49,803 nucleotides of DNA, taken from the NCBI GenBank assembly GCA_026914085.1, contig JAPPKG010000390.1:1-49803 (forward strand). Direction: 5' to 3'. The notes beneath the pieces are model-generated. The model was not told where the DNA came from. It ran no database searches and saw only the letters and a program-made list of their open reading frames with translations. Source of the DNA: Caldilineaceae bacterium (GTDB lineage: Bacteria; Chloroflexota; Anaerolineae; Caldilineales; Caldilineaceae). This document shows, one piece after another, positions 1 through 49,803 of this stretch; positions within the stretch are counted from its first letter, which is position 1, and each line of letters opens with the position of its first letter. Both the position numbers and the translations under genes were made by a program.

Positions 1-91
1 GATGCAGTGTTAATTTCCGCGCGCAATAGTGCGCCAGGCGCCGGCAACGATCAAGCGCCGGCGGAGATCGATGCAGGGAACGGATCGCCCG

Positions 92-1372
92 TCAGCGCTC
101 TCCCTTAAGGACCCATCGCGAGAGCATCGCGTGGAGCACGAAGGCCGTGATCATGCCGTCGGCAGCCGGCACCGTCGTCAGCGCCAGCAGGCCCTGGTTG
201 GCGGCAGCGGCCACACTGGTTCCGGCGATCCATGCGAGCAGGGCGGAGTACCCGACCGGCGGTCGCGCGGGCAGGTGCTCAAGCCTGTAGGCGGAGCCGC
301 TCAACAGGAAAAAGTCGGCGATATAAACGCCGGCAATCGGGGTGGCGGCGATTCCCAGAATCAGCACGAAAGGCAGGAATACTTCCATGATGCCCAGCAC
401 TGCTCCCAGTGTGCCCAGCGCGCCGGCCACGATCGCCAGCTGTTTGTCGGAGAACCGGCGGAACGAAGCCGCAAGGGTCAGGACCGCGGAATACAGGTTG
501 ACGGTATTCGTGGTCCAGGTTGAAAAGACCAGTATGAATAAGGCAGGCAGGGCCACACCCAGGATGACCATGATCTTCATGATGTCGGTTTCGGCGAACG
601 CGAGGGCAGGGATTCCCGATGCCAGCATGATGAGGGGGTAGCCGGCCGCGAGACCGGAAACCGATTTCACGCCCTCCAGCCCGGTTCGTGCGTAACGGGT
701 CAGATCGGGCCCCGACACTGCCATGAGAATGTTGGCCCCCACAACGGTCGAAATGGCCAGGCCCACCGACATGTCGCCGCTGCCCCCGGTCGTCCAGAGG
801 TCCTGCAACTGGGTGCGTTGCAGGACCAGATAGACCACATAGAGCATGAACAGCGCCAATAGCGGAACCGCCAGGCTCGAGAACCGTTCGATGAAGCGGA
901 AGCCGTACATGGCGGTCAGGCTCATGGCCACACAGCCGATAAAGGCGCACAGAGCCTTGGGTATCGCGATTCCGTAGAACGCGTTGACGGCCTCGCGGAT
1001 GGCCCCGCCGAAAATGTCCCCGGTGGCCGCGAAGTAGCCGACGTAGGTCATCGCCAGCAACGGATTGACCAGAAAGCGAACCAGGCCGCGGCCAAATGCA
1101 AACTGAATGATCATGTAGGTCGACAACCTGGTGCGCGCGCCGATGATCGACGTGATGATCATCATCAGGCCCACGATCCCGCATCCGCCGAACAGCGCAA
1201 GCGTGGCCTTTCGCAAACCGAGGGCCAGACTGATTTCCGACCCGATGTAGAAGATCGGGAGGGTTACGCCGATCCCGAACATCACCACCGCGATCCGGAA
1301 GCCGCCGATCGTGGCGTGGTCGGGCACCCGGCTGCGCGTATGGTCGCTGGTGGATTCCGGGCGCTTTTTCAT
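92..1372 (-). CDS. Purine-cytosine type permease (CodB-like)
   Basis: 426-aa multi-pass membrane ORF. By-eye similarity to E. coli CodB (e.g. FSTWTTNTVNLYSA vs CodB NIWTTNDNALYAS; DLTRYAR vs DFVRFGR). Paralogue of 10737..11999. Confidence 0.8.
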   Translation of the reverse strand: MKKRPESTSDHTRSRVPDHATIGGFRIAVVMFGIGVTLPIFYIGSEISLALGLRKATLALFGGCGIVGLMMIITSIIGARTRLSTYMIIQFAFGRGLVRFLVNPLLAMTYVGYFAATGDIFGGAIREAVNAFYGIAIPKALCAFIGCVAMSLTAMYGFRFIERFSSLAVPLLALFMLYVVYLVLQRTQLQDLWTTGGSGDMSVGLAISTVVGANILMAVSGPDLTRYARTGLEGVKSVSGLAAGYPLIMLASGIPALAFAETDIMKIMVILGVALPALFILVFSTWTTNTVNLYSAVLTLAASFRRFSDKQLAIVAGALGTLGAVLGIMEVFLPFVLILGIAATPIAGVYIADFFLLSGSAYRLEHLPARPPVGYSALLAWIAGTSVAAAANQGLLALTTVPAADGMITAFVLHAMLSRWVLKGER

Positions 1373-1521
1373 GTTCTGCGGTGCGGCAGATCGCAGTCTG
1401 TCGATTGCCGGGAAAGCCTAGCGGGCGGGAAACTCCGCGCAAACTACCCTTTCGAGCGGGTTCCTTCGCTTTCGCCGCCCAGTAGGATTTTTCGGGTCGG
1501 TCTCAAGAGTCAGGAGTGCCC

Positions 1522-2346
1522 ATGAATGCCCGAACCAAGGTCATGTACCTCAATCCGGTAGGGACTTCGGCCTACGATGAAGTCTTCGCGGACATGGCGC
1601 GCAAATTCAAGTGCCCCGACACCGAGGTGCACATCGCATCGCTGAACCCGAATTCGGTCGTTCCGGAAATGAACAACCTGGAGTACCGCGCCTACGAGTC
1701 GTTGATCGTGGCGGACACGGTCAAGGCGGCGAGACAGGCGGCCCTGAGCGGGTTCGATGCCATGGCCATCGGATGCTTCTACGATCCCGCGCTGCTGGAC
1801 GCGCGGGAGATTTCCGGCGACACGGCAATCGTCGGACCCTGCCAGGCGTCGATCACGGCGGCCTTGAACGTCGCCAACAACTTCTCGATCATCATCGGGC
1901 GCACCAAGTGGGAAGACCAGATGAAGCAGACCGTGCATGAGTATGGATACGGAGAAAAGCTCGCGTCCTTCGAGGCCGTTGGACTTCGCGTGGAAGAGTT
2001 TCACCGGAATCCGGCGGAAACCAGGAAGCAGCTGGAACTTGCCGCGGAGCGCGCGGTTGAAGATAGCAAGGCGGAGTCCATCATCCTGGGCTGTACGCTG
2101 GAAGTGGGTTTCTATGCGGAGTTGCAGAAGTTCCTGCACGGACGGTTCTCCGCCAACGTCCCGGTCATCGATTGCTCCATCGCGGCGCTGAAGGCGGCGG
2201 AAAGCGCCGCCTGGCAAAAGCGAATCGGCTGGACAAACAGCCGTGTCTGGGGCATGGAGCCCCCGCCGGAGAGCGAGCTTGAGCGGTTCGGAATCTTCCG
2301 CGGAGACTACGAGTTCGGGAACCTGATCAAGGTGCCGGCAGACTGA
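1522..2346 (+). CDS. Asp/Glu/hydantoin racemase family protein (hydantoin racemase-like)
   Basis: ORF track 1516..2346. AGGAG lies 5 nt upstream of the ATG at 1522. The two conserved Cys contexts of this racemase family are present (IGCFYDPAL and ILGCTLEV). Confidence 0.8.
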   Translation: MNARTKVMYLNPVGTSAYDEVFADMARKFKCPDTEVHIASLNPNSVVPEMNNLEYRAYESLIVADTVKAARQAALSGFDAMAIGCFYDPALLDAREISGDTAIVGPCQASITAALNVANNFSIIIGRTKWEDQMKQTVHEYGYGEKLASFEAVGLRVEEFHRNPAETRKQLELAAERAVEDSKAESIILGCTLEVGFYAELQKFLHGRFSANVPVIDCSIAALKAAESAAWQKRIGWTNSRVWGMEPPPESELERFGIFRGDYEFGNLIKVPAD

Positions 2347-2521
2347 TCCGACCCGCCGCGGAAGGCTCCAAGACTACACTTCCGAGTAGTTGGCAACCCC
2401 AATTTCGACGGCTACTGTTTTGCCTGAAAGCAACGTGGCAATGAGTCCGTAACGGGATTGCTGAGCAGAGCGCTTCCAGGGGATTCATTGTCCCGAACCT
2501 GACGGCCGGAGGAGCTCTAGC

Positions 2522-4852
2522 ATGAAGAACTTCGCACTAACCTTACGAGGCGCGCTGGGAGTGGGGGTAGCCCTGGCGCTTGCGGTTTCGTTTTCGCAGC
2601 AGGCGGCAGCCCAGGCCATGCTGGAGGAAATTGTCGTTACCGCCCGCAAGGTCGAGGAGAACATTCAGGATGCGCCGATCACGGTGAACGCCATGACCGC
2701 GGCGCAACTGGAGGACGCGGGGGTTACCCAGACGGCGGACTACATTCAGTTCATTCCCAACGTGACCCTGGCCGAATCGCAGACCATCGGAACTTCCTTC
2801 CTGACGGTGCGGGGCCTGAGCCGCGTGCGCAACGGCGAATTGCCCGTTGCGGTCGTGGTGGACGATGTCCTGATCGTCAATGCGCGCCAGTTCATCGGGC
2901 AGGTGTTCGACACGCAGCAGATCGAGGTCGCCAAGGGTCCGCAGGGCGCGCTTTACGGCCGCAACGCCTCCAACGGCGCGATCATCGTTACCACCAAGCC
3001 GCCCAGCGAAGAGCCTGAAGGCCACGTAAAGCTGAGTTACGGGACGGCCAACGAAATGGGCGTGGAGGGCTCCTACAGCGGCCCGATCAGCGATAACGCG
3101 GCCTTTCGTCTCTCGGGCCGCGTGGTGAACCGCGACGGCTATTTCCATAACGTGACCCGGGACGAGGACGTTGACCCGTACGAGGACCGCACGCTGCGCG
3201 CCCGACTTAGCTGGTCCCCGAGCGACACGATATCCGTCGACCTGAAGGGACAGGTGTCCAGGCATTCGGGCAAGGGCATCGGCTTTCACTGGCCGGGCGC
3301 TGCTCAATTCGAAATTTTCGGAGTCTTTCTGGGAACGGCCGAGGAACTGGGGGTGACCGTTGACCAGGTGGTCAGCGAAGGCGCGAATCTGACCGGACTG
3401 CCGTACGTGGCCAACAATCCGGACCGCGGCACACGCGACACTTCGAGTTTCTCGGTGAAGATCGACGCTTCCTTCGACTTCGCGGACGTCAAGTCCGTCA
3501 CCACCTACGACGAACTGCAGACTTCGTCGGTAGCCGACCGTGCGCCCTACCTGTCGTACTTCGACGGAACGCAGCATTCCTTCGTGGACGTGGACGGCTG
3601 GAGCCAGGAAATCCGCTTCACCTCGAATTCCGACGGTCCGCTGAGCTGGCAGTTCGGCGGCTACTACCTTGCCTGGGAACGGTTGCGCTCCACCGTATCG
3701 GGGATCGACAAGGGCCAGGGGAACATCCGCGTCATCGACGTTCCCGAATTCGAGGACAGCACCAACCCGACCGGCGTTGACCCCGGCTCCTTCCTGTCGT
3801 TTGTCGAGGACAGTGACGCCCAGGCCGTATTCGGCAGCGTCGAATGGGCGATGACCGATCAGTTCACGGTCAACGTTGCCGGTCGTTACGACCGCGAAAA
3901 CCGCGAACAGCTTGTGAATCCCTACAACACCGCGGGGCGGGTCTACAGCCGGGCCGACGCCTCCGGCGTGAATCGGCCGTACGGCGCAGCCGCCTGCTCG
4001 GGCGCTCCGGGCGACATGCCCGACGTCACATGCGGCGCCTATGCGACTTTCAGCGAGTTGCTGGCCAACACCCGCCCTTCCCGCGAGACCAATGAGGCGG
4101 AATTCAGCAAGTTCCAGCCCAAGGTCACGCTGGCTTATGCCGCGACCGACGAGATCAACCTGTACGGAAGCTGGGGCATCGGCTATCGCGCAGGCCAATT
4201 CAACTATCCCGGAATCGGGATCATCAGCGCCACGGCGAACGAGTTCATCGAGCAGGAGGAAAACTCGGCCTTCGAGGTCGGCGTGAAGGGCGACTACGGC
4301 AATTTCCGGTTCAATGCCGCGTGGTTCTCTTCATCGGTGGACAACACGCAGTATTTTCCCTTTGACGGGCTCGCCTTCGTGCAGGTTTTCGAGGACATCG
4401 ACGAAGCGGACCTGGACGGATTCGAGTTGGAAGCTGCCTGGCGCCCGCTGGAGAACCTGGATGTTTATGCCGCCTACGGCAAGACCAATACGGAAATCAC
4501 CGCATACGCCGAGCGCCCCGGCACCGTGGGCAACGACCTTCCTTACGTCCCCAAGGATACGTTCAATGCCGGCGCCCGGATCGAGTTCGATTTGGGCGCC
4601 GGGTTGACGTTCTTTGCCCGGGCGGACTACGAACGGCGCGGAGAACAGTACTGGACGCCCGAGAACACGCATCCGCGCGATACGCTGAGCCTGGTCAATC
4701 TGCGGGCGGGCCTGGAAGGCGACAACTGGGCGACATCGCTGTACGTGAACAACGCGGGGGACGAGGAGTACAACTCCGAGGTCGTCACACCGCTGTTCGT
4801 GCACCCGGCGGCGCCTCGGGTCTGGAGAGTCGATTTCCGCTACAACTTCTGA
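2522..4852 (+). CDS. TonB-dependent receptor
   Basis: 776 aa. Signal peptide ending AAAQA, plug-domain start (EEIVVTARK), and C-terminal beta-barrel ending in aromatic ...FRYNF. GGAGGAG RBS upstream. Confidence 0.9.
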   Translation: MKNFALTLRGALGVGVALALAVSFSQQAAAQAMLEEIVVTARKVEENIQDAPITVNAMTAAQLEDAGVTQTADYIQFIPNVTLAESQTIGTSFLTVRGLSRVRNGELPVAVVVDDVLIVNARQFIGQVFDTQQIEVAKGPQGALYGRNASNGAIIVTTKPPSEEPEGHVKLSYGTANEMGVEGSYSGPISDNAAFRLSGRVVNRDGYFHNVTRDEDVDPYEDRTLRARLSWSPSDTISVDLKGQVSRHSGKGIGFHWPGAAQFEIFGVFLGTAEELGVTVDQVVSEGANLTGLPYVANNPDRGTRDTSSFSVKIDASFDFADVKSVTTYDELQTSSVADRAPYLSYFDGTQHSFVDVDGWSQEIRFTSNSDGPLSWQFGGYYLAWERLRSTVSGIDKGQGNIRVIDVPEFEDSTNPTGVDPGSFLSFVEDSDAQAVFGSVEWAMTDQFTVNVAGRYDRENREQLVNPYNTAGRVYSRADASGVNRPYGAAACSGAPGDMPDVTCGAYATFSELLANTRPSRETNEAEFSKFQPKVTLAYAATDEINLYGSWGIGYRAGQFNYPGIGIISATANEFIEQEENSAFEVGVKGDYGNFRFNAAWFSSSVDNTQYFPFDGLAFVQVFEDIDEADLDGFELEAAWRPLENLDVYAAYGKTNTEITAYAERPGTVGNDLPYVPKDTFNAGARIEFDLGAGLTFFARADYERRGEQYWTPENTHPRDTLSLVNLRAGLEGDNWATSLYVNNAGDEEYNSEVVTPLFVHPAAPRVWRVDFRYNF

Positions 4853-4896
4853 AATTCCTGAGCCGGCCGCCGGGTAGCGGTCGGTCGGCCGGCGAT

Positions 4897-6567
4897 ATGG
4901 ATTCGTTTACCCAGGAACTCATTCAGGACTCGCTGACCGCGACCTCGGAGGAAATGTTCGCCGCCATGGCGCGCGCCGCCATGAGTTCGGTGATCTACGA
5001 GGTGCTGGACTTCGGCGTTGCCATCACCGACGCCGAAGGCAACCTGGCGAGCGTGGGCGCCGGCATTCCGGGCTTCGTGGGCATGCTGGCGCCGGCCGTG
5101 CATGCTGTCCTGACCAGGCATCCCTTGCCGTCGATCGCCCCGGGCGACATTTTCATCGCCAACGATCCTTATGAGGGCGGGGTCAGCCACGCCAATGACG
5201 TGGTGCTGGCCATGCCCGTGTTCTTCGAGGGCCGGCTGATCGCGTGGACTGCGAACAAAGGACACTGGGTGGATATCGGCGGCATGACTCCGGGTTCCAT
5301 GTCGCCCGACGCCACGGAACTGTTCCAGGAAGGCCTGATCCTGCCCCCGCTCAAACTCTTCGACGCGGGCAGTCCGGTCGAGGCGATATTCGAGATCATT
5401 CGCGCCAACAGCCGATTGCCCGATCAGGCCCTGGGAGACCTGTGGGCAGGCGTGGCGGCGCTGAGGCTGGGAGAGCGAAGGCTGCGGGAATTGTGCGGCA
5501 AGTACGGTCATGCCACGCTCGTGGATGCAATCCGGCGCTACATGGACTACGGCGAGACCATGGTCCGCAATGGCCTGGCTTCGCTTCCCGAAGGCGAGTT
5601 CCGGGGCGCCGATCGACTGGATGACGGCCGGGAGATCAGCGCGCTGATCCGGATAAGCGGCCGGGAGATGACCATCGACCTGCGCGACAACCCGGACCAG
5701 GATGAAGGACCCGTGAACGGCACTCGCGACGCCACGCTGGTCGGCGCCCGCGCGGTCTTCAAGTCCATCACCCTGCCGGAGCCCTGGGCCAACGCCGGCT
5801 GCTTCCGACCTCTGAAGGTCCTGACTCGTCCCGGCTCGATCTTCCATGCGCTTCGCCCCGCAGCCGTTGGGCTCTACTACGAAAACAAGATGCGGTCCAA
5901 GGACCTGATCCTCAAGACGCTCGCGCCGCACATGCCGGACCGGCTTCCGGCCGGTCACTTTTCCTCGATATGCGCAACCGTTATCCGTTCGCAGACGCCG
6001 GGCGAACCGGACCGGACTTTCGTCGAGCCGCAGTTGGGCGGCTGGGGTGCAGGTCACGACCGCGACGGCGACAGCGCACAGTTTTCCATTTCCCATGGCA
6101 ATACCTTCAACTGCCCGGTGGAAGTCAACGAATCCCGCAACGGCATCCACGTGCGCCGTTACGCGCTCAATCCCGAAGCCGCGGGCGCCGGGCGGTTTCG
6201 AGGCGGGAAGGGCGTGGAACTGCACTACGAGATCGTCGGGAGCAGGGGCTGGGTCACGGCCGGATACACGCGCTGCGCCGTCCCGCCGTGGGGACTCGCC
6301 GGCGGTACGGATGGGACCGGAAATCGGATCGAGATCAAGCGCCGCGGCCAGGCGTCGAAGGCTGGCGCGGCGTTCAACAATGCAGAACTGGCCAGGGGTG
6401 ACGTCGTGCGGATCATTACCGGTAACGGCGGCGGGTTCGGCGATCCCTCCCGCCGCAGCAGGGAACAAATTCTGCAGGACGTGCGGAACGGCTACGTGTC
6501 CGTCAGCGAGGCCGTTGAGATCTATCGAGTGGCTCCCGAGGTTGCAGCCGCTGCAGCGAAACCTTGA
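4897..6567 (+). CDS. Hydantoinase B/oxoprolinase family protein (HyuB-like), no adjacent HyuA
   Basis: 556 aa, collinear with and clearly homologous to the second HyuB at 12054..13727 (e.g. DFGVAITDAEGNL / DFAVGATDARGNL; GGWGA; GNGGGFGDP / ATGGGYGDP). Confidence 0.9.
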   Translation: MDSFTQELIQDSLTATSEEMFAAMARAAMSSVIYEVLDFGVAITDAEGNLASVGAGIPGFVGMLAPAVHAVLTRHPLPSIAPGDIFIANDPYEGGVSHANDVVLAMPVFFEGRLIAWTANKGHWVDIGGMTPGSMSPDATELFQEGLILPPLKLFDAGSPVEAIFEIIRANSRLPDQALGDLWAGVAALRLGERRLRELCGKYGHATLVDAIRRYMDYGETMVRNGLASLPEGEFRGADRLDDGREISALIRISGREMTIDLRDNPDQDEGPVNGTRDATLVGARAVFKSITLPEPWANAGCFRPLKVLTRPGSIFHALRPAAVGLYYENKMRSKDLILKTLAPHMPDRLPAGHFSSICATVIRSQTPGEPDRTFVEPQLGGWGAGHDRDGDSAQFSISHGNTFNCPVEVNESRNGIHVRRYALNPEAAGAGRFRGGKGVELHYEIVGSRGWVTAGYTRCAVPPWGLAGGTDGTGNRIEIKRRGQASKAGAAFNNAELARGDVVRIITGNGGGFGDPSRRSREQILQDVRNGYVSVSEAVEIYRVAPEVAAAAAKP

Positions 6568-6597
6568 GTTCTTTCTCCATATTGAAATGAGCAGCCT

Positions 6598-7944
6598 GTG
6601 ACCGGAGCGGACGGACCTCCGCCTGTTTACCGCCCGGCGCGCTACTGGTACGTGACCGGCGTGCTGATGCTGGCCTACATGGTCTCGTACGTGGACCGTT
6701 CCATTCTTACCCTGCTGGTCGAACCGATCCGGCGGGACATGGGGTTCAGCGACATACAGATCAGCCTCCTGCACGGCCTTGCGTTCGCGCTGTTCTATTC
6801 GCTGATGGGCTTTCCGATCGGACGCATCGCCGACTGGCGGCACCGCGTCGGCATTATCGCTATCGGGATTGCGGTCTGGAGTCTGATGACGGCCGTCTGC
6901 GGGATCGCCCGAAACTTCCTCCAGTTCTTTCTGGCCCGCGTGGGCGTGGGCGTTGGCGAAGCGGCGCTGAATCCGGCCGCCTATTCGATCCTCACCGACT
7001 ACTTCCCTCGCGAAAAACTGTCACGGGGAATCAGCACCTACGTGATGGGCACCTACATGGGGTTCGGAGTTTCCTACCTGGTGGGCGCCTGGGTGCTGGG
7101 CGTCGTGCAGGGCATGCCGGACTTCGAGATTCCGATGCTCGGGCGGTTCTATTCATGGCAAATGGCGTTCTTCCTGGTTGCCGCCCCGGGGATACTGCTC
7201 CTGATGCTGTTGATGACCGTGCGCGAACCGTTTCGCCGCGATCGTCTGTACAAGGACGGCACAGGCGCGAAGGGCGTGCCCTTGCGGGAGTTTCTCTCCT
7301 TCGTTAATACCAACCGGCGCACGTTCCTTTGCCACGCCGCCGGCTACGGGTGCCTGGGAGTGCTGGTCAACGGGATGGCTTTATGGACGCCCACCTTCCT
7401 TGTCCGCACCTACGGCTGGGAGATGGTCGACGCGGGTGTCGCCTATGGCTCCATTCTTCTCGTATTCGGAGCCGGCGGAATCTATTGCGGCGGGTGGATG
7501 GCGGACCATCTTCAGGCGCGCGGGCAACGAACGGCTACCTTTCGTACCGCTGCGATCTGTGCTGTCTTCGCGATCCTGCCTGCAACGCTTTTCCCCCTGG
7601 CGAAAACGCCTTCCACCGCTTTGCTTGTCATGATTCCGATGGTGTTTCTCTCGGCTGCGCCCTGGGGCGTTGCGGTAGCCTCGATCCAGCAGATCACGCC
7701 CAACGAATTGCGCGGGCAGGTTTCCGCGCTGATGTACCTGTTCCCGGTCAACCTGATCGGCATCGGACTGGGTCCCACCGCAGTGGCTTTGATTACGGAA
7801 CGGGGCTTCGGAAATCCCGCCGACCTCAGGTATTCGATGGCGATCGTGGGGTGTGTGGCCGGCGTCATGTCCGCCGGCATCCTCAGCGCAGGCGTCCGGC
7901 CCTTCCGCGGGAGTCTTCGCCGCGCCGAGCGCTGGAAGACTTAG
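6598..7944 (+). CDS. MFS transporter
   Basis: 448 aa with GTG start. N-terminal YVDRSILTLL and GRIADWRHR motifs typical of MFS; multi-pass. Confidence 0.85.
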   Translation: MTGADGPPPVYRPARYWYVTGVLMLAYMVSYVDRSILTLLVEPIRRDMGFSDIQISLLHGLAFALFYSLMGFPIGRIADWRHRVGIIAIGIAVWSLMTAVCGIARNFLQFFLARVGVGVGEAALNPAAYSILTDYFPREKLSRGISTYVMGTYMGFGVSYLVGAWVLGVVQGMPDFEIPMLGRFYSWQMAFFLVAAPGILLLMLLMTVREPFRRDRLYKDGTGAKGVPLREFLSFVNTNRRTFLCHAAGYGCLGVLVNGMALWTPTFLVRTYGWEMVDAGVAYGSILLVFGAGGIYCGGWMADHLQARGQRTATFRTAAICAVFAILPATLFPLAKTPSTALLVMIPMVFLSAAPWGVAVASIQQITPNELRGQVSALMYLFPVNLIGIGLGPTAVALITERGFGNPADLRYSMAIVGCVAGVMSAGILSAGVRPFRGSLRRAERWKT

Positions 7945-7957
7945 CAGCCCGTGGCAT

Positions 7958-10693
7958 TCAGATCAGGTTGTGTTCGCGGGCGACCCGCATGGCTTCGGTG
8001 CGGCGGTTTACGGACAGTTTGCGGAACACGTTCTTCAGGTGGAACTTGACCGTATGCTCGGTCATGTAGAGCGATCGAGCGATCTGCTTGTTGGAGCGGC
8101 CCAGAGAGAGCTCCCAGAGCACCTCCATTTCGCGCGGACTCAAGGAGACGCGGTTGGATGCATCGGGGCGCTTTTCGGCCGACTGCTGAATCAGGTTGAT
8201 GGCTTCACCCACGAAGCGCCGGGTTGCCGTCTCGCCGGGTTTTCTCCGCCAATAGCTCTGGGCATGCCTCAGCAGCGCAAGCATCGGGCCGGGTCTTGCG
8301 ACCGCACCGGTCAATCCCTCGGGTCTTGCCATGCGTATGGCGCGCGCCAGCTGTTCGAGGGCTTCCCGGCGCTGATCAAGCCGGTGGAGCTGTGCCGCAC
8401 GGGCGACGCGCACGCGTAGCAGGAGGAATCCCGCACCCAGCTTAATGCAGCACTCTTCGGCCTCCTCCAGGAAGGCTTCCGCACTGGCGCGGTCCGTGTC
8501 CCCGCAATGGTTGGCCAGCGCCAGCATGGCGTGTACATGGTTGCGCCACCAGAAACGTTTCTCACGCCACAGCCCCGGGGGGTGTCTGTCACGGACCTTG
8601 CGGGCGATCAGCCCGGCCGCCAGTCGGTCGCCTTTTTCCACCGCCACGTGCAATGCCATGGAATCCGCGTGCCGGTCCAGACGCTCCATGGACCGCTCGC
8701 GCGCCAGACGTCTTGTGCGCTCGATGATGCCGTTTGCGGCTTCAATGTCTCCGTTCAGGAGCGCGCGATCGACCGTGGTTTCCAGTCCCAGCGCGTAGAT
8801 TTCGAACCACCCGTCGTAACGCGCCGTGTGTTCGAGGGCCATCTCGAATCTTCGCCAGTCCTCTTCGCTGAGTTCGTTTCGCCAGAACAGCAGCGCGCCC
8901 AGGGCCACATCCGACAGGGACTTGAGCCCGCTGTCGCTGCCGAAGTTGTCGGACGCCATCGAACTGCTTTCGCGGGCATCGGCGAGCGCCTGGTTGATTC
9001 GGCCGACGTGGAAATTGTTGACTGCGGCATGCACGTAGCAGTAATTGAGGCCGAGCACGGAGTTGGCCTGTCGCATGTAGCGCATGGCGGCGCGCAGAGT
9101 CGTTTCGGCAGTCCGGAAGCGCCCGCAGTAGATGTGCGTCACCACTCTCTGGCAGGCAAGCACGCCGTCGGTCACACGGTCGGGTTCGCCGTTGGGCAAC
9201 GCGTTCTGCTTCTGCCCGGTCATGTCATTCAGGGCGGCTTCATCGTCCTCGTAGGCGCAAAGCAGTGCGCCGATATTCAGAGCGTCGCGTGCAAACCACT
9301 TGCCCCAGTTCGCGTCGCCTTCGGTTCTTTCGCGCTGTGCGCAGGCTCGGTCGAAGTGGCCCCGGGCCGACGCCACGTTTCCCATCTTCAACAGCAGATA
9401 CGATTTTGCGATTTCAAGGCGGGGGAACAGCGTGACCTGGTCCTCCGGAATGAGGTTCAGAAGGTTGCGCAGGTAGCCGATCCCGCCGTACAGGATGAGT
9501 TCCCAGCCGCCTGCCGACTCGATCAGATGCGCCGCCCTTGGCATATCGCCGGCCAGGACGGCATGCCGCACGGCATGTTGCGTATCGCCATCGTGTTCGA
9601 ACCACAGCGACGCCCGCGCATGCAGTTCCTCCAGGCGGTCCGCCTCGCGCTCTCCCAGCAATCCCGTCAGAAACTCCGCGAACAGGTGGTGGTAGCGATA
9701 CCACTCGCCCTCTTCATCGAGTCGCACGATCAGGGTGCTGAGATCACTCAGCGAGTGGAGTAACTTCGAGGCGTCGGCGCCGCCGTACACCGCATTGGCA
9801 AGTTCGACGTTGAATTGATCAAGAATGGCCGTGCGGGTGAGTAACTGCTGGTGTTCATCCGCCAGGCCGCGCACGACCTGCTCGGAGAAGAAGTGCGCGA
9901 TGTGGCCCTCGCGTCCGGTCATGGCGCGCATGTCGAACGAGCTGCCGCCCACATAGGCCAGGCGGGCAAGCTGCACGGCCACCGGCCAACCCTCCGTTGT
10001 GGACTGAATGGTTCCCAGCACCTCGTCGTTGCGGATATTGCCCAGGGCCTGCTGCATTTCGGAATCGGAGAACCGCAGCAACTCGGCGCCGATTTCAATT
10101 CCCCGCCCGGTAAGGCAAAGCTGCGCAACGTTGAAAGCCGGCCGGTGTCGAGAGCTGATGATCAGATGGAAGTTGCCGGGCGCATTGTCGATCAGCTTGT
10201 CCATCAATTGGTCGATCGATTCGGATTCCAGTCGGTGGTAATCGTCAAGGATCAGAACCACGGGTTTGCCGGCAGCCTCTACCGACGACAGGAACCGGAC
10301 CAGAACCGACTCCAGCGGCAGTTCGGTAAGCCCCTGTTCCGCGAACATCTCGAGCTGGCCCAGGTCCACGCCCGCCTCCGCGAGCGCGAAGATGGAATAG
10401 CACAGAAAGCGGTAGGTGTCCGCATCCTGCCCGTCGAGGGTCAGCCAGCCGGCCCTGCACCCGTCCGCCGCCAGCCGCTCGCGCCACTGCGTCAGGAGCG
10501 TGGTCTTGCCGTAGCCCGCCGGCGCAATCACGATGGACGCCTGGTAGTTGAGAAGATCGTCGAGCGATGCGACCAGGTCGGAGCGCTCAAGCAGGGAATG
10601 ATGTCCCAAAGGCGGTCTCAGTTTGCCGCGCAGCACCCAGGGACCGGTGCCTTTCGCGCTTTTTCCTGATGTTGCTTTAACGCCCATGTGCAA
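7958..10693 (-). CDS. Large ATP-binding LuxR-family regulator (MalT-like/LAL)
   Basis: 911 aa. Walker A (APAGYGKTTL) near the N-terminus, long helical repeat region, and C-terminal LuxR HTH (LSPREMEVLWELSLGRSNKQIARSLYMTEHTVKFHLKNVFRKL). Confidence 0.85.
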   Translation of the reverse strand: MHMGVKATSGKSAKGTGPWVLRGKLRPPLGHHSLLERSDLVASLDDLLNYQASIVIAPAGYGKTTLLTQWRERLAADGCRAGWLTLDGQDADTYRFLCYSIFALAEAGVDLGQLEMFAEQGLTELPLESVLVRFLSSVEAAGKPVVLILDDYHRLESESIDQLMDKLIDNAPGNFHLIISSRHRPAFNVAQLCLTGRGIEIGAELLRFSDSEMQQALGNIRNDEVLGTIQSTTEGWPVAVQLARLAYVGGSSFDMRAMTGREGHIAHFFSEQVVRGLADEHQQLLTRTAILDQFNVELANAVYGGADASKLLHSLSDLSTLIVRLDEEGEWYRYHHLFAEFLTGLLGEREADRLEELHARASLWFEHDGDTQHAVRHAVLAGDMPRAAHLIESAGGWELILYGGIGYLRNLLNLIPEDQVTLFPRLEIAKSYLLLKMGNVASARGHFDRACAQRERTEGDANWGKWFARDALNIGALLCAYEDDEAALNDMTGQKQNALPNGEPDRVTDGVLACQRVVTHIYCGRFRTAETTLRAAMRYMRQANSVLGLNYCYVHAAVNNFHVGRINQALADARESSSMASDNFGSDSGLKSLSDVALGALLFWRNELSEEDWRRFEMALEHTARYDGWFEIYALGLETTVDRALLNGDIEAANGIIERTRRLARERSMERLDRHADSMALHVAVEKGDRLAAGLIARKVRDRHPPGLWREKRFWWRNHVHAMLALANHCGDTDRASAEAFLEEAEECCIKLGAGFLLLRVRVARAAQLHRLDQRREALEQLARAIRMARPEGLTGAVARPGPMLALLRHAQSYWRRKPGETATRRFVGEAINLIQQSAEKRPDASNRVSLSPREMEVLWELSLGRSNKQIARSLYMTEHTVKFHLKNVFRKLSVNRRTEAMRVAREHNLI

Positions 10694-10736
10694 GGGACGA
10701 CCGAACGGGGCCGCAGGGGAATTTCAGATTATCAAA

Positions 10737-11999
10737 TCATGTGGGACGCACCAATACGCCCGCTCGGCGAAAGCCACCACCCAGAATCATGCTCAGCACA
10801 CCCGCAACGACAATGGAATCGAGCGCGGCGACGGTAGTCAGCGTGAACAGTCCGAAATGGGAACAGGCCCCGACACTCACTGCCGCGATCCAGGTTCCCA
10901 GGGCCGTGAGCGCGAGCCGGGGGCGCTTGCTCAATTCCACCTGGTCGAAGCGTTTGCGGAACAGCAGGGTGTCCACCAGGTAGATGCTCGAGATCGGCGG
11001 AATGGTGATCCCCAGCAGTACGAGGTACTGGATCAGGTAGTCGCCGGCGCCGGCCAGGGCCAGAAGCGTACCGAGCGCCCCCACTCCCACAATGAGTACT
11101 CGCAGATCCAGGCGGCGAAAGACCGTGGCCAGCGCGAGCGCCCCCGAATACACGGAAAGCACGTTCGAGGACCAGGCGGCCAGTATCAGCAGCAGAAAGG
11201 CCGGGATGCCGATTCCGAGCGCGATCATCACATTCAGCAGGTCCGGTTCGTTGTAGGCAATGGACGGAATGGCGGTGCAGAACAACAGAATCGGAAACGA
11301 AATGGCCAGCGCCACGAAGGCCGAGCCCAGCGCGGCGCGCCTGGAACGCGCGAACCGGGCGTAGTCCGGCTGGATCGTGACACCGGCGATATAGCTGCCC
11401 ACGATCGCAGAGATGGCCGTGGTGAGCGTCATCGGAGTTCCTCCGGTCGGTTCGGTCCATTGCTCCAATTGCGGCAGTGACATCCAGGCCGCCATCATCA
11501 GAAAGCCCAGCATTACGGGAACCAGCGCCAGAGCCAGCTTGTCTATGCCCTTGAACCCGGTCACGGTAACGGCCACGATGAGTCCGCCGCCCAGGACCAT
11601 GTAGAGCTCTACAGGCCAGTCGATGCCGAACACCGCGCGGCCCATGAGGTTGGCGGCCCTGCCGAACAGCGCGCTGGTGACGCCGAACCAGCCGATCAGC
11701 GTCATGGAAACGACCGTGCTGGCGATTCTTCCGCCCCAGCGGCCGAACGCGAATTCGTTGAGCATATAGGCCGACAGCCCGGATTTCTGTCCGCAGAGTC
11801 CGGTGAGAGCGGCCATCGAGCCGAGAATGAAACACCCGCAACTGAACGCGATCGCCGCATCGCGCAAGCCGAGGCTGGCGCCGAGGTTGGCCGCCATCAG
11901 GAAGGCCGGCACCGCGATGGTGCCTCCGACGATCACGAGCGCGATATGCCAGCCCGTATAGGTGGCCGAGGCGGGGACCTGAGACTTGGAAAAATCCAT
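10737..11999 (-). CDS. Purine-cytosine type permease (CodB-like), paralogue 2
   Basis: 420-aa multi-pass membrane ORF, homologous to 92..1372 (AAWSSNVLSVYSGALALA; DYARFAR). Confidence 0.8.
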   Translation of the reverse strand: MDFSKSQVPASATYTGWHIALVIVGGTIAVPAFLMAANLGASLGLRDAAIAFSCGCFILGSMAALTGLCGQKSGLSAYMLNEFAFGRWGGRIASTVVSMTLIGWFGVTSALFGRAANLMGRAVFGIDWPVELYMVLGGGLIVAVTVTGFKGIDKLALALVPVMLGFLMMAAWMSLPQLEQWTEPTGGTPMTLTTAISAIVGSYIAGVTIQPDYARFARSRRAALGSAFVALAISFPILLFCTAIPSIAYNEPDLLNVMIALGIGIPAFLLLILAAWSSNVLSVYSGALALATVFRRLDLRVLIVGVGALGTLLALAGAGDYLIQYLVLLGITIPPISSIYLVDTLLFRKRFDQVELSKRPRLALTALGTWIAAVSVGACSHFGLFTLTTVAALDSIVVAGVLSMILGGGFRRAGVLVRPT

Positions 12000-12053
12000 C
12001 CGCCGGCGTTTTCGAGGCCTACGGTCCGAAAATCCGCGGAGCTGCGCGGCGCC

Positions 12054-13727
12054 TCATCCGCTGAACCCGAACACTTCGGCCGCCCGCTCGCGGGTGAGAT
12101 AGCCGTTCTTGATGTCCTGTTCGATGTCCGCGCGCTTGCGTTGCCCGGGATCGCCGTAGCCGCCGCCGGTCGCCGACACCAGCCGGATGCAATCGCCTTG
12201 CTCCGCGCGCACCATCGTGCACATGGAGTAGCGCTCCTCTTCCCCGGATTTGCGCAGGACCTTGGCGTAATTGGTGGATCCCTCAAGACCTTCCTCTATC
12301 GACCACGGACGCGCTTCCGTGCGGCTGGCGGCGTAGGTGAGAAACACTTCCGGCGAGACCACGCGGTAATCGAGAACGACGCCCTTGCCGCCCCGGTACT
12401 GTCCTTCTCCGCCGGCTTCGTTGTGGAACGCGTATTGCTCCACCTGCAGCCCGTAGCGGGTTTCGAAGAGCTCCACGGGCACGTTGTAGGTTTCGCCGTT
12501 GCCGCAGCAGAACTGTCCGCTGTCGCCGTCGACGCCGGCCGAGGCGCCCCAGCCGCCCACCAGCGGTTGACCCATGACGAACAACTCTCCGGTATCCGGA
12601 TGCATGCCGGAAATGAAATTGGCCCCTACCGTGCGCTGGTGTCCCGCGGAAAGCCGGTCCGACAGGGCCGGAGCAAGGGCCTTCCACATCACGTCGATGG
12701 CCGCAATCAGGGACTCGTAATAGAGGGACACCGGCGCCGGCGAGGTTGCACTGATGACCGTGCCCTCCGGACAGATCACTTCGAGCGGCCGAAAGCAGCC
12801 GCCGTTGGCCGGGATTTCGGTATTGGTGACGGCCTTGAACAGGCAGCGCGCGCCGGTGATCAGGCCCGTGTAGGCGCAATTGATCGGCCCCTGGGCCTGC
12901 TTGCTGGTGCCGGTGAAGTCCGCGGTGATCCGGTCGTTTCCGATCGTTACCGTGCACTGGATTTCGAAGGGGCCGTTACCGAGGCCGTCGCCTTCCACGA
13001 TGTCCGTCGCCTGATAGGAGCCGGCCGGCAGCTTGCGGATCTCTTCGATGGTCATCCGTTCGCCGTAGTCCAGAAGGTCCTCCATCGCCTCCAGGACGGA
13101 CTCCACTCCGTACTTGGCGGCCAGTTCCCGAATTCGGGCCGCGCCGACCCGCGCCGCCGCCACTCCCGAGTGCATATCACCGATGGTGGATTCGGGAAGG
13201 CGGACATTGTCCCGAATGATCTGCACCAGGGCCTTGTTCAGCTCGCCTCCCGAGTAGAGCTTGAGGAACCGGAAATGCAGCCCTTCCTGGTAAATTTCCG
13301 TCGATTCGGTCGATACGCTGCCGGGCTGAGCGCCTCCCACCTCGGTCCAGTGCGCCTTGTTGACCGTGAAGGCGATGAGCCTCCCATCGTGGAACACCGG
13401 AACGATGATCACGACGTCCGAAAGATGCGTCCCGCCGCCGCAATAGGGGCTGTTGGTAATGAAAGCGTCGCCTTCGGCGATGTCTCCGGATTCCGGGTAG
13501 TGGTTCAAAAGGTCCTGAACGGCCGTGTCCAGCGTGGCCAGAAAGGCGGTGACCCCGTTGCCCTGGGCCAGAAGATTGCCCCTCGCATCCGTGGCGCCCA
13601 CCGCGAAGTCGGTGGTTTCATAGATGATCGGGCTCATGCTGGTGCGGATGACCGCCTCGAACATTTCGTCTCCCACCGCCACGATGCAGTCCTTGATGAC
13701 TTCCCGATCGAATGACGTGGAACTCAT
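12054..13727 (-). CDS. Hydantoinase B/oxoprolinase family protein (HyuB)
   Basis: 557 aa with family motifs as above. Its start overlaps the upstream HyuA stop by 4 nt (13724-13727), which suggests translational coupling. Confidence 0.9.
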   Translation of the reverse strand: MSSTSFDREVIKDCIVAVGDEMFEAVIRTSMSPIIYETTDFAVGATDARGNLLAQGNGVTAFLATLDTAVQDLLNHYPESGDIAEGDAFITNSPYCGGGTHLSDVVIIVPVFHDGRLIAFTVNKAHWTEVGGAQPGSVSTESTEIYQEGLHFRFLKLYSGGELNKALVQIIRDNVRLPESTIGDMHSGVAAARVGAARIRELAAKYGVESVLEAMEDLLDYGERMTIEEIRKLPAGSYQATDIVEGDGLGNGPFEIQCTVTIGNDRITADFTGTSKQAQGPINCAYTGLITGARCLFKAVTNTEIPANGGCFRPLEVICPEGTVISATSPAPVSLYYESLIAAIDVMWKALAPALSDRLSAGHQRTVGANFISGMHPDTGELFVMGQPLVGGWGASAGVDGDSGQFCCGNGETYNVPVELFETRYGLQVEQYAFHNEAGGEGQYRGGKGVVLDYRVVSPEVFLTYAASRTEARPWSIEEGLEGSTNYAKVLRKSGEEERYSMCTMVRAEQGDCIRLVSATGGGYGDPGQRKRADIEQDIKNGYLTRERAAEVFGFSG

Positions 13728-15832
13728 GCTTGTTCTCCTGTTTCCTTGCCCGGCTGTTTCAGCTCGATGTGGTAATTGCCGTGGCGGTCCAGGGTTACCG
13801 TCCGGCCGGGAGGCACCGGAAGCGTCACCGAGGCCTCCTGGATGACCGCCGGTCCGGCCACGCTCATCGTCGAGTCGAGCAGCCCCCCGTCGTAGATTCG
13901 CGCCTCGTGACGCCCATGCGGATGAAAATCCACCTGGCGCGTGCCCAGCAGCGCCTCTTCGAGCGTTCTTCCCGACGGCTTGCGTTCCGCAAGCTCCGGC
14001 TTGTCCACTTCCACCGTCGCCACCAGGTGAAAGTTGACGATCTGGACCGGGTTATCGAGCCGGTACGTGTAGCGTTGCTCGTGGGCCAGATGAAAGTCTT
14101 CGATCGCCGCCTCCAGCTCCTGCTCCAGCACTTGCCCGCTCAGCTTCAGGGGCACCTTGACCGTATGCTCCTGGCCCTCGTAGCGCATGTCACCGTGCTG
14201 TTCGAAGGCGAGTTCCCGAGCGGTGGAAATGACCCCGTCGCTCATGTAGTCGTCTTCAGCCTTTTCCCGGAGCTGCGCGAACGCGTCGAGGACCTGCGGG
14301 TGGTTGTCGGCATTGAAGTACAGGGGCCGCGTCTGGACGTAGTCGCGGCGCAGATCGGTCAGCAGCATGCCCCAGGCGGAAAACACCGACGAATTCACGG
14401 GCACGATCACTTTGCGCACCTTCAACTCTTCCGCCAGGGGCAGGGCGTGCATCGCTCCGCCCCCTCCGAATGCGATGAGCGCAAATTCGCGCGGATCGTG
14501 GCCCTTGTTGGTGGACACCAGTCGCAGGGCGTTGACCATGTTGGCGTTGGCGATCTGCACGACGCCGCGGGCGATTTCCTCTCGGGTGAGCGACAGAACG
14601 TCTTCCAGGGATGCGAACGCGCGATTCACCGATGACCAGTCGGGATCGACTTCCCCGCCTACGAAGCTGTCGGGATCGATACGGGCAAGAACCAGGTTGG
14701 CGTCGGTGGTGGTGACGCGCGTGCCGCCCCGGCCATAGGCGGCCGGTCCGGGATCGGCGCCTGCCGACTGTGGGCCCACATGGAGTTTGCCTCCCGCATC
14801 CACCCAGGCTATGGACCCGCCGCCCGTACCGATTTCGACGATTTCCGACACCGGCGTCTGGATCGGGTAGCCCGGGGACTTGCGGGTCTTCTCGATGTGA
14901 TACTCGGTGGTCACGCGGACCCTGCCGTTTTCGACCAGCGCGCACTTGGCCGTAGTGCCGCCGATATCGAGCACGATCAGGTTGGGTTCGCCGATCAGCT
15001 TCCCCAGGTACGCAGCCGCAAATATGCCGCTGGCCGGCCCGGACTCGACCATCGCGATGGGGTTGTGCTTGGCGGCCTCCGCCGTCGTGATGCCGCCATT
15101 GGATTGCATCATGTAGGGGCTGCGTCGGAAGCCGCCCTCCTCGAGGCTCGCCTCCAGTCGCTCGATATAGGCTTCGGCTATGGGATGCACGTAGGCCGCC
15201 AGCACGGTGGTGTTGGTGCGCTCGTACTCGCGCCATTCGCGGGAAACTTCGTGGGAAGCGATGACCGATACCTCCGGCCACAGGCGCCGGATTTCCTCGG
15301 CCGCGCGCTGTTCGTTGGAAGGGTTGATGTAGGCATGAAGAAAGGCGACCGCGATCGCTTCCACGCCTTCGCTCCTGAGGTAGTCGATATGCTCGGGAAG
15401 CGAACTCAAGTCCACGGGCTCTTGAATTTCGCCGTGATAGGTCGTTCTCTCCGGAATCTCCAGCCTCAGGTAGCGGTCCACGAAGGGCTTGGGCTTGCGG
15501 AAATTGAAGTTGAACAGATCCGGCCGGTTGCCCCGTGCTATTTCCAGCACGTCCCGAAAGCCCCGGGTCGTGATCAGTGCGGTCTTTGCTCCCTTGCGCT
15601 CCGTGAGCGCGTTGATGACCACCGTGCACCCATGGGCAAAGAAATCGAGTTCGGAAGGCGCCAGGTCCAGCTTTTCGAGGCTCGACATGACACCGACCTC
15701 AAAGTCCGGTGGGGTGGTGTCAACCTTCGAGCAACGGACCTCACCGCCAGCCTTCCCGACGCGGTAGAGCACGAGGTCGGTAAACGTCCCGCCCACGTCG
15801 CTGGCCGCGCGCGCAATAGGCCTAACCTTCAT
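13724..15832 (-). CDS. Hydantoinase A/oxoprolinase family protein (HyuA)
   Basis: ORF track 13724..15853 begins at a TTG. The first ATG (15832) gives MKVRPIARAASDVGGTFTD, the canonical N-terminal DxGGTFTD ATPase motif. Confidence 0.9.
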   Translation of the reverse strand: MKVRPIARAASDVGGTFTDLVLYRVGKAGGEVRCSKVDTTPPDFEVGVMSSLEKLDLAPSELDFFAHGCTVVINALTERKGAKTALITTRGFRDVLEIARGNRPDLFNFNFRKPKPFVDRYLRLEIPERTTYHGEIQEPVDLSSLPEHIDYLRSEGVEAIAVAFLHAYINPSNEQRAAEEIRRLWPEVSVIASHEVSREWREYERTNTTVLAAYVHPIAEAYIERLEASLEEGGFRRSPYMMQSNGGITTAEAAKHNPIAMVESGPASGIFAAAYLGKLIGEPNLIVLDIGGTTAKCALVENGRVRVTTEYHIEKTRKSPGYPIQTPVSEIVEIGTGGGSIAWVDAGGKLHVGPQSAGADPGPAAYGRGGTRVTTTDANLVLARIDPDSFVGGEVDPDWSSVNRAFASLEDVLSLTREEIARGVVQIANANMVNALRLVSTNKGHDPREFALIAFGGGGAMHALPLAEELKVRKVIVPVNSSVFSAWGMLLTDLRRDYVQTRPLYFNADNHPQVLDAFAQLREKAEDDYMSDGVISTARELAFEQHGDMRYEGQEHTVKVPLKLSGQVLEQELEAAIEDFHLAHEQRYTYRLDNPVQIVNFHLVATVEVDKPELAERKPSGRTLEEALLGTRQVDFHPHGRHEARIYDGGLLDSTMSVAGPAVIQEASVTLPVPPGRTVTLDRHGNYHIELKQPGKETGEQA

Positions 15833-15950
15833 TAGAACTAGGTTAGCGATCAATGCCCGCTAGGAAACCCACCCGTTTGGGCAGGTTGGCGCGTTGCAAT
15901 CTTCGGTACACTCTGGCAAGTGCGCAAGCCAGCGCTGATGGAGGCCGTAA

Positions 15951-17288
15951 ATGCCTGAAGGGTCCGCGCCCGGTTCCTGGGCATCCCTGTATCGCGACCA
16001 TATCGCGGAGTGGGACAAGCGGGTCGCCAGCGCGTGCGGCGCATGCGGAGTTGACGGGATCGTCGTGTTCTCGGGCGCAGCGAAGTATCGCCACCGGGAC
16101 GATCTCGAGTATCCGTTCTTCGCCGAACCCTACTTCAAGGCCTGGGTGCCCAACGCCTATCCCGACTCCGCCCTCAAGATCGTTCCGGGCGAAACCCCGG
16201 TGCTGGTCTGGTTGCAGCATGAAGACTTCTGGCACATGCCGGCGCCCGAACCTTCCGGATTCTGGGCTCAATACATGGAGATTCGCAGCATCTCGAAAAA
16301 GGGTGACCTGCTGAAGGAATTGGGCGGGGTGTCGCGGTTGGCCGGCATCGGCGAGGAAGCGCGGGAAGCAATGGGATTAGCGAGCGTCAACGACAGGAAG
16401 CTGCTGACGCGCCTGGATTACCACCGCGCTTACAAGACGCACTACGAGGTCGCATGCATAGAGGAAGCGAACCGCGTGGCCGCGAAGGGGCATGCCGCCA
16501 CCAGCGAGGCGCTGACGGGGCAGCCGTCGGAATTCGAACTCAACGGCATCTATTGCCGCTCGTCCGGACAGCGCGAGTCGTCGCTGCCGTATCAGAGCAT
16601 TGTCGCCCTTAACCAGCACGCGGCGATCCTGCACTACCAGAACCTCGACCCGCGACCGCCCGAGCGATTCCGCTCGTTTCTGCTGGACGCCGGGGCCTAT
16701 CACAACGGCTACGCGTCGGACATCACCCGCACCTGGACGTCCCCGGACGATCCGTTCGCCGACCTGATCGCGTCACTGGATGTCCTCCAGCGGACGATAT
16801 GCGAGGAGGCACGTTCCGGAACGAGCTTCATCTCGCTGCATGATCGGACGCATCAATTGCTGGCCGAATTGCTTGCGGACCATGGAATCATCCGTTGCTC
16901 CGCGGATGAAGGTTACGGACGAGGCCTATCGCGCACCTTTCTGCCTCACGGACTCGGTCACCTGCTGGGTCTGCAGGTCCACGATGCCGGCGGCCGCCTG
17001 GAGTCGCCCGACGGAGCCGAGCGCAGTCCCCCGTCCGAGCATCCGTTCCTGCGCCTGACCCGGCCGCTGGAGCCCGGGTTCGTCGTTACCATCGAACCGG
17101 GCCTGTACTTCATACCCGCCTTGCTGAACGAGGTCCGCAACGGGCCCCTCCGCAATGCCATCAACTGGGAAACCGTGGAACAGTGGCTGCCCTACGGGGG
17201 AATCCGGATTGAGGACGATGTGCTCGTGACCGAGAACGGCAGCCGGAATCTGACCCGGCCTGCATTGGAGCGCTGCGGCATCGCCTAG
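15951..17288 (+). CDS. pepQ: Xaa-Pro dipeptidase (prolidase, M24B)
   Basis: 445 aa, collinear by eye with E. coli PepQ (SLYRDHIA, FKAWVP, SIVALNQHAAILHY, FLLDAGA, HGLGHLLGLQVHD, IEPGLYFI, GGIRIEDDV). Confidence 0.9.
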   Translation: MPEGSAPGSWASLYRDHIAEWDKRVASACGACGVDGIVVFSGAAKYRHRDDLEYPFFAEPYFKAWVPNAYPDSALKIVPGETPVLVWLQHEDFWHMPAPEPSGFWAQYMEIRSISKKGDLLKELGGVSRLAGIGEEAREAMGLASVNDRKLLTRLDYHRAYKTHYEVACIEEANRVAAKGHAATSEALTGQPSEFELNGIYCRSSGQRESSLPYQSIVALNQHAAILHYQNLDPRPPERFRSFLLDAGAYHNGYASDITRTWTSPDDPFADLIASLDVLQRTICEEARSGTSFISLHDRTHQLLAELLADHGIIRCSADEGYGRGLSRTFLPHGLGHLLGLQVHDAGGRLESPDGAERSPPSEHPFLRLTRPLEPGFVVTIEPGLYFIPALLNEVRNGPLRNAINWETVEQWLPYGGIRIEDDVLVTENGSRNLTRPALERCGIA

Positions 17289-17345
17289 CGGGTCCAGGCC
17301 TTCGGGAACGGGCGTATCCGCTCGCGATACTGTTGCAGTGCAGGT

Positions 17346-19805
17346 TCAGGAGCCGAAGCTTCGGCGCAGAGTCAGCCGCCAGTTTCGCTCCGGTCGCGCC
17401 AGTACGACCATGTCGCCGAATATCTGCGGGAAATTGCCCTGGAAATAGAGTTCGTCGAGCGCGTTGTTGACTCCCAGGATAGCGGTCCAGCGGCGGATGG
17501 TCCACGAAACCGATGCGTTCGCCAGCGTGTATGCAGGAAGCCGCACGGTGCGCGCCACCCCGGACCAGGCGGGGCCCACCCGGCTGACGCTCAGGGTCAG
17601 CGCCAGATCGCGCGCCGCCTGCCAGGTCCCGCCGGCGCTGACCACGAATTCCGGCAGGGCGCCGCGTTCCCGGAACCGGACGTCTCCGGCGGGCAGGACC
17701 GTCACCACGTGACCGCCGTAATGGTCTTCGGGGGCCAGGCCGGTGATCGCCGTCGGAGCGAAAATGAACCGCCCGGTAAGCGGTTCGCGATAGATGCGCG
17801 AGCGCGTGGCGGAAAACAGCAGTCCGAGACGTTCGCTCACGGCGGCGCGCACATCCAGCTCCAGTCCCCGGCCCAGCACCGCCAGATTCGCGTCGGCGAA
17901 CGCCGAGTAGTCGATGCGTTTCTGCTCATACCAGGCCAGGGCCGCCTGCAGACGCCCGCCCAATCCGGCAAATTTCAGCCCTGCCTCCCGAAGCCTTGAG
18001 GTTCCCAGCGGCCCCTCTCTGACGTTGCGCACGGAAATCTCTCCGGATTGCCCTCCCAGGGACAGGGCCTGCTCGGCAATGGTGACGTACGGACGCCAGC
18101 CGCCCAGCGTCACGCTGACCGACACGCTCCACGACAGCTTGCTTTGCACCGTGGACGCCGAGGCGTTCGGCGTGGCCGTCACGAGTGGCCCGGGGCCGTT
18201 GGACGAAGTCAGGTCGTAGCGGTCCCAGCGGGCGCCGGCCAGCACCGACCAGCGTTCCATGAAAGTCACGTCCGCCAGCGCCGCCATGCCCAGGTTCAGC
18301 CAGTCCGTCGCGACATCGGTAGTGTGGGCTTCCTCGCCTGGACTGGCGAAGGCCGAGTCGCGCAGGTCGAGCGGGGACGGCGGCTTGCTGATGTCCCTGC
18401 GGTTGAAGAACTCGTAGGAAAAGTCCTGGCGGGCCCGCGTGTCGTAGTAGCGCAGGTTGGGCGCGAGAACCAGATCGGCTGTGAGCATCCGGCCCAGTTC
18501 CAGACCGCGGAATACGGCTTCCAGACGCTCCTCAACCAGCACCGTGCGGTGCTGCTGCGAAAACCCGTAGCTGGACACGATGTGCCGGTCGGCGTAATCG
18601 AGGAACAGCTTCTGACGCAATGTAACCCGGCCCAATTCCGCGAACACGTCGAAGTAGGCGGCCAGGGACTCGGCCGCGCCGCTGTCCGACAGCGCGCAAA
18701 GGCAATGTTCGGCGCCGATCGGCACGTGCCGCAACGTGTCCGGGTTGAGCCGCAGCGCCTGAAGTTCGGCCTCGCTGGCGAACGTCAGGCCGCTCTGCCC
18801 GTAGGGCTGGAACACGGCCAGCCGATTGCGCGGGCTGACGGCGAGCACTTCGCGCTGGCTGATCCGTCCGTCGCGGTCGCTGTCCAGGTTCACCAGCGGC
18901 TCGCCGGACAGGTACAGACCCTCGTCGATGAGCTTCTGATCGACGCGGTTCCAGCCGGCGTTCTCCGCGCCGCGCCAGCGCTGGTACTGCTGCCCCGCTT
19001 CGATCCAGACGTCGCCGCGCAGGTCCACGACCAGGGTTCCCTGCAGCATGAGTTGCCGCTGTCCCGGATGTTCCCGGTAGTAACTTCCCGCGTCCTCCCA
19101 GAGGCCGAACACGTGATAGCCTGCCGGTTTTCCGAACAGGCGCGCGGGACCGCCGCGCTGTCCTTCGAAGCCATAGCGGTTCCAGGAACCGACTCGGACG
19201 GCCACGTCGCCTCTGGGCGCCTCGATGAATCGGTCCTCGTCGGCGCGTGCGGTCTTGGGCACCAGGTTGATGTAGCCCGAAATCGATCCCGCGCCGTGGA
19301 TGGGCGAGGCCGGCCCGCGCACGACGTCCACCCGGTCGGCGGCTCGAATGAGCGATTGCCATCCCCCGGCGCTGACCAGCCGGCGCATGCCGCGAAAGTG
19401 CGTGTCCGCAAGGGCGCCCCGCAGGTCGATGCTGGCCGCCAGCCCGAAGAACGAGGCCGTATGGGCGCCGGGGATGATCTGCGAGAAGTCCTCCACCGTC
19501 TCGACCCCGTGCCGCACCAGCAGCTCTTCGCTCAGGGACGCGGTGGAGCGGGGCGTTTCCCACGCCGTCTTGTCCAGGCCGAAAACCGTATCGCCGGGGG
19601 CGGCGTCCATCACCCCGAACGGGTCGGCTGCTCCTTCGGGCAGCCGCTCCCCCTCAACGACGAGTTGCTCGATTTCCGGGTCTTCAGGCTGCGCGCCGGA
19701 CGCTTGTCCCGCCTTCACGTAAGCCGGCAGGGAAAGCACTGCCGCTGCCAGGACCGCGACAGCGGATATTCGCGCTTCGACCGCCCTCGGACCCTCTTCG
19801 CGCAT
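17346..19805 (-). CDS. TonB-dependent receptor
   Basis: 819 aa with signal peptide, plug region (EIEQLVVEGERL...) and long beta-barrel-like C-terminal region. Convergent with pepQ. Confidence 0.85.
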   Translation of the reverse strand: MREEGPRAVEARISAVAVLAAAVLSLPAYVKAGQASGAQPEDPEIEQLVVEGERLPEGAADPFGVMDAAPGDTVFGLDKTAWETPRSTASLSEELLVRHGVETVEDFSQIIPGAHTASFFGLAASIDLRGALADTHFRGMRRLVSAGGWQSLIRAADRVDVVRGPASPIHGAGSISGYINLVPKTARADEDRFIEAPRGDVAVRVGSWNRYGFEGQRGGPARLFGKPAGYHVFGLWEDAGSYYREHPGQRQLMLQGTLVVDLRGDVWIEAGQQYQRWRGAENAGWNRVDQKLIDEGLYLSGEPLVNLDSDRDGRISQREVLAVSPRNRLAVFQPYGQSGLTFASEAELQALRLNPDTLRHVPIGAEHCLCALSDSGAAESLAAYFDVFAELGRVTLRQKLFLDYADRHIVSSYGFSQQHRTVLVEERLEAVFRGLELGRMLTADLVLAPNLRYYDTRARQDFSYEFFNRRDISKPPSPLDLRDSAFASPGEEAHTTDVATDWLNLGMAALADVTFMERWSVLAGARWDRYDLTSSNGPGPLVTATPNASASTVQSKLSWSVSVSVTLGGWRPYVTIAEQALSLGGQSGEISVRNVREGPLGTSRLREAGLKFAGLGGRLQAALAWYEQKRIDYSAFADANLAVLGRGLELDVRAAVSERLGLLFSATRSRIYREPLTGRFIFAPTAITGLAPEDHYGGHVVTVLPAGDVRFRERGALPEFVVSAGGTWQAARDLALTLSVSRVGPAWSGVARTVRLPAYTLANASVSWTIRRWTAILGVNNALDELYFQGNFPQIFGDMVVLARPERNWRLTLRRSFGS

Positions 19806-19827
19806 CTGAGCCGTTACGGCCGTCCGG

Positions 19828-20457
19828 CTATTCGCTGGCGGCTTGTTCTGCGGCCTCGGCGCTCCAGGCTTCCCTTACCGCGCGCCCGCGCTCAAGCAGG
19901 GGCGTGAATTTCTCGTAATCCACCTCCTTCTCCCTGAGCTTGTCGATATAGGCCGTGGGTGTCAGGGGCGACTCCGCCCAATGGATAAACCGCCATCCCT
20001 CGGGCTTCTTGCGCAGGACCGCGCTCATCCGGATTTCCTCGCCCAGGGGGCTCCTTCCTCGCATCTTCATTTCGAAATGCATGTACCAGACGGCAATGGC
20101 CAGATCGTCGGCGATGAGCTTGACCGAAATGTCATACATCTCCTCGCGCAGCGCTTCCAGCACCGGATTCGGCAGGGGCGGAGCCAGGTAGGCCCTGAGC
20201 GGCTCCCAGCCGAGGAACCAGCGTTCCTGTTCCTCGGCCAGGTAGAAGGGCACCTCTTCGTCCTGATCCCACAGATCCAGCACCTTTCGGAAATCCTGGG
20301 TGTTCCAGACTTCCGCGGTGTGGTGAATAAAGGCCTTTATGGCTTCGATTTCGTCCTGATCGGCAGCCTGGGCCGAATCGATCGAATGTGCAGTCATGGT
20401 CAATGCCACTCCCAATAGAAAAGTCGCCCGCAGCGACGCAAACACGGTAGAACGCAC
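19828..20457 (-). CDS. Secreted NTF2/SnoaL-like fold protein (hypothetical)
   Basis: The ORF track extends to 20745, but that N-terminal 96 aa is Arg-rich junk and overlaps the neighbouring gene. A GTG at 20457 is preceded by GGGGA and gives a signal peptide (VRSTVFASLRATFLLGVALTMTAHS) followed by the EIEAIKAFIHHTAEVWN motif. Confidence 0.6.
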   Translation of the reverse strand: MRSTVFASLRATFLLGVALTMTAHSIDSAQAADQDEIEAIKAFIHHTAEVWNTQDFRKVLDLWDQDEEVPFYLAEEQERWFLGWEPLRAYLAPPLPNPVLEALREEMYDISVKLIADDLAIAVWYMHFEMKMRGRSPLGEEIRMSAVLRKKPEGWRFIHWAESPLTPTAYIDKLREKEVDYEKFTPLLERGRAVREAWSAEAAEQAASE

Positions 20458-20519
20458 AATTTTCCCCTTGCCGGTGCCAACACGGCAATCGTAAACGGTT
20501 TCCGCGGGCAACAGACGCG

Positions 20520-21257
20520 TCAGGCGCCGGCAACAAGCAGGCGGTAGCCGATGTCGAGTTCCGTTTCCTTCAGAAGCGCTCCGTACTTGCGTTGCCAGTG
20601 CCCGGATTCGAGGTCGGCGCTCAGTTGCGCGAGCCCGCTCTCCGGGTCGGACAGCTTGGCAAAAGTGGACATCGCGCCGCGCACGCGCTCGTCGAGATAG
20701 TCGTCGGGGCGTCGCCAGCAGGAGCCGAGAAAGCCGTCGGTGCAATCGTGCGGAACGGGGACTGTCCGCACCGTAACGGATCCGAGTTCGCGCTCGAAGT
20801 CACCGACCGACGGAAATATCCGACGGTCGATCTCGAAGAGTTCCGGAAAATAGTCGGTCAACCAGAATCCCCGCGATTCGGGGTCGCATGTCAGCACAAC
20901 GACACGGTCGCGCGCAACGCGCCTTAGTTCCCCAAGCCCTTTCGCCCGGTCGCGCCAGTGATGCACGGACAGGATCGCCATCGCCGCGTCGAAACTGTCA
21001 TTCTCGAACGGCAAGGAGTCCGCCGTAGCCTGGATCGCGGCGGCGCTGCCCTCCGGCCGTTGCGCGATCATCGTCAGCGAAGGCTCCACCGCCACGACGT
21101 GCCGGTCGGTGGGCTCATAAGAACCGGCCCCGGCGCCGACGTTGATGACGGACTTCGCATCACCCAGCGCTCCCCATATCGCCTTCTCGATGCGCGGATC
21201 GGGCCTTCGAAAGTCCGCATATCCGCGCCCGATCCTGTCATAGAGCGCCGTCATCAC
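20520..21257 (-). CDS. Class I SAM-dependent methyltransferase
   Basis: 245 aa with motif I VINVGAGAGSY and a post-I acidic residue (VAVEPS). Confidence 0.85.
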   Translation of the reverse strand: MMTALYDRIGRGYADFRRPDPRIEKAIWGALGDAKSVINVGAGAGSYEPTDRHVVAVEPSLTMIAQRPEGSAAAIQATADSLPFENDSFDAAMAILSVHHWRDRAKGLGELRRVARDRVVVLTCDPESRGFWLTDYFPELFEIDRRIFPSVGDFERELGSVTVRTVPVPHDCTDGFLGSCWRRPDDYLDERVRGAMSTFAKLSDPESGLAQLSADLESGHWQRKYGALLKETELDIGYRLLVAGA

Positions 21258-21293
21258 GGCAGGATAACAGGCGCCCTGGGCGGCGGCTGCCGG

Positions 21294-21623
21294 TTATTTG
21301 GCCGGAAGGCTTGCAGCGAAGGCGGCTGCTTCCCCCACCCAGGTTTTCAGGTCCCGCTCGGACTCCAGTCCCGCAGGCTCCACCAGCGCCCATCCCTTCA
21401 TGACGCGGCCCGTTATGTTGGCGGGCTGGGTGTGCGGTCGGGCAAGCGTTTCCTCGTGCTTGTCCTTCCCCATACGAACGATCAGCGAACCCTTCCATGT
21501 CCCAAGGCACATGTTGCCGTTGATCAGGAAGCAGATGCCCCCGAACATCCCCTTCTCGGAAAAACCCGCGTGGCCGTCAAGCAACGGACGGATTCGCTCA
21601 ATCAATACTTCGTCTTCAGTCAC
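21294..21623 (-). CDS. TfoX N-terminal domain family protein
   Basis: 109 aa. KGMFGGICFLINGNM resembles the TfoX_N core. Confidence 0.65.
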   Translation of the reverse strand: MTEDEVLIERIRPLLDGHAGFSEKGMFGGICFLINGNMCLGTWKGSLIVRMGKDKHEETLARPHTQPANITGRVMKGWALVEPAGLESERDLKTWVGEAAAFAASLPAK

Positions 21624-21642
21624 ATTTTCTCCTGCCGGCTCT

Positions 21643-22776
21643 TCACTCAGTGCTTGCCGCTGTCGTCGTTTGTATCAGTGGAACGGTGTCGTGGGTCCAG
21701 GCGGTGGGGTTGGATAGCCGGGCGGGGGAGGGGATCGCGCAGTAGCGGTGGCCGCGGTCCAGCTCTTCCAGCGCCGCCAGATCAATCTGACAACCTCTGT
21801 TTCTCAGCCGCCCGAGGATCTCCCAATACCCCTTGAGCATCGTGTCGTCCGGATCGATAACGAGGTCGCGATCGCTCGGCCGTAAGGGTCCGTTCTTCGG
21901 CAATTGGGTTTCGGCAAGTGCGCGATCCTCGTTGACGTTTTTCATATTGCGCATCAGAAACCCTTCGTCATGCTCGGGTTCGGCCATGAAATTGCGGGTA
22001 AACAGGTAGCGCATGGCGGTCGTTTGCGAGTCGATGGGCGTGGACATTTCGTAGAACGTAATGAATACGCCCGACCCTTCGCCGCCGATCTCGAGATGTC
22101 CCTTGAACGTGAATCCGGAAACAAAGAACGTAAGCGTCGAGGCGATGTGCTTGTCTTCTTCGCGTATCTCGCTCCAATCACCCTTGGGCTGCTCAAACGG
22201 CGTGCGAATGTGCGATGAAATGCTGTAATCGTCCGGACAAGAGATGTTCTCCTTCGGCGTAAAGCTGCCGATGAATTCCTGCCCGTGCACGATGGGAACG
22301 TGAACCAGATCGATGTTCGCGAACTTCGCCCAGTGGTAGTTCGCGTTCCAGACTTCGCCGAATTCAACCGTGCGCCAGCCGTCAGTCTCGATCTCCGGCA
22401 TGTCGGGTATGGGCGGGGCGGTTTCCGGTTTGTCCCCCAGGAACGTCCAGATCAACCCGTGCCGTTCCTCGGTGGGGTAGGAGTCGGTTTTGGCGCCCGG
22501 AGGCATTTCGAAACCTTCGGCCTGGGACGGTATGGACCTGCAGAGGCCGTCGCCGGCAAACTGCCAGCCGTGCTGCGGACATTGCAGCGTGCCGTCTTCA
22601 AGGCACTTGCCCTGGGCCAGACTCACCCCCCTGTGGGGGCAGACGTTGCTCAGGCAGTGCGCTTTTCCGTCGGCGTCCCGGAAGAGGACAAAGTCCCGGT
22701 TCAGCATTCGCACTTTCACCGGTTCGTCCTTCAGTTCGCTGCTGAACGACGCGACGTACCAGAGATTGATGTACAT
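21643..22776 (-). CDS. Rieske [2Fe-2S] aromatic-ring-hydroxylating oxygenase, alpha-type subunit
   Basis: 377 aa with Rieske motif CPHRG...x17...CPQHGW. Confidence 0.9.
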   Translation of the reverse strand: MYINLWYVASFSSELKDEPVKVRMLNRDFVLFRDADGKAHCLSNVCPHRGVSLAQGKCLEDGTLQCPQHGWQFAGDGLCRSIPSQAEGFEMPPGAKTDSYPTEERHGLIWTFLGDKPETAPPIPDMPEIETDGWRTVEFGEVWNANYHWAKFANIDLVHVPIVHGQEFIGSFTPKENISCPDDYSISSHIRTPFEQPKGDWSEIREEDKHIASTLTFFVSGFTFKGHLEIGGEGSGVFITFYEMSTPIDSQTTAMRYLFTRNFMAEPEHDEGFLMRNMKNVNEDRALAETQLPKNGPLRPSDRDLVIDPDDTMLKGYWEILGRLRNRGCQIDLAALEELDRGHRYCAIPSPARLSNPTAWTHDTVPLIQTTTAASTE

Positions 22777-22800
22777 GGTTCGAACTCCGTGAAAGCCCTG

Positions 22801-24093
22801 TCAGGCCATTCTCCTGACAATCAGCGCCCAGGCAATGACGACAAGGTTGGCCACCATCATCATGACAAACGGTGCGGTTACGCCGATAGTGTCGAAAATG
22901 CGGCCGCCTGCGAAGGTCCACAAGGCGATGCCGACGCCGCCGAATACACCCAGGAACCCGAGCACCGCGCCGCGCGACGGCTTGGGCGCCTGTTCTCCGG
23001 CCAGGGCATTGTTGGTCACGACGATGCTGATCTCGCCGGCGGCCAGAACGATCACGCCTGCGAAAACAAGGACCGAAAACGGATCTCCGACCGCCCACAA
23101 TGCGCCGTATCCGACCGTGGCCAGAACGAAGGCGACCACCATTACGCTGACCTTGTGGAATCGGTCGTTCAGGTAACCCGCCACGTAAGCCCAGGCCACG
23201 ACGGCAACCTGGTGAACGGCCAGCAAGGTGCCGGCCCGGACGGTGGCGTCTCCTATCGACATTCCGGCGTCCAGCGCGGACCGGGCAACCCACAGCGGAA
23301 GGAATATGCCGATGATGGCCAGGTCGCCGCGGCCGATGAACGCGGCTCCGTAGGTCAGGGCCAGGGTGCGGTTGCGCAGCCCCAGTTTGAGCGCTGTTAC
23401 GGCGGAAGCGAGCGGGCCGGCCTCCTGAGGTTCGTCTGTTGCCGATTTCTTCTTGAGGCCGAGTCCCAGAATGATGGCCGACAAGAAGCAAAGGCCCGCC
23501 GTGATCCAGAAAACCGTGCGGCCGGCCGCCGCTCCGTCGAACCCGGCGTTCTCCAGCATGGCGGGCAGTCGGGACATGACGACGGTCATGATCATCACGC
23601 CGATTCCGCTGATGACATTGAGCGCGCCGATCACCTTGCCCCGCGACTCGCCCCGGCTGTAATCGACGGCGACGATCGTGAACATCACCAACGCCGTGCT
23701 GCTGCCGATCGCGAAGACGGCGCGAAACAGCATCAGTTGCGTCGCGGAGTCCGCTAGCGGGTAAAGCAGATACCCGAGGCCCATGAAGAAAAATCCGGCG
23801 GCGTAGAAGGCCCGCCGGCCCCACCGGTCGGACAACCCGCCGATCAAACACATCGTGAGAATCGCCACGCCTTCGTGCACGGCAGCCAGGCGTCCCGTCA
23901 CGGATCCGATGTCCGACGGGGGCAGCGCCAGGATGTTGATCAACAGATACGGCTGGATGAGATTGATGTAGACCAGCAGACTGAGCGTCGTCAGGCTGGC
24001 GTAGACGGCCGCCAACGCGTGCCGGCGCGTGACGCCCCGGGTCAGGCGAATCGAGCCGATTCGCACGCTTTTTGCGGGGCCGTTCCGTGTCAT
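22801..24093 (-). CDS. MFS transporter
   Basis: The ORF track extends to 24387. The ATG at 24093 (MTRNGPAK...) forms an ATGA overlap with the stop of the upstream GDPD gene. GGLSDRWGRR MFS motif; multi-pass. Confidence 0.8.
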   Translation of the reverse strand: MTRNGPAKSVRIGSIRLTRGVTRRHALAAVYASLTTLSLLVYINLIQPYLLINILALPPSDIGSVTGRLAAVHEGVAILTMCLIGGLSDRWGRRAFYAAGFFFMGLGYLLYPLADSATQLMLFRAVFAIGSSTALVMFTIVAVDYSRGESRGKVIGALNVISGIGVMIMTVVMSRLPAMLENAGFDGAAAGRTVFWITAGLCFLSAIILGLGLKKKSATDEPQEAGPLASAVTALKLGLRNRTLALTYGAAFIGRGDLAIIGIFLPLWVARSALDAGMSIGDATVRAGTLLAVHQVAVVAWAYVAGYLNDRFHKVSVMVVAFVLATVGYGALWAVGDPFSVLVFAGVIVLAAGEISIVVTNNALAGEQAPKPSRGAVLGFLGVFGGVGIALWTFAGGRIFDTIGVTAPFVMMMVANLVVIAWALIVRRMA

Positions 24094-25073
24094 GGTTCCG
24101 CGAGCCAATCCTGGAACTTGTCGATGCGGTTGGTCTGGATCGCGCCGCCGTATCCGCGTGGGATTATTTGGGCATACTCGGAGGTCTCCGGCAGATCGTG
24201 AATGGACTCCGTCTGGTACGGATGCGTCAGAATCACCATCGTATCGACGCTGCGCATTCGATCCACGAATCGATGCGGCCAACCCCAGAGCACCCACGCG
24301 TAGTTGGCGTACATACCGACTGCGATGTTTCGACAAGTGTCCGGCACGTAGCCGGTCCAGCCAACGAGCATGTAGTCGCGAAGGCATCTTCCGGCTGACG
24401 CCCGTGAGACTGCGCGAAGCGACGGATGAGCTTTCCGGATTGCGTCTACGGCGTCCGAACCGCCGAATATCAGCAGCCGGTTGACGTCCTCGGGACCGCG
24501 TGCAACAAGAAAATCACCCAAGTTGACCGCCTCGTTCCGATCGTTGCTCTTGACATCGATTACGAACCCTTTTCGCGGGAAGCGGTCAAGAACCTCTTCA
24601 AGCGAAGGCATCAGGGCAATGCCTTTGCCCCTCAGCGGATACTCGTTGCTCTCCGTGTAGTAGCCGTAGCCGATATCGAGGGCCTTGAGCTCCGCCATCG
24701 AGTAGTCAATCAGGCGCCCCGCGGCGTTCGTCTTGCAGTCGAGGACATCGTCGTGGAATACCGCAAACTGTCCATCGGCAGTCGCACGAACGTCGAACTC
24801 GACGTAGTCCGCGCCGAGATCGAATGCGGCTTCGATCGAAGGAATCGTATTTTCGATGTAGCTGTGTTCGCTGTCGTGAATACGGCTGACGCATGCGGAG
24901 TAATCCTCGTGCTCCGGATGCATCTCAGGCGCAGATCCGCGATGGGCAATCAGAAGAGGCTTGTCGTCGCCCGCGGAAAACAGCGAAGTATTGTTGAGCC
25001 ACACCAATCCCAGGATGGCAGCCACGAAAAGCAGCACGCGTTTCGCTCGTCGCTTCAAGACCTTCCCACTCAT
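24090..25073 (-). CDS. Glycerophosphodiester phosphodiesterase (GDPD) family protein, membrane-anchored
   Basis: 327 aa with an N-terminal TM helix. GDPD motifs HRGS, ENT, GADYVEFDVRATADGQFAVFHDD. Confidence 0.8.
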   Translation of the reverse strand: MSGKVLKRRAKRVLLFVAAILGLVWLNNTSLFSAGDDKPLLIAHRGSAPEMHPEHEDYSACVSRIHDSEHSYIENTIPSIEAAFDLGADYVEFDVRATADGQFAVFHDDVLDCKTNAAGRLIDYSMAELKALDIGYGYYTESNEYPLRGKGIALMPSLEEVLDRFPRKGFVIDVKSNDRNEAVNLGDFLVARGPEDVNRLLIFGGSDAVDAIRKAHPSLRAVSRASAGRCLRDYMLVGWTGYVPDTCRNIAVGMYANYAWVLWGWPHRFVDRMRSVDTMVILTHPYQTESIHDLPETSEYAQIIPRGYGGAIQTNRIDKFQDWLAEP

Positions 25074-25219
25074 GATGACTCGGGATTATGGCAATAACGC
25101 AATCGGAGCAATAGATATTCCGACCAGTTTGGAATAGTCACAACAAGCGAAATCTCAAAGTTATTTTTACTTGGTAATAACGATTGCGAATACTTTAAGC
25201 TTCACGATTGGCATATATA

Positions 25220-25248
25220 TTGACAGAAATATAGTAATAGTGTATTAA
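25220..25248 (+). promoter_or_regulatory. Sigma70-like promoter upstream of abiEi
   Basis: TTGACA (25220-25225), a 17-nt spacer, then TATTAA (25243-25248), about 50 nt upstream of the abiEi ATG. Confidence 0.4.
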
Positions 25249-25297
25249 ATATGTCCACTTAATTTAGGATTTGCTAGAAACATTAGGGTTTTTCCTC

Positions 25298-25834
25298 ATG
25301 CAACAAATCGCAGCAATCAGGGAACTGATGCGTCACGAAAGGACGGGACCGCCCGTATTTACCAAGAAAGACTTGGCGAAGATTTTTCGTGACGATGATA
25401 CGAACGCGTTGAATGCCGGCCTGAACCGACTGGTTCGGAACCGGGTACTGCAGCGCGCAGTCAAAGGCGTGTACGTCAATGCGCTTTCGTCCAATCAAGG
25501 TGCCGACACTCTCGAACATATCGCCCGGGCGATGCGCCGCGGCCACCACAGTTACATCAGTCTCGAGTCTGCTTTATCTGAGTACGGGGTAATCTCGCAA
25601 ATTCCGATGCGTCTTACCGTAATGACCACGGGGCGCAGAGGCGAATACTCGACCCCCTTTGGGGTCATCGAATTCACCCACACAGCCCGTTCTGTTCTTG
25701 ATGTCATCAATGGCACGGTGGATGCTGGACGGCCGCTACCGCTGGCTACCAAGCACATCGCCTACCGTGATCTAAAGCGTGTTGGACGCAACCTAGAACT
25801 AGTCAATGAGAGCGAACTCGATGAGGAAGACTGA
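25298..25834 (+). CDS. abiEi: AbiEi-family antitoxin/transcriptional regulator (type IV TA)
   Basis: ORF track 25271..25834 (TTG start); first ATG at 25298. The N-terminal wHTH-like region plus the YISLESALSEYG motif is typical of AbiEi. It overlaps the downstream nucleotidyltransferase gene. Confidence 0.75.
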   Translation: MQQIAAIRELMRHERTGPPVFTKKDLAKIFRDDDTNALNAGLNRLVRNRVLQRAVKGVYVNALSSNQGADTLEHIARAMRRGHHSYISLESALSEYGVISQIPMRLTVMTTGRRGEYSTPFGVIEFTHTARSVLDVINGTVDAGRPLPLATKHIAYRDLKRVGRNLELVNESELDEED

Positions 25835-26714
25835 GAACATCCTTCATGCGTTGACGGATCGAGCCATGCAGGACAAAAAGGTTGCGCACATGCGGGCCGT
25901 CATCCAAAAGGAGTTGCTCCACTACGACATCCTCTATTGCCTTGAACAGGCAAATCTGCTGAGCGGCCTTGTCTTCCAGGGAGGCACCTCGCTCCGGCTC
26001 TGCTACGGTGCGGATCGCTATAGTGAAGATCTAGATTTTGCGGGCGGTCTGGACTTTTCATCGGCACAGTTTGCGATACTTAAAGATCGCGTTGAGTCTC
26101 ATGTGAGTGGGCGGTATGGCTTGGAAGTCACTGTCAAGGAGCCGAGGTCCATTACGAATGAACAAGTTCGTTCAGGAGTCAACGTAGATCGTTGGCGGGT
26201 GTCGGTCGTTACCGATCCTGGGCGCAGCGACATCCCAAAGCAGCGTATTCACATTGAGATTGCCAGCGTTCCAGCCTACACATCAGAAGTGCGGAAATTG
26301 CAGGCCAACTACGAATTCCTGCCGGACGGGTACGCAGACCTGTTGGTAGTGGTCGAGTCGCTGGATGAGATCATGGCCGACAAGCTCCTCGCTCTGGCTG
26401 CTTCTCAGAAACATGTTCGCCACCGAGACTTTTGGGACTTGGCATGGCTCAGGCAGCGGGGTGCTAACGTGCAACCGGAACTGGTGGAGCGAAAGATCTC
26501 AGACTATGAAGTGGCGGATTATCCGACACTGCTTGATTCTCTCATCGAGCGCGCGCCGGCGATCATTTCCGGAAGGCAATTCCATGGACAAATGAAGCGC
26601 TTCTTGCCGGAGGACCGGTATCAGCGCTCGTTCGGCAACCCGAACTTCGAACGCTATCTGACAGCAACCATCGGCGAGTTGCTCGGTGAACTGAAGGCCG
26701 GACTCGTTATGTAA
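25806..26714 (+). CDS. abiEii: AbiEii/AbiGii-family nucleotidyltransferase toxin (DUF1814)
   Basis: 302 aa. FQGGTSLRLCYG...RYSEDLDF is the signature NTase motif of AbiEii. Alternative start at 25821. The 5' end overlaps the abiEi 3' end. Confidence 0.8.
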   Translation: MRANSMRKTENILHALTDRAMQDKKVAHMRAVIQKELLHYDILYCLEQANLLSGLVFQGGTSLRLCYGADRYSEDLDFAGGLDFSSAQFAILKDRVESHVSGRYGLEVTVKEPRSITNEQVRSGVNVDRWRVSVVTDPGRSDIPKQRIHIEIASVPAYTSEVRKLQANYEFLPDGYADLLVVVESLDEIMADKLLALAASQKHVRHRDFWDLAWLRQRGANVQPELVERKISDYEVADYPTLLDSLIERAPAIISGRQFHGQMKRFLPEDRYQRSFGNPNFERYLTATIGELLGELKAGLVM

Positions 26715-26741
26715 TATGGCCGTCGAAGGAGGATTGCACCC

Positions 26742-27041
26742 ATGAATGAGCTTTTGCTTGGACTGTTGGGCGTGGTGCTTGGCTGCAGCTTCGGTCTTGC
26801 AGGCATATTCCTCGGAGCGCGTTACAGCATTGTCCCAACCTTTGGCTGGCTGTCCAAGCGGGTCTATCTGGGCATTGCCTCGGGCGTGATGTTTGTTGTC
26901 GTATTTCCTGCACTCATGTTCCGCGTCGTATTTCCCGATGCCGACTGGGTTAACACGCGGCTCTGGATCGCGTTAGCTGCCCTTGCGGTGGTGTTCCTGA
27001 TACCGATTGGCTTCCATTGGTGGGGATCCAGAAAGAGCTGA
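26742..27041 (+). CDS. Small membrane protein (3 predicted TM), paralogue A
   Basis: 99 aa with a GGAGGA RBS. Homologous at protein and DNA level to 33389..33688. Confidence 0.65.
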   Translation: MNELLLGLLGVVLGCSFGLAGIFLGARYSIVPTFGWLSKRVYLGIASGVMFVVVFPALMFRVVFPDADWVNTRLWIALAALAVVFLIPIGFHWWGSRKS

Positions 27042-27113
27042 TTCAGGCAGAAAGAACTGGGCAGGCCACCTGCCGAGGAGAATTTGCCGGCCCGAAGATC
27101 GCGACAGTCGTGT

Positions 27114-27512
27114 TCACTTGATGCGCCGATAGATGAAGCCAAGCACGAGCGCGAACAGGCCGAACTGAACGACGAGATACGCGGTTTCCATTGCGATGAA
27201 GCCGCCCGCGTTCGGCACGTTCTGTTTCGCGACCAGGGCCAGGACATGCGACGTCCAGAAAAACAGCCCCATGAGGCCCGCGTAATGAAAGGCCCGGGCA
27301 AAGCCGGCACGGCCGGAATGAAATAGCGGATAGATCACTGCCAGGACCAGGCCCTGAATGACGATCGCCGCCAGGCCTGCGAGGACATTCGGCTCTCCCT
27401 CGAAATAGCCGAAGGTCTGATACATCTCTTCGAAAAGCCCAAGATGCCAACCCAATGCGAGCGGGAAAACAATCACGACATAGCCTGCCGCCGCCAAGAG
27501 CATCTTCATCAT
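27114..27512 (-). CDS. Small multi-pass membrane protein (hypothetical)
   Basis: The ORF track extends to 27545. Start is taken at the MMKMLLAAAG cluster. About 4 hydrophobic helices. Confidence 0.55.
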   Translation of the reverse strand: MMKMLLAAAGYVVIVFPLALGWHLGLFEEMYQTFGYFEGEPNVLAGLAAIVIQGLVLAVIYPLFHSGRAGFARAFHYAGLMGLFFWTSHVLALVAKQNVPNAGGFIAMETAYLVVQFGLFALVLGFIYRRIK

Positions 27513-27593
27513 TGCCCGATCCTTACATACCCGGGACGCTCGCAAGGAAGTTGTTTTCCTGGAGATCGGCGACCGGACAACTTAAGTTGCCAA

Positions 27594-28328
27594 TCAGAGT
27601 CCTTCGCTTAACTCCACCAATTCGTAATAAGTCTGCATGTACCCGTCGACCTGACCCTTGAGAAACACGTAGTCACCGTCGTTTGTGGTCCATACGTTGT
27701 AGATCGGGTGTTCTTCGGGCAGTCCCCCGACCGCCACGAATTGAAAGTGATGCGCCGTAAACGAGCCTGCATCCACCGTGATGTCCTCATCCCCGTGATA
27801 GATCACCGTAGGCCGGGCTGTCGCAATGGTCGGCCCTGTCGCACCGCGATGATCGGTCGACGACAAAAAGTGTTCAAACGTCTGCGGTTCACCGGGTTTG
27901 GATAAATCCACACCGGCGCAGACCCAACCGTCATTCTGAATGGCATGGCCGCCGAAGACGGGGCAAATACCCGAGTACGGCACACGTTGAGACAACCGGC
28001 CTTCCGTGGTTGTGACCGTCTCGCACTCGGCAACCCCATTGGCAAAGCGAAACCAGCCCGAGCCGCGGAATTCATCCCCGATGGTGATGCGGACAAAGGC
28101 GTCAACAGGTGAAAAGCCGCTGTCGACGGTGAGCTGGACAAAACGCAATACACTGGGCCGGTCATCGATTTCACCGTGAGACATCAGCGACCGGCGGCCA
28201 TCGGAATGCCGCGTCAGGGTCCACACTTCCCGTCCCCGTTCCTCACCCATGCGGTCCGGCTTCCTGGAGGTGTATAGCAGGCGCCCCTTGCGGGACAAAT
28301 GGTCGCGCTGGTGGTACTCCTTGATCAT
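27594..28328 (-). CDS. Conserved hypothetical protein, tandem paralogue 1
   Basis: 244 aa, collinear with 28356..29114 (shared DDRPSV, GWF.F, ECET, DHRGATGP, AHHFQ, LPEEHP, GYMQT.YELVE). Confidence 0.7.
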   Translation of the reverse strand: MIKEYHQRDHLSRKGRLLYTSRKPDRMGEERGREVWTLTRHSDGRRSLMSHGEIDDRPSVLRFVQLTVDSGFSPVDAFVRITIGDEFRGSGWFRFANGVAECETVTTTEGRLSQRVPYSGICPVFGGHAIQNDGWVCAGVDLSKPGEPQTFEHFLSSTDHRGATGPTIATARPTVIYHGDEDITVDAGSFTAHHFQFVAVGGLPEEHPIYNVWTTNDGDYVFLKGQVDGYMQTYYELVELSEGL

Positions 28329-28355
28329 GAATGAACTCCCCTGGCCGCCAGTCTT

Positions 28356-29114
28356 TTATCCAAGTGTCTTTTCATATTCCACCAGTTCGTAATGGGTCTG
28401 CATGTACCCGGCGACTCCACCCTTGAGGAAAGTGTATTCCCCGTCTGTCGAGGTATACACCTCATAGGGCGGGTGTTCTTCGGGGAGGTCGGTGTTGGTC
28501 GGCACCTGGAAGTGATGGGCATCGAACGTGCCGGCGCCGACGGTGATTTTTTCGTCACCCACATACACCAGGTCCAGACGCAGGGGGTAAAGCATCGGGC
28601 CGGTCGCACCTCTGTGGTCGGGCGAGCACAGCAGCAACTCGTCGATGCTTTGCCGGCCGGGACCCTTGCTGAGGTCGTAGTGGGAAAAGTGCCAGCTGTC
28701 GCAGGCGATGGCATGGTTCTGAAAAGACTTCAATGGGCCGTGTTTGTGGTCCATACGCTGGGACACCCGGCCTTCCAATGCGGTGTACGTCTCACACTCC
28801 GTATAGTCGTCATGGAATTTGAACCACCCCGTGCCCATGAACTTGTCGCCGACGGTAAGCCGGACGAAACAATCCTGGGGCATCCAGTTTTCGTCCACTG
28901 TGTAAGTGGCATCGCGCATAACGGAGGGGCGGTCGTCGATTTCCGTATGAACGCCAATGGTGCGGCCACCCCAACCGTACTTGGTAATGGTGAAGAACTC
29001 CCGGCCGCGTTCCTGATCCAGCCGTTCAGGTTTTTTCGACGTATAGGCGATCACACCCCGCACGACTGTGTGATCGATTTGCGTAACCGGCAGGCCCGTG
29101 CTCGCATCGTTCAT
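28356..29114 (-). CDS. Conserved hypothetical protein, tandem paralogue 2
   Basis: The ORF track extends to 29219. The ATG at 29114 is preceded by AGGAGG. About 252 aa. Confidence 0.7.
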   Translation of the reverse strand: MNDASTGLPVTQIDHTVVRGVIAYTSKKPERLDQERGREFFTITKYGWGGRTIGVHTEIDDRPSVMRDATYTVDENWMPQDCFVRLTVGDKFMGTGWFKFHDDYTECETYTALEGRVSQRMDHKHGPLKSFQNHAIACDSWHFSHYDLSKGPGRQSIDELLLCSPDHRGATGPMLYPLRLDLVYVGDEKITVGAGTFDAHHFQVPTNTDLPEEHPPYEVYTSTDGEYTFLKGGVAGYMQTHYELVEYEKTLG

Positions 29115-29229
29115 GTGGGTCCCTCCTGAAACCGGTTCCGACCGGTTCCTGTCATTGATTGATTGTTGCCGTGCGCCATCATACGCTGGCCGTTGCGGTT
29201 GTCTACGGACCCCATGCACGCACGACCTG

Positions 29230-30441
29230 TCAATCTACCGGGTAGAGTCGTGGAAACCAGCGTTCCACGACATCGAGTGGGAAGCCCAGGCGCACCGGAG
29301 CGCGCGGGCCCTTGGAAACGAGCAAGCCCTTCTTCAGCAGTGTGGAGAGTATCTGGCGGCTGCGCCGTTCCTGGTAGCCGGTGATTTCCGGCGCCCGTCC
29401 GCGTGCGAATTCTCCCACCAGAAGCGCCTCGCGAAGCAGCGAACCGGAGCGCGCGGGCAAGCGCCCGGCGGCCACTTCATCATCGGTGTAGAGTTTCATT
29501 CGTCGCAATAGTTCGCCGGGTAGCAGGAGCGAGCTCATGAACTCGACCTGGTCTATGCAAGTCCGCAAGAAGAATACGCAGAATTTTTCCAGCTGCGCTG
29601 CGGATCTTTCTCCACGGCCGTCGTAGTTACCCTGCCGGGGTGCGTCGGCGCCCGCGAGCCTGTTCTTGTATTCGGTCACGTTGCGGGCCAGCCCGCGCGA
29701 TATGGACCAGAGGCTGCTGCCGACGCCGGAGCGCAAAAGCATGGCGTGTGACATCAGTCGAGCCACTCGTCCGTTTCCATCGTAGAAGGGATGGATCCAC
29801 AGGAATCGATGGTGCGCCGCCCCTGCCGCGATGATGGTCCGCGTCCTGGACAGCCAGTTCCTTGTGTAGGCGGTTTCAAAATGATTCAGAAAGCGCGGCA
29901 GGTCGGCTGCGGGCGGAGCGATGTGCCGGCCCACCGCCACTCCGCCGTCGCGGATTTTTCCGGGCACAACGCGCACCTCCGCGCCTGTATCCGGGTTTTC
30001 GACCCGGAGCAACTCGTCGGGCAAACGTAGGCAGAATTCCTCGTGAATCCATTGGATATACGCGGTCGATACCGGCAACTCCTGGGGATCGTCACCGTTG
30101 TCAATCAATCTTTGCACTTCGATATGCGCGCGGGCTTCCTGCTGCAAAGCGCGCCTTTCGGGGTCCGGTGAGTACTTGTCCTCCAGCGCTGCTTCGATGT
30201 CTCGCGGGTGCGTGTTGTGTCCCTCGATGAGATTCGAGTAGTAGCAATTCATGGAGCGCACGAGGTCCCCGATGCTCTCTCGCACGGTATGTTGAATCTG
30301 CCCTTTAAGCGCGCTTGCCTTTGCGATGAGCTCAACGGCAAGGTCGGTCATGCCCGCCTTGTCGTCGCGGGGCAGCATGGGTTCCATCATTATGGGAAGC
30401 ATAGTGCCGGTCATTATGCCGGTTTGAATGCCGGAAGGCAA
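29230..30441 (-). CDS. Fic/DOC family protein (AMPylase-type) with C-terminal wHTH-like region
   Basis: Canonical Fic motif HPFYDGNGRVAR. The start is uncertain: TTG at 30441, several ATGs, and M31 at 30351. The first ~12 codons of the longest ORF overlap a repeat array. Confidence 0.85.
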   Translation of the reverse strand: MPSGIQTGIMTGTMLPIMMEPMLPRDDKAGMTDLAVELIAKASALKGQIQHTVRESIGDLVRSMNCYYSNLIEGHNTHPRDIEAALEDKYSPDPERRALQQEARAHIEVQRLIDNGDDPQELPVSTAYIQWIHEEFCLRLPDELLRVENPDTGAEVRVVPGKIRDGGVAVGRHIAPPAADLPRFLNHFETAYTRNWLSRTRTIIAAGAAHHRFLWIHPFYDGNGRVARLMSHAMLLRSGVGSSLWSISRGLARNVTEYKNRLAGADAPRQGNYDGRGERSAAQLEKFCVFFLRTCIDQVEFMSSLLLPGELLRRMKLYTDDEVAAGRLPARSGSLLREALLVGEFARGRAPEITGYQERRSRQILSTLLKKGLLVSKGPRAPVRLGFPLDVVERWFPRLYPVD

Positions 30442-30514
30442 TATATATAAATCAATTACTTAGTATTTTCAGATGCACATAGAACGGCATATGAATGCCG
30501 GTATCTATGCCGGT
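30404..30514. repeat. Phased (A/G)TGCCGG(T/A) repeats flanking an AT-rich core (putative operator array)
   Basis: Copies start at 30404, 30416 and 30428 (12-bp phase) and at 30495 and 30507 (12-bp phase). An inverted half-copy CGGCAT at 30485-30490 forms the palindrome CGGCAT-ATGA-ATGCCG. Confidence 0.6.
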
Positions 30515-30671
30515 AGATGTGTTACGCTCCTTGTTTCCGTGTCCTGTTCACAGAAGACGATCAGGTTCATCGAACCCTTGTGACGTGCGCTGGGTACCAA
30601 TATTCCATCCGCACCAAGGAAAGCGCTCGCTTCGGCGACTTGCTGAGACCGCGTGTACTCGCCGTATCGCT

Positions 30672-31034
30672 TCAGATATAAGCGTCTGCGTCAAGACGAT
30701 CGAGAATCGCAATGACTTCTTCCGTTCTTTTTTTTCTTATGAGATCGATCGCGCGCTTGCCCTCTAGTTGGGGATGAGGTGCGTAAAGCCAAGCGCGGAC
30801 TTGTTCCTGGCGGTAGTACTCGCCCAGTCGCATGATTACGTATGCCAGGTCGGAAATAATGAGTTGCGTGGCCGGGCGAGGTGATTTGTGACCATTCGCC
30901 CAGCGGGAAACGGTGGCCTTGGAGACCCCCGTAAAGTTTGCGATATCCGTTCCCCTGAGTCCGCCGGATTCCTTCATCTGGTCGAGGAACATATTGACCG
31001 GCCTCGTGTATGCAGTGTTCAACAGGCTGCCCAC
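30672..31034 (-). CDS. Xre-HTH + DUF2384-type (ParS/MbcA-like) antitoxin, no cognate RES toxin
   Basis: 120 aa (GTG start; alternative ATG at 30992). HTH (TDIANFTGVSKATVSRWANG) plus a C-terminal region (W...P...L.GKRAIDLI....EEVIAILDRLDADAY) typical of the toxin-binding domain of RES-toxin antitoxins. Confidence 0.65.
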   Translation of the reverse strand: MGSLLNTAYTRPVNMFLDQMKESGGLRGTDIANFTGVSKATVSRWANGHKSPRPATQLIISDLAYVIMRLGEYYRQEQVRAWLYAPHPQLEGKRAIDLIRKKRTEEVIAILDRLDADAYI

Positions 31035-31240
31035 TGGGAAGAATTAGTAGTCCGAAAACGTTCGGGCCTTCTCGTCGCCGAACGGTAAACATCAAGAGCG
31101 CGATCCTTTTCCCGCCAGTTGCCGTAGACTTTCTTAACCTCACGGACGCCAGGGCGACCAAGAGCGGCCTCAAGCAGCTCCGCATGTTTCTGCGCACGCT
31201 CGGACGCCGAGCGTTTCTCCATTTGCGTCTTTGCCATCAT
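31019..31240 (-). CDS. Small hypothetical protein (~72-73 aa)
   Basis: The ORF track extends to 31285. A strong AGGAGG lies 4/7 nt before the tandem ATGs at 31240/31237. No recognisable motif. The 3' end abuts or overlaps the antitoxin start. Confidence 0.45.
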   Translation of the reverse strand: MMAKTQMEKRSASERAQKHAELLEAALGRPGVREVKKVYGNWREKDRALDVYRSATRRPERFRTTNSSQWAAC

Positions 31241-31287
31241 CCTTCCTCCTGCAATTGTGGCGCTCGTGTAACGCTCTGGTGTCATCC

Positions 31288-31611
31288 TTAGGTTGCAGCG
31301 TCACTTCCCAGCTGTGGTTGGGCGGCGGACAGAACCAAACGAAGGTCCAATGCTTGCAGGACCTTGAGCACGGTGGCGAATCCTGGATTGCCATCCGCCG
31401 AAAGCGCCTTGTAGAGGCTCTCCCGACCAAGTCCTGTCTTTGCTGCGATTCGCGTCATGCCGTGCGACCGGGCCACATCGCCTAGCGCAGCTGCTATTAG
31501 CTGAGGGTCGCCGTCCTCGAACGCCGCATCGAGGTAGGCGGCAATGTCCCGTTCATCCTGCAAATGATCCGCCGCGTCCCAGGGGCGGGTTTTGATCGGT
31601 TTAGCGGTCAT
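31288..31611 (-). CDS. higA: HigA-type addiction-module antidote protein (HTH)
   Basis: 107 aa. The pattern W.AADHL..E.DIAAYL.AA.EDGDP..IAAALGDVAR..GM..IA..TGL.RESLYKALS..GNP.F.T..KV..ALG is typical of this antidote family. It overlaps the upstream toxin by 11 nt. Confidence 0.8.
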   Translation of the reverse strand: MTAKPIKTRPWDAADHLQDERDIAAYLDAAFEDGDPQLIAAALGDVARSHGMTRIAAKTGLGRESLYKALSADGNPGFATVLKVLQALDLRLVLSAAQPQLGSDAAT

Positions 31612-31906
31612 CTTTTCTTATCCTCCGCGCTATTTCGTGAGCCCTCAGGATGTCCTGTTCTTGGGTGCGCTTGACGCCACCGTTGAGCAGCAACACTTCC
31701 TTGAGGCTTCGTTCGACCAGATACACGCGGTAGCCCGGGCCATAATCAATGCGAAGCTCGGACACACTTTTTCCAACACGCCGGACATCCCCTGGATTGC
31801 CCAAAGACAATCGGCGGATGCGTACAGCAATCCGTGCCTTCGCCCGCCGGTCGCGGAGCTTTTCGAACCATCTTTCAAAGGCTTCGGTCTGACGGACACT
31901 TGGCAC
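31601..31906 (-). CDS. higB: HigB/RelE-type addiction-module killer protein
   Basis: 101 aa with GTG start. RQTEAFERWFEKLRD..AKARI..RI.RL..GNPGD...VG..VSELRIDYGPGYRVY is typical of toxin-first HigBA modules. Confidence 0.8.
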   Translation of the reverse strand: MPSVRQTEAFERWFEKLRDRRAKARIAVRIRRLSLGNPGDVRRVGKSVSELRIDYGPGYRVYLVERSLKEVLLLNGGVKRTQEQDILRAHEIARRIRKDDR

Positions 31907-31911
31907 TTATG

Positions 31912-31935
31912 GATTGTATCCGACAGGATACAATC
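31912..31935. promoter_or_regulatory. Perfect 10-bp inverted repeat immediately upstream of higB (putative HigA operator)
   Basis: GATTGTATCC (31912-31921), GACA, GGATACAATC (31926-31935). It starts 6 nt from the higB GTG. Confidence 0.5.
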
Positions 31936-31986
31936 GGGCAAGTTTATTTGGCGTTGTGGTGGTTGGCTCGCCAGCCCAACTCCTAA

Positions 31987-32042
31987 CTACTAATTTGACA
32001 TGAATTAGTAGTAAATTGACATTTCGCATTCTCGGCTATATT
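31987..32042 (+). promoter_or_regulatory. Promoter-like region with 9-bp inverted repeat and two TTGACA boxes
   Basis: CTACTAATT (31987-31995) / AATTAGTAG (32003-32011). TTGACA at 31995-32000 and 32016-32021. TATATT at 32037-32042, 15-16 nt after the second box. Confidence 0.4.
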
Positions 32043-32082
32043 TTCCCGCCTAATTCCCCTTGTGGTTTCGACCGCAAGGTGC

Positions 32083-32110
32083 GGGCCTCTTCGGAGGCCC
32101 TTGCTTTATT
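32083..32110 (+). terminator. Intrinsic-terminator-like hairpin in the leader (attenuator or small-RNA 3' end?)
   Basis: GGGCCTC-TTCG-GAGGCCC followed by TTGCTTTATT. It is preceded by a second hairpin, CCTTGTGG-TTTCGA-CCGCAAGG (32058-32079). Confidence 0.35.
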
Positions 32111-32122
32111 GGGGCCAGGCCC

Positions 32123-32635
32123 ATGCCCAACGGCGGATCGGACTGCTGCGGAACCTGTTGGTTCAATCGAAAGAACCGCGGTAAACGCGACTGGCCGAAG
32201 TATGCCGACAGCACCGAGCCCGACCATTGCGAAATCAGGGACCTGGCCATCGAGGATCCCTTCTACACGTATTGTGCCAACCACCCGCACCGCAGGCCTG
32301 ATCGCGACCCCATACCGATCGGTCCGGTAACCCGCCACGGTGGTTGGGACGAAGAGCCGCCTTACTCCGAGTATCCGCGATATGTCTGGAAGCCCTCGCC
32401 GGACAATGAGGAAGTCCGCCAACACCTGCTATCCCTGCTCGACTCCATCTTCGAGCACATGCTCGACGACGAGTATCCGATAGGGAATCCCCTGGGTGCG
32501 ATGGTCGTATGGCAGCTGGGAGAATTCCGCGAGCGACGCGCCGTCGAAAGGCTTACAGAGCTGAGCGAGGACAGGCTCGGGAGGCTGGTGGATGCAGCGA
32601 ACGAGGCGTTAGCGAAGATTCAGGGCAGCGATTAG
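32123..32635 (+). CDS. Hypothetical protein: Cys-rich N-terminus + HEAT-like repeat C-terminus
   Basis: The ORF track starts at a TTG at 32060, inside the hairpins; the ATG at 32123 gives MPNGGSDCCGTCWFN... The C-terminal LGEFRERRAVERLTELSED resembles a HEAT/PBS-lyase-type repeat. Confidence 0.5.
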   Translation: MPNGGSDCCGTCWFNRKNRGKRDWPKYADSTEPDHCEIRDLAIEDPFYTYCANHPHRRPDRDPIPIGPVTRHGGWDEEPPYSEYPRYVWKPSPDNEEVRQHLLSLLDSIFEHMLDDEYPIGNPLGAMVVWQLGEFRERRAVERLTELSEDRLGRLVDAANEALAKIQGSD

Positions 32636-32654
32636 CTGGCCGAGATAGAACGCG

Positions 32655-33271
32655 ATGAAGATCATCTCCTGGAACATGAAGCAGAAGCACGATTCGTGGC
32701 GCTGCCTGCTCAAGATGGACGACATCGACCTCGCGCTGCTCCAGGAAGCCGGCCTCAGGCGCCCCCGTGCTGGCTGTCTCGATGTATGCGCAGTGGCTTC
32801 GCACGCATAGTTTGGCGGCAAACAACTTCATATTTGCGGACAGTTCCGTTCACCACGTCATTTCCGACTTGTCGGTTTTCGTTACGAAGGCGGACGGGCA
32901 TCGCGTTCTGGCCGCCGGCGATCTGAATATCCTGCGCGGTTACGGCGAACATGTCGATGCCTACTGGGCCGCCCGGTACAAGACTGTGTTTGATCGGATG
33001 GAGGCTATGGGCTTGCCTTGCATCGGTCCGGATGCCCGAAACGGCCGCCAGGCCGATCCGTGGCCGGACGAATTGCCACGGGACAGCCGGAACGTCCCCA
33101 CATTTCATTCCAACCGCCAAAAGCCGGCGACCGCCACCCGCCAATTGGATTACGTATTCGCCTCCAGAGGACTCGCAGACTCACTTACCGTCCGTGCCCT
33201 CAACAGGCCGGAGGAATGGGGGACCGAGCGATCATTGCCGGATCGCGATTGAGCTCGCAGAAGACAGTTGA
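32655..33271 (+). pseudogene. Endonuclease/exonuclease/phosphatase (EEP) family gene split over three frames
   Basis: Frame 0 carries MKIISWNM...DIDLALLQEAG (stop at ~32808). Frame 1 (32767..33252) carries GDLNILRGYG...QLDYVFAS. Frame 2 carries the terminal PSDHCRIAIEL motif (stop at 33271). The frame switches coincide with a C5 run (32762-32766) and a G5 run (33218-33222). Confidence 0.6.
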
Positions 33272-33388
33272 GCTGATGAAGATGCGTGAGGTCGCCAGCA
33301 ATCAAATTGCAGAGCTTGAGCCCCGACTGTTGAAGCTCAAAGCTACACCTAAGCCTCATGTAACATTTGCGGCCACGGAGGTATGCAC

Positions 33389-33688
33389 ATGAATGAAATT
33401 TCGTTCGGTGTCCTGGGAGCAATGCTTGGCTGCAGCGTCGGTCTAGCGGGCATATTCCTCGGCGTGCGCTACAGCAAGGTCCAATCCTTTGGACGGCTGC
33501 CCAAACCTGTTTACCTTGGAATTGCATCAAGCTTGATGTTGGGCGTCGTTCTGCCGGCAACCATGTTCAGCGTCCTGCTTCCTGAGGCATCCTGGCTGGC
33601 CACACTGAGGTGGGCCGCATTGAATGCACTTGCATTGATGGGCGCACTGCCCATGCTCGCCCGCTGGCGAGCATCCAGGAGTACATAA
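33389..33688 (+). CDS. Small membrane protein (3 predicted TM), paralogue B
   Basis: GGAGGT RBS. MNEISFGVLGAMLGCSVGLAGIFLGVRYS aligns with MNELLLGLLGVVLGCSFGLAGIFLGARYS of 26742..27041. Confidence 0.65.
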   Translation: MNEISFGVLGAMLGCSVGLAGIFLGVRYSKVQSFGRLPKPVYLGIASSLMLGVVLPATMFSVLLPEASWLATLRWAALNALALMGALPMLARWRASRST

Positions 33689-33757
33689 CCCGCGTTGGGA
33701 CCTAGTCTCATTCTTTTGAGCGCCAGCATCTGATGGCGTAATGTTCTGCGGTCGCAC

Positions 33758-34234
33758 ATGAAAGGACCTACCGGTATCCAGCTGTGGAACGCGGGAAAGT
33801 GTTTGGTGGCTGCGGAGCTATTGCGCCGGGGCGCACATGCTGAACCTATTCTTAAAGGTCGATCTGATCAGGACGTCATCGCACACTCGCCAGACCGCAC
33901 TCATATGGTGCAGATCAAGGTCAAGACGAAAGGAATACGCTCAAAGCAAGTGCCTGGATGGCAATGGGACTTGAATCTTGCGCGCCAAGCGCTGGAAGCG
34001 CCTCCCAACCAGTATGTTGTCCTAGTTGATCTAGCCCCCGCCCAGCCTGAATACTATGTCTGTCAACTCAGCCTGATCGCACAGCGTGTCTTGCAGAATC
34101 ACGAGGACTTCCTCAGCCGGCATCAGGGATCCCGCCCCCGCACTCCTGATTCCCCACACACCCTAATTTTTCTCAAAGACGTTTGTGAGGGCAAAGACGC
34201 TTGGGAACAGCTCGGCGTGCTAGCAGTACGTTGA
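33758..34234 (+). CDS. Hypothetical protein with PD-(D/E)xK nuclease-like N-terminal motifs
   Basis: 158 aa. G..LVAAELLRRG ... DQDVIA ... VQIKVKTK resembles the helix / D / (E/Q)xK arrangement of small restriction-endonuclease-fold proteins. Confidence 0.45.
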   Translation: MKGPTGIQLWNAGKCLVAAELLRRGAHAEPILKGRSDQDVIAHSPDRTHMVQIKVKTKGIRSKQVPGWQWDLNLARQALEAPPNQYVVLVDLAPAQPEYYVCQLSLIAQRVLQNHEDFLSRHQGSRPRTPDSPHTLIFLKDVCEGKDAWEQLGVLAVR

Positions 34235-34534
34235 ACAGAGTGAAACGGCCCGTAGTGTGGCTGCCTTTGCACCGTGATTACCAGCATCGCGATGGTTCAT
34301 CGTCGAGGATTTCCTCTTCCAACAAAGCTCGGATCAAGATCAAAGAAGAACCGCTTATACCCGAAGCCCCTTGATTCCGTGAACCATTCTTCAAGCCAGT
34401 CAGTCACATTGAATGCGTTCCTCACATCCCATTCCTTCGTCCCCAACCCACTCGAAGCCGTTATGAAACATCATGTTGCGATTGATGTATCGAGGCAGAT
34501 CAATCCAAACTCGTGATTAGAAGTAGGAGTGTTG

Positions 34535-35257
34535 ATGAACGAAGAAAAAATCAGGATCGGTGTGCTAATGATCGGCTCGCTCTTTTGGTGTCAGCGACCG
34601 TATAGGGCTTAATGGCGGCGCAAGCGACTGGATATGGCGGCAATGCAGCACGTAAACGTACCCATTCGGTACGGACGCCGGTCGTCAGGGTGGAATTGTT
34701 CATTCACTATGGTGTTTTCCACCGAGCTTGGACAGGATCAACTGGGCCGCGGCATCCTGGTGCCGTGCCTTTCGGATGACTTGTTGGGTGAAGCCACTGC
34801 GCTTTGGACGGCCGAGACCCCAAAAGGGAAGAACACCGAAAAGAGGATATCGGCAGGTTGGGGATGCGTGGCGCTGTTGCAAAACAGCGAGCGTCCGATA
34901 TCGACGGAACTGCGGAACCAATGGTCACAGCGCGTTTCAGAGGAACCCTGCTACGGAAAATTGAACTCTGCTTGCGGCGAGGAAGCCGTGGTCGACGACA
35001 GTGGGTTCCTGAAAATCGCTTGGCCGACCACTGACACGGGCACCGATCCCCGTTTCGATGTCATACTCGCAACTGCGACCAACCCAACAATCGTCAAGGG
35101 CAAATATCCGCCGGTCGAGGACATCGCGGCGGCATGGAGGGAGGGCACGGGAAAGGCCGACGGACGCTATTTTCGCAACAACCGATGCCACGAAATTAGA
35201 ACGTTCCAGGATGACAAGATTGAGAAACTGCTGGATACGCGCGTCAGGTGTGGATGA
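34535..35257 (+). pseudogene. Hypothetical gene interrupted by an in-frame TAA (34610-34612)
   Basis: AGGAG lies 7 nt before the ATG at 34535 (MNEEKIRIGVLMIGSLFW...). After 25 codons a TAA stops the frame, then the same frame continues into the 207-aa ORF 34634..35257. Confidence 0.5.
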
Positions 35258-35370
35258 CCCGAGGTGAAGGTCTTATCGAGTGGCGGGGCTCATTCCATTC
35301 TCAACGACTTGTAATCTGTCGGTGACCATTCTTCTTGCTTTCTTTTGCAAGTATTAATCAAAGCGTACTA

Positions 35371-36513
35371 ATGGCTAAGAAAAAGAACCAGCATTACGTT
35401 CCAGAGTTCTATTTAAAACGGTTTTCGCCCGACAAGGAAAAGAGAACGATTGGGATTTGGAACCTTAGACGCCGGCAGAAAATCATTGGGGCGAGTCTCA
35501 GGGACCAATGCAGTCTCGACTATTTCTATGGTAAAGACCTAATTCTCGAGGAATCATTTGAGGATTTGGAGAGGCTAGCGTCGGGCTTGCTGAAGCGAAT
35601 AGACAAAGCAGGCGCGCTGCCGGAACCGTGCTCCAATAGCCATGCCTTGCTATTGATCCACTTGGCAACGCAGTGGGCCCGTACAAAATACATGGCCGAT
35701 GCGGTGCAGGATATGGAAGAAAGCTTCTTGAATTACCTCTCGGAGTTGGATGAGCAAGAAGCAAAGCGGTTCAGGGATGACATAAGGCGCCACTTGGATA
35801 ATCCCGTGCACCTTTCGATCCTCATTCTTATGGAAATATTCCCGCTGCTCTTGGATCTTGATTGCAAAATTCTGGCAAATCAAACCGCGATTGAATTTGT
35901 CACTTCAGACAACCCAGTTGTTTTCTACAACCAGTTGTTTTCATTCCAAAAGAGCCAGAGCAATACCGGTATCGCAGTGAAGGGTCTTCAGATATTTTTT
36001 CCAATCGCACCAGGAAAAGTGTTGCTCTTCTATGATTCCACCGCGTATTCGGTCGGAAGAAGGAATCAGCCGATAGTTGAAGTATCAGATTCGCACGATG
36101 TGGACCAAATCAACCTCCTTCAGATGGCCAACTGTCAACACAATGTGTACTTTCGCGACACGTCGATCGATCTTGAACCGCTTGATGTGAGAGGACACCG
36201 ATTCCGTAGGAAGGCGATGTCCCGCTTGGAGACATTTCCAATTGGAAAGACAGAAAATGGATCTCAAGAACTTCTCGCTATGTCGATGAGCGATGTAGTA
36301 ACTAATCTGTCGCTTTCGTTTGTTCGGATTACACGGCGCACAAGGCGCTGGAGAGCGCGATTTCAGCGGCTGAAATCGCGTCCCGCGCTTGTAATACGCA
36401 ATCAGGCCTTGCATGATGAATTCAAGAAACATCAGGACAAGATACGCAACTTGGAAGTTGACTCGATGTCATTGTTCAAGCATCTATGCGCCAAATATCA
36501 TCAAAGGAAATAG
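35371..36513 (+). CDS. DUF4238 family protein
   Basis: The ATG at 35371 gives MAKKKNQHYVPEFYLKRFS, the N-terminal HYVPxFYLxxF signature I associate with DUF4238. About 380 aa, in a low-GC stretch. Confidence 0.65.
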   Translation: MAKKKNQHYVPEFYLKRFSPDKEKRTIGIWNLRRRQKIIGASLRDQCSLDYFYGKDLILEESFEDLERLASGLLKRIDKAGALPEPCSNSHALLLIHLATQWARTKYMADAVQDMEESFLNYLSELDEQEAKRFRDDIRRHLDNPVHLSILILMEIFPLLLDLDCKILANQTAIEFVTSDNPVVFYNQLFSFQKSQSNTGIAVKGLQIFFPIAPGKVLLFYDSTAYSVGRRNQPIVEVSDSHDVDQINLLQMANCQHNVYFRDTSIDLEPLDVRGHRFRRKAMSRLETFPIGKTENGSQELLAMSMSDVVTNLSLSFVRITRRTRRWRARFQRLKSRPALVIRNQALHDEFKKHQDKIRNLEVDSMSLFKHLCAKYHQRK

Positions 36514-36672
36514 CCGGGATTAGATATTTGGTTTTGGGGGAGAGGTCATCCTAGCGCGGCGAAGTCCGCTGTGGTTGCTCGTCACCTTTACAAATTTGTC
36601 TATCATTAGCCTCCATGCTACGAAACCCGATTCATCCAACTACTCCTTTTAAGTTGAACAGGGAGGATTGAG

Positions 36673-37785
36673 TTGCGCTTTCAATCGATAGATGCCCTTC
36701 AGAAAACACTCGCAGATCAGGTGTTCCACTATGCGGTTGACCAAAAGAAGGCAGCGGGACGGGCGTTAGGTACATTGGTCGAAATCGTTACTTACTACAC
36801 CCTCCGTTCGTGGAATCTAACCGACCATATTGTGATTGAGCGTAGGGTGCCAGAATTTGCGAATCCCGATATTGAGCATAACGTTGAGTTCTCTCTTCAC
36901 CCGATGCGGAATCGATGGCGCGTAAAGATTGCGCCTCTATCTCTTCCTATTACGCCAGCCAAAATAAAACGTCTTATGCCACACCTTGCTGAGCATCCAG
37001 TCAAGTCAACTCAAGTTCTTAGCAGCGATTTCGTAAGGCGAAACGCCACTATTCTCCTGGAAACAGACGCCGGACCCATTGTCGCCAACATCGAATCCTT
37101 GAATGAGACACAATGCACCCTGGCCATATGCGAACTTTCGGCCGATCCTTTTGCAATTGTGGAATGCAAACGGGTAGGCGTGGAAGAGGGTATGAAGAAA
37201 GGCCCGCAGACTATCGAAAAAGCAAAGCAGGGTTCCTATGTTGCGCGGTCGGTTTCGTCTCTACAAAAAGTCAGGTTGAGAAATGGACAGTTCCAAGGTG
37301 TTATGGAGCAGAACGACGGGCAGTTCCAAACCGGACCTTACCTTGAGTTACAACGGAAGATAATCGATGCTCCGTCGCCAGGTGAGTTTCCTGGATTTAT
37401 TCTTACCGTCGGGGTTGTCAGCAATCATGGGAATTGGTTTACATCCGAAAACCACAACAAGGAGCTTCGGGTGCTAGCTCAGTCCTATGACTGGCTGCTA
37501 TTCCTTACTGATCAAGGACTTGCGAAATTCATCGGTGACCTACTGCTTAATCCTTCCGACGAAATGAAACCAGCTAGTGATGCTTTTCTTGTAAGTTACT
37601 CAGGTCAACGGGGGAAGAACAGATTTACAAAAGTCCGTATAGATGTTGAGGCCGATAAGACACTGCAACGTTATTTCTCACGACACAGTTCTGAAATTGA
37701 GGAGTGGTTCAATGTCATTTCTCCAACCGAAGGTACTCTTCATTCATTGCGCGATGACTTAAACACTCTGGCCAACCGTAGTTGA
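36673..37785 (+). CDS. Putative type II restriction endonuclease (PD-ExK)
   Basis: 370 aa. TTG start 5 nt after GGAGGA. Candidate catalytic motif SADPFAIVECKRVG. It lies 19 nt upstream of a DNA methyltransferase gene. Confidence 0.55.
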   Translation: MRFQSIDALQKTLADQVFHYAVDQKKAAGRALGTLVEIVTYYTLRSWNLTDHIVIERRVPEFANPDIEHNVEFSLHPMRNRWRVKIAPLSLPITPAKIKRLMPHLAEHPVKSTQVLSSDFVRRNATILLETDAGPIVANIESLNETQCTLAICELSADPFAIVECKRVGVEEGMKKGPQTIEKAKQGSYVARSVSSLQKVRLRNGQFQGVMEQNDGQFQTGPYLELQRKIIDAPSPGEFPGFILTVGVVSNHGNWFTSENHNKELRVLAQSYDWLLFLTDQGLAKFIGDLLLNPSDEMKPASDAFLVSYSGQRGKNRFTKVRIDVEADKTLQRYFSRHSSEIEEWFNVISPTEGTLHSLRDDLNTLANRS

Positions 37786-37804
37786 TTTTTTTGGAGCGAC
37801 CAGA

Positions 37805-38419
37805 ATGACAGCTGGACGGAACAACGCGCAATCAGTTAGCCAGCATTGGTGTACTCCGCCCAAGTATGTAGATGCGATACGGGAGTTCTTTGGCGGCGAA
37901 ATTGCGTTAGATCCTTGTTCCAATGAGCATTCCATTGTTAAGGCCACCATTGAGTACAGTTTGCCCAATTCTGACGGGCTGGAAAAGCAGTGGGATGCGT
38001 CTACAGTATTCGTCAATCCTCCCTATGGGCGGGACAGAGAGCGCGGCACTGGCATTCGGGATTGGCTTAGAAAATGCAGTGAAACACACTCGCAATACAG
38101 TTCTGAAGTGCTTGCTCTTGTCCCAGTGGCAACCAATACCCGTCATTGGAAAGATTTCGTGTTTGGTGCCGCTACCGCCGTTACGTTCCTCTACGATACT
38201 CGCCTTCGATTCCTAGTCAACGGAAAGGATTCTGGCAAAGGGGCCCCTATGTCATGTGCGATGGTCTACTGGGGTTCAAGATATAAGCGCTTTGAGAAGG
38301 TTTTTATCCGGTTTGGCGCTGTGGTGGACCTTCGACATTTGTGCGGCAAGCTTATCGGTGCACATGAGCGTCTTCCGCTGTTAGAAACTAGGCAGCGTGA
38401 CGTTTCAGTAGGCGTTTAG
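37805..38419 (+). CDS. Phage-type DNA N6-adenine methyltransferase (Dam, PF05869-like)
   Basis: 204 aa. QHWCTPPKYV, LDPC and VFVNPPYG (motif IV NPPY) in the order typical of the small phage Dam family. Confidence 0.75.
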   Translation: MTAGRNNAQSVSQHWCTPPKYVDAIREFFGGEIALDPCSNEHSIVKATIEYSLPNSDGLEKQWDASTVFVNPPYGRDRERGTGIRDWLRKCSETHSQYSSEVLALVPVATNTRHWKDFVFGAATAVTFLYDTRLRFLVNGKDSGKGAPMSCAMVYWGSRYKRFEKVFIRFGAVVDLRHLCGKLIGAHERLPLLETRQRDVSVGV

Positions 38420-38678
38420 CAGTGCAATATCCGCACGCCGATCCGAGCAAACTAATCAAAGATACTCGATTGGTTTTGCCTATTTTTGTTGAGGATTCCT
38501 TAGCGTAGGCAGTAGCCTAGGCCAGAATTTACTTGTTCCTAGCAAGCTGAGCCGTTTCGGATGTCGAATTTCCTTGGGTTGGATCTGCCCCCAACCACTA
38601 AATCCGCAACCGATCGATGATCTAATCCGCCGGCATCATCTCTAACCGATGCCGGAAGGGGGGCATCCGGGAGCTGTT

Positions 38679-39914
38679 CTAGGATGGATTCCTTGTTAGC
38701 AGATAAAAGGCGTAGGCTGCTGCAAGTGAGGCAGATGCGCCGATTAACCACGACAGAAAAACGGGCCATATCCGTGCAACGACTCCGGGTTTTCGTTGTG
38801 AAATGGTCACTACAAAGTTGGGTAAGAAGCGCCTATGCACCCATACAAGTATTGCAATGAGCCCAGATACAACAGCGACAAAAGACGCACGCCCAGAGAT
38901 CGTCTCCAATGCAGGAAGTAACACGAGCATTAGAAGCACGAACAACACGAGATTCAGACCCACTCCCCACTTTCTAATGTTTGTCACAAAATTCTTTTCG
39001 TGCTGGCGGAGTTGTCTTGCCAGTGCCTCCGCCTTGCCAATAACCCAAGATTCGTGAATGCCTTGAACCATCACATCATTGCGGCCTTCAGCATCAAGTT
39101 CAATAATTGCAAGTTTATTGATTCCATGGGCCTCCGGTTCCTGGATGGAAATCTTCAGGTAGCGAAGTTCGTTCAGACTCGTGGCCTGTTTCGCAAACTC
39201 TTCGAAGTATTGAGTGTTTTCGAGCCCGGCCGACTTGTAGGTGACAATTACGCGACCAACGGCAAAATCCCTTTGCGCCGCCTGAACGATTTCACGGATA
39301 TCGTCTGCGTAAAGCCGAACAGCGCCAACTGATTGACGAACTGTCCGTAGTTGTTCTGGTATTGCACTGTCGGGTCCCCTGCTTTGGTCTGCCTGAGGCG
39401 TGGCGTGTGGGTAAAGCTCAAAGGTGCCTGCAGTGCCAATCGAAGTTTTCCATTGCCCCCGGAAGTGGCCTTGGGGAGTGAGTGTCGCCTTGGCCACAAA
39501 CCTTCCGGTTTCTACTCCCGGAGCGGCTTGCTTCGGGTCGCCTTCAAATTCCAGTGTGCTTCCTTCGAGAGAGCCCGTGAATTCGTAGATTGACAGACCG
39601 TATAAGGTATCCAACAGACGGAGCGTCCCGCGCACGCCCGCTTCTGTTGAATCCAGTTCTATAAAAAGATTACCCGTGTTTGTGCCAAAAACACGACCGG
39701 TCCAGAGCCTTCCTATTTCCGCCATGCGGGCTCTTCTTGTTGCGACTTCTTTGGGAATGCGCCAGCCAAAGCTACTTGACTGAGTGCTAATTGGAATCGG
39801 CAAGAATTGTAGCTTACGTGAGGAAACATCCCTGGCATCGTCGCCGAAAACGCTCCATGCTTTAGGGATCCTTATACCGCTAATGAACGAGTCTAAAACA
39901 CCTAGAATACCCAA
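38679..39914 (-). CDS. Hypothetical membrane-anchored protein (soluble N-terminal ~300 aa + 3 C-terminal TM helices)
   Basis: 411-aa ORF from a TTG at 39914; alternative ATG at 39725 (MAEIGRLW...). Hydrophobic C-terminal segments (LNLVLFVLLMLVLLPAL, FVAVVSGLIAILVWV, VFLSWLIGASASLAAAYAFYLL). No recognisable catalytic motif. Confidence 0.6.
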   Translation of the reverse strand: MGILGVLDSFISGIRIPKAWSVFGDDARDVSSRKLQFLPIPISTQSSSFGWRIPKEVATRRARMAEIGRLWTGRVFGTNTGNLFIELDSTEAGVRGTLRLLDTLYGLSIYEFTGSLEGSTLEFEGDPKQAAPGVETGRFVAKATLTPQGHFRGQWKTSIGTAGTFELYPHATPQADQSRGPDSAIPEQLRTVRQSVGAVRLYADDIREIVQAAQRDFAVGRVIVTYKSAGLENTQYFEEFAKQATSLNELRYLKISIQEPEAHGINKLAIIELDAEGRNDVMVQGIHESWVIGKAEALARQLRQHEKNFVTNIRKWGVGLNLVLFVLLMLVLLPALETISGRASFVAVVSGLIAILVWVHRRFLPNFVVTISQRKPGVVARIWPVFLSWLIGASASLAAAYAFYLLTRNPS

Positions 39915-39940
39915 CTGCCTAAAGCAACCAGTTCCTGCCT

Positions 39941-40864
39941 ATGCCTGTACCCGGTTTTCAACAGCTAATGCTTCCGGCCCTTCGAGCCCTCTCGGATGGA
40001 AAGGAAACCCCTATATCCATAGTCCGCGAGCGCATTGTCGCGTCGGAAGGCTTTACGCCATCTGATTTGAGCGAAATGCTCCCAAGCGGCCGACAGACGG
40101 TCTTTACAAACCGGGTAAGTTGGGCGGTTATCTTCATGGAGCGTGCTGGTCTTATTCAGAGGTCCAGCCGGGGCGTTTATCAGCTCGCTGACGAAGGAAG
40201 AAGTGTTTTGCAGCGCGCACCAAAGCTGATAAACCTCGAACTGCTCAGCAAGTATCCATCGTTTGTCGAATGGCGTAAACGCGCTAATGAGTCATCGGGG
40301 ACGACTAAGGATGAATCGGAAAAGGATCAGGAGATCACAGATACGCCAGAAGAATTGATGGATCGTGCCGACCTGCAGTTGCGCGCAGAATTGCAGTCTG
40401 ATGTGCTGGAGAGAATCCGTAGCGCTCCGCCAGCGTTTCTGGAACGGGTTGTCGTGGACCTGCTAGGCGCTATGGGTTACGGTGGTGGCGACCCCTCAAT
40501 GGGGCGGGTTACTGGTGGTGCGGGCGATGGCGGCATTGATGCTGCCATCAGGGAAGACGCACTGGGCTTGGACGAAGTTTATGTGCAGGCAAAGAAGTAT
40601 GCGGAAGAGAACACTGTGGGTACGGGTGCTCTGCGTAATTTTGCGGGGGCAATTGATGCAGTTGGCACTAGTAAGGGCGTATTCGTGACCACCTCGACTT
40701 TCACCAAAGCCGCAAGGAAATATGTACAACAGAGTCCAAAACGGATAGTGCTGATTGATGGAGAAGAATTAGCTCGCCTAATGGTTGTGCATGACGTTGG
40801 TATGCGTATCCAGCATCAATACAAGATCAGACGGATAGACGAAGACTATTTCGCTCCGGAATAG
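39941..40864 (+). CDS. mrr: Mrr-family type IV restriction endonuclease
   Basis: 307 aa. N-terminal Mrr_N-type winged helix (LMLPALRAL...FTNRVSWAV..ME.AGLI) and C-terminal catalytic core (FERVVVDLLGAMGYGG...GDGGIDAAI...VYVQAKKY). Confidence 0.85.
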   Translation: MPVPGFQQLMLPALRALSDGKETPISIVRERIVASEGFTPSDLSEMLPSGRQTVFTNRVSWAVIFMERAGLIQRSSRGVYQLADEGRSVLQRAPKLINLELLSKYPSFVEWRKRANESSGTTKDESEKDQEITDTPEELMDRADLQLRAELQSDVLERIRSAPPAFLERVVVDLLGAMGYGGGDPSMGRVTGGAGDGGIDAAIREDALGLDEVYVQAKKYAEENTVGTGALRNFAGAIDAVGTSKGVFVTTSTFTKAARKYVQQSPKRIVLIDGEELARLMVVHDVGMRIQHQYKIRRIDEDYFAPE

Positions 40865-40926
40865 TACTGACAAATAGCCAGGCCCCAGTTGTCGGGTGAT
40901 GCCGAGTTGGCGCGAGCGGATGAGCC

Positions 40927-42180
40927 ATGACCTCTGCACTAACCTGGCTTGACTATTCGGAGCGCGATAGACGGCGCGCGATGGATGTCATTGACCTTTT
41001 TCGGGAGACTGGAACGGTTGACGAACTTGGGCTGGCTAGCATTCGCGACAGCTACTCCGATCTTTTCTTTCCCGGCACCAGCACAATTCAGACTCGCGCG
41101 TGTTATTTCCTGCTCATTCCATGGACGTTCCAGCGGATCGAGCGCTTGCGGATCCCATCTAGTAAGGCGGAGGCCAGGGCTCGACGGGCGGAGCTGAACC
41201 TTAATCAACGGATGCAATTGCAGGGCGACAGCCGCGGTGTGTTCGGATCTCAGGCCGGTATGACTTTGAAACGGCTTCCAAGCGAAGTTTATTGGGGCGG
41301 GCTAGGAAGCTGGGGAATTCGTACATTTTCCCGCCACATGTGGGCGTACTTCCGATCTCTTGACGGCTTCTACGGGCGCTACAAACAATTTCGGAATACC
41401 GCGCCCGAACCGGAGGGCAGGATCGCGCCTCCGACAAACTGGCACCCGCACGTCCCTGCACCTCCACCCGGATTCCCGTACGAGAACATCTCTGTCGCTT
41501 TGCGCCACGAGGACGCCGAGTACCTACGCGACCGGATACAGACACGGCATCCCGAAAGCCTGTTGGCTGTACTCGCAAATCGTGCAAATCTGGAGGACCT
41601 CAACGCTGATTGGCCTTGGCAACTTTCCCAGCTCAGCGAGGTTTCACCGGTTCTGCGGGAGCAGCTTCATGACGCTGAGTTGTTTGCTATCTGCATACAG
41701 GGAGCGGCGCTGCTATACAACCTCATGCTTTCGGAACTACAAGGGCATGAGGGGCGAATGGAAACCTACCAGAGCGAATTGGAAGCGTGGGCTGCTGACT
41801 TGGAGGCGATCGGATCGCACGTGGCGGACTGGCAATTGGACGGTGTTTGGAACATTGTGCGGGCGCAAGGTCGTTCGGTTGGTTTTCCGACGCGAACCTT
41901 CGTGGAGCGCTGGATCGCAAATCTCAAGCAAGGTGGTTCCGGAGCTGTCACGCGCGACAACTCCAAAGCCAGAGCGCTCGTACGGGATCGCGAGACCCAG
42001 CTCAAGCGCGGTCGCGCGAGGCTGGTGAGCCCACGACACCTTGAACTGTGGGGCGGACAATCCGGCACAGGGCGATTGAATTACCGGTGGGGCGAAACCC
42101 CAATGAGTGGAACCAGGATGATTCTCAGGGACATCTTCGACGGACTGGAACGGGGCGAGGACGATGCTGGGGACGCGTGA
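40927..42180 (+). CDS. Uncharacterised protein, first gene of the PLD-helicase cassette (DUF6361-like by recollection)
   Basis: 417 aa with no catalytic motif recognised. Conserved-looking N-terminus LTWLDYSERDRRRAMDVIDLFRETGTVDELGLASIRDSYSDLFFPGTSTIQTRACYFLLIPW. The 3' end overlaps the next gene by 17 nt. Confidence 0.6.
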   Translation: MTSALTWLDYSERDRRRAMDVIDLFRETGTVDELGLASIRDSYSDLFFPGTSTIQTRACYFLLIPWTFQRIERLRIPSSKAEARARRAELNLNQRMQLQGDSRGVFGSQAGMTLKRLPSEVYWGGLGSWGIRTFSRHMWAYFRSLDGFYGRYKQFRNTAPEPEGRIAPPTNWHPHVPAPPPGFPYENISVALRHEDAEYLRDRIQTRHPESLLAVLANRANLEDLNADWPWQLSQLSEVSPVLREQLHDAELFAICIQGAALLYNLMLSELQGHEGRMETYQSELEAWAADLEAIGSHVADWQLDGVWNIVRAQGRSVGFPTRTFVERWIANLKQGGSGAVTRDNSKARALVRDRETQLKRGRARLVSPRHLELWGGQSGTGRLNYRWGETPMSGTRMILRDIFDGLERGEDDAGDA

Positions 42181-44071
42181 GCGGACGCTGCTTCTTGAGA
42201 GCTTACGCCCACCCGCGGGCTACCGGTTGCGTCGCGCCGTGGGGACCAGCTACACACTGGATCTAATGGCACTTCTCACGGCCCCTCTCGCTTTCACTTT
42301 CTTCGACGCGCACGACGAGGCGGGCGCCCCCGCGAATGATCCAATAGCGCTACTTGAGGCTCTGCGCAGACACGCCAAGAATGTCACGCTCTTTTGCCAG
42401 GCTGGCGCCATCGCGGTGCCCAAGCCTGAGCAGACCCTGCTGGCCTATCTCGAAGGCTCTGTCGTCGAAGTTCAACCGCCCCGCCGGGAAGGAATTTTTC
42501 ACCCCAAGCTATGGGTACTCGCCTTCGAAGGGGAGGAGGCACCGGTGATTTATCGTGTGCTTTGCCTTTCCCGAAACCTGACTTTCGCCCGATCCTGGGA
42601 TACTTGCCTTTCTCTTGAGGGTCCGCTCACCCAGAGGCAGCGCGGTTACGGGAGAAACAAGCCGCTGGCCGAACTGCTTTTAGCCCTTCCGGGGCTCGCG
42701 GCAAGACCGGTTCGATCGGATGTGCGCGCAGACATTGAGCGCATGGCCGACGAGGTGCGGAGGGTGGATTTCCAACCGCCCCCGCCGTTCACCAGCTTTC
42801 GCCTGCACCACTTCGGGTTGGGGCGCAGGCGGCAATGGCCATTGCCGGCTTCTTCGCGGAGTCTCGTGATATCGCCGTACCTGTCCGGTTCTGTCATTCA
42901 ACAGCTTACTGAGCAGCATGGTCTCCAGATATTGCTCTCCAGACCGGAAGCGTTCGAAGAAGTGCTCCGACATTCGGGGGGCGAGGCGCTCCCCGAAACG
43001 TGTTACGTGATGTCGCCGGGCGCCGAACTCGATGCGCAGGAGGCAGATGAAAAGGATGCGCAGGAGACGAATGGATCGCCTCGTGTCGCTGAGCAGGTCG
43101 ACCTGGCTGGCCTCCACGCCAAACTGTTCCTGTTCGAGACTGGCCGGGACGTCAGGCTTTTCACCGGCTCGGCAAATGCGACTACCGCAGCATTCCAAAT
43201 CAACGTGGAAGTGCTCGTTGAGCTCTTCGGCAGAAAGAAGGACTGCGGTATCGCATCGCTGCTCGGTTCCGAAGACGATTCGCGGCAAGAAACTCTCCTT
43301 TCGCTCCTCCAGGCATACAAACCTCCATTCGGCGAAATAACTGACGAGGATCTTGGGAAGGTTTTGGAGAGGAAGGTTGAACGGTTGGCTCGAGATCTTG
43401 CATCGTCGCGTCTTACCGCGACCGTCCGTGAGGCGAACGTGGAACAGCGGTGGGATATCGCATTATCGGGGGAGTTTCCAGAGTTTCCGGGGGACGCGAC
43501 GGTAACGGTCTGGCCGGCCACGCTCTCCCCAAGTCACGCACAGCGGATCGAGAACTCGCCCCGGCAAAAAGGTGCATCGGGTGGCGGACCCCAAGAGATA
43601 GCAACCATCCAGGGCGTGTCATTTGAGGCACTGAGCGCATTTTTTGCTTTCGAGATCTGCCTGCGCGATGGACCGGCATTGGCTCGGCAGCGGTTCGTAG
43701 TGACGGTCGAGTTGATCGGGGCACCCGAGAACCGAAAGGAGCGCCTGCTTCAGTCGCTTCTGAAGGACCGGCGTCGTGTACTTAGGCTGCTCCTGTTGAT
43801 CCTGATGGACGAAGGTACGGATGTGTCAGCTTTTGTGCAGGCAGCAAGCCGTGACGAAACCAAGTTGGATGGGGCGTTCGGAGGATGGCGTGAGGAGGCC
43901 CTGCTGGAGGCTCTCCTGCAGAGTCTCAGCCGTAACCCTGACCGGATCGACGAGGCCGATCGGCTCATTTCGGACCTTGGGAGTACGCCGGAAGGGAGAG
44001 ATCTGCTGCCGGAGGGTCTGAGCGAGATTTGGGAACCGGTGTGGGCGGCGCGTGGGGCGCAAAAATCATGA
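42164..44071 (+). CDS. Phospholipase D-family (double HKD) nuclease-like protein
   Basis: 635 aa. HKD-like motif 1 is FHPKLWVL...CLSRNLT. Canonical motif 2 is LHAKLFLFE......FTGSANAT. Confidence 0.8.
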   Translation: MLGTRERTLLLESLRPPAGYRLRRAVGTSYTLDLMALLTAPLAFTFFDAHDEAGAPANDPIALLEALRRHAKNVTLFCQAGAIAVPKPEQTLLAYLEGSVVEVQPPRREGIFHPKLWVLAFEGEEAPVIYRVLCLSRNLTFARSWDTCLSLEGPLTQRQRGYGRNKPLAELLLALPGLAARPVRSDVRADIERMADEVRRVDFQPPPPFTSFRLHHFGLGRRRQWPLPASSRSLVISPYLSGSVIQQLTEQHGLQILLSRPEAFEEVLRHSGGEALPETCYVMSPGAELDAQEADEKDAQETNGSPRVAEQVDLAGLHAKLFLFETGRDVRLFTGSANATTAAFQINVEVLVELFGRKKDCGIASLLGSEDDSRQETLLSLLQAYKPPFGEITDEDLGKVLERKVERLARDLASSRLTATVREANVEQRWDIALSGEFPEFPGDATVTVWPATLSPSHAQRIENSPRQKGASGGGPQEIATIQGVSFEALSAFFAFEICLRDGPALARQRFVVTVELIGAPENRKERLLQSLLKDRRRVLRLLLLILMDEGTDVSAFVQAASRDETKLDGAFGGWREEALLEALLQSLSRNPDRIDEADRLISDLGSTPEGRDLLPEGLSEIWEPVWAARGAQKS

Positions 44072-47000
44072 ACTCACGGGAAGCGGGCGAGCGTCCGGAC
44101 ACTAGCGCTGTTCTCAAAGGCCTCAAGGGATTTCAGCGCAACACTGTGGAATACGCTTTCGAGCGTCTCTACAAGGCTTCGGACTCGACACGGCGTTTCC
44201 TGGTGGCCGACGAGGTTGGGCTTGGGAAGACGCTGGTGGCGCGAGGAGTCATCGCGAAGGCAATCAATCATTTGTGGGAAGGGACGCACAGGATCGAGCG
44301 GATCGACATCGTCTACATCTGCTCCAATGCCCAGATCGCCAGACAGAATGTTCGCCGTCTACAGATTGGTGACAGTCGGTTTGTCCGATCCGACCGATTG
44401 ACTCTGCTTCCGCAGGTAATCCACAACCTTAAGGGGAACAGGGTCAACTATCTCGCATTCACACCCGGGACATCTTTCGATCTGAGGAGTAGCTTGGGCC
44501 GCCGGGACGAGCGCGTCCTTCTTTATCACATGGTTCAGCGAGTCTGGCCCGATCGCCGGACTGGCCCCAAGAACCTTTTTCAAGGAAACGTGCGGAATAC
44601 AAATCACTTTCGATGGGAGTTGAAGGAGTTTAAGCAGCAGCACCACATTGACGCGGATCTTGCCGCAGACTTCGAACACCGTTTGCACGAGGAAGGAGAG
44701 ACCTTCCGGGAAATCTACGAGGACTTGTGCAACCGATTCCGGCGGAGTGGACGCCGGGTCCCGTGGGACGATCGCCGCGGGCAAATTGCAATGATCGGAA
44801 AACTTCGTTCGATGCTGGCTGAGGTCTGCGTTACGGCGCTGGAGCCCGATCTCGTGATCCTGGACGAATTCCAGCGCTTTAAGGATCTTCTGGATGGAGA
44901 GGATTCGACTGCAGAATTGGCGAGGCAGCTCTTCAACTATGCCAATCCTGAGGAGAATTCGGATGTTCGTCTTCTCCTGCTCTCCGCCACGCCCTACAGG
45001 ATGTATACGCTCCGCCATGAAGAGGCCGAAGACGATCACTACCGGGACTTTCTGCGAACCGTGGAGTTCATCGACTCCGGCCTGAAGGAGAGTGGAGAAC
45101 TCCGTAGGCTCCTGGACGACTACAGACAAGCGATGTACCGGATCGAGTACGGGACGGAGCGGCTTGAACAAATCAAAGGACGGATCGAGCGGCAACTCCG
45201 CCGTGTCATGTCTCGGGTCGAGCGATTGGGAGCATCCACCGACGTGCATGGGATGCTGCGTGAGGTCCCTTGTGCCGGACTTCAACTCACTGCTGAAGAT
45301 ATTGGGGACTTTCTGGCACTGGATAAGATCGGCCACGAAGTGAGACAGCCGCAGGTCCTTGAGTATTGGAAGTCGGCCCCCTATCTGCTGAGCTTCATGG
45401 ACGACTATAAGCTGAAAACCGAGGTGGTCGAGGGTTTGGGAATTTCCCCGGAGAGCAACCTTCAGAGGCTTCTGGCCAACAGTGGGCGTGTATCTCTTTC
45501 TTGGGAAGAAGTGGAAGCCTATTCGAAGCTCGATCCAGCCAACGCCCGCCTGCGCAGCCTCCTTGAGTGGATGGAGCGTGGCGAAGCGTGGAAATTGCTT
45601 TGGCTGCCCCCTTCACTTCCCTATTACGCGCAGTCCGGACCCTGGCGAAAGGCCCGCGAGCAGCAGCTTTCCAAGCGTCTGATCTTCTCGACCTGGGCGG
45701 TGGTACCGAAGGCCATTGCGAGCGTGGTGAGCTACGAGGTAGAACGACGGGTCTTCCAGCGCTTCAATAACTCGATCCGCAATACGCTCGAGGAGCGCAA
45801 GAGACGCCGCCCCCTGCTTCGCTTTGCGTACTCAAATGAGCGCCTTACGGGCATGCCCGTGCTGGGAATCCTTTATCCGAGTCCCAGCCTGGTTGAGCTG
45901 GCAGGCCCTGTTCCGGTGCAGGAAGGCGAGGCGACCCTGGCCGCTGTGGTTTCCCGTGCCCGGGAGCGGCTCGATCCTTTGCTCGGCAAACTTACGGAGC
46001 CGTATCTCCGTGCGGATCGTGAAGACGAAAGTTGGTACTGGGCGGCCCCGATCCTCCTCGATCTCACGAGATACGGCGAGTCGACCGAGAATTGGTTTGA
46101 TCGGCGGGATCTTCCAAGCATTTGGAATGGGGCGCAGCAGGATGAAGAAGAGGGCTCCCGGTGGGTGGATCATGTTAGCGAAGCGAAGCGGCTGATTGAC
46201 GCGGGAATCGGTGCGGCGCTCCGCGGATCGCTGGATTTAGGACGGCCTCCAGAGGATCTCACGGAGACTCTTGCCACCAGGGCAGTAGGCGGGCCTGCAA
46301 CAAGCGCGCTCAGAGCTCTCACACGTGCCTGTCACCCGCTATCTCCCGCGGATATCGGGGCTCGTGATGCCGCCGCCCGAATCGCGTGGAGCTTTCGGAC
46401 GCTATTCAATCTCCCGGAGGCAATGGCACTAGTCCGCGGGGAGCGACTTAAGGATGAGACGCCCTACTGGCGGCAGGTCGTGGACTACTGCGCTACGGGC
46501 AACCTCCAGGCCGTGCTGGACGAATACGTGCATACGCTACGAGATTTCGAGGGGTTGTTCGCTGCCGATGACGAGGAGGCCTGGAGCAAGCTAGCCGACG
46601 CTATAACGAGTGCGTTGGCGATTCGAACCGCGGTGCCGCGCGTGGACGCGATTCGACTCGTCGATGGGAAGGCCAATATCGAGCACCACAGCCTCCGCAA
46701 CCACTTTGCAATGCGCTTCGGGACTCAGGAGCGAGACGACGGTAAGGCAGGAGCGCGCGAAGGACAAGTTCGACAGGCATTCAACTCGCCATTCTGGCCC
46801 TTTGTTCTCGCCTCCACTTCCGTCGGCCAGGAGGGGCTGGACTTCCACGCCTACTGCCATGCCGTAATGCACTGGAATCTACCCTCAAACCCCGTCGACC
46901 TTGAGCAGCGAGAGGGTCGGGTTAACCGCTACAAGGGACACGCCGTGCGAAAGAATGTTGCCGCCAAACACGGTCACTCCGTCCTCGGTGATGGCTCGGC

Positions 47001-47331
47001 GGACGTTTGGGACGCTCTTTTCCAAGTCGCTTCCGCGCATTCGTCGAATGGCAATGGTCTCGTTCCCTATTGGCTCTTCCCGCCCGCCGACGAAGGTGCA
47101 CACATCGAACGACACGTCCCCGCGCTTCCCTTGAGCCGCGACGCCGATCAATTCAGAGCGCTGAAGCGATCTCTTGCTGTGTACCGGATGGTGTTCGGTC
47201 AGCCGCGGCAGGACGATCTGATGACCTTCCTCTTGGAACGCTGCCGCCCTGAATTTTTAGAGGAAATAAAGCCTTTGTTGCAGATCGATTTGTCACCAAG
47301 ACCGACTGATCCTTACCCCGCATCCAGGTAA
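44068..47331 (+). CDS. SNF2/DEAD-like superfamily 2 helicase-related protein
   Basis: The ATG at 44068 forms an ATGA overlap with the PLD stop. Motif I ADEVGLGKT, motif II VILDEFQRF, motif III LLLSATPY, motif VI QREGRVNRY. There is a large insertion between the two RecA-like lobes. About 1087 aa. Confidence 0.8.
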   Translation: MNSREAGERPDTSAVLKGLKGFQRNTVEYAFERLYKASDSTRRFLVADEVGLGKTLVARGVIAKAINHLWEGTHRIERIDIVYICSNAQIARQNVRRLQIGDSRFVRSDRLTLLPQVIHNLKGNRVNYLAFTPGTSFDLRSSLGRRDERVLLYHMVQRVWPDRRTGPKNLFQGNVRNTNHFRWELKEFKQQHHIDADLAADFEHRLHEEGETFREIYEDLCNRFRRSGRRVPWDDRRGQIAMIGKLRSMLAEVCVTALEPDLVILDEFQRFKDLLDGEDSTAELARQLFNYANPEENSDVRLLLLSATPYRMYTLRHEEAEDDHYRDFLRTVEFIDSGLKESGELRRLLDDYRQAMYRIEYGTERLEQIKGRIERQLRRVMSRVERLGASTDVHGMLREVPCAGLQLTAEDIGDFLALDKIGHEVRQPQVLEYWKSAPYLLSFMDDYKLKTEVVEGLGISPESNLQRLLANSGRVSLSWEEVEAYSKLDPANARLRSLLEWMERGEAWKLLWLPPSLPYYAQSGPWRKAREQQLSKRLIFSTWAVVPKAIASVVSYEVERRVFQRFNNSIRNTLEERKRRRPLLRFAYSNERLTGMPVLGILYPSPSLVELAGPVPVQEGEATLAAVVSRARERLDPLLGKLTEPYLRADREDESWYWAAPILLDLTRYGESTENWFDRRDLPSIWNGAQQDEEEGSRWVDHVSEAKRLIDAGIGAALRGSLDLGRPPEDLTETLATRAVGGPATSALRALTRACHPLSPADIGARDAAARIAWSFRTLFNLPEAMALVRGERLKDETPYWRQVVDYCATGNLQAVLDEYVHTLRDFEGLFAADDEEAWSKLADAITSALAIRTAVPRVDAIRLVDGKANIEHHSLRNHFAMRFGTQERDDGKAGAREGQVRQAFNSPFWPFVLASTSVGQEGLDFHAYCHAVMHWNLPSNPVDLEQREGRVNRYKGHAVRKNVAAKHGHSVLGDGSADVWDALFQVASAHSSNGNGLVPYWLFPPADEGAHIERHVPALPLSRDADQFRALKRSLAVYRMVFGQPRQDDLMTFLLERCRPEFLEEIKPLLQIDLSPRPTDPYPASR

Positions 47332-47423
47332 TCGTTGTAACGAATCAAGCAATAGCGGAAAACGTCACACTGTATTCCAAGCTCGCAGGCGCACCATCGG
47401 CACGGCCAGGCGTTTGATGGGGA

Positions 47424-47927
47424 TTACCGTGAAAGCCCGTCAACAATCCATGGAACGATGTAGCGCCAGGATAATAGGGTCAGCCCAATCGACACCCAAT
47501 TGGAGTACAAGTCGGCGTCCCTCCTTACCAGTATCAACGCTTTGTTCTTAGATATCTTCAGTGGTATTGAATACTCAGGAGTTTCATCGCGTTCAATGGA
47601 ACCATCCTCCTTGAGGTGTTGGTACCTCAGTACATGCCAGTAAATCTGTGCAACTATGGCGGCACAGCCAAGAACGACGACTCCCCATTCTCCCGTTGGC
47701 CTTATGCCGAACAGATTCAGTGAGTGCAGGTCGGCGCCAGCCAGCCCGGCAAGGAACAGAACTCCAGAAAGCACGATGATGTTGCGCCGGCAGCTTCTGG
47801 AACCTTGCGGCTCAACCAGTTTTTCCCGTGGGTCCTTTGCGCGGAGACGATCCTTGGGCACGTACACGCGTTCCAGGCCAATAAACAAGAATAGGAAGCG
47901 GCGAAAGTGCATGAACCGACTTATCAA
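47424..47927 (-). CDS. Small membrane protein (about 3 TM), downstream partner of the ATPase-TOPRIM gene
   Basis: 167 aa from a TTG at 47927 (ATG alternative at 47912), 18 nt after the upstream gene stop. Hydrophobic segments IIVLSGVLFLAGLAGA, VVVLGCAAIVAQIYW, WVSIGLTLLSWRYIVPWIV. Confidence 0.55.
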   Translation of the reverse strand: MISRFMHFRRFLFLFIGLERVYVPKDRLRAKDPREKLVEPQGSRSCRRNIIVLSGVLFLAGLAGADLHSLNLFGIRPTGEWGVVVLGCAAIVAQIYWHVLRYQHLKEDGSIERDETPEYSIPLKISKNKALILVRRDADLYSNWVSIGLTLLSWRYIVPWIVDGLSR

Positions 47928-47945
47928 TTGGCCCTGCTAGCCTGA

Positions 47946-49691
47946 CTACGTCTTAGCCTTCGCCCAGACTTGTTCGACGAACTCACGAGCTTTCTGCAGC
48001 TCATTATCGGCTTCCAAGTCGCGTTCTTCCAAAACCTTCTCGACGAATCCCGGGCCATGCGCGCCAATGCTTCGGCAGAAGCCCTCAAGCTCACCAACCG
48101 GCACTATCCAAAGCCTATGATCACTGCACTTCGCACACAGTTTGTCAAAATGCCTGATCGACTCCCCTGGCGAGAGCGCACTGCGCCCGCTACTCTTCAC
48201 GGCGCTCCAGGGTGAAGCGCTTTTCAAGATTCGTTTGATCGCCCGTTCCCGTTCTTTCGGGAATTCTCCTCTTCCTGCGACACCTTTAAGCTCCTTCGTA
48301 ATTTGTTTCGCAACCTGCTCGGCATCTAATGGGGGCCGTTGATTGACTACTTGATCGGCAACGGCGCTCCTGTGTGTTTTCACTTGTTCCCAATTTCCTC
48401 CCAACTTCTCGAATAGATTCCTAAAGAGGTCTTCGTCATTGAGAATATCCATATCAGCAATGACGGAAACCGGCACATCTAGCGAACGTAGCGCATCGGC
48501 GAGTTTCGCCATTCGATGTTTGCCAGATGCGTGAACGAACAGCACGTCTGGCCGGCGATCACCGGAAATTGACGGAAGGCTCAGTAAGGACTGATAGAAC
48601 ATACAGTCGGCATCACCTTCACAGATAACGACATGCTCGAAGAAAACGCCGTCGAAGACACGCGAGAAGCGAGCAAGAGTGTCCTTTGTTATGGATTCAG
48701 TCTTTTCCTTGCTCAATTCCTTAATGGGGTTCACATCCCCTTCTCGGCGTAGGCGGACGATACGAACCTTGTCAGAGCCGCCCTCGATCAACCCTTCCAG
48801 AACATCCGTGTTGTGTGTGGCTATGAAGAGTTGTGAGGTTCCCGTTTTGCTTTCTGCGATATAGCGGGCAAGGAGCCTCGCTTGAGGCGGATGTAGGAAT
48901 GCCTCAGGCTCATCAAGGAATTGGATCGAATGAGTACCGGCTGCCAAAACGTTGAGCGTGACCGCTGCAAAACTGCGCATTCCGTCGCCTTGTGCTTCAA
49001 GCGGAACATTCGTGTCTAGCAGAGCATCAACAAACTCCTTCGAGAGTTCATCCTTGCCAGTAGGAACAACAGGCTTTTCACCAACGTACAGCGGGAACCT
49101 ATTTCCACCGGCACGGAATGGAGTAAGGTCCTCACCAAACGCATGCTTGAATTTCTTGCTTATGTCCTTGGACAAAGTTTCGTCCATTAGCAGTAAGTGG
49201 ATCGGGTGGGACGGTATATCTTGGAAGAGCGCAATACCTGGCGCTGCATTCGAATCCGTTATTCGACTTTCCGTAGCCAGTTGCTTTGCGAAGAATGGAG
49301 CTACCGGATGCCGGTCGGTCAGATTGTCGAAGTAACTTAGATTCGTATGGTGGATGTTGTACCCGATCCCACCGTAGTGGAGGTTTGCACTGTCACCAGT
49401 TTTTTGCGCCTTGGCTTCTAGGTATGCTCGCAGATCATCCTTTGTCCCCTTCTTCGTCATCTCAGCACTTTTAACAACAAGTCCGGGCTGGGATCTCGCA
49501 ACCCATGCTTCCAATTCACGCAAAGCCGCGCTTTTTCCCGCGTTGTTTGGTCCTACGAATACAACTATGTCATCCTCATCCAGTGTTAGCGTGGTGCCAT
49601 CGGAGAACGTGACCGTAGAGAAGAAGAGCTTAGGACGCTGGAGTTCCGACTGCTCGTTCGGAGCTTCGCCCTCTTGGTTTTCGCTTGGCAT
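47946..49691 (-). CDS. ABC-type ATPase fused to a TOPRIM/DUF4435-like domain (OLD-family / fused PARIS AriAB-like)
   Basis: 581 aa. Walker A GPNNAGKS, signature-like QGDGMRS, Walker B IQFLDEPEAFLHP, H-loop IATHN. C-terminal VVICEGDADCMFY ... VSVIADMDIL matches a TOPRIM Glu plus DxD arrangement. Confidence 0.7.
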   Translation of the reverse strand: MPSENQEGEAPNEQSELQRPKLFFSTVTFSDGTTLTLDEDDIVVFVGPNNAGKSAALRELEAWVARSQPGLVVKSAEMTKKGTKDDLRAYLEAKAQKTGDSANLHYGGIGYNIHHTNLSYFDNLTDRHPVAPFFAKQLATESRITDSNAAPGIALFQDIPSHPIHLLLMDETLSKDISKKFKHAFGEDLTPFRAGGNRFPLYVGEKPVVPTGKDELSKEFVDALLDTNVPLEAQGDGMRSFAAVTLNVLAAGTHSIQFLDEPEAFLHPPQARLLARYIAESKTGTSQLFIATHNTDVLEGLIEGGSDKVRIVRLRREGDVNPIKELSKEKTESITKDTLARFSRVFDGVFFEHVVICEGDADCMFYQSLLSLPSISGDRRPDVLFVHASGKHRMAKLADALRSLDVPVSVIADMDILNDEDLFRNLFEKLGGNWEQVKTHRSAVADQVVNQRPPLDAEQVAKQITKELKGVAGRGEFPKERERAIKRILKSASPWSAVKSSGRSALSPGESIRHFDKLCAKCSDHRLWIVPVGELEGFCRSIGAHGPGFVEKVLEERDLEADNELQKAREFVEQVWAKAKT

Positions 49692-49746
49692 TGTTCCCCC
49701 TACGGGAGCCGATCAAGATTGGTTGACTGCAACTTAATTGGGTTAC

Positions 49747-49803
49747 TGGTGGGCCGTGAGGGAATCGAACCCGCAACCAATGGATTAAGAGTCCACTGCT
49801 CTA
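49747..49803 (-). tRNA. tRNA-Lys (anticodon CUU), 3' part only (truncated by window edge)
   Basis: The reverse complement reads ...TAGAGCA GTGGA CTCTTAA TCCAT TGGTT GCGGG TTCGATT CCCTC ACGGCCC A CCA. It has an anticodon stem-loop with CTT, a T-loop TTCGATT, an acceptor 3' strand and an encoded CCA. It closely parallels E. coli tRNA-Lys architecture. Confidence 0.8.

Follow-up and report, generated by a model that had tools for sequence, protein, structure and literature searches.

The Azaca anti-phage system (Millman et al. 2022) is defined in the literature by a helicase, a PLD protein and a DUF6361 protein, and its biochemistry has been described by Ragucci et al. (2025; bioRxiv 10.1101/2025.07.10.664194). 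In that work, the Bacillus system BmAzaca gave >10^6-fold protection against T4, and T4 dsDNA was cleaved only when ZacA, ZacB and ZacC were present together. Cleavage was abolished by mutation of the nuclease site or of the ZacC Walker A motif. ZacA was required for cleavage, and mutants in its conserved residues were unaffected. The Bacillus system favoured T4 DNA containing glucosyl-hydroxymethylcytosine. Co-isolation of associated subunits upon purification of a tagged subunit was reported for every system purified, BmAzaca included. Hachiman (HamAB) and other nuclease-helicase complexes resemble Azaca in having a helicase-bound nuclease and a helicase that controls DNA cleavage, but Hachiman has a different nuclease fold and only two components. 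Furthermore, the HamB ATPase motifs are dispensable for in vitro cleavage, unlike the Walker A motif of ZacC (bioRxiv 10.1101/2025.07.10.664194).

The window analysed here, that is the whole stretch of 49,803 nt, carries at 40927-47331 a three-gene cassette that is very probably an intact Azaca (ZacA-ZacB-ZacC) anti-phage system located in a defence island. The three ORFs, zacA (40927-42180, 417 aa), zacB (42164-44071, 635 aa) and zacC (44068-47331, 1087 aa), each start with ATG and lie adjacent and co-directional on the forward strand in A-B-C order. The zacB ATG at 42164 lies inside ...gacgATGctggggacgcgTGA, and the stop codon of gacgATGctggggacgcgTGA, which belongs to zacA, occupies 42178-42180. 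Read from the forward strand, the zacA/zacB overlap is 17 nt (42164-42180) and the zacB/zacC overlap is the 4-nt ATGA (44068-44071), exactly as reported in the initial annotation of this DNA. With start codons in the related loci picked by a heuristic, 29 of 50 of these loci had an A-B overlap of exactly 17 nt and 39 of 54 had a B-C overlap of 4 nt, making these the commonest junctions. Since both overlaps recur in related loci, they are not due to chance. The mechanical ORF list starts zacC at TTG 44029, giving 1100 aa; the prevalence of the 4-nt B-C overlap supports ATG 44068 as the start. The cassette also has its own composition, as had been noted earlier, with a GC content of 0.59; the neighbouring mrr gene is at 0.53, the left part of the island at 0.54, the right flank at 0.52 and the core at 0.63. 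A scan of 39.5-47.95 kb for promoters and terminators gave counts that were not above those of shuffled sequence.

All three proteins matched the PADLOC models for ZacA, ZacB and ZacC end to end. ZacA matched at E = 2.8e-122 (residues 1-408 against profile positions 1-395 of 396), ZacB at 7.3e-168 (1-633 against 1-584 of 586) and ZacC at E = 0 with 1146.8 bits (11-1077 against 5-1016 of 1019). The initial annotation had proposed a nuclease-helicase anti-phage module that might be Azaca ZacABC, and both suggestions are supported by these matches. What they remove is the novelty of the triad: because all three genes match the HMMs of a described system over their full length, the function stands and the novelty falls. 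The locus is real and, judged from sequence, probably functional, and the system is already published rather than new. NCBIfam lacked models for both ZacA and ZacB. No solved structure related to any of the three proteins emerged when their sequences were searched against the PDB; ZacA and ZacC were without hits, and the ZacB hit was insignificant (E = 0.44).

The first gene product, which had been described as DUF6361-like, matched Pfam DUF6361 (PF19888) at 4.9e-63 with 213.9 bits, far above the cut-off of 25. Its most conserved block, LFFPGTSTIQTR (residues 46-57; 41062-41097, forward strand, coordinates checked by translation), contains F48, P49 and R57, which were invariant among 128 sequences, and G50, T51 and T53-T56, which were nearly so. 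An AF2 model built with 128 diverse sequences was all-alpha, with a pLDDT of 88.6 and a pTM of 0.86; an earlier run with 17 close sequences had reached a pLDDT of 47.6 and was discarded. Foldseek found no relatives of this fold in the PDB (best E 1.7, TM <=0.16) or in BFVD (best E 0.76). At 50% identity and E<=1e-3 the ZacA family comprised 3247 clusters, indicating that the family is large. The earlier proposal that this protein acts as the sensor or specificity subunit goes further than the published data, where ZacA is needed for cleavage but mutation of its conserved residues has no effect.

The canonical form of the PLD motif is HxK(x)4D, and the initial annotation assigned one degenerate and one canonical HKD motif to the second protein. 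On the forward strand, translation and family alignment place a first HxK...SxN half-site (H113, K115, S136, N138) at 42497-42583, comprising FHPKLWVL (42497-42520) and SRNLT (42569-42583), and a second HxK...GSxN half-site (H318, K320, G335, S336, N338) at 43112-43183, comprising LHAKLFLFE (43112-43138) and GSANAT (43166-43183). The motifs lie where they had been placed, but their grading needs adjusting. In the first half-site the Asp position is A120 and varies across the family, yet H, K and N are conserved in 64 of 64 sequences and S in 60 of 64. The second is near-canonical, as all five listed residues are conserved in 64 of 64 sequences but E325 stands in place of the Asp, at a position occupied by E in 38 family members, by R in 11 and by D in 7. 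ZacB thus has the catalytic HxK pairs of a PLD-type nuclease (H113/K115 and H318/K320, each 64/64), although the Pfam PLDc_2 match, at 23 bits, fell short of the cut-off of 27.

ZacC contains, on the forward strand and by translation, the SF2 motifs I (DEVGLGKT, 44209-44232), II (DEFQ, 44863-44874), III (SATP, 44983-44994) and VI (QREGRVNR, 46906-46929). The core residues GKT 53-55, DEFQ 266-269, SAT 306-308 and QRxGRxxR 947-954 were each present in 62 of 62 family members, the first two giving the Walker A and B motifs of the Azaca SF2 helicase/ATPase. Motif III and the C-terminal lobe are about 590 residues apart, in agreement with the insertion of several hundred residues described previously together with the four motifs. 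The description of this protein as SNF2-like stood in part. It applies only to a stretch of some 60 residues in the C-terminal lobe, which resembles DrmD, DpdE and RapA. Pfam assigned DEAD at 29.8 bits and Helicase_C at 28.3 bits, and no SNF2 family appeared at E<=0.01.

The three genes also occur together elsewhere, with synteny conserved across roughly 70 genomes that represent many bacterial phyla as well as some archaea. Of the 77 species-representative loci listed, about 70 kept the order, strand and overlaps of ZacA-ZacB-ZacC, and the A-B-C order was present in nearly all 77 where the extent of the contig allows. The same arrangement was kept in seven metagenome contigs with close relatives. 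The loci span Gemmatimonadota, Acidimicrobiia, Acidobacteriota, Chloroflexota, Cyanobacteria, Bacillota, Proteobacteria and archaea. The present copy is 57-94% identical to its metagenome and MAG relatives, and the spread of this clade across many phyla suggests horizontal transfer. As in described Azaca, a DUF6361 protein, a PLD-type nuclease and an SF2 helicase are encoded in this order with conserved overlaps, and the nuclease retains the catalytic H/K pairs and the helicase the residues of Walker A, DEFQ and motif VI. The present copy differs in belonging to a distant clade, with ~26-33% identity to Bacillota-clade homologues (L062 and others), a range taken from a scan of 80 loci in which B. 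massilioanorexius, the species of the validated system, does not occur. Its ZacB and ZacC exceed the PADLOC profiles by ~50-70 residues, and its host is an uncultured bacterium of Gram-negative type. The 6.4-kb cassette can be annotated as Azaca (zacA, zacB, zacC), and as a distant, intact copy it may serve as a comparative homologue. A reader working on the sequence alone was able to recover a real defence system.

Other systems also pair a PLD protein with a helicase, and the locus could in principle be Mokosh, DISARM with DrmC/DrmD, Dpd or a new Azaca-like family. ZacC residues ~900-990 did match the DrmD, DpdE, DrmA, BrxH and PDC-M27C models (E 1e-7 to 3e-21), and NCBIfam returned DpdE and DrmD matches, but these cover only ~45-100 residues, the C-terminal helicase motifs, of models of 500-1200 residues, and the NCBIfam scores were far under the cut-offs (DpdE 65.1 against 500; DrmD 57.9 against 610). 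Mokosh (MkoA/B/C: SF1 RNA helicase and PLD nuclease) likewise exemplifies nuclease-NTPase defence with a PLD-type nuclease and a helicase, but its helicase is SF1 rather than SF2, it has no DUF6361 partner, and no Mko model was matched by any of the three proteins at E<=0.01. DISARM has a DrmA-DrmB-DrmC core accompanied by a methyltransferase, DrmC being its PLD protein. ZacC has C-terminal helicase motifs similar to those of the SNF2-like helicases DrmD of DISARM and DpdE of Dpd, but the similarity is limited to ~60 residues, and the locus is without DrmB (DUF1998), a dedicated methyltransferase and the dpd 7-deazaguanine genes. No DrmB or DrmC match was found, the DrmD and DrmA matches of ZacC were partial (45-100 residues) and the DpdE match was confined to residues 895-966. 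With Mko, DrmB, DrmC and DrmM models unmatched and the Zac models matched end to end, another PLD-plus-helicase system or a new family is contradicted and has next to no likelihood. It is also extremely unlikely that the cassette is a decaying, non-functional Azaca remnant. Disruption does occur among the relatives, as fragments (L043, L053, L061) or interrupted genes (L015, L019, L021, L048), but in the copy at 40927-47331 all three ORFs are full length relative to the profiles, every catalytic residue that is invariant in the family is retained and the conserved overlaps are intact.

As an intact Azaca system, the cassette would act as follows. One operon with overlapping reading frames would yield the three proteins, the overlaps seen here suggesting translational coupling. 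ZacA, ZacB and ZacC would assemble into a complex, as shown for the Bacillus homologue. ZacC, the SF2 ATPase, would spend ATP to engage the invading dsDNA, an ATP dependence carried over from the homologue, and may translocate on it. ZacB would cut the invading DNA, cleavage having been shown for the homologue. PLD nucleases generally have a pseudo-dimeric active site, and the two HxK...(S/T)xN halves of ZacB are predicted to form one such site within a single polypeptide. ZacA, predicted to be all-alpha, would be required for activity, most likely by acting as a scaffold or by selecting the DNA. By likeness to BmAzaca, the present copy probably protects against phage and cleaves phage DNA.

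As described in the initial annotation, the cassette is flanked by an mrr gene (39941-40864, forward strand), which encodes a type IV restriction enzyme (PADLOC mREase_IV, 1.7e-79, full length; Pfam Mrr_N and Mrr_cat), and by an OLD-like ATPase-TOPRIM gene (47946-49691, reverse strand; PADLOC and Pfam profile searches). The low-GC island around it also holds AbiE and a SoFic-like gene. That the island is tRNA-adjacent was only partly confirmed, as Rfam detected at 49750-49803 (reverse strand) a tRNA that is cut off where the window ends, scoring 35.5 bits (gathering score 29), but ARAGORN found none. No att-like direct repeat matching the tRNA end was found between 24 and 49.8 kb, only short chance pairs, so repeats do not mark the borders of the island.

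Positions 39879-47337 of the window matched 8953-16411 of a metagenome contig (L002) as a single 7460-bp block with 85.8% nucleotide identity, extending from 62 nt upstream of mrr to 6 nt past the zacC stop, with unrelated flanks. This shared block, together with the gap of only 62 nt between mrr and zacA, raises the question of whether the functional unit comprises four genes, Mrr-ZacA-ZacB-ZacC, which might for example jointly recognise modified DNA. A truncated Mrr_cat gene immediately 5' of zacA in L084, a different Mrr_cat protein two genes upstream in Palauibacter loci, and the preference of BmAzaca for modified T4 DNA (bioRxiv 10.1101/2025.07.10.664194) are consistent with such a unit, which we nevertheless consider very unlikely. 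Of the 80 loci searched, only four (L001, L002, L004, L006) had a relative of the present Mrr close to zacA, and upstream of zacA in close relatives there was instead an ion-channel gene (L083), nothing (L085) or integrases (L086). Mrr is moreover a complete stand-alone type IV enzyme, its GC content differs from that of ZacABC (0.53 against 0.59), and three proteins suffice for BmAzaca (bioRxiv 10.1101/2025.07.10.664194). Mrr was rejected as a conserved fourth component on these locus counts and alternative upstream genes; it is not part of Azaca but was co-transferred with it in the present lineage. It is very unlikely, though conceivable, that the Azaca of this lineage travels and perhaps cooperates with Mrr as a four-gene cassette against modified DNA, with ZacA reading the modification or selecting the target. 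If true, either Mrr cooperation or modification reading by ZacA would add mechanism to the sensing step of Azaca.

Many of the relatives with 57-94% identity bear names pointing to sponge symbionts, and much of this lineage appears to be derived from such symbionts.

The three proteins of the cassette were compared with the PADLOC profiles, and all three were matched end to end by the subunits of Azaca, a published anti-phage system (ZacABC). Gene 1 matched ZacA (2.8e-122; residues 1-408 on profile positions 1-395 of 396), gene 2 matched ZacB (7.3e-168; residues 1-633 on 1-584 of 586) and gene 3 matched ZacC (E=0, 1146.8 bits; residues 11-1077 on 5-1016 of 1019). Pfam placed gene 1 in DUF6361 (213.9 bits, cut-off 25) and assigned DEAD and Helicase_C to gene 3; the sole Pfam match of gene 2, to PLDc_2, was sub-threshold. 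NCBIfam offered no model for ZacA or ZacB, and its models DpdE, DrmD and RapA resembled ZacC over a short C-terminal stretch only, at scores far under their cut-offs. None of the three proteins matched the PADLOC models for Mokosh, DrmB or DrmC. In the literature, Azaca consists of a helicase, a PLD nuclease and a DUF6361 protein, exactly the triad found here. The initial annotation had proposed a defence module and had named DUF6361 and Azaca tentatively; the module is supported and both names proved right. Judged by its protein sequences, the cassette is an already known system, Azaca, callable automatically by PADLOC. Its identity to relatives in the Bacillota clade is no higher than 26-33%. 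Novelty is confined to three features: the spread of a divergent Azaca clade across phyla, the occasional pairing of Mrr and Azaca in one block, and a ZacA fold without assignment.

The ORF list and direct reading of the junctions bore out three co-directional genes with short overlaps. On the forward strand, zacA (40927-42180, 417 aa) overlaps zacB (42164-44071, 635 aa) by 17 nt, with the zacB ATG at 42164 inside the end of zacA and the zacA stop at 42178-42180. The junction of zacB and zacC is an ATGA at 44068-44071; zacC (44068-47331) encodes 1087 aa counted from this ATG, and in the mechanical ORF list it begins farther upstream, at TTG 44029. All motifs previously quoted were recovered at their sites by translation: FHPKLWVL, SRNLT, LHAKLFLFE and GSANAT in ZacB, and DEVGLGKT, DEFQ, SATP and QREGRVNR in ZacC, where motif III and the C-terminal helicase lobe are about 590 residues apart. 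The second HKD motif of ZacB had been called canonical and the first degenerate. The catalytic His and Lys are kept in both halves, but the canonical Asp is present in neither (A120 in the first, E325 in the second), and the second motif is thus near-canonical. When 62-64 members of the family were aligned, the residues found invariant in ZacB (H113, K115, N138, H318, K320, G335, S336 and N338) and ZacC (G53-K54-T55, D266-E-F-Q269, S306-A-T308 and Q947-R-x-G-R-x-x-R954) were all kept here.

The only Azaca biochemistry that we found is that of Ragucci et al. on a Bacillus (Bm) system (bioRxiv 10.1101/2025.07.10.664194). Bm Azaca protected more than 10^6-fold against T4 and preferentially degraded T4 dsDNA in vitro. 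Cleavage required ZacA, ZacB and ZacC jointly and was lost upon mutation of the nuclease site or of the ZacC Walker A motif; mutation of conserved ZacA residues left complex formation and cleavage unchanged. When a tagged subunit was purified, the subunits associated with it were recovered too, as the authors state for every purified system, and the stoichiometry of the Bm complex was not determinable (bioRxiv 10.1101/2025.07.10.664194). Complex formation, ATP dependence and cleavage are thus established for the homologue, and by homology we propose a like scheme for the window copy. Co-translated ZacA, ZacB and ZacC would assemble into a complex, ZacC would engage foreign DNA in an ATP-dependent manner and may translocate on it, and the two ZacB halves would jointly form a single PLD-type active site that cuts the DNA. 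ZacA may be an essential scaffold or selector.

No PDB chain was related by sequence to ZacA, ZacB or ZacC. AlphaFold2 gave a pLDDT of 47.6 for ZacA with 17 close sequences, and a confident all-alpha model of residues 29-413 (pLDDT 88.6, pTM 0.86) with 128 diverse sequences. Foldseek found no significant relative of this model in the PDB (best E 1.7, TM <=0.16) or in BFVD (best E 0.76), and the ZacA fold is therefore left without assignment, which is a trait of the family and not peculiar to this locus.

A ZacA-relative profile search revealed at least 77 distinct zacA loci in species-representative genomes. They include Candidatus Palauibacter (Gemmatimonadota; 78% identity), Acidimicrobiia, Acidobacteriota, Chloroflexota, Bacteroidota, Alpha- and Gammaproteobacteria, Cyanobacteria, Bacillota (about 29% identity) and the archaea Natronomonas and Methanobrevibacter. 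ZacA forms a large family, with 3247 clusters (50% identity) at E<=1e-3 and 2214 at E<=1e-10. When the window proteins were used in tblastn, the order ZacA, ZacB, ZacC on one strand was observed at nearly every locus whose contig permits it, and the departures were evident fragments or interrupted copies. The overlaps are conserved too: with start codons picked heuristically, zacA and zacB overlapped by 17 nt in 29 of 50 loci, and zacB and zacC by 4 nt in 39 of 54. Each of seven metagenome contigs with close relatives carried the zacABC triad, with matching overlaps from the gene callers in most. The clade of ZacA proteins 57-78% identical to that of the window (loci L004-L037) comes from MAGs of at least seven phyla, and many have names indicative of sponge symbionts (Candidatus Palauibacter, Candidatus Spongiisociaceae). 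This distribution suggests that one Azaca lineage recently spread horizontally within one habitat type.

The DNA of the window is also deposited as scaffold_3064 of ENA ERZ23495530. From ~25.1 kb to the window end it forms a lower-GC island, and the cassette is part of this island. The cassette itself is GC-richer than its flanks, as had been noted (0.59 vs 0.53 in mrr, 0.54 in the left part of the island and 0.52 in the right flank; 0.63 in the first 25 kb). Directly past the GC drop, at the left edge, is a complete AbiEi/AbiEii toxin-antitoxin abortive-infection pair (25271-26714, forward; PADLOC 5e-70 and 6.8e-112). On the reverse strand follow two tandem paralogous ORFs of 244 and 287 aa (27594-28328 and 28356-29219), which have a 110-nt stretch of 76% identity in common and no Pfam or PADLOC match, and a SoFic-like Fic protein (29230-30441; PADLOC 6.6e-27, Pfam Fic 3.2e-16). 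A DUF4238 protein (35335-36513) is encoded just upstream of a 370-aa ORF and a Dam-like N6-adenine methyltransferase (36673-38419, forward; PADLOC REase_II 4e-06, weak; Pfam Dam 1.4e-14), which from their sequences may form a small restriction-modification pair. Next, on the reverse strand, is an ORF (38679-39914) that matches no family and whose C-terminal part is hydrophobic. The cassette was correctly placed between mrr (39941-40864) and an OLD/GajA-like gene (47946-49691, reverse; 581 aa, ABC-ATPase and TOPRIM by PADLOC/Pfam). Downstream of the latter, in the same orientation, is an ORF of ~162-167 aa, hydrophobic by eye (together 47424-49691), and the two may be a two-gene defence module, a pair for which PADLOC has no model. 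The description of the island as tRNA-adjacent was partly upheld: Rfam detected a tRNA cut by the window end (49750-49803, reverse; 35.5 bits, model positions 19-71), but ARAGORN reported no tRNA in the window. The 3' end of this tRNA points into the island, as expected of a tRNA-targeted island; the search for att-like repeats within the window gave none, and the window ORFs scanned included no integrase.

Window positions 39879-47337 and positions 8953-16411 of L002, another metagenome contig, form a single 7460-bp block of 85.8% nucleotide identity. The block holds exactly mrr and zacABC and the flanking DNA is unrelated, so all four genes moved together in this lineage. The Mrr proteins of the two contigs are 92% identical, above ZacA, ZacB and ZacC at 84-88%, and at a further locus (L084) a truncated Mrr_cat gene occupies the same position relative to zacA. 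Mrr was considered as an Azaca partner and set aside: of the 80 loci searched, only 4 have a relative of this Mrr close to zacA, and in three close relatives of the cassette (L083, L085 and L086) the upstream genes are different ones. We therefore regard Mrr as a neighbour that is independent of Azaca. At L085 a phage P4 cII-like gene (7618-8079) adjoins Azaca, and at L086 Azaca directly follows two tyrosine integrases (3330-5757), so that Azaca may ride satellite-like or integrative elements.
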